A DNA stretch of 29,308 nucleotides from positions 1-29,308 of the forward strand of contig JAZDHK010000030.1 in NCBI GenBank assembly GCA_043806035.1. Direction: 5' to 3'. The notes under the pieces were generated by a model. It did not search any database, was not told where the DNA came from, and saw only the letters and a list, made by a program, of their open reading frames with translations. Positions within the stretch are counted from its first letter, which is position 1; each line of letters opens with the position of its first letter. The DNA comes from an archaeon (GTDB taxonomy: Archaea > Nanobdellota > Nanobdellia > Woesearchaeales > UBA9642). This document shows, in pieces, positions 1 through 29,308 of the stretch. The position numbers and the translations under genes are program-made.

Positions 1-144
1 GATCCTGCCTCTTATTACATCAAATGAAAAAAATTTCTGGCCATAATGAGCTACCGCCGCGGCCTTCGCCTGGCGATGCGCCTTTGGTTTTTCTATCAAT
101 TTCAACAACTGTTTTTCCGGAGTGACCGGTGTCGCTTGTGCCAT
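1..144 (-). CDS. Partial ORF running off the window edge (MAQATPVTPEKQLLKLIEKPKAHRQAKAAAVAHYGQKFFSFDVIRGRI...), hypothetical protein
   Basis: ATG at 144-142 followed by 48 sense codons to position 1; protein-like sequence; not in the supplied ORF track because it has no stop in the window. Confidence 0.45.
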   Translation of the reverse strand, partial: MAQATPVTPEKQLLKLIEKPKAHRQAKAAAVAHYGQKFFSFDVIRGRI

Positions 145-356
145 ATTTTCTTAGTCACCTGTATAATTTCAGTCTTAATTAGATTTGGTAAAATTAATTT
201 TAGTGTAGAGTATCCGACGTTAGCCTGTTTACTAATTTCATTCATACTCCATGCTTCTCTATCATTTTCTATTAAGTAATCAATAACTCTATTAATGGGC
301 GAATCCCCCAAAACAAGAAGGAAGGATGGCTTAGTTTCAAGCATCACTTCAGACAT
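102..356 (-). CDS. Small winged-helix DNA-binding protein, apparently truncated or with a replaced C-terminus after ...QVTKKI
   Basis: LGDSPINRVIDYLIE...WSMNEISKQANVGYSTLKLILPNL is an HTH pattern typical of small archaeal regulators; ATG at 356 follows GAAGGTG; the wing strand degenerates at about 144. Confidence 0.6.
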   Translation of the reverse strand: MSEVMLETKPSFLLVLGDSPINRVIDYLIENDREAWSMNEISKQANVGYSTLKLILPNLIKTEIIQVTKKIWHKRHRSLRKNSC

Positions 357-400
357 AAAATACACCTTCCATTTATTTAATAAATCACGTGTGCTCCAAA

Positions 401-658
401 TCAGTGCACTAAATCTTTTATTTCACGATATTTTTTCAGGTTGAGTGCTAATGCCCCTTTGGATTTTTTGATCCAGACAATCAGACCAAGCCTCACTAGT
501 TTTTCCACCGATGTTCTAATTTTGTTCCTTTCGTGTGGTTTCCAACCACAATGCGCCAATGTCGTCAACCGCATATGGTGCGGTTTTCGTGAGTTTATTA
601 CTCGTCTCGAAAAAAGTTTTTCGAGAACTGCTTTATCGACCGTATCGATGTTTTCCAT
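401..658 (-). CDS. Small basic wHTH-like hypothetical protein (85 aa)
   Basis: Own BRE/TATA upstream and GGAGG; pattern ...KIRTSVEKLVRLGLIVW...LALN...EI resembles small archaeal winged-helix proteins. Confidence 0.6.
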   Translation of the reverse strand: MENIDTVDKAVLEKLFSRRVINSRKPHHMRLTTLAHCGWKPHERNKIRTSVEKLVRLGLIVWIKKSKGALALNLKKYREIKDLVH

Positions 659-729
659 GCCACGTCATTCCTCCTTTCTTTCATCGAACACCCCCAGCAG
701 TTCAACTACAAATTCTGTATAACAACAAA

Positions 730-743
730 TATATAAAACTTTC
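730..743 (-). promoter_or_regulatory. Archaeal BRE + TATA box for the 658 gene
   Basis: Minus strand GAAAGTTTTATATA upstream of the ORF starting at 658. Confidence 0.6.
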
Positions 744-780
744 TATTTTTAGCTGAGAATGGCTATAAATTATCAATATT

Positions 781-1620
781 TTATTTCCTCTTCCACATCC
801 TGAACGCTTCCATGAACTCTTCTAGCTCGACGTTCTGCTCTTCCTCAAAGACGGATTTCATCGACTTATGTACTTCCTTCGGGTCGTTGTGTATGTAGAC
901 TTGGGTACTTTTGAAGTCGAGGTGTCGGGCTAGTTTCTGCGTATGTATGGGATTCTTCGTCTTGGCATAAACCCGAGTTATGAAATAATGACGCAGGCTG
1001 TGCGTCGTTAAGCGGTGCAGTTTTCGTTGCGCTCTGTCTGGGTCTGTCTCTTGGCTTGTCCCGTAGGTGTCAGCTATTCCTATCTTCTCCGTCGTTTCTC
1101 TGAACTCCTTTCTGAGCCAGTGAGGACTTATGCACTTCCTGTCCTTTTGACAGCTAAAGAAGACATAACCGTCGCTGTCTGCTATCTTTTGCCTGTTCCG
1201 TTCCACCCATTCGTAGAGGTCTGCCCGTATCTTGTCGTGGATATAGAGTGCATCTAACGTCCTTGCCTTCTCTGTCCGTATGTATATTATATTACGTTGT
1301 GGGTCGATATCTTCCATTTTCATGTCCACAACTTCGCCCACTCGCAAGCCCAGAAATGCCATAGCTCTGAACGCCAATAGAGCCTTTTTGTTCGCACAAT
1401 TCGCAAAGAACAGGTCTAGCTCCTTCTGAGAGAAAGCCTTGCTTAACGTGCCATATTTGGGCTTTCCCGACCTGCCATACTTTCTTCTAGCCACATCCGA
1501 AAGAGTTTTTATCGCTTCTTCCAGCTCATGCTTAGTCAGGGAGTACACGTCCCGTCTGGGCGTATCTGAACCCAACAAAGCGGACATTCCACCGTCTATA
1601 ACGTTACTCCCGTCGACCAA
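781..1620 (-). CDS. Tyrosine recombinase/integrase, essentially catalytic domain only (alternative start ATG at 1587)
   Basis: Full catalytic set: GLRVGE (R), TEKART (K), HSLR (HxxR), ARH (H), STQVY (Y); lies immediately 3' of a tRNA gene. Confidence 0.92.
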   Translation of the reverse strand: MVDGSNVIDGGMSALLGSDTPRRDVYSLTKHELEEAIKTLSDVARRKYGRSGKPKYGTLSKAFSQKELDLFFANCANKKALLAFRAMAFLGLRVGEVVDMKMEDIDPQRNIIYIRTEKARTLDALYIHDKIRADLYEWVERNRQKIADSDGYVFFSCQKDRKCISPHWLRKEFRETTEKIGIADTYGTSQETDPDRAQRKLHRLTTHSLRHYFITRVYAKTKNPIHTQKLARHLDFKSTQVYIHNDPKEVHKSMKSVFEEEQNVELEEFMEAFRMWKRK

Positions 1621-1629
1621 AGAAAAGAA
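1619..1629 (-). terminator. Oligo-T terminator after tRNA-Trp
   Basis: TTCTTTTCTTT directly follows discriminator A73 on the minus strand. Confidence 0.5.
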
Positions 1630-1769
1630 TGGGGATGCAGGGATTTGAACCCTGATTCTGCGGTATCTTCATCCTTCACGGATATATACTAACACTTCTC
1701 TCATCGGCCGAAGCCTCGACGCTCCAGTTGCTGGAGCCGCATGTCCTAGCCTGGTTAGACTACATCCCC
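1630..1769 (-). tRNA. trnW: tRNA-Trp(CCA) with a 66-nt intron at 37/38 (exons 1769-1731 and 1664-1630); CCA end not encoded
   Basis: Acceptor GGGGATG/CATCCCC-A; D stem GTCT/GGAC; anticodon stem TGCGG/CCGCA with loop CT-CCA-G|A; T arm CAGGG-TTCAAAT-CCCTG. Confidence 0.95.
1665..1730 (-). ncRNA. tRNA-Trp intron; putative circularly permuted box C/D guide RNA for Cm34
   Basis: CTGGAGC (1727-1721) is antisense to tRNA nt 31-37; D'-like TCGA (1719-1716); GGC-TTCG-GCC stem; C'-like ATGAGAG (1704-1698); D-like GTGA (1679-1676); C-like ATGAAGA (1672-1666); the D+5 rule lands on C34. Confidence 0.72.
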
Positions 1770-1796
1770 ATGCAACGTCTGAGAATCGAGGGGCAG

Positions 1797-1810
1797 TTTA
1801 AAAATATTCC
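1797..1810 (-). promoter_or_regulatory. TATA box of the tRNA-Trp gene
   Basis: Minus strand GGAATATTTTTAAA ending 27 nt before tRNA position 1. Confidence 0.6.
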
Positions 1811-1856
1811 TATGAGAGGAAGCAATGAAATACTCTGGCGTGCAGACAAACAAAAG

Positions 1857-2087
1857 TCAATTAGAACCGGGTAGATACTTCTTCTCAAGCAGCCCATTCA
1901 CGGTCTCGACGGGGTAGAGCTTGCCGAAAGGGACGGTGATGCAGTCGCTGACGTGCCTCGCATGATGGGCATGATACGGGAAGTAATGCTGCTTGCCCAA
2001 TTTCTCTTCTTCATGCAAGAGCACATCGAGATTACGCAGTTCTTTCGTTCGCCGCTGCATAAGCTGCATTGCTTCGTCAGGATTCAT
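1857..2087 (-). CDS. Small hypothetical protein (76 aa, MNPDEAMQLMQRR...)
   Basis: ATG at 2087 overlaps the TGA of the upstream gene (ATGA coupling); no recognisable motif; His-rich patch YHAHHARH. Confidence 0.55.
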   Translation of the reverse strand: MNPDEAMQLMQRRTKELRNLDVLLHEEEKLGKQHYFPYHAHHARHVSDCITVPFGKLYPVETVNGLLEKKYLPGSN

Positions 2088-4348
2088 CGTACGCGCAGCA
2101 GCCACAACAGGTAGATGCTGAGCAGGATGATCATGAACAGAGAAAGGTTTGTCCATTCACAATACGCGGTAATTCGCTGTAGGAACGTTGGAGAGGGCAC
2201 CTCTACCACTTCTAGGAGGAAATCCGTGCTGGACGTGCTTTCGGACACGACGTCCGTTGCCGTGAACGTAATGGTCTGTTTACCGTGCCAATTCCTTTCG
2301 GGGATAAGTTTTGCCGCATCCCTGTCTATGCTTGCCGTGATGTGGTCAGTCGCTGACGAAGAATACGTGAGCCTGCTGTTTTCTGGGCTGTAGAAGTAGT
2401 CGTTTAGAGATAGCGTCTTGTACTGGTTCTCATACCAGGCAATGTGCAGGGAGTCTGTTTCTGGAAGGGAAGGATACTGTAGATGAATCTTGACCATGAA
2501 TATTGCCAAGAATGCGGACAACAGCACAAAGACGACAAGCACTATCCAGAACGTCTTGAAGTACAGCCTATTCTCCTTCTTGAACTTCTTCGTCAGCCTG
2601 ATTTTTTTCATGGTGCATAAGCGCAGCACGAACAGGCAGGCGATGACGAGCAAGAGCACGTTGAAGAGCATGCAAGGATGCAGGACAAGATACTGGTATG
2701 CACGAATAAGGAAGGGTTGACGCGCAAGCCTCACTTTTACGGGCAGGTCATAGCTGTATGCATCGCTCTGGGCGTGTACCTTGACATCATACATGCCTTC
2801 TGTGCCATTGGGAGAGAAGAAGAGCAATACCTCTTTTTCCTCGTTAGGGCTGAGCGTTATCGTTGTTTCGTTCATGCTCGCCCAGGCTGGGCCGTCAAGG
2901 CTGAGGTCATAGGTTGCTGTTCTGTACGGGCCGTTCGTGAGCATGACTGACTTTTGTGAGGGATCGTATCCTATTCTGATGAGGTTTCCCTTGATGGAGA
3001 GTTGCCTGCACGCGTGTTCGGAAAGCAATTGCACGTCAAGCGTGTCACTTGTCCAAAAACCGTTTTCGAGGGAAGCATTCACGCGCAATGTGTAGTCGCC
3101 TTCAAGTTGAGGCTGGTCTTCAGTATCGACGATGAGGGTTGTGTTCTTCTCCTCCCCAGAATCGAGGATGACTTGTTCTTTCGTGAGTTCGGCAAAGGTA
3201 GGCCCTTGGAGCGTGAGTTTCACTGTTTCCGAAAAAGAACCATCATTTCGTATTAGCACGGGTAGTTCGTATGTTCCCGGGCAGGCAGTTATGCGCTCGG
3301 AAAGAATGTCCACGCGAGGATTGTAGCAGTTGCTGATCTGTGCATGGAGAGGGAGTGCTTGTTCTTTATTGAGGCTAGCGATGTGCATGGTCAGTTCATG
3401 ACCGCCTACGTCTCTGCTGTCTTCAGGATGTACTTTTACTGCGACGTGCTGTGTTTCTCCTGGTTCAAGATGCAATGCAGTGTGGTCGAGATAGAATCCG
3501 TTCTGTGTCGGTGCGTCCTGTTCTAGGGTGAAGGAGAAATCATTGGCGAAATGCAAAGGATTGTGCATATCAATCGTGTAGGTGTTTTCTTGGTTGAGAC
3601 AGACAGCAAATGTTCCATCGTGGCTAAGATCATATCCGTATTGGTCTTCGATGGTGATGTTTATGTCTTTCGTGGTTTGCAGCTTGTTTTTCTGTGCTTT
3701 TGCCGTAAACGTGAATTGCGTCTCACCATATGTTTTGCAGTCGAATGCGTATGCTATCTGGAATGTTCTGCTCTGGTTGGGCGGAAGCGATATTGGCTCA
3801 GCGGGCGTTGTTCGTGCATCATCATGGTTTGAGGTCAGCATGTACTCTTCAGGGAAAGATCCTGTGTTCTGCAGGGTTGCCTCAAAGGTGATGGGCGAGC
3901 AGGGTAGCACATAGTCCTGCACTGGCGCGATATTGAAGAGCAGGTTTTGGCATTGCTTGATGACTGCTTTTCTTTCCAACATCTTTGTTTTGCCCGTGCT
4001 CGATGCCACGATAACATGATAGTCGAGCGTTTTTTGCTGGCCGCACTCGCCACGAATGGTGAGCTGGACTAGTTTTGATTTTCCGGGCTGAAGCTCGAAT
4101 GTTCTCTCACTGACGAACACGTCATTGTCGACATTGACAGAGAATACGGAGGGGTACGTTCCCGTATTGGTCACCAAGAGCGTGTCCTGGTAGGATGTGC
4201 AGCTGCAGACGGTTGGATTGCTGCCTTCCATGGCGATGCTGAAATCTGTGCTCACACCATACAGCACGACGTCTATCCTTGCGTACGCTAGTGGAAAGAG
4301 CAAAAGTACAAAAATCGCAAGTAGTGCTGCATATCGCACACATACCAC
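2084..4348 (-). CDS. Secreted, membrane-anchored multi-Ig-fold (CARDB/NEW3-like) surface protein with three C-terminal-region TM helices
   Basis: Signal peptide (YAALLAIFVLLLFPLAYA); about five repeats of N-x-G...L-x-PGE; TM pair separated by a Lys-rich loop; cadherin-like domain; terminal TM. Confidence 0.85.
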   Translation of the reverse strand: MVCVRYAALLAIFVLLLFPLAYARIDVVLYGVSTDFSIAMEGSNPTVCSCTSYQDTLLVTNTGTYPSVFSVNVDNDVFVSERTFELQPGKSKLVQLTIRGECGQQKTLDYHVIVASSTGKTKMLERKAVIKQCQNLLFNIAPVQDYVLPCSPITFEATLQNTGSFPEEYMLTSNHDDARTTPAEPISLPPNQSRTFQIAYAFDCKTYGETQFTFTAKAQKNKLQTTKDINITIEDQYGYDLSHDGTFAVCLNQENTYTIDMHNPLHFANDFSFTLEQDAPTQNGFYLDHTALHLEPGETQHVAVKVHPEDSRDVGGHELTMHIASLNKEQALPLHAQISNCYNPRVDILSERITACPGTYELPVLIRNDGSFSETVKLTLQGPTFAELTKEQVILDSGEEKNTTLIVDTEDQPQLEGDYTLRVNASLENGFWTSDTLDVQLLSEHACRQLSIKGNLIRIGYDPSQKSVMLTNGPYRTATYDLSLDGPAWASMNETTITLSPNEEKEVLLFFSPNGTEGMYDVKVHAQSDAYSYDLPVKVRLARQPFLIRAYQYLVLHPCMLFNVLLLVIACLFVLRLCTMKKIRLTKKFKKENRLYFKTFWIVLVVFVLLSAFLAIFMVKIHLQYPSLPETDSLHIAWYENQYKTLSLNDYFYSPENSRLTYSSSATDHITASIDRDAAKLIPERNWHGKQTITFTATDVVSESTSSTDFLLEVVEVPSPTFLQRITAYCEWTNLSLFMIILLSIYLLWLLRVR

Positions 4349-4349
4349 C

Positions 4350-5612
4350 CTAATAATACGTCTGTGCCTCTTCCTTGTTGCCGCCTTCTCTGAGTTTCAT
4401 GAACCCGTAGATGAGCCCCACAAGGATGAGGATGATGACCAGGACGATGAGTGCAATCTCGAGTCCCTTACGGAGGTTATCGTTGGCTGACTTCTGACCT
4501 GGTGTTACTGTCGCAGTGAGGACAACCTGTTTTGTCTCTCCATTTGCGTCGATGCCTATGGTGAATATCTGGTCGCCTTCTGTTGCCTTGTCGTCTGCCG
4601 TGACGTACAAGTATGCTGTCTTGGTCTCGCCTGCGTTGATGACGATGAGGCTGCTCGGCTCAAGTCTGTACGTGCCCCAGCTCACGCCTGAAACGCTCAG
4701 CACGTAGGAGACTGCCTTGTTCGCGTTGTTCTTGATGATGACAGGATATGCCGTTCCTGTCGTTCCCTTTCTCACTTCGAGCTTCTGTGGAATGGTAATG
4801 GTGGTGAGCTCTTCCTCGTCAGGCGTGCTTGGCTGGTTCAGCGTGCAATCGCCGCTTGTGACAGTAATCTCAGAGGTTTGCGTGGTCTTTTCGTATTCGT
4901 CAAATTCTACGGTCATGACCACGTCGTACGTTCCTGGTTTGGTGCAGGCGGGGATGCGCAGGAGCAATTCCTCGAACGTTCGTGATTCGTCCGCTTCGAG
5001 CTCATCAAGATTCTCTGTATCAGAAACTCCTAAGTCGGGCATGGATACCTTGACCGTGATGTCTTTGAGTGTTTTATCGCCGTAATTCTTCACTTTGACG
5101 CTTCCCGTGATGGCTCTTCCTGCAATGACGCTTTCTGGTGAGAAGTGGAAGTCCTTGATCTGCACTGCGTCCTCTGTTGCAACGCCTGCGACGCGCAATT
5201 CATAGACTTGACTGATTTCCTGGCCGTCCCTATCTGCTGCCCTGATGCGCAGCTTGAAGTAGTCCGTGTCTATCTTCAAGGGTGCCTGCAGGCTCAAGCT
5301 GACGGTGTCAGAATCGTTCTCTTTGAGGTCGAATGTCCGGGAGGTGTCGGATACCTTGTCTTCTTCGTACGTCGAGTATCGATATCCGTAGATATCCGCT
5401 TCCACTTGCACATCATCAACATCAGTTAGTGCAAACACTTCGACGACGATATCGATGTCTTCCCCGCGATCGACGACAAAATTGTTGGAATGGCCGTCAG
5501 CTGGCGTGCGGTCTCTACCGTTGATTTCGACGCTAGAAATCTCGATGTTAGCGGCGCTGACAACGCCCATGAGCAAGATCAACGCACACAAAACGATGAT
5601 GCTTTTTTTCAT
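4350..5612 (-). CDS. Secreted Ig/CARDB-like domain protein with C-terminal TM anchor and acidic ...EEAQTYY tail (candidate S-layer/envelope protein)
   Basis: Signal peptide MKKSIIVLCALILLMGVVSA; three beta-sandwich domains; TM IALIVLVIILILVGLIYGF; own strong promoter. Confidence 0.85.
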   Translation of the reverse strand: MKKSIIVLCALILLMGVVSAANIEISSVEINGRDRTPADGHSNNFVVDRGEDIDIVVEVFALTDVDDVQVEADIYGYRYSTYEEDKVSDTSRTFDLKENDSDTVSLSLQAPLKIDTDYFKLRIRAADRDGQEISQVYELRVAGVATEDAVQIKDFHFSPESVIAGRAITGSVKVKNYGDKTLKDITVKVSMPDLGVSDTENLDELEADESRTFEELLLRIPACTKPGTYDVVMTVEFDEYEKTTQTSEITVTSGDCTLNQPSTPDEEELTTITIPQKLEVRKGTTGTAYPVIIKNNANKAVSYVLSVSGVSWGTYRLEPSSLIVINAGETKTAYLYVTADDKATEGDQIFTIGIDANGETKQVVLTATVTPGQKSANDNLRKGLEIALIVLVIILILVGLIYGFMKLREGGNKEEAQTYY

Positions 5613-5652
5613 AGTTCCTTACCCCCAGATTGTTCTTTTCGTAGTTCCTCGA

Positions 5653-5669
5653 TATTTATAAAACTTTCG
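5653..5669 (-). promoter_or_regulatory. Consensus BRE + TATA promoter for the 5612 gene
   Basis: Minus strand CGAAAGTTTTATAAATA, followed by GGGGGTAAGG before the ATG. Confidence 0.75.
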
Positions 5670-5690
5670 TAAATAACCATTATGGAGTGA

Positions 5691-8600
5691 TTACTTTTTA
5701 CACACATTGCAGGTCTTGTCTGTAACGAGGACAGGCACGTATTTGGCACGCGTCACCTTACCATTGCTAATGCTGACATGTGCCTCGTATTCTCCAAGAG
5801 GAGCGTCATCCATGAGCACGAGGAGTTCATATGCCTGCCGCTTTCCCTTGCCCAGATCATACGCACCCGTCTTTGCCTTGATCGCCAGTTCTGGAATAAC
5901 TACCGTCATGCGCACATCCTTGATCTTGTCTTCTTCATTCTTGACGAGCGCATACACCATAAGATCCTCTCCTTGCTGGACAACGAATGGCTCTTGTTCC
6001 TGGCTGCCGTACGCGTCTAATTGCAGTATGCTGAGCATTCCTCTTTCATCAACGACTTGTTTTGCTGTACTACGTTCGACTATCCTGTACGTCGCCATTG
6101 CCATGTCTGTTCTACCGTACTGATCTCTGACCAGCAAGGTTACAGGGAACTGGCCAATGGTGCTGAACGTCGTGTCAAGATACGGCACGATTGTCGTTAG
6201 CACGCTGTTCTGCACCTGCCACGTATATGTCAGATTTGTTCCTTGACTCTGCTCGCCGTTGATGCGCACGACTTCATTGATGAATCCTGTGAATGGTGGG
6301 CTGAGAACTGCATCGAGCGGTCCTGGAGCGACAACGTGGATGCGTATGTCTGCGCTTGATTCTTCACCTTGTGCATCAACACACTGCATCCTCACCTGAT
6401 ATGTATTTGGCTCATCTATCGTGGTGTGAACGGTGTACCCTTCTCCAATAACACCTTTGCCTACAATGCTCCACGTGCCAGGGAATTGCCCTTGCTCCGC
6501 ATCGGTGCAGTAGCCTGTAAAGGTTATGGTTTGTCCGGTGATGAATGTAGATTCATCCTCTGGTGAGGTAATGACTGCCTGCGGGGCTTCGTTCAGATGC
6601 TGGACGCAGAGGTTGACATCTTCCGCATCCGTGAACTCACCATCACTAACAGAAAATTGCACAGCATACGTTCCTGCCTGTCCTTGCTGTGTGTTCCAGG
6701 AGAACGTCTGCTGGGTAAACTGTGCGCCTGAAGGCAGATCTGTTGCCGAATACACGAGTACATCACCATCTGGGTCTGAAGCGCTGACGGAGAACGTTAT
6801 CGTTTCCCCTTCTGTGACACAGGCAGGGTCAGCAATGGGATAAAAGACGGGCGGTCTGTTGCCTTGCAGCACGCAGAGCGTTATCGTCTGTTGTGTTTCC
6901 AGTTGGCCATCGCTTGCCGTGAAGACAATGGTGTAATTGCCTGGCTGTGTGGGTGTCCAGTCGAATGTGCCTTGTTGGAAGACTGCTCCTTCAGGCAATG
7001 ACGCTGCAGTGATAGTTACTGCATCGCCGTCAGGATCTGAAGCTGAAACGGTGAAGTGTATTATTGTGCCGACAGGGACGCAGCCGAGTTCAGGCAAAGG
7101 ATCAAATATGGGTGCGTGATTTTCCTGCGCTAGCACGTCGACTCGCGCATCTGTCGTGTCCGCAAGCTGGCCATCGGAGACGAGAAGGAAGACATCATGC
7201 CGTCCTGGCGTCGTGAACGTGTGCTGGACAATACGCCCTTCTGTCTCAAATACGCCGTCGTCGTTAAGATCCCACGCATACTGAACGAGAGGGTCGTTGT
7301 CTCGATCATAGCTTCTCGAGCCGTCGAATGTTATGCGTTCATTAACGCGTGGCAGGATTGGCGTGTAGTTGATGACGGCAGTTGGCTCCCTGTTGAGGTT
7401 GAGCACGCAAAGAACAGTACCTATGCTGACGCGTGCGTGGCCATCACTCACCGTGAACGTGACGGTGTAATTGTCCGCCTGGTCATAATCAGGCGTCCAA
7501 GAGAAAAGCTGGTCGGTAAAAGATGCGCCGCGAGGGAGTGCTGACGTAGTGTACGTGAGCTCATCTCCATCCGCATCGTATGCAGTCACGAGGAACGATA
7601 ACAAACGACCTTCTTGTACGCAGCCGGGGGCAGAGAATGTAAACACGGGAAGGGTATTCTCTGCAGCGATTACCTGAACGAGGAGGGCTTCCTCTGCAGT
7701 GTCTCCATCAAGGTCTTGCACGCTGACCGTGACGGTTGCGTTGCCTTCCTGCAGTGCAGTGATGTGGAGTGTGGTGCCTATAATCCATGCAGTTATGGCA
7801 TCGCTAGTTTCACGTACAGACCACTGTAGGTTGTGTTCGTCTTCAATGTCATGCCCACTGAGATGGATGCTGATACTCTCTCCACTGTGGAGTTGTTGTG
7901 CGGGAAGGGGATCTATTGTCGGGGGATTGTTGAATATGAGTATTGCTGTCTGGGCTTCCCCTCCTACATTGTTGTCAAAGACGAAGCTGAACACGAATCC
8001 TTCTCCGAGGAAGTCGTGCGTTGGAGGGATAGGCAGGGCGGCATATCTATATGCGTGTCCTGCATTGCCTACTGCACGTAATCTTAGGCGTCCTCCTGTT
8101 CTGGGGCTGACCAGGTCAACTTCTGCAGGCAGGTTATCCACGTACTGGCCTTTGCTGTCCCGTACATTGAAAGAGACGTACAATGGCTCGTTCCTGTAAA
8201 AGATCGTGTCCGGATGCATGAATAGGGAGTCGTTGAATGTGCTTAAGCCAGTGATGGTGTACGTTTCCGCAAGAACGGTGAATGTGAACGGTCCTGCTGT
8301 ACCATCAGGATAGTGTTGTTTCGTTGCCGTTGCATAGATGGCATACTCTCCCAGGTCGTGCATGGTGCGTAGTGCGCTGCAGCCTCCGGAAAGGCTGTCT
8401 GTGGTGCACGTGCCAAAGATGGCTCCGTTCGCGAAAGAGAACGTTACGCTTGCTCTCGCGACAGGCATATCGTGGTCATCGATGACACGTGCCTGGCAGC
8501 TTTGGTTGTGATGTTGGATGACCCTGTCGAAGCAGGAGAGCTCGACATGGAGTGTCGCACTGACGGTGAATGTCTTTGTCTCACCATCTGATGCGCTGCC

Positions 8601-11600
8601 GTCAAAGACGAGCAGTCGTGCCGTGTACGTTCCGGGTTCTGTGTAGGTTCGGTGCACGATTCTTCCCGTATCATCCCAATTTCCATCACCGGTGAAATCC
8701 CAGTAGTAGAGCAGCAGGTCATTATCGGGATCTGAACTTGCCGTTGCATCGAACGTTATGCTGCCTGTAGCTGGGTGTTCTGGACTGATGGTGAAGTCAG
8801 CATGAGGTGGTCGGTTCGTGTTCAGCACGTGGATGGTGATTGTCTCGTTGTCCGTGAGTTGCCCATCAGAGACAATGAAGGTAATAGGATAGTCGCCTGC
8901 TTGATCATAGCTTGGTGTCCAGGAGAATGTTCTGTTGTTGAACGTGCTTCCTTGCGGCAGCGTATGTGCGGTGTAGTACAAGGCATCATTGTCAGGGTCT
9001 GTTGCATGTATGGTAAAGGAGAGTGTGTTTTCCTCCTGCACCGTCTTGTCGCCTATGGGCTGCAGGACGGGAGGGTGGTTGCCTCCTTCTACACTGATGG
9101 TGTGCTCGACAACATTCCAGGCACGGCCATCACTGACGTTCAAACGGACAACATGTCCGCCCGGTAGAGGGAAGCTGTGTAAGACGATGCGTCCCGTGCT
9201 CTCATAGTTGCCATCGTTGTTGAAATCCCATGCGTATTGCAAGAGATCACCATCGGGGTCAGTGCTATCGGTAGCGTTAAAGAGTACGGTTTCGCCAACG
9301 AGTGGATGTGCTGGTGTGTACGTGAATTGGGCAATGGGTACATGGTTTTCTCCAGGGATGACATGCACTATCATGACTGCTTCATCCTGGTCGAGATCAA
9401 GATCCTTGAGGGTGAGCGCCAACTGGCCGCTTCCTGTGAATTGCGGTGTGAGGGTGAGTTGCTTCCCCTGCAAATCTGCAAGGAAGGGAACGGGAGGCAG
9501 AGGCTGTACTATGCTCCACGTGAGGTTCGTGCCTCTGTCTTCTAGATCATGCTCGTATTCGCCCAAAAATATGGTTTGCGGATGTCCTGTGGTCAAGGTT
9601 ATGGCTGCTGGCAGGTTCACGATCTGCGGCGGATTGTTGAGGATGGTGATGTTCGTCGATTTTTGGTCTCCTGCCGTGTCTGTGTAATTGATGTAGAACG
9701 CGAAGACTTCTCCTGTGCCGATGAAGTCGTGCGTTATGGGTATTGGCCTGAGGCCGAATCGATAATGCCCGTCGAAAAAGCCTAGGCTGTCAAGGGTGAT
9801 ACGTGCCCCTGTCGCTATGCTAATGAGCGTGACTGATGTGACCACGTCCCTCGTTTCCGGGTCGTCAAGGGAATTTCTGATGCCGAACTGGACGTACAAG
9901 TCCTCTCCTCTAAAGAAGGTGTCGTCGACGTGCATGAATACTGAGTCGTTGTACGTATGCAAGTCGACGATGGTGTACCGTCTCGGGACGACAGCGAAGG
10001 AAATGTTTGGTGTTGCGTCCAGATCAGGCAGATATCCTTGCAGTTCTGCATGAGCGTACGCAGTGTAGACGCCAAGCGTGGACAGGGTGAGTCTGACGAT
10101 GCATCTGCCCTGGTCGTTTGTCATACACGTTTTGCTGATATTTGTCGTGCCTGTGTTTGCAAAGAAGGTGATGGTCGCATCAGACAGTGCCTGTTGCAGG
10201 GCTATCGTGCACACTTGCTCACTGTGTTGGATGACGACGGGGAAGCAGTCGATAGCGGCGACGCTCAACTGCTGTACTGCACTTACCAGGACGTTGTGGA
10301 TGACGGTCGTGTTCGCTTGTCCGTCAGAGACGACGAGCCGCACCGCATACAGGCCCGCTTCGAATGTGTGCGTGCTCGTATTGCCTGTTGCATCGATGCT
10401 GCCGTCGTTTGTGAAATCCCATGCGTACGTGAGCGGATCATGGTCTGGATCGGCGGCAGTCGCGTGGAAGGTGACTGGTTCTCCACTAACCGGATGTTCA
10501 GGAGTGAAGACAAAGTCTGCCACGGGTGGTCTGTTTATGATTGGCAACACGCTCACTTGCCGCATCCTATACGTGTAGTTCGTGCCGTCAAAGACGCGCA
10601 ACAGCACAACATATGCAGGATCAGGTCTCGTGAACACGTGCGTTGCTGTTCTGCCGTGAGCATCCCATGTGCCATCATTATCGAAGTCCCAATCGAATGT
10701 CAGCGGATCATTGTCTGGGTCGTGGCTGAAGGTGACGTTGAAAAGGGTGGTTTCGTTGACGTGCGCTGGCTGAGGCGTGTAGTTCCATTGGGCGTCTGGA
10801 GGTCGATTCGTGTTGAGAACGGTGATGCGAATGGCCTCGTAGTCGTATGCCTGACCATCTGAGACGTTGAACAAGACACCAGCATACACGCCCGCCTGGT
10901 TGTAGTTGGGTGTCCAGCTGAATGTCCTCGTTGTTGGGTTAAACGAGGCGCCTGTAGGCAAATTGCCTGCGTTGAACGACAAAGGATCGTCGTCTTCGTC
11001 AGTAGCGGAAATGACGAAAGACAGCAAGGCACCCTCGGCGATAGTCTTGTCACCTATGGGCTGCAGGACGGGTGGGTGATTGGGAGATGTCTCAACGATG
11101 AGCGTTCTGTTCGTGAACACATACTGTCCTCCTTGGCCGACACGCAAGGTAACCACGTATGTTCCTTGAGCAAATGCGTGTGTCGTGTTCACGCCGTACG
11201 CATCGACGTAGCCGTCGCTCGTGAAATCCCATGCGTAGCTCGTGATGGGTCCATCGACGTCAAAGCTCGATGAGGCATCGAAGAAGACCTCCTGCCCACT
11301 GACGGGATGGACAGGTGAGTATGTGAATTGCGCATATGGTGGTTGCGGTACGTTGGTGACGGTTATAGTTACGTTTTCTCTGTCCTCAAGGAAGCCGTCG
11401 CTGGCGACGAATGTGACAACATATGTTCCTGCTTGATCATATCCTGGCGTCCACGTGAACAGTCCATATCTTCCCATACGTGAGCCTCTTGGTGCATTGG
11501 GTGCAGTGATGTCGACGCAATCCCAATCATCACAATCAGGATCCTCAGCAACAATCTGCAAACTTATCGATTCCCCCTCAGCAACCGTAATAGGAGGGAT

Positions 11601-12761
11601 TGGCTGTATGACGGGTGCGCGGTTGACATCAGTGACCGTTATCGTGAGATTTTCTCTGTCCTCAAGAAGACCATCGCTCGCGACAAACATAATAACGTAC
11701 GTTCCTGCCTGATCATATCCTGGCGTCCACGTGAACAAGCCATATCTACCAATGCGCGAACCAACAGGAGCATTGAGTGCAGTAATGTCAACGCAATCCC
11801 AATCATCACAATCAGGATCCTCAGCAACAATCTGCAAACTTATCGATTCCCCCTCAGCAACCGTAATAGGAGCGAGAGGCTGTATGACTGGCGGTCGGTT
11901 CACATCAAAGACGGTGATGATTATGGTTTCATTATCAGAAAGCAGGCCATCTGATGCTGAAAAGGTAACGGTGTATGTTCCTGCTTGCTCGTACGTTGGC
12001 GTCCAAATAAAGGTATTGCCGTTGAGCTGCGCACCGTACGGGAGTGGATTGGCACTGAATGTGATGTTGTCATCGTTAGGATCGGTAGCATTGAGAATGA
12101 TAGTGAGCGTCTGTCCTTCGTCGACTTGTTTGTTGCCGATAGTATAGAGTGTGGGGGGCGCGGAAGGATAGTGAACGGTGATGAGTGGCGTTTGGACGAG
12201 CATGGCGTCATTGTCGCTGTCTCTCACGAGGCAGGATGCCTGATGAATACCCGGGTCATACGTTGCCGTGACAACCTGTCCCGTCATGTCAATCATATCA
12301 TCTCCGTTCGTGTCCCATCTGAATGAGAGGGGAGGGTTGCCGCCTGTTGCCGAGCAGGACAATGTCACCGTGAGTGGGGCTGTGCCTTCCAAAGGAGTTG
12401 CTGTTGCTATGACATTTGTGAGTGGAATTTCATCATGATTGCACACGCCGTCACCATCAGTATCTGTACATCGTATGGTTACTTGGTCTGTTGCTGCAGG
12501 CACGTAGAATCCTGGATAGTAGACATCACACCGCCACACTTCGTTTTCGATCGTGTTTCCTGAGGGAATGTAGTCTGTGGTGAATCCGCTCTGCCACTGG
12601 TTGTTCCTATACCAGAGATAGATGAAATTTCCCCATTCATCAACTTGGCAGAGAAGGCTGTGCCCCTCATCGGGTTCGTTGGGGAGTATTTCCGCGTGGA
12701 GCGCCGCGACGCTCGTCGTGAGCAAGGTGAGGATGAGAAAAAATGCGAATGCTGATTTCAT
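5691..12761 (-). CDS. Giant secreted surface protein/adhesin (2356 aa) with many PKD and putative-Ig/cadherin-like domains
   Basis: Start reassigned to ATG 12761 (GGAGG upstream, ATGA overlap, signal peptide MKSAFAFFLILTLLTTSVAA); repeated PKD motifs (Y-x-WDF-xx-DG, V-x-L-x-VSDG) and cadherin-like motifs (N-x-PP, A-x-DPD, FSWTP-x-Y-x-QAG); many N-x-S/T sequons; no C-terminal TM. Confidence 0.92.
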   Translation of the reverse strand: MKSAFAFFLILTLLTTSVAALHAEILPNEPDEGHSLLCQVDEWGNFIYLWYRNNQWQSGFTTDYIPSGNTIENEVWRCDVYYPGFYVPAATDQVTIRCTDTDGDGVCNHDEIPLTNVIATATPLEGTAPLTVTLSCSATGGNPPLSFRWDTNGDDMIDMTGQVVTATYDPGIHQASCLVRDSDNDAMLVQTPLITVHYPSAPPTLYTIGNKQVDEGQTLTIILNATDPNDDNITFSANPLPYGAQLNGNTFIWTPTYEQAGTYTVTFSASDGLLSDNETIIITVFDVNRPPVIQPLAPITVAEGESISLQIVAEDPDCDDWDCVDITALNAPVGSRIGRYGLFTWTPGYDQAGTYVIMFVASDGLLEDRENLTITVTDVNRAPVIQPIPPITVAEGESISLQIVAEDPDCDDWDCVDITAPNAPRGSRMGRYGLFTWTPGYDQAGTYVVTFVASDGFLEDRENVTITVTNVPQPPYAQFTYSPVHPVSGQEVFFDASSSFDVDGPITSYAWDFTSDGYVDAYGVNTTHAFAQGTYVVTLRVGQGGQYVFTNRTLIVETSPNHPPVLQPIGDKTIAEGALLSFVISATDEDDDPLSFNAGNLPTGASFNPTTRTFSWTPNYNQAGVYAGVLFNVSDGQAYDYEAIRITVLNTNRPPDAQWNYTPQPAHVNETTLFNVTFSHDPDNDPLTFDWDFDNDGTWDAHGRTATHVFTRPDPAYVVLLRVFDGTNYTYRMRQVSVLPIINRPPVADFVFTPEHPVSGEPVTFHATAADPDHDPLTYAWDFTNDGSIDATGNTSTHTFEAGLYAVRLVVSDGQANTTVIHNVLVSAVQQLSVAAIDCFPVVIQHSEQVCTIALQQALSDATITFFANTGTTNISKTCMTNDQGRCIVRLTLSTLGVYTAYAHAELQGYLPDLDATPNISFAVVPRRYTIVDLHTYNDSVFMHVDDTFFRGEDLYVQFGIRNSLDDPETRDVVTSVTLISIATGARITLDSLGFFDGHYRFGLRPIPITHDFIGTGEVFAFYINYTDTAGDQKSTNITILNNPPQIVNLPAAITLTTGHPQTIFLGEYEHDLEDRGTNLTWSIVQPLPPVPFLADLQGKQLTLTPQFTGSGQLALTLKDLDLDQDEAVMIVHVIPGENHVPIAQFTYTPAHPLVGETVLFNATDSTDPDGDLLQYAWDFNNDGNYESTGRIVLHSFPLPGGHVVRLNVSDGRAWNVVEHTISVEGGNHPPVLQPIGDKTVQEENTLSFTIHATDPDNDALYYTAHTLPQGSTFNNRTFSWTPSYDQAGDYPITFIVSDGQLTDNETITIHVLNTNRPPHADFTISPEHPATGSITFDATASSDPDNDLLLYYWDFTGDGNWDDTGRIVHRTYTEPGTYTARLLVFDGSASDGETKTFTVSATLHVELSCFDRVIQHHNQSCQARVIDDHDMPVARASVTFSFANGAIFGTCTTDSLSGGCSALRTMHDLGEYAIYATATKQHYPDGTAGPFTFTVLAETYTITGLSTFNDSLFMHPDTIFYRNEPLYVSFNVRDSKGQYVDNLPAEVDLVSPRTGGRLRLRAVGNAGHAYRYAALPIPPTHDFLGEGFVFSFVFDNNVGGEAQTAILIFNNPPTIDPLPAQQLHSGESISIHLSGHDIEDEHNLQWSVRETSDAITAWIIGTTLHITALQEGNATVTVSVQDLDGDTAEEALLVQVIAAENTLPVFTFSAPGCVQEGRLLSFLVTAYDADGDELTYTTSALPRGASFTDQLFSWTPDYDQADNYTVTFTVSDGHARVSIGTVLCVLNLNREPTAVINYTPILPRVNERITFDGSRSYDRDNDPLVQYAWDLNDDGVFETEGRIVQHTFTTPGRHDVFLLVSDGQLADTTDARVDVLAQENHAPIFDPLPELGCVPVGTIIHFTVSASDPDGDAVTITAASLPEGAVFQQGTFDWTPTQPGNYTIVFTASDGQLETQQTITLCVLQGNRPPVFYPIADPACVTEGETITFSVSASDPDGDVLVYSATDLPSGAQFTQQTFSWNTQQGQAGTYAVQFSVSDGEFTDAEDVNLCVQHLNEAPQAVITSPEDESTFITGQTITFTGYCTDAEQGQFPGTWSIVGKGVIGEGYTVHTTIDEPNTYQVRMQCVDAQGEESSADIRIHVVAPGPLDAVLSPPFTGFINEVVRINGEQSQGTNLTYTWQVQNSVLTTIVPYLDTTFSTIGQFPVTLLVRDQYGRTDMAMATYRIVERSTAKQVVDERGMLSILQLDAYGSQEQEPFVVQQGEDLMVYALVKNEEDKIKDVRMTVVIPELAIKAKTGAYDLGKGKRQAYELLVLMDDAPLGEYEAHVSISNGKVTRAKYVPVLVTDKTCNVCKK
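11349..11900 (-). repeat. Tandem 276-bp (92-aa) domain duplication inside the giant adhesin
   Basis: Units 11900-11625 and 11624-11349; 82 bp identical at 11515-11596 and 11791-11872. Confidence 0.9.
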
Positions 12762-14272
12762 AGTCTGCCTCCGACCATGCGGTAGAGGTCGATGTCTGTG
12801 CCTATGCTTATGTTGATCTTGCCCCAATAGTTCTTTTCCGCATGTACTGGTCCTGCATCGAAGTTTGTCAATGTGTGTCCGTACGTGCATCCGATAATAA
12901 GTGGCTTGACAGGCATGATGTTGACGCTTCCCACGTATTCATGGACATTGCCTTCCTCAGGGAAGCCTTGCTCGTGTTGCAGACGAGAATATGCTGCAGA
13001 GCCTGCAATGTGCAAGGGAATGCCAAGCGTAAAGCCTATGCCAAGCTGTCCTCTGTACGTGGTGAGTTGTTGCTTTGATGTTGGATCAAACCACGGATTT
13101 GTAGGGTCTGTTGTTATGGGTTGGCCTTCATACGTGTGTTTTCTCTGCGCTCGCATATATTCTGCAGCGGCATCAACGAAGGAAGCATGCTTGATCTGGT
13201 CAAACCATATGCGTTGTCCTACGCCAAGACCTCTGCACGTCGTCGTTACCTTTTCTGTTCTGTGCACGCCGTGCACTCCCAGATAGTCGACAGGTTTTGC
13301 AGATGCGTCTCTGCCAAGGATGCCATATGTCCTGAATCCTTTGAAGCCAATGCCTCCTCGGATTTGTTCGGCATCGTGTCGTGCAGTGTAGCTGCCAAGC
13401 GTGTTGTCCTTGCAGTCCTTGATGATGCCGTTCTTTCCCCAGTCCAGGGCTGCATTGCCGTGCAGGTAGAGTGTCCATGCCCTGTCCTTGAGGGCAAGGA
13501 TGCCTTCCACTGTAGGTCCTGCATTCCAGTCACTGTAGGTTGTTCTCGTGTTGCAGGGGAAGACGGGCAGGGCATAGTCATCCTGGAGCCATTGGCCTGC
13601 CGTGATGCCAATCGTTCCTCCTGCATGAAGAGACGTTGAAGGAGGTTCTGGTGTTTGTTGTTCCAGAGTTGCAAACGCGGTGAGCACATCCAAGTAGACG
13701 ACGTTCAGTTCGAGGGCAAACATTCTATCTTCAAGAGTAGTGATGCGCTGCTCATGATTCTCTGCTATGTCGATGAGCGTGTTGATCCTGCTGATCATTA
13801 TGTTGTAGTTCTCGATGGAGAGTGGAAGCGCGACATCTCTTCCTTTTGCAAAGGAGACGTTTCCTCCAAGCAGTGCTAGTTTTGTACGTAGTGCCTTGTC
13901 AAAGTACAGCGTATCCGGAGGAATGCTGTCGTTGCCTATGTTGAGTATGTCTCCTCTAATGCCGTCCTTTCCTGAGAAGGTGGAATCATTGCGTACGAAG
14001 CGTACGTCCTTGTTGAGCCGCTGCCAGTTCTTGTCAGTCCAATATCTTTTTTGGGCATCGACGATGACGTTGCAGGCTTCGGGGAGATTCTGTTCAGGGA
14101 TGTGGATGAAGTCTTTTGCTATGTTCCAGAGCTTGTTCCCGCTCTGTACGGTGTAGTCCTGCGTTTGTGTAAGGGGTTGCGGTTGCAATTTGTCGGGTAT
14201 GTGTATTGGTTCCTGCGCAAACGTGCATGCTGCTGCACCGAGTACGAATGTAGAAACAAGAGACTTCATCAT
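12758..14272 (-). CDS. Secreted protein: signal peptide, LysM-like segment, coiled coil and C-terminal beta-rich (predicted beta-barrel) domain
   Basis: Start reassigned to ATG 14272 after GAAGGGGGT; YTVQSGNKLWNIAK resembles the LysM start; heptads ...ENHEQRITTLEDRMFALE; alternating Gly/aromatic amphipathic strands over the last ~290 aa. Confidence 0.75.
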   Translation of the reverse strand: MMKSLVSTFVLGAAACTFAQEPIHIPDKLQPQPLTQTQDYTVQSGNKLWNIAKDFIHIPEQNLPEACNVIVDAQKRYWTDKNWQRLNKDVRFVRNDSTFSGKDGIRGDILNIGNDSIPPDTLYFDKALRTKLALLGGNVSFAKGRDVALPLSIENYNIMISRINTLIDIAENHEQRITTLEDRMFALELNVVYLDVLTAFATLEQQTPEPPSTSLHAGGTIGITAGQWLQDDYALPVFPCNTRTTYSDWNAGPTVEGILALKDRAWTLYLHGNAALDWGKNGIIKDCKDNTLGSYTARHDAEQIRGGIGFKGFRTYGILGRDASAKPVDYLGVHGVHRTEKVTTTCRGLGVGQRIWFDQIKHASFVDAAAEYMRAQRKHTYEGQPITTDPTNPWFDPTSKQQLTTYRGQLGIGFTLGIPLHIAGSAAYSRLQHEQGFPEEGNVHEYVGSVNIMPVKPLIIGCTYGHTLTNFDAGPVHAEKNYWGKINISIGTDIDLYRMVGGRL

Positions 14273-14344
14273 GCTATTACCCCCTTCAGTGGAATGAGCA
14301 ACCACCACAATTACAATTACTCACCGAAAAAGAGTAACATTCCA

Positions 14345-14359
14345 TATTTAAAGTTTTCG
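14345..14359 (-). promoter_or_regulatory. BRE + TATA promoter for the barrel/adhesin operon
   Basis: Minus strand CGAAAACTTTAAATA upstream of 14272. Confidence 0.65.
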
Positions 14360-14426
14360 CAGAAAGTCGACGATTATCTGCAAAAAAAAAGAAAACGCTA
14401 AAAAGGGAAGCGCTTTGCAAAAGTGC

Positions 14427-15497
14427 ATGATTCTCATCAGCGGGGGAGGCATCGTCGGCAGCCATCTGGCTACACGCATCGCCAGACACGATGATGTTCG
14501 AGTCGTGGAGGAACATGATAATTTTCACAAAACCTGCTCTGCGCTCATCACCACACCCAATGACATTCCCAGACAATTCATCACCAACCGCATCCGTACA
14601 GCAAGAATCATGGCGCCTGACGGCAAGTGCATTGAAGTCACGTTCAAACGGCCTGACGTTGTGTTCGCACGAGATGAATACGTTGCCTATCTTGCAGGCA
14701 AAGCACAAGACGCTGGCGTGCAGTATTGTCAGCCGGCAAAAATCAGGAGCGTCACAAAAAAAGTGTGTGTAGAGGATTTGCGGACGAAACAACGACAAAT
14801 GTTCATGCCCGACCTGCTTGTGGGGGCGGATGGCGCATTGTCTACCGTGGGCAAAGAAACAGGACTACTACAACAGCGCACGCATTTCGTCGCCACAAAA
14901 ACGATAGTGAAGTACAAGCACAACAACAGCATCACGTTCTATCCGTTCGTGAGGGATTTTGCATGGGTCATCCCACACGATGAGGACACGGCAGAAATAG
15001 GTATTGCTGCAAGGCAAGACGTCAGCAGGACATTCACTGCATTCTGCCAGCGCCTCAACATCACCCCCGCAAAGCGGGAGGCAGCAATCATCCCGTGGTA
15101 TAGTGCAAAGCAGCCCATCTACAAACAACAAGGAAACATGCACGTTGCTCTTGTTGGCGATGCTGCCGGACAGGTAAAGGCGACGACGGGAGGCGGCATC
15201 ATCTATGGCATGAAAGCTGCGATCATTCTTGCTGACTGCATACGCAAAGACAAGCTGCACGCGTATCCTCGACTTATAAAAAAGAACATAGGCAGAGAAC
15301 TATCCTTGCACCTGCAGGCGCGCAGGCTCATGGATAAGATGACCATACCTGATTGGAATAGGGCAATAGCTCTTTTTCAGGACTCACGGCTACAGAACGT
15401 GTTGGGAAACAGTAGCAGAGACCGGTTATCGAGACTTGCGTTCAAAAGCATAGTCACCAAGCCGCAATTGCTCCAGTTTGCAAAACTCCTTTTTTAG
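14427..15497 (+). CDS. Geranylgeranyl reductase family FAD-dependent oxidoreductase
   Basis: N-terminal GGGIVG, GADG, FAWVIP, VGDAAGQVKATTGGGIIYG; start reassigned to ATG 14427. Confidence 0.88.
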   Translation: MILISGGGIVGSHLATRIARHDDVRVVEEHDNFHKTCSALITTPNDIPRQFITNRIRTARIMAPDGKCIEVTFKRPDVVFARDEYVAYLAGKAQDAGVQYCQPAKIRSVTKKVCVEDLRTKQRQMFMPDLLVGADGALSTVGKETGLLQQRTHFVATKTIVKYKHNNSITFYPFVRDFAWVIPHDEDTAEIGIAARQDVSRTFTAFCQRLNITPAKREAAIIPWYSAKQPIYKQQGNMHVALVGDAAGQVKATTGGGIIYGMKAAIILADCIRKDKLHAYPRLIKKNIGRELSLHLQARRLMDKMTIPDWNRAIALFQDSRLQNVLGNSSRDRLSRLAFKSIVTKPQLLQFAKLLF

Positions 15498-15509
15498 CTC
15501 ATCCGCAGC

Positions 15510-16202
15510 TTAGTTCACGAGTTTCTTCAAGAGCATATCTTTGAAGACCTTGAGCGCTTGCCGTACACCACCATGGCCCTTGCGCAAGGTCTCATCAGAA
15601 TAATGAATGATGACAGGGATCTCTTTGTAGCGCAACTTCTTCAATTTTATCTGTTCAGTAATCTCTGAGGCGTGTGCCATGCGGTCACAGGTGATGTCGA
15701 TGAATTGCGCCGCTTTTCTTGAAAAGACCCTGAATCCATTATGTGCATCCGTGAGCTTGATGCCATAAAAGACGCGCTGCACAAAAATGGCCATCTTCAA
15801 AGTTATTCTTCTCAACAAAGGAACGTTGTCCCGCTTGTACAAGAATCTGCTGCCCAACGTAACGTCAACCTGCCCTGAAAGCACGGGCTTGAGCATGGCA
15901 GGCAGGTCCTGCACGCGATGCTGGCCATCAGCATCAAACGTCACGATTACTCTCGCACCATTGGCCAAGGCATAATCTATGCCCGTTTTCAATGCAGCAC
16001 CTTGCCCTAGATTGATGGCGTGATGCAACACGATGGCTCCTGTCCGTTCTGCCCGTTCGAGCGTGCGGTCTTCAGAGCAATCATCGACAACGACAACACG
16101 CGCATATCCTGCCTTGCGCAAACTTCTGATAACTCCCGCTATCGCCCGTTCTTCATTAAATGCCGCAATAACAATCCAAATGTACTGCAGTCGTTCCTTC
16201 AT
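15510..16202 (-). CDS. GT2 polyprenol/dolichol-phosphate glycosyltransferase (DPM1-like)
   Basis: AAFNEE, VVVDDCSED, NLGQGAA, TFDADGQH, GSRF, TDAHNGFR; start at ATG 16202 overlapping the upstream TGA. Confidence 0.9.
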   Translation of the reverse strand: MKERLQYIWIVIAAFNEERAIAGVIRSLRKAGYARVVVVDDCSEDRTLERAERTGAIVLHHAINLGQGAALKTGIDYALANGARVIVTFDADGQHRVQDLPAMLKPVLSGQVDVTLGSRFLYKRDNVPLLRRITLKMAIFVQRVFYGIKLTDAHNGFRVFSRKAAQFIDITCDRMAHASEITEQIKLKKLRYKEIPVIIHYSDETLRKGHGGVRQALKVFKDMLLKKLVN

Positions 16203-16543
16203 TGGATGATGAGCACCACGCCGAGGATGATGCACAGTATTCCCGTCCATTTCAAGAGATTCATTCGCTCTTTTAAAAATTTTGTTGAGAGCAAAGCCAC
16301 CCAGATATAGGAAAGACTAGTGATAGGATAAAGGATGGACAATTCGCTGAACTGTAGCGCATACACGAAAACAATCGTCGAGATGCCGTGCAAGCCAATG
16401 CCAAACAGGAGCGGGACATGCCGTTGCAGTTTGAGTACGTTCTGTAGGGTGAGCGTCGCGGCACCTTTCTTGAGCAGTACGCTGGCATACGCTCCAACAA
16501 TAGTCAAAACGGCAACGAGAATCATTGCCCAAAGCGGTGTCAT
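16199..16543 (-). CDS. SMR/EamA-like 4-TM protein (ArnE/ArnF-like flippase subunit)
   Basis: 114 aa, four hydrophobic helices, ELSILYPITSLSYIW...FLKE motif. Confidence 0.82.
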   Translation of the reverse strand: MTPLWAMILVAVLTIVGAYASVLLKKGAATLTLQNVLKLQRHVPLLFGIGLHGISTIVFVYALQFSELSILYPITSLSYIWVALLSTKFLKERMNLLKWTGILCIILGVVLIIQ

Positions 16544-16899
16544 GCACTACCACTTCCGACTAACGCAACGCCAATACCTATGGCGAGAACGCCCAAGACT
16601 GAGAAGAACGTGTATGGCTCATGCAGCATGAATGCAGAGAGGAGAAACACCCAAATGAAGGAGAGCGCAAAGAACGGATACACAACGGAGAGCTCTCCAT
16701 ATTTGAGCGCAAGTATGAGCAGGCAAGCACCGACAGCATACAGGAACAACCCCGTAAGTAGAGGCAGGTTGGTGAGCAGTTGTTGTAGGTTAAAAGCGAG
16801 TTGTACAGATCCTCGTTTCAGGAAAAATTGCGCTCCCGCCGTTGAGAACGTACTGAGTACAACGAGGAAAAGCGCGAGAGGTCTAGTTCGTGCTTTCAT
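16540..16899 (-). CDS. SMR/EamA-like 4-TM protein (ArnE/ArnF-like flippase subunit)
   Basis: 119 aa, AQFFLKRG and GELSVVYPFFALSFIW...LHE motifs; paralog of the neighbour. Confidence 0.82.
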   Translation of the reverse strand: MKARTRPLALFLVVLSTFSTAGAQFFLKRGSVQLAFNLQQLLTNLPLLTGLFLYAVGACLLILALKYGELSVVYPFFALSFIWVFLLSAFMLHEPYTFFSVLGVLAIGIGVALVGSGSA

Positions 16900-19792
16900 T
16901 CTTGCCCTGCCAGTTCACTTTCCACACGATAATCCTCGAGCCCGTCGGATCGAAGACGTCGCTGAATTTCTCGAAATGCTTCGTGTACGCCCCTTCGAGA
17001 TAGAAGAGTTTAGTAAACGTGCTCTCAGTGAGGCGTTTGTTTGATAGTAATGCAAGGAACTGGTCGTTGCTCTTGGCGAGAAGCACGTCTGCATCGAATG
17101 TGCCGTTCAGGTCATATCGTGTGAGTTTTTCCTCTCCTGCAATAACCACTCCCGTCGGTTGTCCTGTCGTCTCACCTGTCTTGAAATTCGTTCGTCGGTC
17201 ATAGAATGCAAAAATGAGCTTTGTTTCGTTCGGGCGCATGGCATTGACATCGACACGTTCCAGGACGATGGTCTGCAATTCATTCTGCCCCACGCCAATA
17301 TTCACCGGACAGGAAATGTTCGTGGTGCTCTTATTCGTGCACGTTGCCCATCTGCCGGTGATGTAGTTCGGCCAGGGCGCTATCCAGTCATTGACTGCCC
17401 GTTCATTCACTAACGCTTGCACTTCATAATAGAGTCTCTTTGCCTCATCTTCAGTGTAGTTGAATCTGGATTGGATCATAGGAATACCCACGGTTGGCGC
17501 TGTTCCCTTGACGTTATTGGCAATGTATGCTCGATCGAAATCCCACGCACCGAAGTGTGCCCAGACGCCCGCCTTGCCGACCATGTCCTCGCTCGTGATG
17601 AAATAATCCTCGGGAGGTGTGCAGTGGGTGCGTGCGAGAATGGTGGCAATTTCATCGCTCGTGAAGCCTTGCTTGACCAGTTCTTGACGTGCATCGTCCT
17701 TGTCCATGAGGATGATGGCATCGATGATGTTGACGCTCTTTTCGGTGTCCTGCATGCGTTTGTTGACTTCCTCGAATGCATTATTGCTGCCACAGTCGAG
17801 CATACGGAGAATTGCAACAGATTCTTCTTCACTGGAGGTGAGCATGAGCTTGCCGAGCCAATGTGCATTCGGATGGTTTTGCGTACCCCCATCGAGAGTT
17901 ACTTTCCTGTCCGAGACGAATTTGAACCAGTGTCCGAAGTCCCACCACGAGTTGATGATGGCATCAGGAGCCGATTCTGTACGTATTTTGGTGAGTGAAT
18001 CCCACCAGCCATCGTTCATGTTGGGAACGAAGCCTCTGCCTGCAGCAAGTCCTGCCTTGAACGGCACGAAGAGTACAAGTGCAAGCACTAAAAAGACGAG
18101 TATTCGCTTCCAGGATGCATTGCCAAATATCCTGACTATGTGGTGATAGGCATAGCCGAACGCGACGCCCGCGGCAAGACTGAATGCTGGAATGAGCAAG
18201 AGGATGAAGCGAACACCTTTGATGCTGGCGAAGATCATGGCAGCAAACCACATCACGAGCAGCAAGGCAGGTTTGACATCAATATCTTCCTTCTCTTTGA
18301 GCAAGAAGAACAATGCTATGAGCACGGGTGCGATGAGCAATGCCATGTATGCGTACGCCGAAAGCCCCCATGCCCAATTGGAGACGAGCAGCAATGCCAG
18401 AATAGCTCCCATCCCGAGCAACAGGTATTGCTTCATGTCCAATTTCTTACGCAGGAGCATGACAAGCATGCCGAGCATGGCCACACTGAAAAATAATCGA
18501 TAGCCGAAAGAGACTTGCATGACCACATCTTGTATGCTTGCCTCGTTGAGCTCAGCTACTGTCGTGTAGATATTTGGCCATAAGTTGGCATGTGCTGCTG
18601 CCTTCAGTCCTGTTGCAAGTTGCAACGGGGCTTGGAATGCGAAAAGGAACTGATGGGCGGATCCTCCGATGAGACTGACAAAGACAGCAACGCTAGCGAT
18701 GAACGTGATGAAGATGAGCACTCCTGTTTTGACGTCAGCATTGAAGAGGGACTGAATTCGTTTGTGGTGCACAAATAATTGTGCTGCTTTGAACACGAGA
18801 TATGCGAGTAGCAAGCCGATGATGAGCAAGAAGATGTACCACCAGCCGGACACCCATGCGAAGCTGAAAAAACCCGTGGCAAGTCCCGCAAGGCTAATGA
18901 ACGTATATCGCTTCAACGTGGTTTTTGCCTCGAACCCCTCTATGAACAGCCACATGATGAGCAAAGGAAACATGACGTTCCAGACATCTGTGTCCGAGCC
19001 GAGCGTCCGAGAAATGAACATCGGACTTAGCGCAAGGAACATGGCAGCGAAAAATCCTGCCGTATTGTTCATTAAGCGTCTGCCGATGAAGAATGCGGCA
19101 ATGGCTGCGATGCATGCAATCACCGCAGGGAGGAGAAAGGATGCTTGCATGAGATTGATGGAGGGCATGAAGACGTGCAATACTTTGTAAAGCACGACAA
19201 TGCCGTAGGGATGCATGCTGGCCTGTGCAGCGTTGCCTATGGGTGCGAACTGGTGATTGTCCCAACACACGCCATCCTTGTACGTATCACAGACCACTCC
19301 TTTCTCGAGTATGTTGCGGGCATCGCGTAAGTAAAAGTATGAATCCAGATCGCCAAGATAGGTGTAGGTGTGGTTATTCTCCTCGTACTGGAAGCCGGTT
19401 TTGAACTGGGCAGAGGTCTGGCGCACTTGCTCTTCAACATTGGCTGCATTGGTCTTGAGGAATTCGTTGAATTGTTGATCGACAAGCGACTGCCTATTCT
19501 GTGGAGGAAGGTGGGGGTATTGGGCAGTCACTTGCTGGTCAATGGCATTTCGGTAATAGTTATTGACGGCGTTTCTCGCCCAATCGTCCGTAATGGGTAA
19601 TGCTTGCGGCTGTAGCCGTATGACGATTGTGAGTAGGACGGGAATTAACACGAGGAGCGTGAGGAGCAGGCCCGTCCTCATTTTTCGGGAAGTATGAGAT
19701 ATGCATTTGGAGGAGAACGTTCGCACCCGAGAAAGAATAGTGGATAATTCTTCAGTAGAATCCTCTCCATCATCGTGTGTTTTTTCTTTCAC
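16883..19792 (-). CDS. aglB: STT3-family oligosaccharyltransferase AglB
   Basis: DSYFYLR, SDTD, TVAE, SWWDFGHW, DGG and DMVGK motifs; many TM helices; start reassigned to GTG 19792 after GGGGTG. Confidence 0.93.
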   Translation of the reverse strand: MKEKTHDDGEDSTEELSTILSRVRTFSSKCISHTSRKMRTGLLLTLLVLIPVLLTIVIRLQPQALPITDDWARNAVNNYYRNAIDQQVTAQYPHLPPQNRQSLVDQQFNEFLKTNAANVEEQVRQTSAQFKTGFQYEENNHTYTYLGDLDSYFYLRDARNILEKGVVCDTYKDGVCWDNHQFAPIGNAAQASMHPYGIVVLYKVLHVFMPSINLMQASFLLPAVIACIAAIAAFFIGRRLMNNTAGFFAAMFLALSPMFISRTLGSDTDVWNVMFPLLIMWLFIEGFEAKTTLKRYTFISLAGLATGFFSFAWVSGWWYIFLLIIGLLLAYLVFKAAQLFVHHKRIQSLFNADVKTGVLIFITFIASVAVFVSLIGGSAHQFLFAFQAPLQLATGLKAAAHANLWPNIYTTVAELNEASIQDVVMQVSFGYRLFFSVAMLGMLVMLLRKKLDMKQYLLLGMGAILALLLVSNWAWGLSAYAYMALLIAPVLIALFFLLKEKEDIDVKPALLLVMWFAAMIFASIKGVRFILLLIPAFSLAAGVAFGYAYHHIVRIFGNASWKRILVFLVLALVLFVPFKAGLAAGRGFVPNMNDGWWDSLTKIRTESAPDAIINSWWDFGHWFKFVSDRKVTLDGGTQNHPNAHWLGKLMLTSSEEESVAILRMLDCGSNNAFEEVNKRMQDTEKSVNIIDAIILMDKDDARQELVKQGFTSDEIATILARTHCTPPEDYFITSEDMVGKAGVWAHFGAWDFDRAYIANNVKGTAPTVGIPMIQSRFNYTEDEAKRLYYEVQALVNERAVNDWIAPWPNYITGRWATCTNKSTTNISCPVNIGVGQNELQTIVLERVDVNAMRPNETKLIFAFYDRRTNFKTGETTGQPTGVVIAGEEKLTRYDLNGTFDADVLLAKSNDQFLALLSNKRLTESTFTKLFYLEGAYTKHFEKFSDVFDPTGSRIIVWKVNWQGKNESTN

Positions 19793-19824
19793 AGGACACC
19801 CCTTGCGCCACAAGTTCTATATGG

Positions 19825-19840
19825 TTTATAAATTTTTGCT
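19825..19840 (-). promoter_or_regulatory. BRE + TATA promoter of the aglB operon
   Basis: Minus strand AGCAAAAATTTATAAA. Confidence 0.7.
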
Positions 19841-20009
19841 AGGAACCCTTGCCAAGGGAATGCATGCCCTGACACGCACAACAACCACGGCAAAGCATGG
19901 CGTGCAACATACACTAATCACGCAAGCTCCTGCACGAGAAACACGTATCAAATGCGGCTTGTTTTTGATGAACTAACAAGAGGACAACATAAAGAAGACG
20001 ACTCAGCGT

Positions 20010-20043
20010 GTGTCGTTACATTTATATAAACCGTGTCGTCACA
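20010..20043 (+). promoter_or_regulatory. TATA box of the glycosyltransferase operon flanked by an 11-bp direct repeat
   Basis: GTGTCGTTACA-TTTATATAAACC-GTGTCGTCACA; TATA ends 20 nt before ATG 20051, consistent with a leaderless mRNA. Confidence 0.65.
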
Positions 20044-20050
20044 CCCTTGC

Positions 20051-21154
20051 ATGGAACGGATTACCGTTAATTACAACATTGGCCTCAAACGGGACTACCT
20101 CTGCAGCATTGACAAGTATAATGAAAACATCAGGAAATTCCTTGCGGATAAGGTTGCGTATCACGATAATTATTTCAAAAGCAAGCAATATGGGTTTATG
20201 AGATTGTTCAAACAGTTTTTTCTTTTTCCCCTGCGCATCTGCGCGCTCAACAAGTACAGAAGGATAAATTATTTTATCGATCCTGCATCAGCGTTGAATT
20301 TCATATTTCCCATACGAAAGAAGATTATCGTCATCTATGACCTTAACAGAGAGAAAGAAGGCACGATTGCACAGAAACTCGGCTATGCATTAACTGCCAT
20401 GAGCTGGAGTTTCCTTAAAAAAGCAGACTTGATCATCACCATCAGTGAAGCAACAAAGAAAAACATAATGGAGCAGTTGCACATTCCTACCAGCAAAATA
20501 CGGATCGTGTACCCTGCTGTTGATCACAAGGCATATAGGCCCATTCATTTTGACAAAAAAAAATTCCTGAAAAAGTACGATATCAAGGAAGACAAGAAAA
20601 TAATCCTGTATGTGGGAACGGAGCAGAACAGGAAGAATGTTGATGTGTTGATCAGGGCGATGAGCACGTTACGAGAGCTCGGTGTCAAATTTCAGTTCGT
20701 TAAGATAGGGGCGCACCAGAACGAGAAGAATCGAAAAAGAAACGTGAAACTCATTCGAGAATTACATCTCACTGAACACATCAAGATTATCAATCAGGTT
20801 GAGGAAAAAGAACTGCCCTTGTTTTACAACGCTGCGGATGTTTTCGTTTTTCCCAGTGTATTCGAAGGATTTGGTATGCCTCCGCTTGAAGCGATGGCGT
20901 GTGGCTGTCCCGTCATCACCACGCACAAAACGTCTCTGCAAGAAGTGGTCGGCGATGCAGCGATCATACTCAAGAAGGTCACGCCTAAGAGCATAGCAGA
21001 TAATATCCTGCGCGTTTTGCAGGACACGAAACTACGAAAGACATTGCGAATAAAAGGACTTCGTCAGGCAAAAAAATTCGATTGGAAAAGCAGCGCAGAG
21101 AACATGTGTGCCACACTCAATGCATTTGAAAGAAGCTACGAGAGAAGAACATGA
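20051..21154 (+). CDS. GT4 family glycosyltransferase
   Basis: [23 protein letters not shown] motif; start reassigned to ATG 20051. Confidence 0.92.
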
Positions 21155-22590
21155 GATTCAACAAAGTGCTGCTCATAACGCCATTCTTCAGCGGAGAGCG
21201 ATACACGGCAGTCCTCACTGCGGGAACAGGATACATCGCAGAAACACTCAAGAGAGAGAACATACCGTTGGAAGTGATAGATCCTAATCTTAATCCCGAT
21301 CTGAAGCAGACACTCAAACTTATCAGGAAAACGATTCTGACGTTCCAGCCCGATTTGATAGCACTAGGTATGATGAGCATAAACTACTACAAAGATTATG
21401 AGGTCATACGGGAGATTAAAAAATATTATCCCGATATGAAGATTCTTGTCGGCGGCCATCACTCTTCGACGTTCAGGGAGCGGATTTTCAATGAGACTAC
21501 TGACGTTGATTATGCAGTCATTCTCGAAGGTGAGGAAACGGTTGTCGAACTGTGCAAAGGCAAGCCGCTTGCAGAAATAAAAGGATTGATGTACAAGGAG
21601 GGTGGTGCAGTAAAATATAATGGTGACAGGGCGTTCGTCAAGGATCTCGACAGCATACCCTTCCCCACCTATCCTGGCTATGACCTGAAAAAATACCCCG
21701 ATCTCACCCTCCACATCGTCACCTCACGCGGCTGCCCCTATTGCTGCACATACTGTCCAGTAAAAACAACCATCGGAAGGGTATTCCGGGTACGAAGTGC
21801 AAAACACGTGGTAGATGAGCTCGAATACTGGTATGAACGAGGCATAAAGAATTTTGGTATCGTCGATGATAACTTCACATTGTACAGGGATCGTGTTTTT
21901 GAGATTTGCGACGAGATAGAGAAGCGAGGCATACAGGCGAACTTCAATCTGGGCAACGGCATACGGGCAGACAAGGTGGATTATGATATGCTGAAACGGT
22001 TGAAAGCTGTCGGTTTCACCGAGATTGCCATCGGTGTCGAGTCTGCGAACGACCACGTCCTGAAAAGTGTGAAGAAAGGAGAAAATCTTGCCACAATCGA
22101 GAAAGCAGTACAACTGGCCTGCGAACTTGGATTCGAGGTCGGCCTATTTTTTATCCTCGGATCGCCCGGAGAGACAAAAGAGGACATAATGAATTCGTTC
22201 AAGTTCGCGTTGAAGTACCCTGTCGACTACGCATATTTTTACAACATCATCCCCTTTCCCAACACGGAACTGTTTGATTACCTCGAAAAGAACAACTTGT
22301 TTCTCGCACCCTACCAGACCTATCTTAATGCGTCTTCCCATTGGAACGAGCGCCCTGCTTTCGTGACGCCAGAATTAGGGTATGCCGATCGTATACGGAT
22401 GTATCGTCTGGGAAAGAAAATAACGAAAAAAATCCAGATACGACGCATAAAGAAACGGCTGAAAAAACTAGGTCCGCTTGCCACACTCGCAGCGCATGCG
22501 ATTTCCAATGACACCCTCCAACGAATCCTGATGACGAATCGAACAACAAAAAAGATAATCATTAAAATAAAGAACGTGTTCTGGAAATAA
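21151..22590 (+). CDS. Cobalamin-binding radical SAM protein (class B methyltransferase-like)
   Basis: N-terminal B12-binding-type region (VGGHH, GEE), TSRGCPYCCTYC, DDNF, GVES, G-x-PGET. Confidence 0.9.
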   Translation: MRFNKVLLITPFFSGERYTAVLTAGTGYIAETLKRENIPLEVIDPNLNPDLKQTLKLIRKTILTFQPDLIALGMMSINYYKDYEVIREIKKYYPDMKILVGGHHSSTFRERIFNETTDVDYAVILEGEETVVELCKGKPLAEIKGLMYKEGGAVKYNGDRAFVKDLDSIPFPTYPGYDLKKYPDLTLHIVTSRGCPYCCTYCPVKTTIGRVFRVRSAKHVVDELEYWYERGIKNFGIVDDNFTLYRDRVFEICDEIEKRGIQANFNLGNGIRADKVDYDMLKRLKAVGFTEIAIGVESANDHVLKSVKKGENLATIEKAVQLACELGFEVGLFFILGSPGETKEDIMNSFKFALKYPVDYAYFYNIIPFPNTELFDYLEKNNLFLAPYQTYLNASSHWNERPAFVTPELGYADRIRMYRLGKKITKKIQIRRIKKRLKKLGPLATLAAHAISNDTLQRILMTNRTTKKIIIKIKNVFWK

Positions 22591-22592
22591 AG

Positions 22593-23693
22593 ATGAGAAA
22601 AAACAAAAAAGCAAGTACTGCCCTTGTCGTTGATTTCATAGACGGGATAATAACTGAAAAACCGTTCGGTGTCCGCGTGTATCAAGAAAAAATACATGAA
22701 CGATTGCCGCAAGTTCACAGGAACATCATAAGATACAAAGCGAGCAAAAACGTGTTCATCCACCTCTTGCAGCGGCTATTCGTATACCCCGCGAAAATCA
22801 TCTTCAAAATGAAAAAAAACAGGATAACCTACATCACCATGCCCGACCTGGCATACTTGTTACATGTCTTCAGGTTCAAAAAATGCATCGTCGGCTGCTA
22901 TGATCTGACTTCTCTACGACGAATACGCGATTATCACTGGATAACACGCATAGGCATACGAAGCAATTATGATGCAATAAAAAAATATGCGACACGGATC
23001 ATCACGCACAGCGCATACTCGAAAAATGACATACACAAAAAACTAGGTATTCCCCTCGATAATATCGACATCATCCACCCCATGGTAGATCATGAACTCT
23101 TTTCTCCAAAAAGAAACAAGACATACCTAAAAAAGTATGGGCTCACTCCTGCTGATTCTGTTGTTCTGTATGTGGGTTCTGAAGAACCTCGACAAAATGT
23201 TGACAAGGTACTGCGCGCCATTGCTCTCGTTAGAAAAAAACTGCCCCGTGTACAATTATTGAAAATAGGGAATGCACATTGGGAAGGCGCCCGTGAAAAG
23301 CATCAAAAGATTATCAAAGAGCTCGGACTACAGAACAATGTCGTGTGGGGAGGTCCTGCGGATCCCATCAAAGAACTTCCTAAGATTTATAACGCAGTTG
23401 ATGTGCTGGTCTATCCGTGCAGCTACAGTGGATGGGGACTACCTCCATTAGAAGCCATGGCCTGCGGCACGCCAACCATCATTTCGAATAGGACATCACT
23501 GCCTGAAGTGGGAGGAGATGCAGCCATACAGGTAAAACCCACCGATGAAAAGCAGATCGCAAAGACAATTATTGCTGTACTCACCAACGATAAAAAAAGA
23601 AAGGATATGTCAAGAAAAGGTCTGCAGCATGCAGCAAAATTCACCTGGGACAATGCAGCAAAGCAGACGTTGACAGTGTACAGAATAACATAA
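22593..23693 (+). CDS. GT4 family glycosyltransferase
   Basis: [23 protein letters not shown]; paralogous to 20051-21154. Confidence 0.9.
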   Translation: MRKNKKASTALVVDFIDGIITEKPFGVRVYQEKIHERLPQVHRNIIRYKASKNVFIHLLQRLFVYPAKIIFKMKKNRITYITMPDLAYLLHVFRFKKCIVGCYDLTSLRRIRDYHWITRIGIRSNYDAIKKYATRIITHSAYSKNDIHKKLGIPLDNIDIIHPMVDHELFSPKRNKTYLKKYGLTPADSVVLYVGSEEPRQNVDKVLRAIALVRKKLPRVQLLKIGNAHWEGAREKHQKIIKELGLQNNVVWGGPADPIKELPKIYNAVDVLVYPCSYSGWGLPPLEAMACGTPTIISNRTSLPEVGGDAAIQVKPTDEKQIAKTIIAVLTNDKKRKDMSRKGLQHAAKFTWDNAAKQTLTVYRIT

Positions 23694-23793
23694 CAACACA
23701 GCAGGCATGCACGAATTCGCTTTGCACATCTTTTCTACTAGGGGGCTCCGCTGAAGAATGGCGTTTCTGGTCATGACCTGTCGACCACCATTC

Positions 23794-23809
23794 AATAAAC
23801 TATTTAAAT
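23794..23809 (+). promoter_or_regulatory. TATA promoter for the sugar-nucleotide genes
   Basis: AATAAACTATTTAAAT, followed by GGGGGGTGG just before ATG 23843. Confidence 0.6.
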
Positions 23810-23842
23810 GCACAGAGAATTCCCTATCTGGGGGGGTGGATA

Positions 23843-25024
23843 ATGGATATTGTAGCAGGTGTAGGCTATTCACACATAAGCGAAAAAGCTAAAACATATG
23901 TGATGGAAGCACTAGATAATCCCTGGTTCATCCATGGCAAGTTCGTGCAGCGGCTGGAAAAGGAATTCTCGAAAGAGCATGAGTGCACATTCGGAATAGT
24001 GACGAACAGCGGTACAAGCTCTCTGCACATAGCCATCCAAGCCCTCAAGGAACTGCACCAATGGAACAATAATGACGAAGTCATCGTCCCCGCAGTGACC
24101 TTTGTTGCAACGGCAAACGTCGTCATCCACAATAATCTCAAGCCGGTCTTCGTCGATGTTGACCCTGATTATTATGAACTCGATCCAAACAAGCTGGAGG
24201 AGAAGATAACGGAAAAGACGCGAGCGATACTGCCCGTCCATCTGTTCGGTCAACCGTGCGACATGGACCCCATCATGGCAGTGGCAAAGAAATATGATCT
24301 AAAGGTGGTGGAGGATTCCTGCGAGACCATGTTTGCCAGCTACAAGGGAAAGCGCGTTGGCAGCTTTGGAGATATCGGTTGCTTCTCCACCTATGTCGCC
24401 CACATCATCAGTTCAGGCGTTGGAGGTATCTCCACGACGAACAATCCCGATTATGCGATAAAATTGAGGTCACTGATGAACCACGGAAGGGATTCCATCT
24501 ACATCAATATCGGCGACAGCAAGAACGCCACCGACAAGGAGCTTGAAGAAATCATTGCGAAAAGATTCTCCTTCATCAATGTGGGGCACAGTTTTCGGCT
24601 CACTGAAATGGAAGGCGCTATCGCCTGCGCAGAGCTCGAGGATCATGCTCAGAACATACGAAGAAGACAGGAAAATGCAGCGTACTTGATAGATCGCCTG
24701 CAGAACATCGAACAGTTGCAACTTCCGAAAATAAGGAAAGATGCCGAACATTCGTTCATGATGTTTCCCATCGTGTTAAAAGACAGGGTGAAGGCTGAAC
24801 TCGTCAACTATCTCGAACAGCACGGCGTTGAAACGCGAGATATGCTTCCTTTGGTGAATCAGCCGATATACACAAGGCTATATGGGACGACCGAAGATGA
24901 TTATCCTGTCGCCAAATGGATAAACCACAATGGATTCTATGTCGGCTGCCACCAGCATCTTGACAGAAAACAACTCGACCACATAGCAACAACGATAAGG
25001 AAATATTTTGAGGATTGCAGCTGA
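23843..25024 (+). CDS. DegT/DnrJ/EryC1/StrS-family PLP enzyme with His at the Schiff-base Lys position; probable NDP-4-keto-6-deoxyhexose 3-dehydratase (ColD-like)
   Basis: NSGTSSL, PVHLFG, EDSCE; FSTYVAHIISSGVGG where aminotransferases have FSFxxxKxxxxGEGG. Confidence 0.85.
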   Translation: MDIVAGVGYSHISEKAKTYVMEALDNPWFIHGKFVQRLEKEFSKEHECTFGIVTNSGTSSLHIAIQALKELHQWNNNDEVIVPAVTFVATANVVIHNNLKPVFVDVDPDYYELDPNKLEEKITEKTRAILPVHLFGQPCDMDPIMAVAKKYDLKVVEDSCETMFASYKGKRVGSFGDIGCFSTYVAHIISSGVGGISTTNNPDYAIKLRSLMNHGRDSIYINIGDSKNATDKELEEIIAKRFSFINVGHSFRLTEMEGAIACAELEDHAQNIRRRQENAAYLIDRLQNIEQLQLPKIRKDAEHSFMMFPIVLKDRVKAELVNYLEQHGVETRDMLPLVNQPIYTRLYGTTEDDYPVAKWINHNGFYVGCHQHLDRKQLDHIATTIRKYFEDCS

Positions 25025-25039
25025 CCTGTGAGACCAACC

Positions 25040-25993
25040 ATGACTGACGATTATTACAAAAATAAAAATATCTTGGTTACCGGCGGAGATGGTTTTATCG
25101 GTAGCCATCTCGTCGAAAAGCTCATCCATGCGGCTGCCAATACGTATGTGATTTCTCAGTTTGAAACGCTCGTCAATCTCGATGCAGCAAGTGACGCCGT
25201 ACGAGAAATCTTTGTTGGTGACATAACGAACAAAAACAATCTTACTGCCATCCAGAAACGCCTGGGCAAGGTCGATGTCGTTTTCCATCTTGCTGCTGAC
25301 CTTTCCGTCACCGAATCAATAACCAATCCTGAAAAAGTGAGGAAAACAAACGTTGTCGGCACAGAGAACATGCTTGCCATGGCAGTTCAGCTTGGCGCAA
25401 AACGGTTTGTCTATACATCAACAAGCACAGTGTATGGCTGGTCTGTACAGCCCGTATGTGAAGATATGCCCCCTTCCCCACGGACGCCCTATGCGATGAC
25501 AAAACTAGCGGGAGAAAAGTTGTGTAAGACCTATGCGAATCGATATGGGTTGGAGATCACCATACCTCGGCTCTTCAACGCTTATGGCGAACGACAAAGG
25601 AACGATGTCCTCCCTTCCTTCATAAAAAAAGCGCTGCATAATGAAGATATACCCTTAGAAGGGGAAGGAAAACAGAAAAGGGACTTCCTGCACGTCGACG
25701 ATATCACGAACGCACTCCTCATCATGGGTTCGCACCCGCTTGCGAAGAATGAAATAATTAACTTCGGAACAGGCAAGAACATCAAAATATCCGCAGTGGC
25801 AGAGAAAATTATTAAAATGAGCGGAAGCTCATCGAATCTCGTGCATGTTGCGCCGAGGAAAAACGATGGCTCGTCTGTTTGCGACTATGCAAAAGCGAAA
25901 CTACTTTTGGGATGGACTCCCAAAATAGGGCTAGACAGGGGACTGCGACGAACGATCGCCTGGGCAAAAACGGACCCCCATTTCAAAGGATAA
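25040..25993 (+). CDS. NAD-dependent epimerase/dehydratase family SDR (possible 4-reductase/epimerase)
   Basis: TGGDGFIG, HLAA, TSTSTVY, YAMTK, RDFLHVDD; start reassigned to ATG 25040. Confidence 0.9.
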   Translation: MTDDYYKNKNILVTGGDGFIGSHLVEKLIHAAANTYVISQFETLVNLDAASDAVREIFVGDITNKNNLTAIQKRLGKVDVVFHLAADLSVTESITNPEKVRKTNVVGTENMLAMAVQLGAKRFVYTSTSTVYGWSVQPVCEDMPPSPRTPYAMTKLAGEKLCKTYANRYGLEITIPRLFNAYGERQRNDVLPSFIKKALHNEDIPLEGEGKQKRDFLHVDDITNALLIMGSHPLAKNEIINFGTGKNIKISAVAEKIIKMSGSSSNLVHVAPRKNDGSSVCDYAKAKLLLGWTPKIGLDRGLRRTIAWAKTDPHFKG

Positions 25994-26014
25994 TACGGTA
26001 AGGGTGGTGTACAT

Positions 26015-27010
26015 ATGACTGACAATTATTGGAAAAACAAACGGGTTTTGGTAACTGGCGCTGACGGATTCATGGGTTCGCATCTTTGTGAAAAACTCAT
26101 CGAGTTAGGGGCGAATGTTTCTGTATTTGTGCGATACGTCTCCCATCCTCCCGTCGAGGACCTTTTCTTAAGAAATGTCGGACACATTCAGCACAAGTTC
26201 GAGCATATAATCAGAGGGAACATAGGAAGTCCTGAAGCCAATAAACTCATACGGCAGAACAAGCCGGAAATCATCTTCCACCTTGCCGCTGATGCGTACG
26301 TGCCGCACTCGTTCACCAACCCAGTTGAGGTCATCGAGAGCAATATCATGGGAACGCTGAACGTGCTCGAAGCAGCAAGGGAGCTTGATACGGAACGTGT
26401 AGTCTGCACATCCTCGAGTGAGATGTATGGGCCGTGTGACGGACCCATTCACGAAGAATACCCGCTTTACCCTACGTCTCCGTATGCCGCGTCAAAATTG
26501 GCAGGAGATCGGCTGGCATACGCCTATTTCAACACGTATAACCTGCCGATTGCAATCATCAGGCCATTCAACACGTATGGTCCAAGACACACGTATGACG
26601 TCATACCTAAATTCATCAAACTGGCGTTAGAAAACAAGCCATTGACCGTGTATGGCGATGGCAAACAAACAAGAGATTTGAGTTATGTAACGGATATGAT
26701 TACGGCATTTCTCATCATGGGCTCGCATAAAAAGGCCATCGGAGAAGCCGTGAACTTCGGGACAGGACAGGATATACGCATACAGGATGTTGCAGAAAAG
26801 ATAATCAAGTACACGGGCAGCACGTCGCCCATCATTCACGTCCAGCCGAGACTTTCAGAAGTGAGCAAGCTGTTAGTCGATTATTCTAAAGCGAAAAAAT
26901 TGTTTGGCTGGGAGCCAAACGTGTTCATAGACGAAGGAATTCAGCTGAATATCGAATGGGCAAAGAAAAACAAAGCAGCTGCAACAAGAACTAACAATGT
27001 GATATTGTGA
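26015..27010 (+). CDS. NAD-dependent SDR, probable NDP-sugar 4,6-dehydratase
   Basis: TGADGFMG, TSSSEMYG, PYAASK, RPFNTYGP. Confidence 0.9.
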   Translation: MTDNYWKNKRVLVTGADGFMGSHLCEKLIELGANVSVFVRYVSHPPVEDLFLRNVGHIQHKFEHIIRGNIGSPEANKLIRQNKPEIIFHLAADAYVPHSFTNPVEVIESNIMGTLNVLEAARELDTERVVCTSSSEMYGPCDGPIHEEYPLYPTSPYAASKLAGDRLAYAYFNTYNLPIAIIRPFNTYGPRHTYDVIPKFIKLALENKPLTVYGDGKQTRDLSYVTDMITAFLIMGSHKKAIGEAVNFGTGQDIRIQDVAEKIIKYTGSTSPIIHVQPRLSEVSKLLVDYSKAKKLFGWEPNVFIDEGIQLNIEWAKKNKAAATRTNNVIL

Positions 27011-28179
27011 CTGACATACACAAGAACATACAGGATGCAAAGAACTGGTTTTTGAGCTCTCGAGCCCAAAATCTTGACAACAAAGACAGATACCTACACG
27101 GCAGTTTTAGTTCGTGGCTCAATCTCGACACGAACCAATACGAATATGTGTACACTGAAATAACTGGATACGGGATAACGTCGCTGCTATTCCTGCATGA
27201 GTTGTTCGGAGATGAGATACTCATAGACCGTGCACGATATGCTGCAGATTGGATACGAAGAATAGCCATAGAGATATGCGGAGGAGTGAGGACGCGGTAT
27301 TATCTCGATGAAAAATCGAACATAGACCATTATTCATTCGATACTGAAACAACATATACCTTTGATGATGGCATCGTCCTGTTCGCACTCACAAAACTGT
27401 ATATGCGGACGCAGGACAAAAAGTATTTGCAGCTCGCAGAATTCATCGGCAACTTTCTTGTCGGAATACTCCAGAAACAGGACGGTTCGTTTTTTGCATC
27501 ATATGATCCCATCAATAAGCATTTCGAGGATTCACCAAAAAAATGGTCTACCCAGTCAGGAAGCTATCATGCGAAGGTCGCTATGGGTATTTTGAGTCTG
27601 TATGAAGTAACACGGGAAGAAAAGTACAAGAAAAGCGTCATGACATTTTGCGAATACGCCCTAAAACAACAAACAAGAGAAGGGCGATTTGTAACCTTCC
27701 GAGACACAAAGGGAACGCACATGCACCCACATTGTTATTCCGCAGAGGGCCTCTTCTACACGGGAACCGTGCTCAACGAACAACGATACATCGATGCTGC
27801 CCTACGCGCGGCAAAATGGGCGATTTCCACCCAACTTGAGGATGGTGGCGTCCCCTGCACGTACATACACGACGTGCCGAACAAGAACCAGCGAAGCGAC
27901 ACGCTAGCACAGGTATTGCGCTTAGGAGTCCTTGCCGCACAGCACGGGACCTTGAACGACGAGGAAATAGCACAGATAAAAAAATTGAAGGACAAGCTGG
28001 CACAGTACCAACTCAATGATGGGCCGCAGAAGGGTGGATTCCTCTTCGGGAACGATTTCGATGGAAAGAAGCTCCATCATGTGAATTCCTGGTGCACCAT
28101 GTTTGCATTGCAGGGCTTGCTCATGTATGACTTGTTTTTCAACAAGAAGAAAAAAATTGATTTTGGACTGATCGTATGA
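27007..28179 (+). CDS. Alpha/alpha-toroid (six-hairpin glycosidase-like) protein of glycan clusters, function unknown
   Basis: YTEITGY motif and helical repeats ending Q-x-x-DG-x-F/V (LQKQDGSF, QTREGRF, QLEDGGV); GTGA coupling to the upstream gene. Confidence 0.7.
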   Translation: MTDIHKNIQDAKNWFLSSRAQNLDNKDRYLHGSFSSWLNLDTNQYEYVYTEITGYGITSLLFLHELFGDEILIDRARYAADWIRRIAIEICGGVRTRYYLDEKSNIDHYSFDTETTYTFDDGIVLFALTKLYMRTQDKKYLQLAEFIGNFLVGILQKQDGSFFASYDPINKHFEDSPKKWSTQSGSYHAKVAMGILSLYEVTREEKYKKSVMTFCEYALKQQTREGRFVTFRDTKGTHMHPHCYSAEGLFYTGTVLNEQRYIDAALRAAKWAISTQLEDGGVPCTYIHDVPNKNQRSDTLAQVLRLGVLAAQHGTLNDEEIAQIKKLKDKLAQYQLNDGPQKGGFLFGNDFDGKKLHHVNSWCTMFALQGLLMYDLFFNKKKKIDFGLIV

Positions 28180-29234
28180 AGATTTGCATCATCCTCGGAA
28201 CTCGACCAGAGATCATCAAGCTCTGCTCAATCATCAAGCACTGCGAGAAGAACAAGTTCGACTATTTCGTCATCCATACCAACCAGCACTATTCAGAGAA
28301 CATGGACAAGATATTTTTTGAGGAACTGGAACTGCCGCTCCCGAAATATCATTTGAATATCGGCTCCGGACTGCATGGCGAGCAAACGGGGAAGGCATTG
28401 ATTGCCATCGAGAGGGTTTTGCTGGACGAGCGCCCGGACATCGTTCTGGTAGAGGGTGACACCAATACCGTCCTGGCGGGAGCACTTGCTGCACACAAGC
28501 TCCATATCAAAGTTGGCCATGTTGAGGCGGGACTGCGCAGCTATGACCGCAGGATGCCTGAGGAGGCAAACAGGATCATGACTGATCACATAGCTGATTA
28601 CCTGTTTGCACCGACAAGAAAGCAGGAGCACATATTGCTCGAAGAAGGCGTCTCCAAGGAGAAGATATTCGTTGTCGGCAATACCATCGTCGATGCCGTG
28701 CTGGAGAACAGCAGAATTTCCCAGAAACTCTTCGATCCTCCTAAGGAAAGCTACTTCCTCGTCACAGCGCATCGTTCAGAGAACGTCGATGATCGAGAGA
28801 CGCTCATGCAGCTCTTGGAATCATTGGACGCGGTCGCACAAGAGTACCAGCTACAAATCATCTATCCCATACATCCGAGAACGCGGAAGATGATACAGAC
28901 GTTCAACATCGCCACGAGCAACCGCATTCTGCTGACTGAGCCCATCGGCTATCTCGAATTTTTGCACCTGACCAGACACGCAAAACTCGTCCTCACTGAT
29001 TCGGGAGGTTTGCAGGAAGAATCATGCATTCTGCAGGTCCCTTGCGTTACGCTCCGCGACAACACGGAACGGCCGGAAACGGTCGATGTTGGTGCGAACG
29101 TGCTTGCCGGCGTCAGAAAAGAGAATGTATTAAAAGCGGTATCACACATGCTCTCGAAAGAACGCGAATGGACTAATCCGTTCGGCGATGGTACGACGGG
29201 AAAGAAGATACTCGAAATCGTGAGGGGCGGCTAG
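28176..29234 (+). CDS. wecB: UDP-N-acetylglucosamine 2-epimerase (non-hydrolysing)
   Basis: GTRPEIIK, GDTNT, HVEAGLRS, MPEE-x-NR, TDSGGLQEE, TERPE. Confidence 0.95.
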   Translation: MKICIILGTRPEIIKLCSIIKHCEKNKFDYFVIHTNQHYSENMDKIFFEELELPLPKYHLNIGSGLHGEQTGKALIAIERVLLDERPDIVLVEGDTNTVLAGALAAHKLHIKVGHVEAGLRSYDRRMPEEANRIMTDHIADYLFAPTRKQEHILLEEGVSKEKIFVVGNTIVDAVLENSRISQKLFDPPKESYFLVTAHRSENVDDRETLMQLLESLDAVAQEYQLQIIYPIHPRTRKMIQTFNIATSNRILLTEPIGYLEFLHLTRHAKLVLTDSGGLQEESCILQVPCVTLRDNTERPETVDVGANVLAGVRKENVLKAVSHMLSKEREWTNPFGDGTTGKKILEIVRGG

Positions 29235-29240
29235 AGAACG

Positions 29241-29308
29241 ATGCTCAAAAAGGGAATTTCTGTATTCATACTGACAAAAAATTGTGAGGAGACAGTACGA
29301 AAGACACT
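29241..29308 (+). CDS. Partial GT2 family glycosyltransferase (N-terminus MLKKGISVFILTKNCEETVRKT)
   Basis: IS-x-x-I-x-x-x-N-x-E start motif of GT2; follows wecB by 6 nt; truncated by the window. Confidence 0.65.
   Translation, partial: MLKKGISVFILTKNCEETVRKT

Follow-up and report, generated by a model that had tools for sequence, protein, structure and literature searches.

Does the intron of the tRNA-Trp gene in this reduced-genome member of the Woesearchaeales guide the methylation of its own tRNA, and if so, which form of the RNA does the work: the unspliced pre-tRNA or the excised and ligated circle? Box C/D guides are held to require two kink-turn motifs for accurate methylation. The pre-tRNA-Trp intron guides of euryarchaea have the box order C-D'-C'-D, and the one in Pyrococcus acts in cis. 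The first-pass annotation of the window (the whole 29,308-nt stretch of DNA that was analyzed, which is contig 30 of a 1.5-Mb genome in 42 contigs, 93.7% complete) had read this intron as a circularly permuted C/D guide with two motifs that becomes complete only when the intron ends are joined.

Rfam finds one tRNA within the window, on the minus strand at 1769..1630 (RF00005, 48.5 bits, model positions 1-71). It is a tRNA-Trp(CCA) gene that ARAGORN misses with its default settings and reports as tRNA-Trp(cca) with a 66-nt intron when introns are allowed (aragorn -i). The 5' exon (1769..1731) and the 3' exon (1664..1630) flank an intron at 1665..1730 in the canonical 37/38 position, so that intron nucleotide n corresponds to window position 1731-n; all features described below lie on the same minus strand. 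The G37/A38 junction matches the intronless relatives L012 and L020. Of the range 1665-1737 that had been assigned to the intron, only 1665..1730 belongs to it, and the remainder is tRNA nt 31-37. A TATA-like TTTTTAAA lies at 1797..1804, some 31 nt upstream of tRNA nt 1, and the 3' end of the tRNA is followed by a T-rich stretch; the gene, whose TATA-like element was read by eye, probably has its own promoter. The intron itself reads CAACUGGAGCG-UCGA-GGCUUCGGCC-G-AUGAGAG-18 nt-GUGA-AGG-AUGAAGA-U, with its elements in the same linear order as in the earlier reading of the sequence.

The 5' part of the intron combines a guide region (intron nt 1-11; 1720..1730) with a kink-turn. The CUGGAGC core of the guide (1727..1721) pairs with tRNA nt 31-37, GCUCCAG (1731..1737, G31 to G37), a target strand that is guide-paired in the minimum-energy fold, and C34 (1734) is faced by the G at 1724, the fifth nucleotide upstream of D'. 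The D'-type box UCGA (1716..1719) provides the non-bulged strand of the kink-turn. It is followed by the C-stem hairpin GGC-UUCG-GCC (1706..1715) and by the C'-type box (1699..1705), which supplies a GAU bulge, a GA, and then a G and an A that pair with the C and the U of UCGA. The parts of a kink-turn are thus all present: a GGC/GCC stem, a GAU bulge, GA opposite GA, and then G-C and A-U pairs. In RNAfold, the anticodon arm with the intron forms the guide-target hairpin, a GUAU:AUAC pairing, and a 3' hairpin (-27.0 kcal/mol).

Since the boxes of this intron are short and non-consensus (UCGA, AUGAGAG), they could in principle be chance matches within an ordinary intron, a reading on which the related introns bear directly. 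A BLAST search of 41 relatives gave matches in 20 genomes, and a covariance model of the pre-tRNA, searched in 151 genomes of the order, matched in all 151, other tRNAs included; three of these (G129, G138, and G149) are counted only in this tally and contribute no sequences. The sample covered about 190 genomes of the order and comprised 30 loci plus 90 further best-scoring places. Sequences were parsed by script, with some intron boundaries hand-picked from the listed candidates, and other tRNAs, as well as loci unreadable to both parsers, were removed ahead of the counts. The final set consists of 126 unique tRNA-Trp anticodon-arm sequences, 9 of them intronless and 117 with an intron. Many relatives (L092, L101, L108, L111, L112, L118 to L124, L128, L129, L133, L134, L148, and L149) have tRNA-Trp genes that, in addition to the guide intron of the anticodon loop, are interrupted by one or two more introns, located in the D arm, the variable region, or the T arm. 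Two pattern scans of metagenomes yielded no close relatives of the intron studied here: the first returned no matches, and the 12 loci returned by the second were 9 tRNA-Trp genes of other lineages and 3 chance matches in coding DNA.

To count as complete, the module had to comprise an antisense element in register with C34, an NNGA box at a distance of five bases, a hairpin with 2 bp or more, a 3-nt bulge, and GA. It is present in 108 of the 117 intron-bearing tRNA-Trp sequences, all from Woesearchaeota-type archaea of the same order. The other nine comprise two with a K-loop (the same boxes around a stemless loop), three with the antisense element alone, two with neither element, and two (L125 and L141) in which the kink-turn is kept and the antisense element, judged by eye, is degenerate. 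The D-type box is NNGA in 108/108 (AUGA in 70, CUGA in 16, and UCGA in this genome only), and the bulge is GAU in 67 of 95. The 4b-4n pair covaries with the first letter of the box (U-A 59, G-C 11, A-U 6); it is paired in 77 of 108 introns, compared with 53 on average and 64 at most among 2,000 shuffles, a test that overstates the significance because the sequences are related. The G-C and A-U pairs of the intron studied here agree with this pattern. The C-stem varies in sequence among the relatives and also covaries, its second base pair being C-G (47), G-C (26), U-A (9), A-U (9), or U-G (4), and there is covariation between tRNA nt 31 and guide position 2 (G-C 82, C-G 3, G-U 3). The guide duplex is 6 bp long in 58 and 7 bp in 38 introns (96 of the 108 with the module), and 2 to 7 nt separate guide from target in 93 of 95. 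A class-wide sample, which added 31 sequences and reached into other orders, showed the module in 19 and neither element in 6. Two introns in tRNA-Met(CAU) genes (L150, genome G064; L146, genome G166) share the guide-D'-hairpin-C' module, and in them, too, C34 lies opposite the fifth base.

Because the same guide-to-box spacing recurs in 108/117 introns, the identification of the 5' guide and kink-turn module as real and above chance is solid. Conservation together with covariation rules out a chance origin of this module and makes it extremely improbable that the motifs as a set are accidental. Three proposals of the first-pass annotation are hereby upheld: the pairing of CUGGAGC with tRNA nt 31-37; the position of the fifth base upstream of UCGA opposite C34, in a register shared by 108/117 relatives; and the D'/C' kink-turn with compensating G-C and A-U pairs, whose layout recurs in 108 relatives with 4b-4n covariation. 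Judging from these sequences, the intron probably contains a box C/D-type guide that directs methylation of C34 in its own tRNA.

The 3' third of the intron is a different matter. Downstream of C', the introns fall into classes, among them those with short tails, mostly with GG at positions -6/-5, and those with long tails (at least 20 nt; n = 43). Short tails pair with the 5' leader. Long tails contain a 5-mer, composed of GGU and the complement of the last two intron bases, that pairs with those two bases and with A38-C39-C40. Of the 43 long tails, 34 have this second antisense element, in five pair types (2,000 shuffles gave 11.7 on average and 21 at most), and its GGUNN ends 11 to 13 nt after C' in 31 of the 34. 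The long tails also contain a hairpin of variable sequence with compensatory changes, such as UUGAAGC/GCUUCAA to UUGGAGC/GCUCCAA in L095, and finish with GAAGAN at the 3' end. The intron studied here follows the long-tail plan: GUAU, then UAUCC-GUGAA-GGAUG, then GAAGAU. The GUAU (intron nt 42-45; 1686..1689) is a weak second antisense element that ends 12 nt past C', pairs with A65-U66-A38-C39, and matches 4 of the 5 bases of the element in the relatives. UAUCC-GUGAA-GGAUG (1670..1684) is a plain hairpin in RNAfold, at a position equivalent to that of the covarying hairpin in relatives. GAAG (1670..1667) is a strand of the splicing helix, lying opposite C35, C34 (a mismatch), U33, and C32 in a bulge-helix-bulge that, examined by eye, has three of four pairs (C32-G, U33-A, C35-G, with C34.A unpaired) and a weak outer helix, which would make it a relaxed form of the archaeal motif, a 4-bp helix with two flanking 3-nt bulges at the splice sites. 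The GAAGAN ends, at window positions 1666-1670 and in relatives (59/108), place an A opposite C34, whereas the short-tail class uses GG there. A paralogous intron of 52 to 64 nt occurs in the tRNA-Gln(UUG), tRNA-Gln(CUG), and tRNA-Lys(UUU) genes of this genome (C4:15636-15773, C24:2692-2825, and C40:1642-1766, respectively); it forms CAACUG..CAGUUG and GGGCU..AGCCC hairpins, and its 3' ends GAAG/GGAG match U34/C34.

It is in this 3' third that a second C/D motif had been proposed, GUGA-AGG-AUGAAGA, forming a K-loop that would make the ligated circle, and only the circle, a complete two-motif guide. Its box D, GUGA (1679..1676), sits inside the loop of the UAUCC-GUGAA-GGAUG hairpin; of its box C, AUGAAGA (1672..1666, within 1665..1672 together with the final U), the "AU" belongs to the hairpin stem and the "GAAGA" is the near-universal 3' terminus, whose pairing with the anticodon loop serves splicing. 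A spacing of 3 nt between boxes is typical of K-loops, and the intron studied here, alone among its relatives, has such a well-spaced K-loop. The box order and the arithmetic behind the 12 nt between AUGAAGA and UCGA after end-joining (1 + 11) are correct; the distance from GAAGA to D' across the joined ends is 11 nt in 36 and 12 nt in 14 of 59 relatives that end in GA, so that 12 nt is not unique, although 50 of 59 fall within this range. Also in favor of the circle, GA is kept at -6/-5 in 59 of the 108 module-bearing introns despite the A that it places opposite C34, and the genome encodes the RtcB ligase. The literature lends further support: two motifs are reported to be needed for site specificity in vitro (PMC1635284), and Nanoarchaeum equitans has permuted C/D sRNAs that require circularization (PMC3491384).

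Comparison with the relatives, however, weighs against the second motif. Among 46 introns with GA at -6/-5 and a tail of at least 12 nt, a partner GA at K-loop distance (4-9 nt upstream) is found only in the intron studied here and in L070. The members of its own family, g2 and g3, have short tails in which the second motif is absent. The hairpin that contains GUGA in its loop and the "AU" of box C in its stem is conserved in relatives as a plain helix. C' and GUGA are separated by 18 nt, where canonical guides have spacers of about 12 nt; in the second motif, 4b-4n would be G.G; and a 7-bp guide is short for action in trans. A box D following the second antisense element was not found in the relatives, which have GUYN at this place, not NNGA. 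A second kink-turn in the long-tail relatives was considered and rejected, since the candidate matches sit inside the covarying plain helix. The second C/D motif is therefore not supported, with its GA partner in 2/46 introns and its location in a hairpin loop that corresponds to a plain covarying helix in relatives; to judge from the alignment, the 3' third is composed of the second antisense element, a plain hairpin, and a strand of the splicing helix, and chance is the best account of the GUGA "box D." The conservation of boxes and antisense elements expected in the first pass thus holds for the 5' module (108/117) and fails for the GUGA/AUGAAGA pair (2/46). The idea that splicing and ligation are needed to build the guide likewise found no support, given that the second antisense pairing is possible only before splicing. 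Accordingly, we consider it quite unlikely that the intron is a circularly permuted two-motif C/D RNA, and we regard with the same skepticism a broader version, in which the 3' end of the whole GAAGA-ending class (59/108) is a degenerate box C, the hairpin replaces the terminal stem, and the ligated circle is a two-site guide. Were the circular form the guide, a functional RNA would include the splice junction, and nature would provide in this intron a circularly permuted C/D RNA.

The explanation that we favor, and hold to be probable on balance, is a box C/D-type guide with a single kink-turn that would act in cis on the unspliced pre-tRNA and methylate C34. From the elements, their conservation, and their covariation, we infer protein binding, methylation, action in cis, and an order of events. 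The intron would have one C'/D'-type kink-turn, with the antisense element immediately upstream of its D-type box, and this element would fold back onto the adjacent anticodon loop while the pre-tRNA is still unspliced (7 bp with a 3-nt loop). L7Ae would bind the kink-turn, after which Nop5-fibrillarin would methylate C34, which faces the fifth guide position, at its 2'-OH. Later, GAAGAU would pair with the anticodon loop to form the splicing motif. Methylation would precede splicing because the guide pairing and the splicing motif cannot form at the same time. In L054 and L091, which are minimal introns, the 3'-terminal GAAGA doubles as the C' box; there, kink-turn and splicing helix rule each other out, and this would likewise place methylation ahead of splicing. 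The pre-tRNA, rather than the circle, is the likely working form because the second antisense element pairs with the intron end and exon nt 38-40, a pairing that exists only before splicing. Circularization would be a by-product on which the guide function does not depend, and the guide probably does not need it.

Published work points both ways. Pre-tRNA-Trp introns are reported to guide methylation of C34 and U39 (PMC4090602, PMC7714728). A reduced single-site C/D complex, the "hemi-complex" of Hardin and Batey, 2006, in which one K-turn is able to place the substrate, is active in vitro, but with loss of site specificity (PMC1635284), which counts against a guide with a single kink-turn. 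The C/D-free and monopartite guides of Wang, Yang, and Ye, 2022, engineered RNAs in which plain stems can replace C/D motifs in Nop5 binding and still place the Nop5-fibrillarin substrate (PMC9670817), suggest by analogy that the hairpin after the second antisense element could play the role of such a stem. All of these C/D-free, monopartite, and hemi-complex RNAs are synthetic, whereas the introns described here are natural and widely conserved, with the substrate covalently attached.

There are points against a single kink-turn acting in cis. It leaves unexplained both the retention of GA at -6/-5 (A opposite C34) in 59/108 introns and the 11 to 12 nt from GAAGA to D' across the joined ends in 50/59. 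The K-loop of the intron studied here is correctly spaced (GUGA, 3 nt, AUGAAGA), and its second antisense element matches the relatives in only 4/5 bases. Finally, the Nop5 of this organism lacks the N-terminal fibrillarin-binding domain.

The protein complement deserves a closer look. The sequencing runs listed as containing this DNA are three DNA runs of a single study, with no RNA run among them. Genes for fibrillarin (249 bits), Nop5 (156 bits), and L7Ae (107 bits) are present, as are those for the splicing endonuclease EndA and for RtcB; the presence of fibrillarin and Nop5, which the first-pass annotation had named as a check on its proposal, is confirmed, and L7Ae is found in addition. 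The nearest named matches of the fibrillarin are from "Candidatus Woesearchaeota" metagenome-assembled genomes, with at most 57% identity. The 238-aa Nop5 (C9:7118-7831; L028 1495-2211, minus strand) is encoded between a KH-domain gene and the fibrillarin gene. It aligns solely to residues 134-371 of Pyrococcus Nop5 and for this reason appears to have no fibrillarin-binding N-terminal domain, which is present in the Nop5 of the relatives G053 and G028. In tblastn searches with these two Nop5 sequences, only the C-terminal part was found in the 93.7%-complete genome, and no N-terminal domain. The NOP5NT model (PF08156) has no match in this genome, although it also misses archaeal Nop5 in control genomes. 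Across 40 sampled genomes of the order, the stop-to-stop frames that encode Nop5 are 246 to 425 aa long, and several lineages may share the truncation. The RtcB match (C1:79600-82308) is split into two parts, model positions 1-50 and 48-426, separated by about 450 codons within one 974-aa open frame; the interruption is probably an intein. Two strict regular expressions for canonical two-motif C/D sRNAs gave zero matches in this genome and also zero in shuffled sequences, the scans being crude. A regular expression for other kink-turn hairpins gave 53 matches, compared with 34 to 56 in shuffled sequences, and thus no enrichment.

The absence of the fibrillarin-binding domain from Nop5 suits a purely structural role, in which the kink-turn would be an L7Ae-binding element that aids pre-tRNA folding or the timing of splicing without any methylation. 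The competition between kink-turn and splicing helix for the same bases in L054 and L091 would fit such a role as well. However, the distance between the base facing C34 and the D-type box is fixed at five in 108/108 introns, which counts against it because such a ruler serves methylation and would be unneeded for mere L7Ae binding. In addition, fibrillarin has been retained, and its gene adjoins nop5. We consider this role very unlikely.

Another possibility is that the excised intron, linear or circular, serves as a single-kink-turn guide in trans on other pre-tRNA-Trp molecules or on spliced tRNA-Trp, perhaps with two half-mers sharing a Nop5 dimer. There are published precedents for both ideas: in Haloferax, methylation of pre-tRNA-Trp is reported to be trans-acting and the circular intron to be stable (PMC3326292, PMC4090602), and half-mer ribonucleoproteins, with two RNAs per Nop5 dimer, have been crystallized (PMC6239191). 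Nevertheless, the complementarity is limited to 6 to 7 bp and does not extend into nt 38-41 of the spliced tRNA (the leaders are UCA, UAA, ACA, etc.), and the second antisense element requires the unspliced junction. A short guide duplex located 2 to 7 nt from its target suits a hairpin in cis better than pairing in trans, and we regard action in trans as unlikely.

Among the closest known counterparts of the proposed single-kink-turn guide is the euryarchaeal pre-tRNA-Trp intron guide of Haloferax volcanii and Pyrococcus abyssi, which resides in the same host gene at the same intron position. In both, the antisense element for C34 lies upstream of a D'-type box, another antisense element is directed against the region of nt 39 and the 3' junction, and the guide pairing competes with the splicing motif. 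Unlike the euryarchaeal guide, the introns described here lack both a 5'-end box C and a box D past the second antisense element, and thus have one kink-turn instead of two; their D'/C' pair is closed by a real hairpin, and the guide begins 2 to 3 nt past the splice site. Canonical archaeal box C/D sRNAs share with these introns an internal C'/D' motif whose guide faces the target with the fifth base upstream of D', as well as the core proteins, but possess a terminal C/D kink-turn that was not encountered here. The tRNA-Trp intron of Sulfolobus solfataricus is described as a 65-nt stable circle without consensus boxes that has two 7-bp complementarities, to positions 34 and 39 (PMC3326292). 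It resembles the present intron in its two antisense elements against the same two regions and in its degenerate boxes, whereas the Woesearchaeota-type introns keep a clear kink-turn.

Within the DPANN group, the 66-nt tRNA-Met intron of N. equitans, which contains a single box D, a mutated box C, and a GC hairpin, has been proposed to be a C/D guide (Randau, 2012; PMC3491384). Like the intron described here, it interrupts a tRNA of a DPANN archaeon and combines one D/C pair with a stable hairpin, but it is located in another tRNA. The same source describes sRNA24 of N. equitans, a permuted C/D sRNA in which box D precedes box C in the gene and the order is restored by circularization, with the circle demonstrated by inverse RT-PCR. 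It is a precedent for the circular reading of the present intron; sRNA24, however, is a free-standing gene with two recognizable motifs, whereas here the second motif is unconserved and the circle is a predicted one.

One tRNA-Trp intron has its parts in the opposite order. In G214 (L233 1539-1618), which belongs to the same class but to a different order, the parts run GGUAU (the element antisense to the 3' junction), G, CUGA, a loop of 8 nt, G-AUGAUGA, 7 nt, and CUGGAGC, with no D' thereafter. Its sole kink motif is thus D-loop-C, the fifth base upstream of the consensus CUGA faces C39, and CUGGAGC lies 7 nt downstream of the consensus AUGAUGA. Its family mate G262 (L234) has the usual order, and rearranged forms of these introns hence do exist. 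This intron, with a single motif in the D-loop-C order and the C34 antisense element downstream of box C, speaks for the circular reading.

Guides in tRNA-Trp introns (PMC4090602, PMC7714728, PMC3326292), the single-box-pair tRNA-Met intron of N. equitans, and circular and permuted C/D RNAs are already known. A conserved one-kink-turn tRNA-Trp intron guide in DPANN archaea is not described in the literature that we searched, a body that leaves most subscription papers and supplements outside; the nearest case there is the intron in the tRNA-Met gene of N. equitans. The differently arranged related introns, one of them D-loop-C, provide material on the evolution of guide RNAs inside introns that pass through a circular stage. 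A natural one-kink-turn RNA that is tethered to its own substrate and conserved in more than 100 families of archaea with tiny genomes would be a test of the minimal RNA architecture required by the methylation enzyme, and a guide function would offer a reason why such reduced genomes retain a long tRNA-Trp intron.

Follow-up and report, generated by a model that had tools for sequence, protein, structure and literature searches.

What kind of surface structure is encoded by an archaeal locus in which a gene for a barrel-like protein runs into the gene for a giant repeat protein? A sequence-only reading of the 29,308-nt stretch of DNA in which it lies (the window; contig JAZDHK010000030.1, assembly GCA_043806035.1) had proposed a five-gene apparatus, possibly for attachment to a host. 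Here the proteins are termed X (P0001, 504 aa), L (P0002, the 2356 aa "adhesin"), S (420 aa) and P (754 aa), and the genome carrying the stretch is G000. Linkage was counted over relatives' loci; 54 were fetched, of which 53 hold the S gene.

Organization of the Locus

A check of open reading frames and translations shows five co-directional genes, all on the minus strand (Table 1), as had been described. Two ATGA overlaps are also present: the ATG of L overlaps the TGA of X (12761–12758) and the ATG of the 76-aa open reading frame overlaps the TGA of P. The stop codon of S and the start of P are separated by 1 nt.

Table 1. Positions of genes, domains and signals of the X-L-S-P locus in the window
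Feature	Position	Strand	Basis
X (P0001), 504 aa	12758..14272	-	ORF and translation
X head, residues ~36–126, LysM-like with ~45-residue insert	13895..14167	-	weak LysM matches
X beta-barrel, predicted 12-stranded, outer-membrane-type, residues ~205–492	12797..13660	-	ESM Atlas model
X to L stop/start overlap, ATGA	12758..12761	-	read directly from sequence
L (P0002), anchorless giant repeat protein, 2356 aa	5691..12761	-	ORF, Pfam, hydropathy
L C-terminal "IPELG" domain, last 130 residues, proposed docking domain	5694..6083	-	profile comparison
S, 420 aa, exported, C-terminal TM anchor	4350..5612	-	NF033506, Pfam, hydropathy
P, 754 aa, multi-Ig ectodomain and three TM segments	2084..4348	-	Pfam, hydropathy
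76-aa ORF, doubtful, outside conserved cluster	1857..2087	-	ATGA overlap with P
BRE/TATA-like element upstream of X	14341..14358	-	GAAAACTTTAAATA motif, 86 nt before ATG; promoter function inferred
BRE/TATA-like element upstream of S	5651..5668	-	GAAAGTTTTATAAATA, about 56 nt before ATG
Geranylgeranyl-reductase-family gene (+), GT2, two ArnE/F-like small membrane proteins, AglB (-)	14415..19813	.	Pfam/NCBIfam

Only three BRE/TATA-like sites are found on the two strands of the window, one upstream of X, one upstream of S and a third at position 743, outside the cluster. The site of the S gene has the motif GAAA-N-TTTATAAATA, and a GGGGGT sequence resembling a ribosome-binding site is located between GAAAGTTTTATAAATA and S. 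Of 51 relatives' loci, 34 have the same motif upstream of the S ortholog, vs 25 of 2120 random 130-nt windows. The second promoter that had been suggested, and with it two transcription units, is plausible, and S has a strong-looking promoter of its own.

AglB (STT3, E = 2e-34) is at positions 16883–19813, 2.6 kb from the X gene, in agreement with the "few kb" given previously. Of the 53 relatives' loci, 31 have one or more of the AglB, ArnE/F-like and GT2 genes in the stretch that was fetched, and 23 have AglB itself; many of these loci are cut by contig ends. The X-L-S-P operon is usually found beside the AglB N-glycosylation genes. The many sequons noted in L are borne out by 31 observed vs 17.4 ± 3.7 in 500 shuffles.

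Conservation in Related Genomes

In 33 of 46 evaluable loci the gene immediately upstream of S encodes a large PKD/Ig protein, and in 38 of 51 an ortholog of P lies no more than three genes downstream of S. The position upstream of L is filled by the gene of a secreted protein in 27 of 28 loci (the X slot). The distance between the stop of X and the start of L does not exceed 136 nt in any of the 20 pairs measured (range -4 to 136 nt), and the -4 nt overlap recurs in loci L023, L043 and L049. In relatives, large proteins of 553–2225 aa are found at the L position. Since linkage holds in the relatives' loci, the homologs are not unlinked and do co-occur; the opposite outcome had been named as telling against a single system.

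The proposed five-gene linkage holds for four slots. The 76-aa open reading frame is not conserved: no credible homolog was found in 60 relatives, with two marginal matches elsewhere (E = 0.006 and 0.008), and it has no family match in Pfam or NCBIfam. It is open and coding-like (GC3 0.62). X-L-S-P is a four-gene cluster whose conservation extends over this order of DPANN archaea with small genomes (Woesearchaeota/Pacearchaeota-like). A literature search found no papers that describe such an operon type or similar barrels.

The S, P and L Proteins

S displays a signal sequence and a C-terminal TM segment at positions 386–404 by hydropathy, and its Pfam domains are NEW3/CARDB, FixG_C and DUF4625. 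It matches profile positions 223–616 of 627 of NF033506 ("PACE-CTERM-PROT, putative S-layer protein", a family whose own function is putative only) with E = 2e-28. Unlike that family, S does not have the first ~220 profile positions, and its score of 99.3 bits is under the curated cut-off of 110. Matches to S occur in 58 of 61 genomes, in most cases a single strong one of 410–470 aa, and 51 sequences all end in YY. P has a signal and three TM segments (559–577, 601–619 and 735–753) by hydropathy, and Pfam matches to FixG_C, Cep192_D3, HYDIN/VesB Ig-like and Big_9. The description of both as membrane-anchored Ig-type proteins, and that of the Sec-type signals and anchors of the locus, is supported.

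One metatranscriptome study places S-layer protein genes in the top ten of Woesearchaeota genes by expression (PMC11606122). Because S is near-universal, usually has a single strong match in each genome and is similar to a putative S-layer protein, the cluster looks like the cell's own coat and not the special host-attachment machine proposed earlier. S is the putative base or S-layer-type protein of this coat, where it may serve as a lattice protein.

L contains PKD, PKD_4, He_PIG, Big_9 and cadherin-like repeats (Pfam). Its sole hydrophobic segment is N-terminal and signal-like, and no lipobox is found. The C-terminal IPELG domain can be aligned in neighbours of 33 relatives. A profile of 29 such sequences matches domain 2 of the S family (residues 137–254) with an hhalign probability of 99% and E = 5.7e-18, the homologous stretch of L being the final ~120 residues. 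In G000 the domain has a strong match in L alone (i-E 6.5e-32), weaker matches in S and in a protein of 538 aa encoded on contig C38 (domain i-E 2.2e-13 and 5.3e-07, respectively), and marginal matches in three further ORFs (whole-protein E 3e-08 to 2e-03). No other G000 protein of at least 900 aa has it. This homolog of an S domain is the proposed docking domain of L.

The X Protein

X displays a signal peptide, a LysM-like head, probably a helical linker, and a predicted C-terminal barrel. A homolog search of 1.84 billion representatives gave one full-length homolog, P0003 (E = 7e-18, with 25% identity along the whole protein). The GC3 of 0.549 is within the range of the genome (0.596 ± 0.077) and the composition is native to it.

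The head shows a sub-threshold half-match to LysM (PF01476) at residues 40–63 (E = 0.011, 16.9 bits, cut-off 20.9). The best PDB sequence match of the P0001 and P0003 profile is the LysM effector Ecp6 (4b8v), which is not significant (E = 0.044). The head is also found in membrane-anchored proteins of genomes G079 and G080, and in P0005 and P0008.

The term "barrel-like" stands as a predicted fold in the ESM Atlas, and no Pfam or NCBIfam family matches X. The Atlas model (whole-protein pLDDT 0.58) has autotransporter beta-domains as its structural matches, together with one SLAM barrel, in 10 of 10 rows, over 240–258 residues with TM by query of 0.61–0.70. The best three of 30 Atlas feature neighbours are unnamed bacterial clusters (scores 0.94–0.95), and the nearest Pfam-bearing clusters (0.89–0.91) include Tsx channel and Phage_OMP. 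The barrel gives no sequence-level match to PF03797. A coiled coil is suggested by the low-confidence single-sequence AF2 model alone (pLDDT 31). The C-terminal part of X is a predicted outer-membrane-type beta-barrel; to our knowledge, proteins of this class have not been described in archaea.

Counterparts of X

P0001 has no detectable sequence relation to the slot proteins of relatives (hhalign probability ≤0.2%) and may be a replacement in the X slot, not an ortholog. Judged from such comparisons, the slot and its design are conserved and P0001 is a nearly orphan protein, not a conserved family.

The AF2 model of a slot counterpart, built with 21 slot proteins, has pLDDT 88.9 and pTM 0.77, and is confidently predicted to be an OmpA/OmpX-like 8-stranded barrel. 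Foldseek gives 87 PDB matches at E ≤ 0.001, with OmpA, Ail, OmpX, OprF, NspA and OmpW among them; the 38 matches listed are all outer-membrane or designed transmembrane barrels. In VIA-align, OmpA has Z 14.6 (rmsd 2.6 over 127 residues) and OprF Z 13.4, and transmembrane barrels as a group have Z 11.8–14.6 vs 8–11.5 for soluble 8-stranded barrels. The counterpart P0011 has TM 0.62–0.71 to Atlas models of OMP_b-brl, Opacity and Ail/Lom. Three slot proteins show sub-threshold matches to PF13505. Gly is frequent in the strands, which have one hydrophobic face; the hairpins are long, and the last residue of many slot proteins is Phe or Tyr. The slot protein of locus L032 has an SH3_3 head (E = 1e-8).

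No Omp85/BamA was found in 61 genomes, and we know of no outer membrane in these archaea. In another DPANN group, a two-membrane reading was reportedly revised to an S-layer (bioRxiv 10.1101/2021.04.28.441871).

Comparison with Known Systems

The C-terminal domain of the slot proteins is like the OmpA N-domain, OmpX, Ail, the OprF N-domain and NspA (PF13505) in predicted fold, and like these small 8-stranded proteins in its one-sided hydrophobic strands, long hairpins and frequent terminal Phe/Tyr. Unlike them, it occurs in archaea where BamA was not found, scores under the Pfam cut-off and is placed C-terminally behind a variable head; the P0001 barrel, furthermore, looks 12-stranded and is unrelated in sequence. 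Residues ~205–492 of P0001 instead resemble, in the Atlas model, PF03797, SLAM (PF04575) and inverse autotransporters, and the combination of LysM-like head, barrel and Ig-repeat protein recalls intimin. The locus differs from all of these in that there is no sequence match, no TPR domain and no known outer membrane, and in that the repeat protein L is encoded separately and has a signal peptide of its own.

A tightly coupled barrel gene followed by a giant repeat protein is also seen in TpsB/TpsA. The caution of the sequence-only reading on this point was justified: no Omp85 barrel, POTRA or TPS domain was found, and a two-partner secretion system is rejected.

OmpM of diderm Firmicutes and SlpA of Deinococcus are reported to form a tether between membrane and wall layer and share with X the design of wall-binding domain, extended linker and beta-barrel (PMC10628300, PMC9388160). 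The X head, however, is LysM-like with no SLH match and the X barrel is smaller; the likeness seen is one of design.

The two-component S-layer of Sulfolobales, SlaA/SlaB, as described in a review (PMC5744192), has adjacent co-directional genes, with a large glycosylated anchorless outer protein first and then a smaller beta-sandwich protein with a C-terminal transmembrane helix. No sequence relation to L and S was found. S has no coiled coil, unlike SlaB, and L, unlike a lattice subunit, varies from 553 to 2356 aa. L also has a paralog of an S domain, X and P are extra conserved genes, and S has a separate promoter.

Possible Function of the Cluster

The preferred reading, of moderate confidence, is that X-L-S-P is an envelope operon of the cell itself, SlaA/SlaB-like, with a fast-evolving barrel tether. 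Against it count the lack of BamA and of a known outer membrane; the 13 of 46 loci where L does not adjoin S, again unlike a lattice subunit; the single sequon of S and its NF033506 score under the cut-off; the 7 of 27 slot proteins in which a barrel-like tail is absent by eye; and the lack of any barrel-type neighbour in 7 of 7 loci where L-type genes sit elsewhere.

The barrels could instead be soluble domains of the fHbp, TbpB, NHBA, avidin or lipocalin type, with a binding or structural role in a secreted coat protein and not embedded in a membrane. This would need neither outer membrane nor BamA, the soluble 8-stranded barrels do match the slot-barrel model, and an alternation heuristic did not separate slot barrels from Ig domains. 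We consider it rather unlikely, as transmembrane barrels score higher and fill all the Foldseek matches listed, the Atlas structure neighbours of both P0001 and P0011 are outer-membrane families, the sub-threshold sequence matches are to OMP_b-brl, and the Gly-rich strands show one hydrophobic face and terminal Phe/Tyr. Attachment to a host, with S and P as anchors in the archaeal membrane, L as a long stalk that may be Ca-stiffened and the X barrel in the membrane of a partner, appears quite unlikely. The absence of BamA from the archaeon makes a foreign membrane for the barrel conceivable; X proteins cannot be aligned even within one genus, as expected if they face a partner or viruses; their heads (LysM-like here, SH3_3 in L032) resemble modules that bind walls or glycans; L lacks an anchor and is long and variable; and G000 encodes a VanY-type cell-wall peptidase. 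However, S is near-universal and S-layer-like, the conserved end of L is homologous to S and not to X, nothing links X to the distal end of L, and there is no known host. Nor do we know of monomeric OmpA-type barrels that enter the membrane of another cell.

A secretion pair, in which the X barrel exports or displays L in the manner of two-partner secretion, SLAM and its lipoproteins or a split inverse autotransporter, would account for the gene order and translational coupling, for the alignment of the P0001 model to autotransporter and SLAM barrels, and for the likeness to intimin/invasin (LysM, 12-stranded barrel and Ig passenger). It is nevertheless very unlikely: no Omp85/POTRA, TPS, PF03797, PF04575 or inverse-autotransporter sequence match was found, L is without a lipobox and has no known second membrane to cross, and the barrel is of the 8-stranded OmpA/OmpX type in the modelled counterpart and, by alignment, in 20 others, the pore of such barrels being too narrow for a polypeptide. 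That P0001 is foreign to the operon, by recent bacterial acquisition or as an assembly chimera upstream of L, is exceedingly improbable. It is nearly an orphan, its Atlas neighbours are all bacterial, and one relative of the head is labelled Bacteroidota by its source; but GC and GC3 match the genome, its stop codon overlaps the L start, proteins of the same design fill the slot in relatives, and the head is found in two genomes of the same order. A public sequencing run has 64% of the sampled words of the stretch, but it is possibly the source sample and thus not independent support.

In the preferred reading of the cluster as the cell's own envelope operon, S is an exported protein of stacked beta-sandwich domains held in the cell membrane by the C-terminal helix, and P, with Ig-domain ectodomain and three membrane helices, would be an accessory anchor. 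L would leave the cell by its own signal without an anchor, dock onto or into the S array by means of the C-terminal paralog of S domain 2, and display its variable, sequon-rich PKD/Ig/cadherin-like repeats outward, like SlaA on SlaB or an S-layer-associated adhesin. X, transcribed with L, translationally coupled to it and exported, would act as a tether with a glycan- or wall-binding head and a barrel anchor, a logic that is that of OmpA in reverse domain order and resembles OmpM/SlpA. In relatives this slot is occupied by hypervariable proteins, most with a predicted OmpA/OmpX-like 8-stranded barrel at the end. X may thus hold or position L in the envelope of these archaea by a barrel made without BamA.

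Gene organization

The sequence-only reading of this contig described five co-directional ORFs, i.e. X (P0001, a 504 aa predicted barrel protein), L (P0002, the 2356 aa adhesin), S (420 aa), P (754 aa) and a 76 aa ORF. All five are found on the minus strand where that reading placed them. The overlap it reported between P0001 and P0002 reads ATGA at 12761–12758, and a second ATGA overlap couples the 76 aa ORF to the stop of P. P in turn begins 1 nt past the stop codon of S. The 78 nt gap between P0002 and S contains a GAAA-N-TTTATAAATA element and a GGGGGT site.

The window has just three BRE/TATA-like patterns, one at position 743 and one each ahead of the P0001 and S genes. Among 51 relatives' loci, 34 also show the pattern upstream of the S ortholog, compared with 25 of 2120 random windows. 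Its placement and conservation therefore make two transcription units plausible, in agreement with the second promoter proposed before S, where promoter activity is read from the motif.

By hydropathy analysis, each of the four large proteins has a signal-like N-terminus. The two proteins described as membrane-anchored have TM segments by the same analysis, one at the C-terminal end of S and three in P; L has no membrane anchor. L was said to carry many sequons and has 31 (17.4 ± 3.7 in shuffles), while S has one.

Features of the contig, of the genome and of related loci (locations without a prefix are window positions; G, C and L prefixes denote genomes, contigs and relatives' loci)
Feature	Location	Strand	Remarks
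P0001 (X)	12758–14272	-	TGA stop overlaps the ATG of P0002
P0002 (L), 2356 aa	5691–12761	-	separate ORF; start and signal of its own
S, 420 aa	4350–5612	-	begins 78 nt after P0002
Eight-gene sugar cluster	20033–29234	+	GC 0.42–0.49, lower
tRNA gene, ~140 nt	1630–1769	-	Rfam RF00005, 48.5 bits; missed by ARAGORN
Tyrosine recombinase gene, directly after the tRNA	781–1620	-	Phage_integrase, E 6e-18
VanY-family domain (D-Ala-D-Ala carboxypeptidase type)	G000:C16:31490–31903	-	exceeds the Pfam cut-off
Slot protein of G035	L032:13976–15445	-	bacterial SH3_3 domain at head (E 1e-8); weak GW-domain match
'IPELG'-only frames, examples	G027:C1:14042–14299, G053:C14:17107–17349, G030:C20:782–1027, G037:C1:23124–23396		tail-profile match

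Genomic setting

The genome (G000) is 1.5 Mb in 42 contigs and rated 93.7% complete, and the window is the complete 29.3-kb contig C30. The contig is archaeal. Encoded on it are AglB/STT3 (E 2e-34), a member of the geranylgeranyl-reductase family, a GT2 and two small ArnE/F-like membrane proteins. Of 53 relatives' loci, 31 have genes for AglB, ArnE/F-like proteins or GT2 in the stretch fetched. The sugar cluster consists of two GT4 glycosyltransferases, a B12-binding radical SAM enzyme, a DegT-type aminotransferase, two NAD epimerase/dehydratases, a glycoside-hydrolase-like (alpha/alpha)6 protein and a UDP-GlcNAc 2-epimerase. Its probable product is the glycan transferred by AglB.

At the other end of the contig the length of the tRNA gene points to a probable intron of approximately 70 nt. 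The adjoining tyrosine recombinase is XerA-like at 77 bits, far under the cut-off of 220, and beyond its gene the GC content drops to 0.39. This region may mark the edge of an integrated element extending past the contig end. Elsewhere in the genome a VanY-family domain is encoded; the SLT family PF01464 has no match in G000.

Conservation of the gene order in relatives

S is matched in 58 of 61 genomes (G000 and 60 relatives), mostly as a single strong match of 410–470 aa. Up to 20 kb around S was fetched in 54 relatives, and S is present by BLAST in 53 of these loci. The homologs of the neighboring genes are linked to it, which is the arrangement that the sequence-only reading needed. An L-type protein, identified by BLAST similarity to P0002, is directly upstream of S on the same strand in 33 of 46 evaluable loci (absent in 13; a further 7 are cut by the contig end), and a P ortholog is found at most three genes downstream of S in 38 of 51 (absent in 13; 2 cut). 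The gene position upstream of L, termed slot X, is occupied in 27 of 28 evaluable loci by an uncharacterized same-strand gene of 266–953 aa (absent in 1, L039; 5 cut). In two of the cut loci the missing part is on another contig, again X and then the start of a large protein. The spacing between X and L is −4 to 136 nt (20 pairs).

The 76 aa ORF gives merely two marginal matches in the 60 relatives, both at other places. The proposed five-gene unit is therefore rejected with respect to this fifth ORF and retained as X-L-S-P, which is the conserved unit beside the glycosylation genes. L-type genes are also found away from S in seven loci; no barrel-type neighbor was seen there with the A3 HMM, which is too weak to find barrels at these places.

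S and L proteins and their shared domain

S displays similarity to NCBIfam NF033506, a "putative S-layer protein" (E 2e-28; profile positions 223–616 of 627), at 99.3 bits, which is under the curated cut-off of 110. It also matches NEW3/CARDB and FixG_C-type beta-sandwich families. The cytoplasmic tail of S terminates in Tyr-Tyr (consensus TYY), and this pair is invariant in all 51 sequences aligned (window 4350–5612 and 50 loci). It could be a signal for sorting or for interaction.

The L proteins of relatives have chain lengths of 553 to 2225 aa and their repeats differ. The last approximately 120 residues can be aligned in 33 neighbors and contain an "IPELG" motif. Most L proteins end straight after this domain; three have a TM helix, and a few, P0002 among them (CNVCKK), bear Cys-rich tails. 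A profile of 29 L tails matches the second domain of S with an hhalign probability of 99% (E 5.7e-18). The tail profile is matched in 56 of 61 genomes. In G000 it is strong only at the end of L, weaker in S and in one 538 aa protein, and marginal in three further ORFs of 407–626 aa; there is no match among the other G000 proteins of at least 900 aa. Based on this relationship, L is proposed to dock on the S array through a paralogous tail domain. The variation in length, and the 13 of 46 loci in which L is not beside S, speak for L as an outer protein of accessory and variable nature rather than as the lattice itself.

G000 has eight further open frames of 2201–7054 aa (contigs C29, C5, C33, C41, C20, C19 and C13), none of which has the L-tail domain. 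Several relatives show frames of approximately 117–131 aa that consist of the "IPELG" domain alone. They may act as free caps or compete for the docking site.

P0001 and the slot X proteins

P0001 matches no Pfam family at E ≤ 0.01 and no NCBIfam family. A search of 1.84 billion representatives yields a single full-length homolog, P0003, with 25% identity end to end (E 7e-18). Word-indexed searches with P0001 and with the eight-row slot alignment A2 each returned the query alone, scans with A1 and with P0003 against genome and metagenome contigs gave no related loci, and PDB sequence searches gave no significant match. The ESM Atlas model of P0001 has a whole-protein pLDDT of 0.58. In this model residues ~205–492 align to autotransporter beta-domains and to one SLAM barrel (TM 0.61–0.70, 10 of 10 rows).

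The head of P0001 (residues ~36–126) shows a half-match to LysM (PF01476, profile positions 1–23 of 43) that is sub-threshold (16.9 bits; cut-off 20.9). Its best PDB hit is the LysM protein Ecp6, which is non-significant (E 0.044). A profile of P0001 and P0003 over 401 genomes of the order gives N-terminal matches only (positions 29–205) and none to the barrel. Two matches are clear, and both cover the head, which recurs here in membrane-anchored proteins of two genomes (G079 and G080). A helical linker in P0001 is suggested solely by a poor AF2 model of P0001 alone (pLDDT 31).

The slot proteins of relatives are built alike, with a signal followed by a variable head, then a low-complexity linker and finally a beta-rich tail, in many of them with Phe or Tyr as the last residue. 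Judged by its domain match, the SH3_3 head at locus L032 appears to be another wall-binding-type module in the same slot as the LysM-like head. The slot proteins are so divergent that unalignable groups arise even inside one genus, and from the sequences X appears to evolve far faster than its neighbors. Comparison of slot families by hhalign gives a probability of 88% for A with B and 55% for B with C, and alignment A2 finds matches in 8 of 401 genomes. In the loci of genus g3 (L015–L025) the slot X proteins form at least two profile-related families plus singletons, and S has 45–51% identity to the S of the window. The profile of P0001 and P0003 shows no relation to the slot families by hhalign. 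P0001 is thus a counterpart in position and architecture, and may be a replacement.

The last 200 residues of 21 slot proteins, picked by eye, were used for fold modeling. AF2 on this alignment gives a pLDDT of 88.9 and a pTM of 0.77, and the modeled counterpart is an 8-stranded antiparallel barrel by AF2, Foldseek and VIA-align. The Atlas model for the leading sequence of the slot alignment agrees with this fold. Foldseek identifies OmpA, Ail, OmpX, OprF, NspA and OmpW, with 87 hits at E ≤ 0.001 and values down to 6e-7. PF13505, of the MBB clan, is sub-threshold in three slot proteins (best scores 17–24 bits, cut-off 28.7). By eye, 7 of 27 slot proteins are without a barrel-like tail; a home-made strand-alternation score did not separate barrels from Ig domains.

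Comparison with known systems

The order of barrel and adhesin genes had been likened to two-partner secretion, with the reservation that no POTRA domain was visible. This reservation holds. Omp85/BamA (PF01103) has no match in any of the 61 genomes, G000 included, and is detected in 7 control diderms; the TPS (haemagglutination activity) domain is not among the 15 Pfam families on P0002. P0001 is also without a Pfam family. The TpsB/TpsA arrangement is rejected, and a secretion pair of any kind is improbable, the coupled barrel-adhesin order notwithstanding.

At the level of predicted fold the Atlas model of P0001 aligns to the barrel of the classical autotransporter (PF03797; TM 0.61–0.70), but P0001 has no sequence match to it. 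In the autotransporter the passenger and barrel are in one polypeptide, whereas here the repeat protein is a separate ORF. The inverse autotransporters (intimin/invasin) combine LysM, beta-domain and Ig passenger in one chain; here the Ig protein is a separate gene, P0001 matches no Pfam family and LysM is sub-threshold only. Tethers of the OmpM/SlpA type have an N-terminal SLH domain, to which P0001 shows no match.

The closest likeness in layout is to slaA-slaB of the Sulfolobales, where, in the accessible text of the source, a large anchorless glycoprotein is followed by a smaller C-terminally anchored protein (PMC5744192). Here too the genes adjoin and a large anchorless protein is paired with a smaller one bearing a C-terminal TM anchor, although no SlaA or SlaB family is among the Pfam or NCBIfam matches of the window proteins. 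One metatranscriptome study, in its accessible part, places S-layer protein genes among the ten most expressed genes of Woesearchaeota, which does not imply orthology to S (PMC11606122). In the literature covered, which excludes subscription journals and supplements, neither this operon nor any outer-membrane-type barrel was found described for DPANN archaea; the "barrel" in the available text of one preprint is a PRC-barrel (bioRxiv 10.64898/2026.05.13.725050).

Proposed model and alternatives

The reading preferred here, and considered fairly probable, is that X-L-S-P is an envelope operon. S would be the anchored base of a coat, and L a glycosylated variable outer protein docked through the domain it shares with S. 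P would serve as an accessory anchor. X would act as a tether, its head binding glycan or wall-like material and its barrel embedded in a lipid or protein layer. The results describe anatomy, and from it we infer every contact as well as the location of the barrel.

Soluble barrels in slot X are unlikely. Soluble 8-stranded barrels do resemble the slot model in VIA-align from Z 11.5 downward, with OmpA at Z 14.6 and OprF at Z 13.4, and all 38 Foldseek hits among the matches listed (of 87) are outer-membrane or designed transmembrane barrels. Acquisition of P0001 as a foreign gene is highly improbable: its composition is native to the genome, although its best Atlas feature neighbors are unnamed bacterial clusters (0.94–0.95). 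The nearest Pfam-carrying clusters (0.89–0.91) include the Tsx channel and Phage_OMP families.

It is likewise unlikely, to about the degree of soluble barrels, that genuine membrane-inserted beta-barrels of the bacterial type are made without BamA by archaea of this order and sit in a second lipid layer, which would be a partner cell's membrane or an undescribed outer layer of the archaeon. The LysM-like and SH3b-like heads, together with the VanY-type wall peptidase, suggest a diderm bacterium as a possible partner. ARMAN cells have been read as two-membraned in the part of the source available (PMC4243693); the available part of a later account (bioRxiv 10.1101/2021.04.28.441871) revises this for a Micrarchaeon in cultivation, which bears an S-layer, and this revision counts against a second membrane. 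Were the second-lipid-layer reading true, X and L would be a device for attachment across the envelope, mounted on the S-layer. The host-spanning device of the sequence-only reading draws on the same linked genes and is somewhat less likely again.

Under the preferred envelope-operon reading, the four genes bear on a little-explored surface. Woesearchaeota- and Pacearchaeota-type archaea are a large share of archaeal diversity, and to our knowledge nothing is known experimentally about their envelope. The operon provides named candidates for a coat base protein (S), for a variable glycosylated outer protein (L) and for their joining by a shared domain. It further has a conserved slot whose proteins are predicted to share the fold of bacterial outer-membrane barrels. 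As far as we know, textbooks restrict such barrels to diderm bacteria and organelles, where BamA is needed. If the slot barrels are membrane-embedded, it may be asked whether these archaea or their partners supply a second membrane, and how the barrels would fold without BAM. Both questions become directly testable with the operon sequences.

What the first reader, a model, noticed from the sequence alone, without database searches (positions are those of the whole stretch)
12758..14272. LysM-like + coiled-coil + outer-membrane-type beta-barrel architecture in an archaeon
Seen: a signal peptide, a LysM-like start (YTVQSGNKLWNIAK, with a long insert before GDILNIG), a heptad stalk (HEQRITTLEDR), then ~290 aa of amphipathic Gly/aromatic strands (SLHAGGTIGITAG, WTLYLHGNAALDW, IRGGIGF, GLGVGQRIWF, YRGQLGIGFTL, LHIAGSAAY, LIIGCTYG, WGKINISIG). 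Established: the wall-binding domain, coiled coil, barrel layout is that of bacterial OmpM/SlpA-type outer-membrane tethers. LysM binds GlcNAc polymers such as peptidoglycan, and archaea are not known for a bacterial-type outer membrane. The gene has an archaeal BRE/TATA promoter and archaeal neighbours, and lacks the C-terminal aromatic residue typical of BamA substrates. Inference: a DPANN symbiont could insert this barrel into a host membrane or use it in an unrecognised outer layer.
Basis: partly seen in the sequence, partly recalled or inferred. Interest (0 to 1): 0.85.

Follow-up and report, generated by a model that had tools for sequence, protein, structure and literature searches.

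The report
Archaeal LysM protein with barrel-like tail
A small-genome archaeon encodes a secreted protein that joins a sugar-binding LysM-like head to a tail resembling bacterial outer-membrane barrels; it sits directly in front of a giant adhesin gene, and similar genes occupy that spot in related archaea, which is unexpected because archaea are not known to make such barrels.

Summary
The gene is real (12758-14272, minus strand, 504 aa) and lies on a genuinely archaeal contig. The signal peptide and the LysM-like head split by a roughly 40-residue insert are confirmed. A helical linker is plausible, but its heptad periodicity is not significant. The Gly/aromatic beta-rich C-terminus (residues 206-504) matches no family. 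AlphaFold2 failed twice (pLDDT about 27). Only the ESM Atlas model (pLDDT 0.58) places it beside bacterial 12-14-strand outer-membrane barrels.

New here: the stop codon overlaps the start (ATGA) of a 2356-aa anchorless PKD/Ig adhesin gene. In 14 of 14 family genomes whose contig reaches that position, a 409-534 aa secreted, Gly-rich orphan ORF sits upstream of the PKD gene, and by eye in about 9 of 14 loci from other families of the order. Seven of 15 end in F or Y. Two give sub-threshold Pfam OMP_b-brl hits, one of them a head-and-linker homolog of this protein. No Omp85/BamA was found in 19 family genomes.

Best reading (0.5): a modular envelope anchor with a swappable glycan- or wall-binding head and a BamA-independent, OMP-like barrel, partnered with the adhesin. 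A soluble beta domain remains a serious rival. Membrane insertion and the host-membrane idea are untested.

The parts
14345..14360 (-). Promoter-like element: TTTAAATA (14345-14352) preceded by purine-rich GCGAAAAC (14353-14360), about 75 nt upstream of the start codon, in a roughly 150-nt divergent intergenic region
   Evidence: Read by eye. No archaeal promoter scan was available, so this is inference.
14280..14284 (-). Shine-Dalgarno-like GGGGG, 7 nt upstream of the ATG at 14272
   Evidence: sequence read directly.
12758..14272 (-). Coding sequence of P0001 (504 aa plus stop)
   Evidence: Full-length homolog P0002.
14213..14272 (-). Sec-type signal peptide (residues 1-20, MMK + hydrophobic core + TFA|Q)
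   Evidence: Hydropathy. P0002 and most positional analogs have the same A-x-A|Q-type end. No dedicated signal-peptide predictor was run.
13898..14161 (-). LysM-like domain split by a roughly 40-residue insert (residues 38-125): YTVQSGNKLWNI... then ...GIRGDILNIG...LYF
13658..13816 (-). Probable alpha-helical linker (residues 153-205). The heptad pattern is not significant.
   Evidence: low-confidence helix; 192 of 2000 shuffles reach the observed occupancy. Part of it is deleted in P0002.
12761..13657 (-). Gly/aromatic-rich all-beta C-terminal domain (residues 206-504), a candidate OMP-like barrel
   Evidence: ESM Atlas model neighbours are bacterial autotransporter/Slam barrels aligned over residues 200-504. 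Composition and dyad pattern. No family match. AlphaFold2 gave no verdict.
12758..12772 (-). Translational coupling signal: GGAGG (12768-12772) inside the last codons of P0001, and an ATGA overlap of its stop with the start of the next gene (12758-12761)
   Evidence: junction sequence.
5691..12761 (-). Downstream partner gene: 2356-aa secreted protein with 8 PKD stretches, 8 He_PIG/Big_9 stretches and cadherin-like domains; signal peptide, no membrane anchor
4350..5612 (-). Conserved Ig-like surface protein (signal peptide + CARDB/NPCBM_assoc-like domains + C-terminal TM helix); core gene of the cluster
   Evidence: Found in 19 of 19 family genomes and 90 of 101 order genomes.
2084..4348 (-). 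Ig-like multi-domain protein with signal peptide and C-terminal TM helices, last gene of the cluster
   Evidence: Syntenic in G005.

Best explanation
P0001 is a Sec-secreted, modular envelope protein. It is the first gene of a two-gene unit with a giant anchorless PKD/Ig-repeat adhesin, inside a conserved cell-surface gene cluster next to the N-glycosylation enzyme AglB. It is this genome's version of a fast-evolving gene that sits at the same position in every examined relative of the family and in many genomes of other families of the order. The design is a swappable N-terminal glycan- or wall-binding head (here a LysM-like domain with an insert), a helical linker, and a C-terminal Gly/aromatic all-beta domain. 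That domain most likely folds into a closed barrel of the bacterial outer-membrane type.

Proposed working. The beta domain embeds in, or tightly docks to, a lipid or lattice layer without a BamA-type insertase. The head binds GlcNAc-containing glycan, which could be the host wall or N-glycans of the cell's own surface layer. The pair P0001 + adhesin forms an attachment device.

Shown: the gene, its secretion signal, the LysM-like head, the operon coupling, the conserved position, and the lack of Omp85. Inferred: barrel fold, membrane insertion, glycan ligand, and physical partnership with the adhesin.
For: The gene is real and archaeal.

LysM-like head. Its insert-bearing form occurs in 8 of 401 genomes of the class (G000 among them). 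The four relatives' frames read in full (G024, G424, G316, G070) have a hydrophobic stretch before the domain; three of them sit among archaeal housekeeping genes, and none of them, nor the G246 frame, has a beta-rich tail.

Barrel: the ESM Atlas's own model (pLDDT 0.58, pTM 0.47) has 10 of 10 listed structural neighbours that are bacterial OM barrels. They align 244-262 residues within 200-504, with TM 0.40-0.44 by the 504-aa query and 0.64-0.70 by the two small targets. The feature neighbours of P0001 and, independently, of P0002 are bacterial LysM + OMP_b-brl, IAT_beta and Phenol_MetA_deg clusters, all with scores below 0.9 and so leads only.

Coupling: ATGA overlap and an internal GGAGG. 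The partner has a signal peptide but no anchor.

Conserved position: a 409-534 aa ORF lies upstream of the PKD gene in 13 of 13 family loci that reach that far, plus G000. The G007 version is homologous to P0001 and P0002 in head and linker (E 2e-5 and 4e-8), and its tail hits Pfam OMP_b-brl (E 1.1e-4; 22.2 bits). The G005 version hits OMP_b-brl at E 0.006 over profile positions 17-175 of 175 and ends in ...YKF. PF13505 rings in 4 of 19 family genomes at E<=0.1; in the controls it rings only in 5 diderm bacteria and in none of 4 archaea. Seven of 15 slot proteins end in F or Y, against 8.1% of 1017 long ORFs of G000. Gly is 11.7-12.4% in the tails against 6.0% in the proteome. Another head of wall-binding type occurs in G035 (SH3_3, E 1e-8).
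Against: No beta-barrel family reaches its curated threshold in any of the 25 slot proteins.

AlphaFold2 gave pLDDT 27.4 for the full length and 27.7 for the tail, with only 2 sequences in the alignment, so there is no independent fold.

P0001's tail shows no detectable homology to the tails of the other slot proteins (hhalign probability 0.2%) or to E. coli OMPs (probabilities <=2.6%). PDB sequence searches found nothing.

P0001 itself lacks a terminal aromatic residue. The terminal-aromatic enrichment is weak against the background of the relatives' loci (22.5% of 191 ORFs; p = 0.034, or 0.07 when the G003/G006 pair is counted once).

My Gly/aromatic/dyad measures overlap between OMPs and some pilins, and their thresholds were chosen after seeing the data.

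No Omp85 over cut-off was found in 0 of 19 family genomes, and archaea of this kind are not known to have an outer membrane, so a lipid-exposed barrel has no obvious home.

ESM Atlas feature scores below 0.9 are reached by a third of shuffled proteins (tool text).
Confidence: 0.5

Rival explanations
1. The C-terminal domain is a soluble, Gly-rich beta domain (sandwich, jelly-roll or solenoid). It builds or docks to the proteinaceous surface layer. P0001 is then an S-layer-associated adaptor between glycans and the adhesin, with no membrane insertion. The resemblance to OMPs is compositional.
For: No OMP family threshold is met. AlphaFold2 gave no barrel. No BamA was found. The gene lies in a cluster of Ig-like surface proteins next to AglB and glycosyltransferases. 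One-sided hydrophobic strands also occur in pilins in my control set (ElfA 0.41 and YcbU 0.46 coverage).
Against: All 10 structural neighbours of the ESM model are closed OM barrels. Gly content is double that of the Ig-like negatives (0.05-0.08 against 0.12). Sub-threshold OMP_b-brl hits recur in slot proteins while the control archaea give none. C-terminal ...x-F endings are frequent.
Confidence: 0.3
2. The gene is bacterial: either a mis-binned or chimeric assembly, or a recent transfer of a bacterial LysM-OMP gene that has no function in the archaeon.
For: The nearest feature neighbours are all bacterial. LysM and SH3b heads are typical of bacterial wall-binding proteins. An integrase and a tRNA gene lie on the same contig.
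Against: The same contig carries AglB, whose identity gradient follows the archaeal taxonomy. The gene overlaps the start of a neighbour that is conserved in the family. The position is occupied in 14 of 14 family genomes that can be read. The insert-bearing LysM variant occurs in other genomes of the class beside ribosomal protein L1, Cbf5 and RFC-like genes. GC content is 0.51 against 0.49 for the genome. A contig of a public run bridges the junction at 12487-13250 with even depth and no joints, though it is probably from the same sample. The integrase lies on the far side of the tRNA, towards the contig end.
Confidence: 0.04
3. The protein is a released, self-inserting pore former or harpoon aimed at the host's membrane, toxin-like rather than an anchor in the archaeon's own envelope.
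For: Rapid divergence into orphans from species to species fits a host-interaction arms race. There is no insertase in the genome. Heads of wall-binding type occur. The genomes are small, 0.6-2.7 Mb across the order, as in host-dependent archaea.
Against: There is no similarity to any pore-forming toxin family. The tight coupling to an adhesin and a constant place in a core envelope cluster suggest a structural role. Nothing here tests the target membrane.
Confidence: 0.12

Closest known systems
Inverse autotransporters (type Ve secretion: intimin, invasin, E. coli YeeJ; Pfam IAT_beta PF11924)
   Same: Order of parts: signal peptide, LysM, roughly 12-strand barrel, then a long run of Ig-like repeats. 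An IAT_beta cluster is among P0002's feature neighbours (score 0.84, a lead only). yeeJ is annotated 'inverse autotransporter adhesin' in E. coli K-12. Its LysM and peptidoglycan binding were seen only in the title and abstract listings of PMC5595812 and PMC3008723.
   Different: There is no IAT_beta hit and hhalign to YeeJ residues 1-430 gives 0.1-0.2%. The Ig/PKD 'passenger' is a separate gene with its own signal peptide, so it cannot be threaded as a covalent hairpin. The organism is an archaeon without Omp85. A helical linker lies between head and barrel.
OmpM / SlpA-type outer-membrane tethers of Negativicutes, Thermus and Deinococcus (recalled knowledge, not read here)
   Different: The head is LysM-like, not SLH. 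Coiled-coil periodicity is not significant. Trimerisation was not tested. The ESM neighbours are 12-14-strand barrels rather than large porins. The cell has no known outer membrane or peptidoglycan.
Bacterial LysM + OMP_b-brl (PF13505 / PF13568) and LysM + Phenol_MetA_deg proteins (clusters named automatically by the ESM Atlas)
   Same: They are the nearest feature neighbours of both P0001 and P0002 and have the same two-module idea. Relatives' slot proteins give sub-threshold PF13505 hits.
   Different: All scores are below 0.9 and no Pfam threshold is met. The LysM here carries a roughly 40-residue insert that is otherwise seen in archaeal proteins with a hydrophobic stretch before the domain.
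Canonical LysM domain (PF01476)
   Same: Both halves of the beta-alpha-alpha-beta motif are recognisable: Y-x-V-x-x-G-[DN]-x-L-W-x-I and G-I-[KR]-G-D-x-[LI]-x-x-G-D.
   Different: The domain is split by a roughly 40-residue insert and scores below the gathering score (14.2-17.2 bits against 20.9). The ligand is unknown.

Membership tests
LysM (PF01476) | Score at or above Pfam's gathering threshold (20.9 bits) | tested here: not met
   14.2 bits for the whole protein, 17.2 bits for the domain alone, and 16.9 bits in the genome scan.
LysM (PF01476) | Both sequence halves of the beta-alpha-alpha-beta unit are present | tested here: met
   The profile of 7 relatives aligns positions 3-23 and 64-85 to the two halves of LytE LysM repeats (whole-chain E 3.2e-10). 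A roughly 40-residue insert lies between them.
LysM (PF01476) | LysM fold and binding of a GlcNAc polymer | tested here: inconclusive
   The AlphaFold2 model has pLDDT 25-36 over the head and is unusable. Binding cannot be tested with these tools.
Bacterial outer-membrane beta-barrel (OMP_b-brl PF13505 and clan) | Profile match at the curated threshold | tested here: not met
   P0001 and P0002 have no hit at E<=10. The best hits among the 25 slot proteins are 1.1e-4 and 0.006, both under 28.7 bits.
Bacterial outer-membrane beta-barrel (OMP_b-brl PF13505 and clan) | Closed antiparallel barrel with a lipid-facing belt | tested here: inconclusive
   The ESM Atlas model's neighbours are all OM barrels. 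AlphaFold2 gave no verdict twice. I could not inspect coordinates, so the belt was not examined.
Bacterial outer-membrane beta-barrel (OMP_b-brl PF13505 and clan) | C-terminal beta-signal ending in an aromatic residue | tested here: not met
   P0001 ends ...YRMVGGRL and P0002 ends ...VYGGKR. Seven of the 15 slot proteins do end in F or Y.
Bacterial outer-membrane beta-barrel (OMP_b-brl PF13505 and clan) | Omp85/BamA insertase in the same genome | tested here: not met
   PF01103 gives 0 matches at E<=1 in G000, which is 93.7% complete. None is over the cut-off in 0 of 19 family genomes, while 7 of 7 diderm controls are over the cut-off.
Inverse autotransporter (IAT_beta PF11924) | IAT_beta barrel profile match | tested here: not met
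   No hit. hhalign to YeeJ residues 1-430 gives 0.1-0.2%.
Inverse autotransporter (IAT_beta PF11924) | Passenger fused C-terminally to the barrel in one polypeptide | tested here: not met
   The Ig/PKD protein is a separate, overlapping gene with its own signal peptide.
OmpM/SlpA-type tether | N-terminal SLH domain | tested here: not met
   Pfam shows no SLH domain; the head is LysM-like.
OmpM/SlpA-type tether | Trimeric coiled-coil stalk | tested here: inconclusive
   Heptad occupancy is 0.79, reached by 192 of 2000 shuffles. The oligomeric state was not tested.

The most novel reading that the evidence does not exclude
A large order of small-genome (DPANN-type) archaea makes genuine transmembrane beta-barrels of the bacterial outer-membrane kind without any Omp85/BamA insertase. 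Each species carries one fast-evolving copy with a swappable wall- or glycan-binding head (LysM-like, SH3b or other), encoded directly in front of its giant adhesin. The barrel inserts by itself into a host membrane, or into an unrecognised outer lipid layer of the archaeon, to anchor the adhesin. These would be the first beta-barrel membrane proteins of Archaea, and a candidate molecular basis of symbiont-host attachment.
Probability: 0.3. Interest if true: 0.92.

Novelty: new variant of a known kind. Interest (0 to 1): 0.7.

Why it matters
Transmembrane beta-barrels are regarded as a hallmark of bacterial outer membranes and of the organelles derived from bacteria, and they depend on Omp85-family insertases. 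If this archaeal order makes such barrels without an insertase, three things follow. First, the barrels would either insert by themselves or use an unknown route. Second, these archaea would have, or would target, a second lipid layer. Third, the barrels would give a concrete, testable handle on how small symbiotic archaea attach to partners: a head that reads a wall glycan, a barrel anchor and a giant adhesin.

In my paper searches the only hint of OMP-like proteins in archaea was one sentence about a possible distant PopA relative in Altiarchaeales (PMC12228718, one passage read). Searches for DPANN with beta-barrel, porin or LysM turned up no description of this family. Even if the tail proves soluble, the conserved trio is a useful marker set for the unknown envelope of this order: a variable-head protein, an anchorless giant PKD protein, and a core Ig-like membrane protein found in 90 of 101 order genomes.

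Tried and rejected
Structure. AlphaFold2 on the full length (2-row alignment) gave pLDDT 27.4 and on the tail alone 27.7. Neither model is usable, and I did not send them to fold search because low-confidence models give meaningless matches.

Complex prediction (P0001 tail with the first 147 mature residues of the giant protein) returned 'no answer', median 0.27 against a mark of 0.32. This is no evidence either way.

Homolog hunting.
- The search for homologous proteins found only the query itself three times.
- The search for related loci found nothing in genome contigs, metagenome contigs or viral contigs. The genomic context of P0002 is therefore unknown; it is on record only as a JGI singleton on 2 contigs, the longest 34,049 bases.
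- P0003 and P0006 from the representative search are tandem-repeat artefacts.

Sequence tests.
- HMM iteration from the six-member tail cluster recruited G015 and G005 but not P0001, P0002, G007, G003/G006, G011 or G001.
- Of the 12 ORFs taken from other families of the order, only G121 matched weakly (5e-4).
- hhalign of tails against each other and against E. coli OmpA, OmpX, OmpW, OmpT, OmpF, Ag43 and YeeJ gave probabilities <=2.6%.
- PDB sequence searches of tails found nothing relevant.
- PHROGs gave nothing relevant, and NCBIfam gave only coiled-coil-type noise.
- A crude strand picker and the Gly/aromatic/dyad table with E. coli controls are consistent with a barrel but do not discriminate. 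I chose the thresholds after seeing the values.

Expression. No RNA holder was listed. Only Logan contigs of one biofilm-metagenome study hold the stretch (share 0.81), probably the source sample. No listed contig piece covered 14099-14323.

Rejected ideas.
- An integrated element carrying the gene: the integrase lies between the tRNA and the contig end, on the other side from the operon.
- A hydrophobic helix at 185-203 as a membrane anchor: it contains D and E, and the stretch is deleted in P0002.

Supplements are closed, so Supplementary Table 3 of PMC12228718, which names the Altiarchaeales relative, was not seen.

Full report
THE GENE. The minus strand holds an open frame 12758..14308. 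It begins with MMK, a hydrophobic core and TFA|Q. GGGGG lies 7 nt upstream of that ATG. A TTTAAATA box at 14345-14352 follows a purine-rich stretch (read by eye). Hydropathy shows no membrane helix other than the signal peptide. The moderately hydrophobic stretch 185-203 carries acidic residues and is deleted in the one homolog.

An exhaustive phmmer search of 1.84 billion representatives found 9 proteins at E<=0.001, the query included. Only one is a full-length relative: P0002, 455 aa, E 6.9e-18. BLASTP aligns the two over 513 columns at 25% identity. P0004 and P0007 share only the head. P0005, and probably P0008 and P0009 (not read), are ordinary multi-LysM proteins. P0003 and P0006 are repeat artefacts.

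IS IT ARCHAEAL? The window is the whole of contig C30 of a 1.50 Mb, 42-contig genome rated 93.7% complete and 2.0% contaminated. The genome carries archaeal SSU rRNA (1386 bits) and LSU rRNA on another contig. The AglB/STT3 gene 2.6 kb from P0001 is 50-55% identical to AglB in 12 same-family genomes, 42-45% in the other two genera of the family, and 35-41% in other families of the order. The contig therefore follows the organism's taxonomy.

Genomes listed for the order and class are 0.6-2.7 Mb, as expected for a reduced, DPANN-type lineage. The lineage's name is not given to me. A public run, probably the source sample, holds 81% of the sampled words. One of its contigs bridges the P0001/next-gene junction (12487-13250) at an even depth of about 5, with no joints.

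THE HEAD. Pfam sees only the first half of a LysM (residues 40-63, E 0.043, below threshold). I aligned the head with six relatives: P0002, P0004, P0007 and three archaeal loci. The profile hits LysM chains of the PDB (LytE 3.2e-10, YaaH 7.7e-5, and Ecp6, AtlA and others more weakly). Profile positions 3-23 match the beta1-alpha1 half of a LysM repeat, and positions 64-85 match the ...L-x-x-D-x-L-x-V-G-Q-x-L half. All 7 of 7 members hit Pfam LysM at E<=1, the best at 1.1e-5. The head is therefore a LysM derivative split by a roughly 40-residue insert.

In the class this variant was found in 8 of 401 genomes, G000 included. The frames I read in full (G024, G424, G316, G070) have a hydrophobic stretch before the domain. 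G024, G424 and G316 sit beside ribosomal protein L1, Cbf5 and RFC-like genes. Neither these four nor the G246 frame has a beta-rich tail. In G000 it is the only LysM-like match.

THE LINKER. A helix at 153-199 appears only in an unusable AlphaFold2 model. The heptad pattern gives an a/d occupancy of 0.79, a value reached by 192 of 2000 shuffles. A helix is likely, but a coiled coil is not shown.

THE TAIL. Residues 206-504 have 12.4% Gly and 10% aromatic residues against 6.0% Gly in the proteome. They contain several long one-sided hydrophobic strands. No Pfam, NCBIfam, PHROG or PDB sequence match exists. AlphaFold2 failed twice (pLDDT 27.4 and 27.7).

The ESM Atlas holds this exact sequence with a model of pLDDT 0.58 and pTM 0.47. 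All 10 listed structural neighbours are bacterial outer-membrane barrels (autotransporter beta-domains, Slam). They align 244-262 residues within 200-504. TM is 0.40-0.44 when normalised by the whole 504-aa query and 0.64-0.70 when normalised by the two short barrel-only targets. Feature neighbours of P0001 and, independently, of P0002 are bacterial LysM + OMP_b-brl, IAT_beta, Phenol_MetA_deg and OmpG-type clusters. All score below 0.9, which the tool rates as leads only.

A table of simple measures places the tail within the range of the E. coli barrels OmpA, OmpX, OmpW, OmpT and OmpF, and above Ig-like negatives in Gly content. Pilins overlap on the strand measure, and I set no threshold in advance.

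THE NEIGHBOURHOOD. This is the main new result. The stop codon of P0001 overlaps the start of the next gene (ATGA at 12758-12761), and a GGAGG sits within P0001's last codons. That gene encodes a 2356-aa protein with a signal peptide, 8 PKD stretches, 8 He_PIG/Big_9 stretches and cadherin-like domains, and no membrane anchor. Two Ig-like proteins with C-terminal TM helices follow. The first of these is a core gene, found in 19 of 19 family genomes and 90 of 101 order genomes.

In G005 (same family, 100% complete) the order is AglB, two small membrane proteins, a 447-aa ORF (P0010), an 840-aa PKD protein, then the two Ig-like genes. I fetched the DNA upstream of the core gene in the other family genomes. 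In 12 further genomes the contig reaches past the PKD gene. In all 12 a 409-534 aa ORF lies directly upstream of it on the same strand, 0-136 nt away or overlapping. With G005 and G000 that makes 14 of 14. In G002, G004, G008, G010 and G013 the contig ends too early.

These 'slot' proteins mostly have signal peptides ending A-x-A|Q. Their N-terminal parts differ widely, and their tails are Gly-rich (11.7% in the last 200 residues).

They are nearly orphans. BLAST groups them as follows:
- G009, G018, G014, G012, G017 and G016, through their tails;
- G003 and G006;
- P0001, P0002 and G007, through head and linker (E 2e-5 and 4e-8);
- four singletons.

An HMM of the first group recruits G015 (1e-11) and G005 (4e-8), and no others.

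Seven of 15 end in F or Y, and most of the rest have F or Y within the last six residues. The background is 8.1% of 1017 long ORFs in G000, but 22.5% of 191 ORFs in the relatives' loci, which gives p = 0.034, or 0.07 with the G003/G006 pair counted once.

Pfam OMP_b-brl hits two of the 15 below threshold:
- G007, at 1.1e-4. In the genome scan the same place, G007:C38:7493-7954, scores 22.2 bits.
- G005, at 0.006, covering profile positions 17-175 of 175.

Porin_2 and Omp85 each give one weak hit.

At E<=0.1 PF13505 rings in 4 of 19 family genomes. In the control genomes it rings in 5 diderm bacteria and in none of the 4 archaea. No Omp85 passes its cut-off in 0 of 19 family genomes, while 7 of 7 diderm controls do.

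OTHER FAMILIES OF THE ORDER. I fetched 20 upstream regions. In 14 of them a large secreted PKD-type ORF lies next to the core gene and the contig goes on. In about 9 of those 14, by my own reading and not a formal test, the next ORF upstream has a Gly-rich, OMP-like tail. Three of these end in F (G024, G424, G095). One ends ...VGYGGR, like P0001 and P0002. None of the 10 I scanned hits an OMP family at E<=0.1. The G035 protein carries an SH3_3 (SH3b) head at E 1e-8, another domain of wall-binding type.

READING. P0001 is one species' version of a positionally conserved, rapidly diverging envelope protein with a swappable binding head and a beta-rich tail, made together with an anchorless giant adhesin.

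The tail is most simply read as an OMP-like barrel that anchors the pair. The evidence for that fold is one language-model structure, consistent feature neighbours, sub-threshold profile hits in relatives, composition and C-terminal endings. It is not a confident model or a family match. The lack of Omp85 and of a known outer membrane cuts both ways. It either argues for a soluble domain, or it makes the case remarkable.

The closest bacterial layout is the inverse autotransporter: LysM, barrel, Ig-repeat passenger. The basis is the title and abstract listings and the K-12 annotation. Here the equivalent is split into two genes. The OmpM/SlpA comparison holds for layout only.

The ligand of the head is inferred from what is generally established for LysM. 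It could be GlcNAc-type glycan of a host wall, or N-glycans of the cell's own surface, given the adjacent AglB and glycosyltransferases. [quoted passage not shown]

LITERATURE. The searches were:
- 'DPANN / LysM / beta-barrel';
- 'archaea / outer membrane beta-barrel / DPANN', 0 papers;
- 'DPANN / LysM', 5 papers;
- 'archaea / beta-barrel / outer membrane protein / Woesearchaeota';
- 'DPANN / S-layer / PKD domain / cell surface';
- 'DPANN / beta-barrel / porin';
- 'Woesearchaeota / adhesin / PKD / host attachment'.

I saw no description of this family in the listings. The nearest item is one sentence in PMC12228718 on a possible distant PopA relative in Altiarchaeales.

Noticed in passing
window 781-1769 (minus strand) and window 1-1000: Rfam finds a tRNA spanning 140 nt (1630-1769, 48.5 bits), presumably intron-containing, which ARAGORN missed. 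A phage-integrase-family gene (781-1620) lies directly downstream of it, and GC content drops to 0.39 in the first kilobase. This looks like the edge of an integrated element at the contig end, on the far side from the operon.
   Followed up: partly
window 4350-5612 (minus strand): The 420-aa Ig-like protein (signal peptide, CARDB/NPCBM_assoc-like domains, C-terminal TM helix) is a core gene: 19 of 19 family genomes at 44-52% identity and 90 of 101 order genomes. It is a candidate major envelope or S-layer protein of the order.
   Followed up: partly
L083:2800-4266 (minus strand; G035): The slot protein of this 0.6 Mb genome carries a bacterial SH3_3 (SH3b) domain at its N-terminus (E 1e-8, above the Pfam cut-off). 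It is a second wall-binding-type head in front of a Gly-rich tail.
   Followed up: no
L004:1192-2169 (minus strand; G424), L002:1042-1920 (minus strand; G024), L005:994-1791 (plus strand; G316): The insert-bearing LysM variant also occurs in 265-325 aa proteins with a hydrophobic stretch before the domain, beside ribosomal protein L1, Cbf5 and RFC-like genes. P0004 (970 aa) adds a JAB/MPN-like N-terminus (by eye) and a long coiled coil. This is a small, undescribed archaeal domain family.
   Followed up: partly
PKD-protein C-termini in L049-L064 and L070-L088; window about 5691-5800: The large PKD proteins differ widely in length (650-2356 aa), but most of those read share a conserved C-terminal end of the type ...V-x-N-D-x-x-x-R-[IV]-K-Y-R-[ED]-[IL]-x-[IV]. 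This may be the part that docks to the conserved Ig-like membrane proteins. The window's copy is diverged (...TRAKYVPVLV...).
   Followed up: no
window 20033-29234 (plus strand): A run of glycan-synthesis genes lies on the other side of AglB: two GT4 glycosyltransferases, a B12-binding radical SAM enzyme, a DegT-type aminotransferase and four further ORFs. The locus as a whole is a surface-glycosylation island.
   Followed up: no
AglB matches in G008, G014, G015, G017, G018 and G019: Several relatives' AglB matches are reported with one or two in-frame stops (TGA, TAG or TAA). I did not check whether these lie at the match edges, reflect sequencing errors, or are real breaks.
   Followed up: no
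L053:3143-4426 and L064:3216-4589: In G015 and G007 the slot ORF overlaps the start of the longest frame of the PKD gene by 35-76 nt. The true PKD start is probably further in, as in the window, where the longest frame begins 129 nt before the signal-peptide ATG.
   Followed up: no
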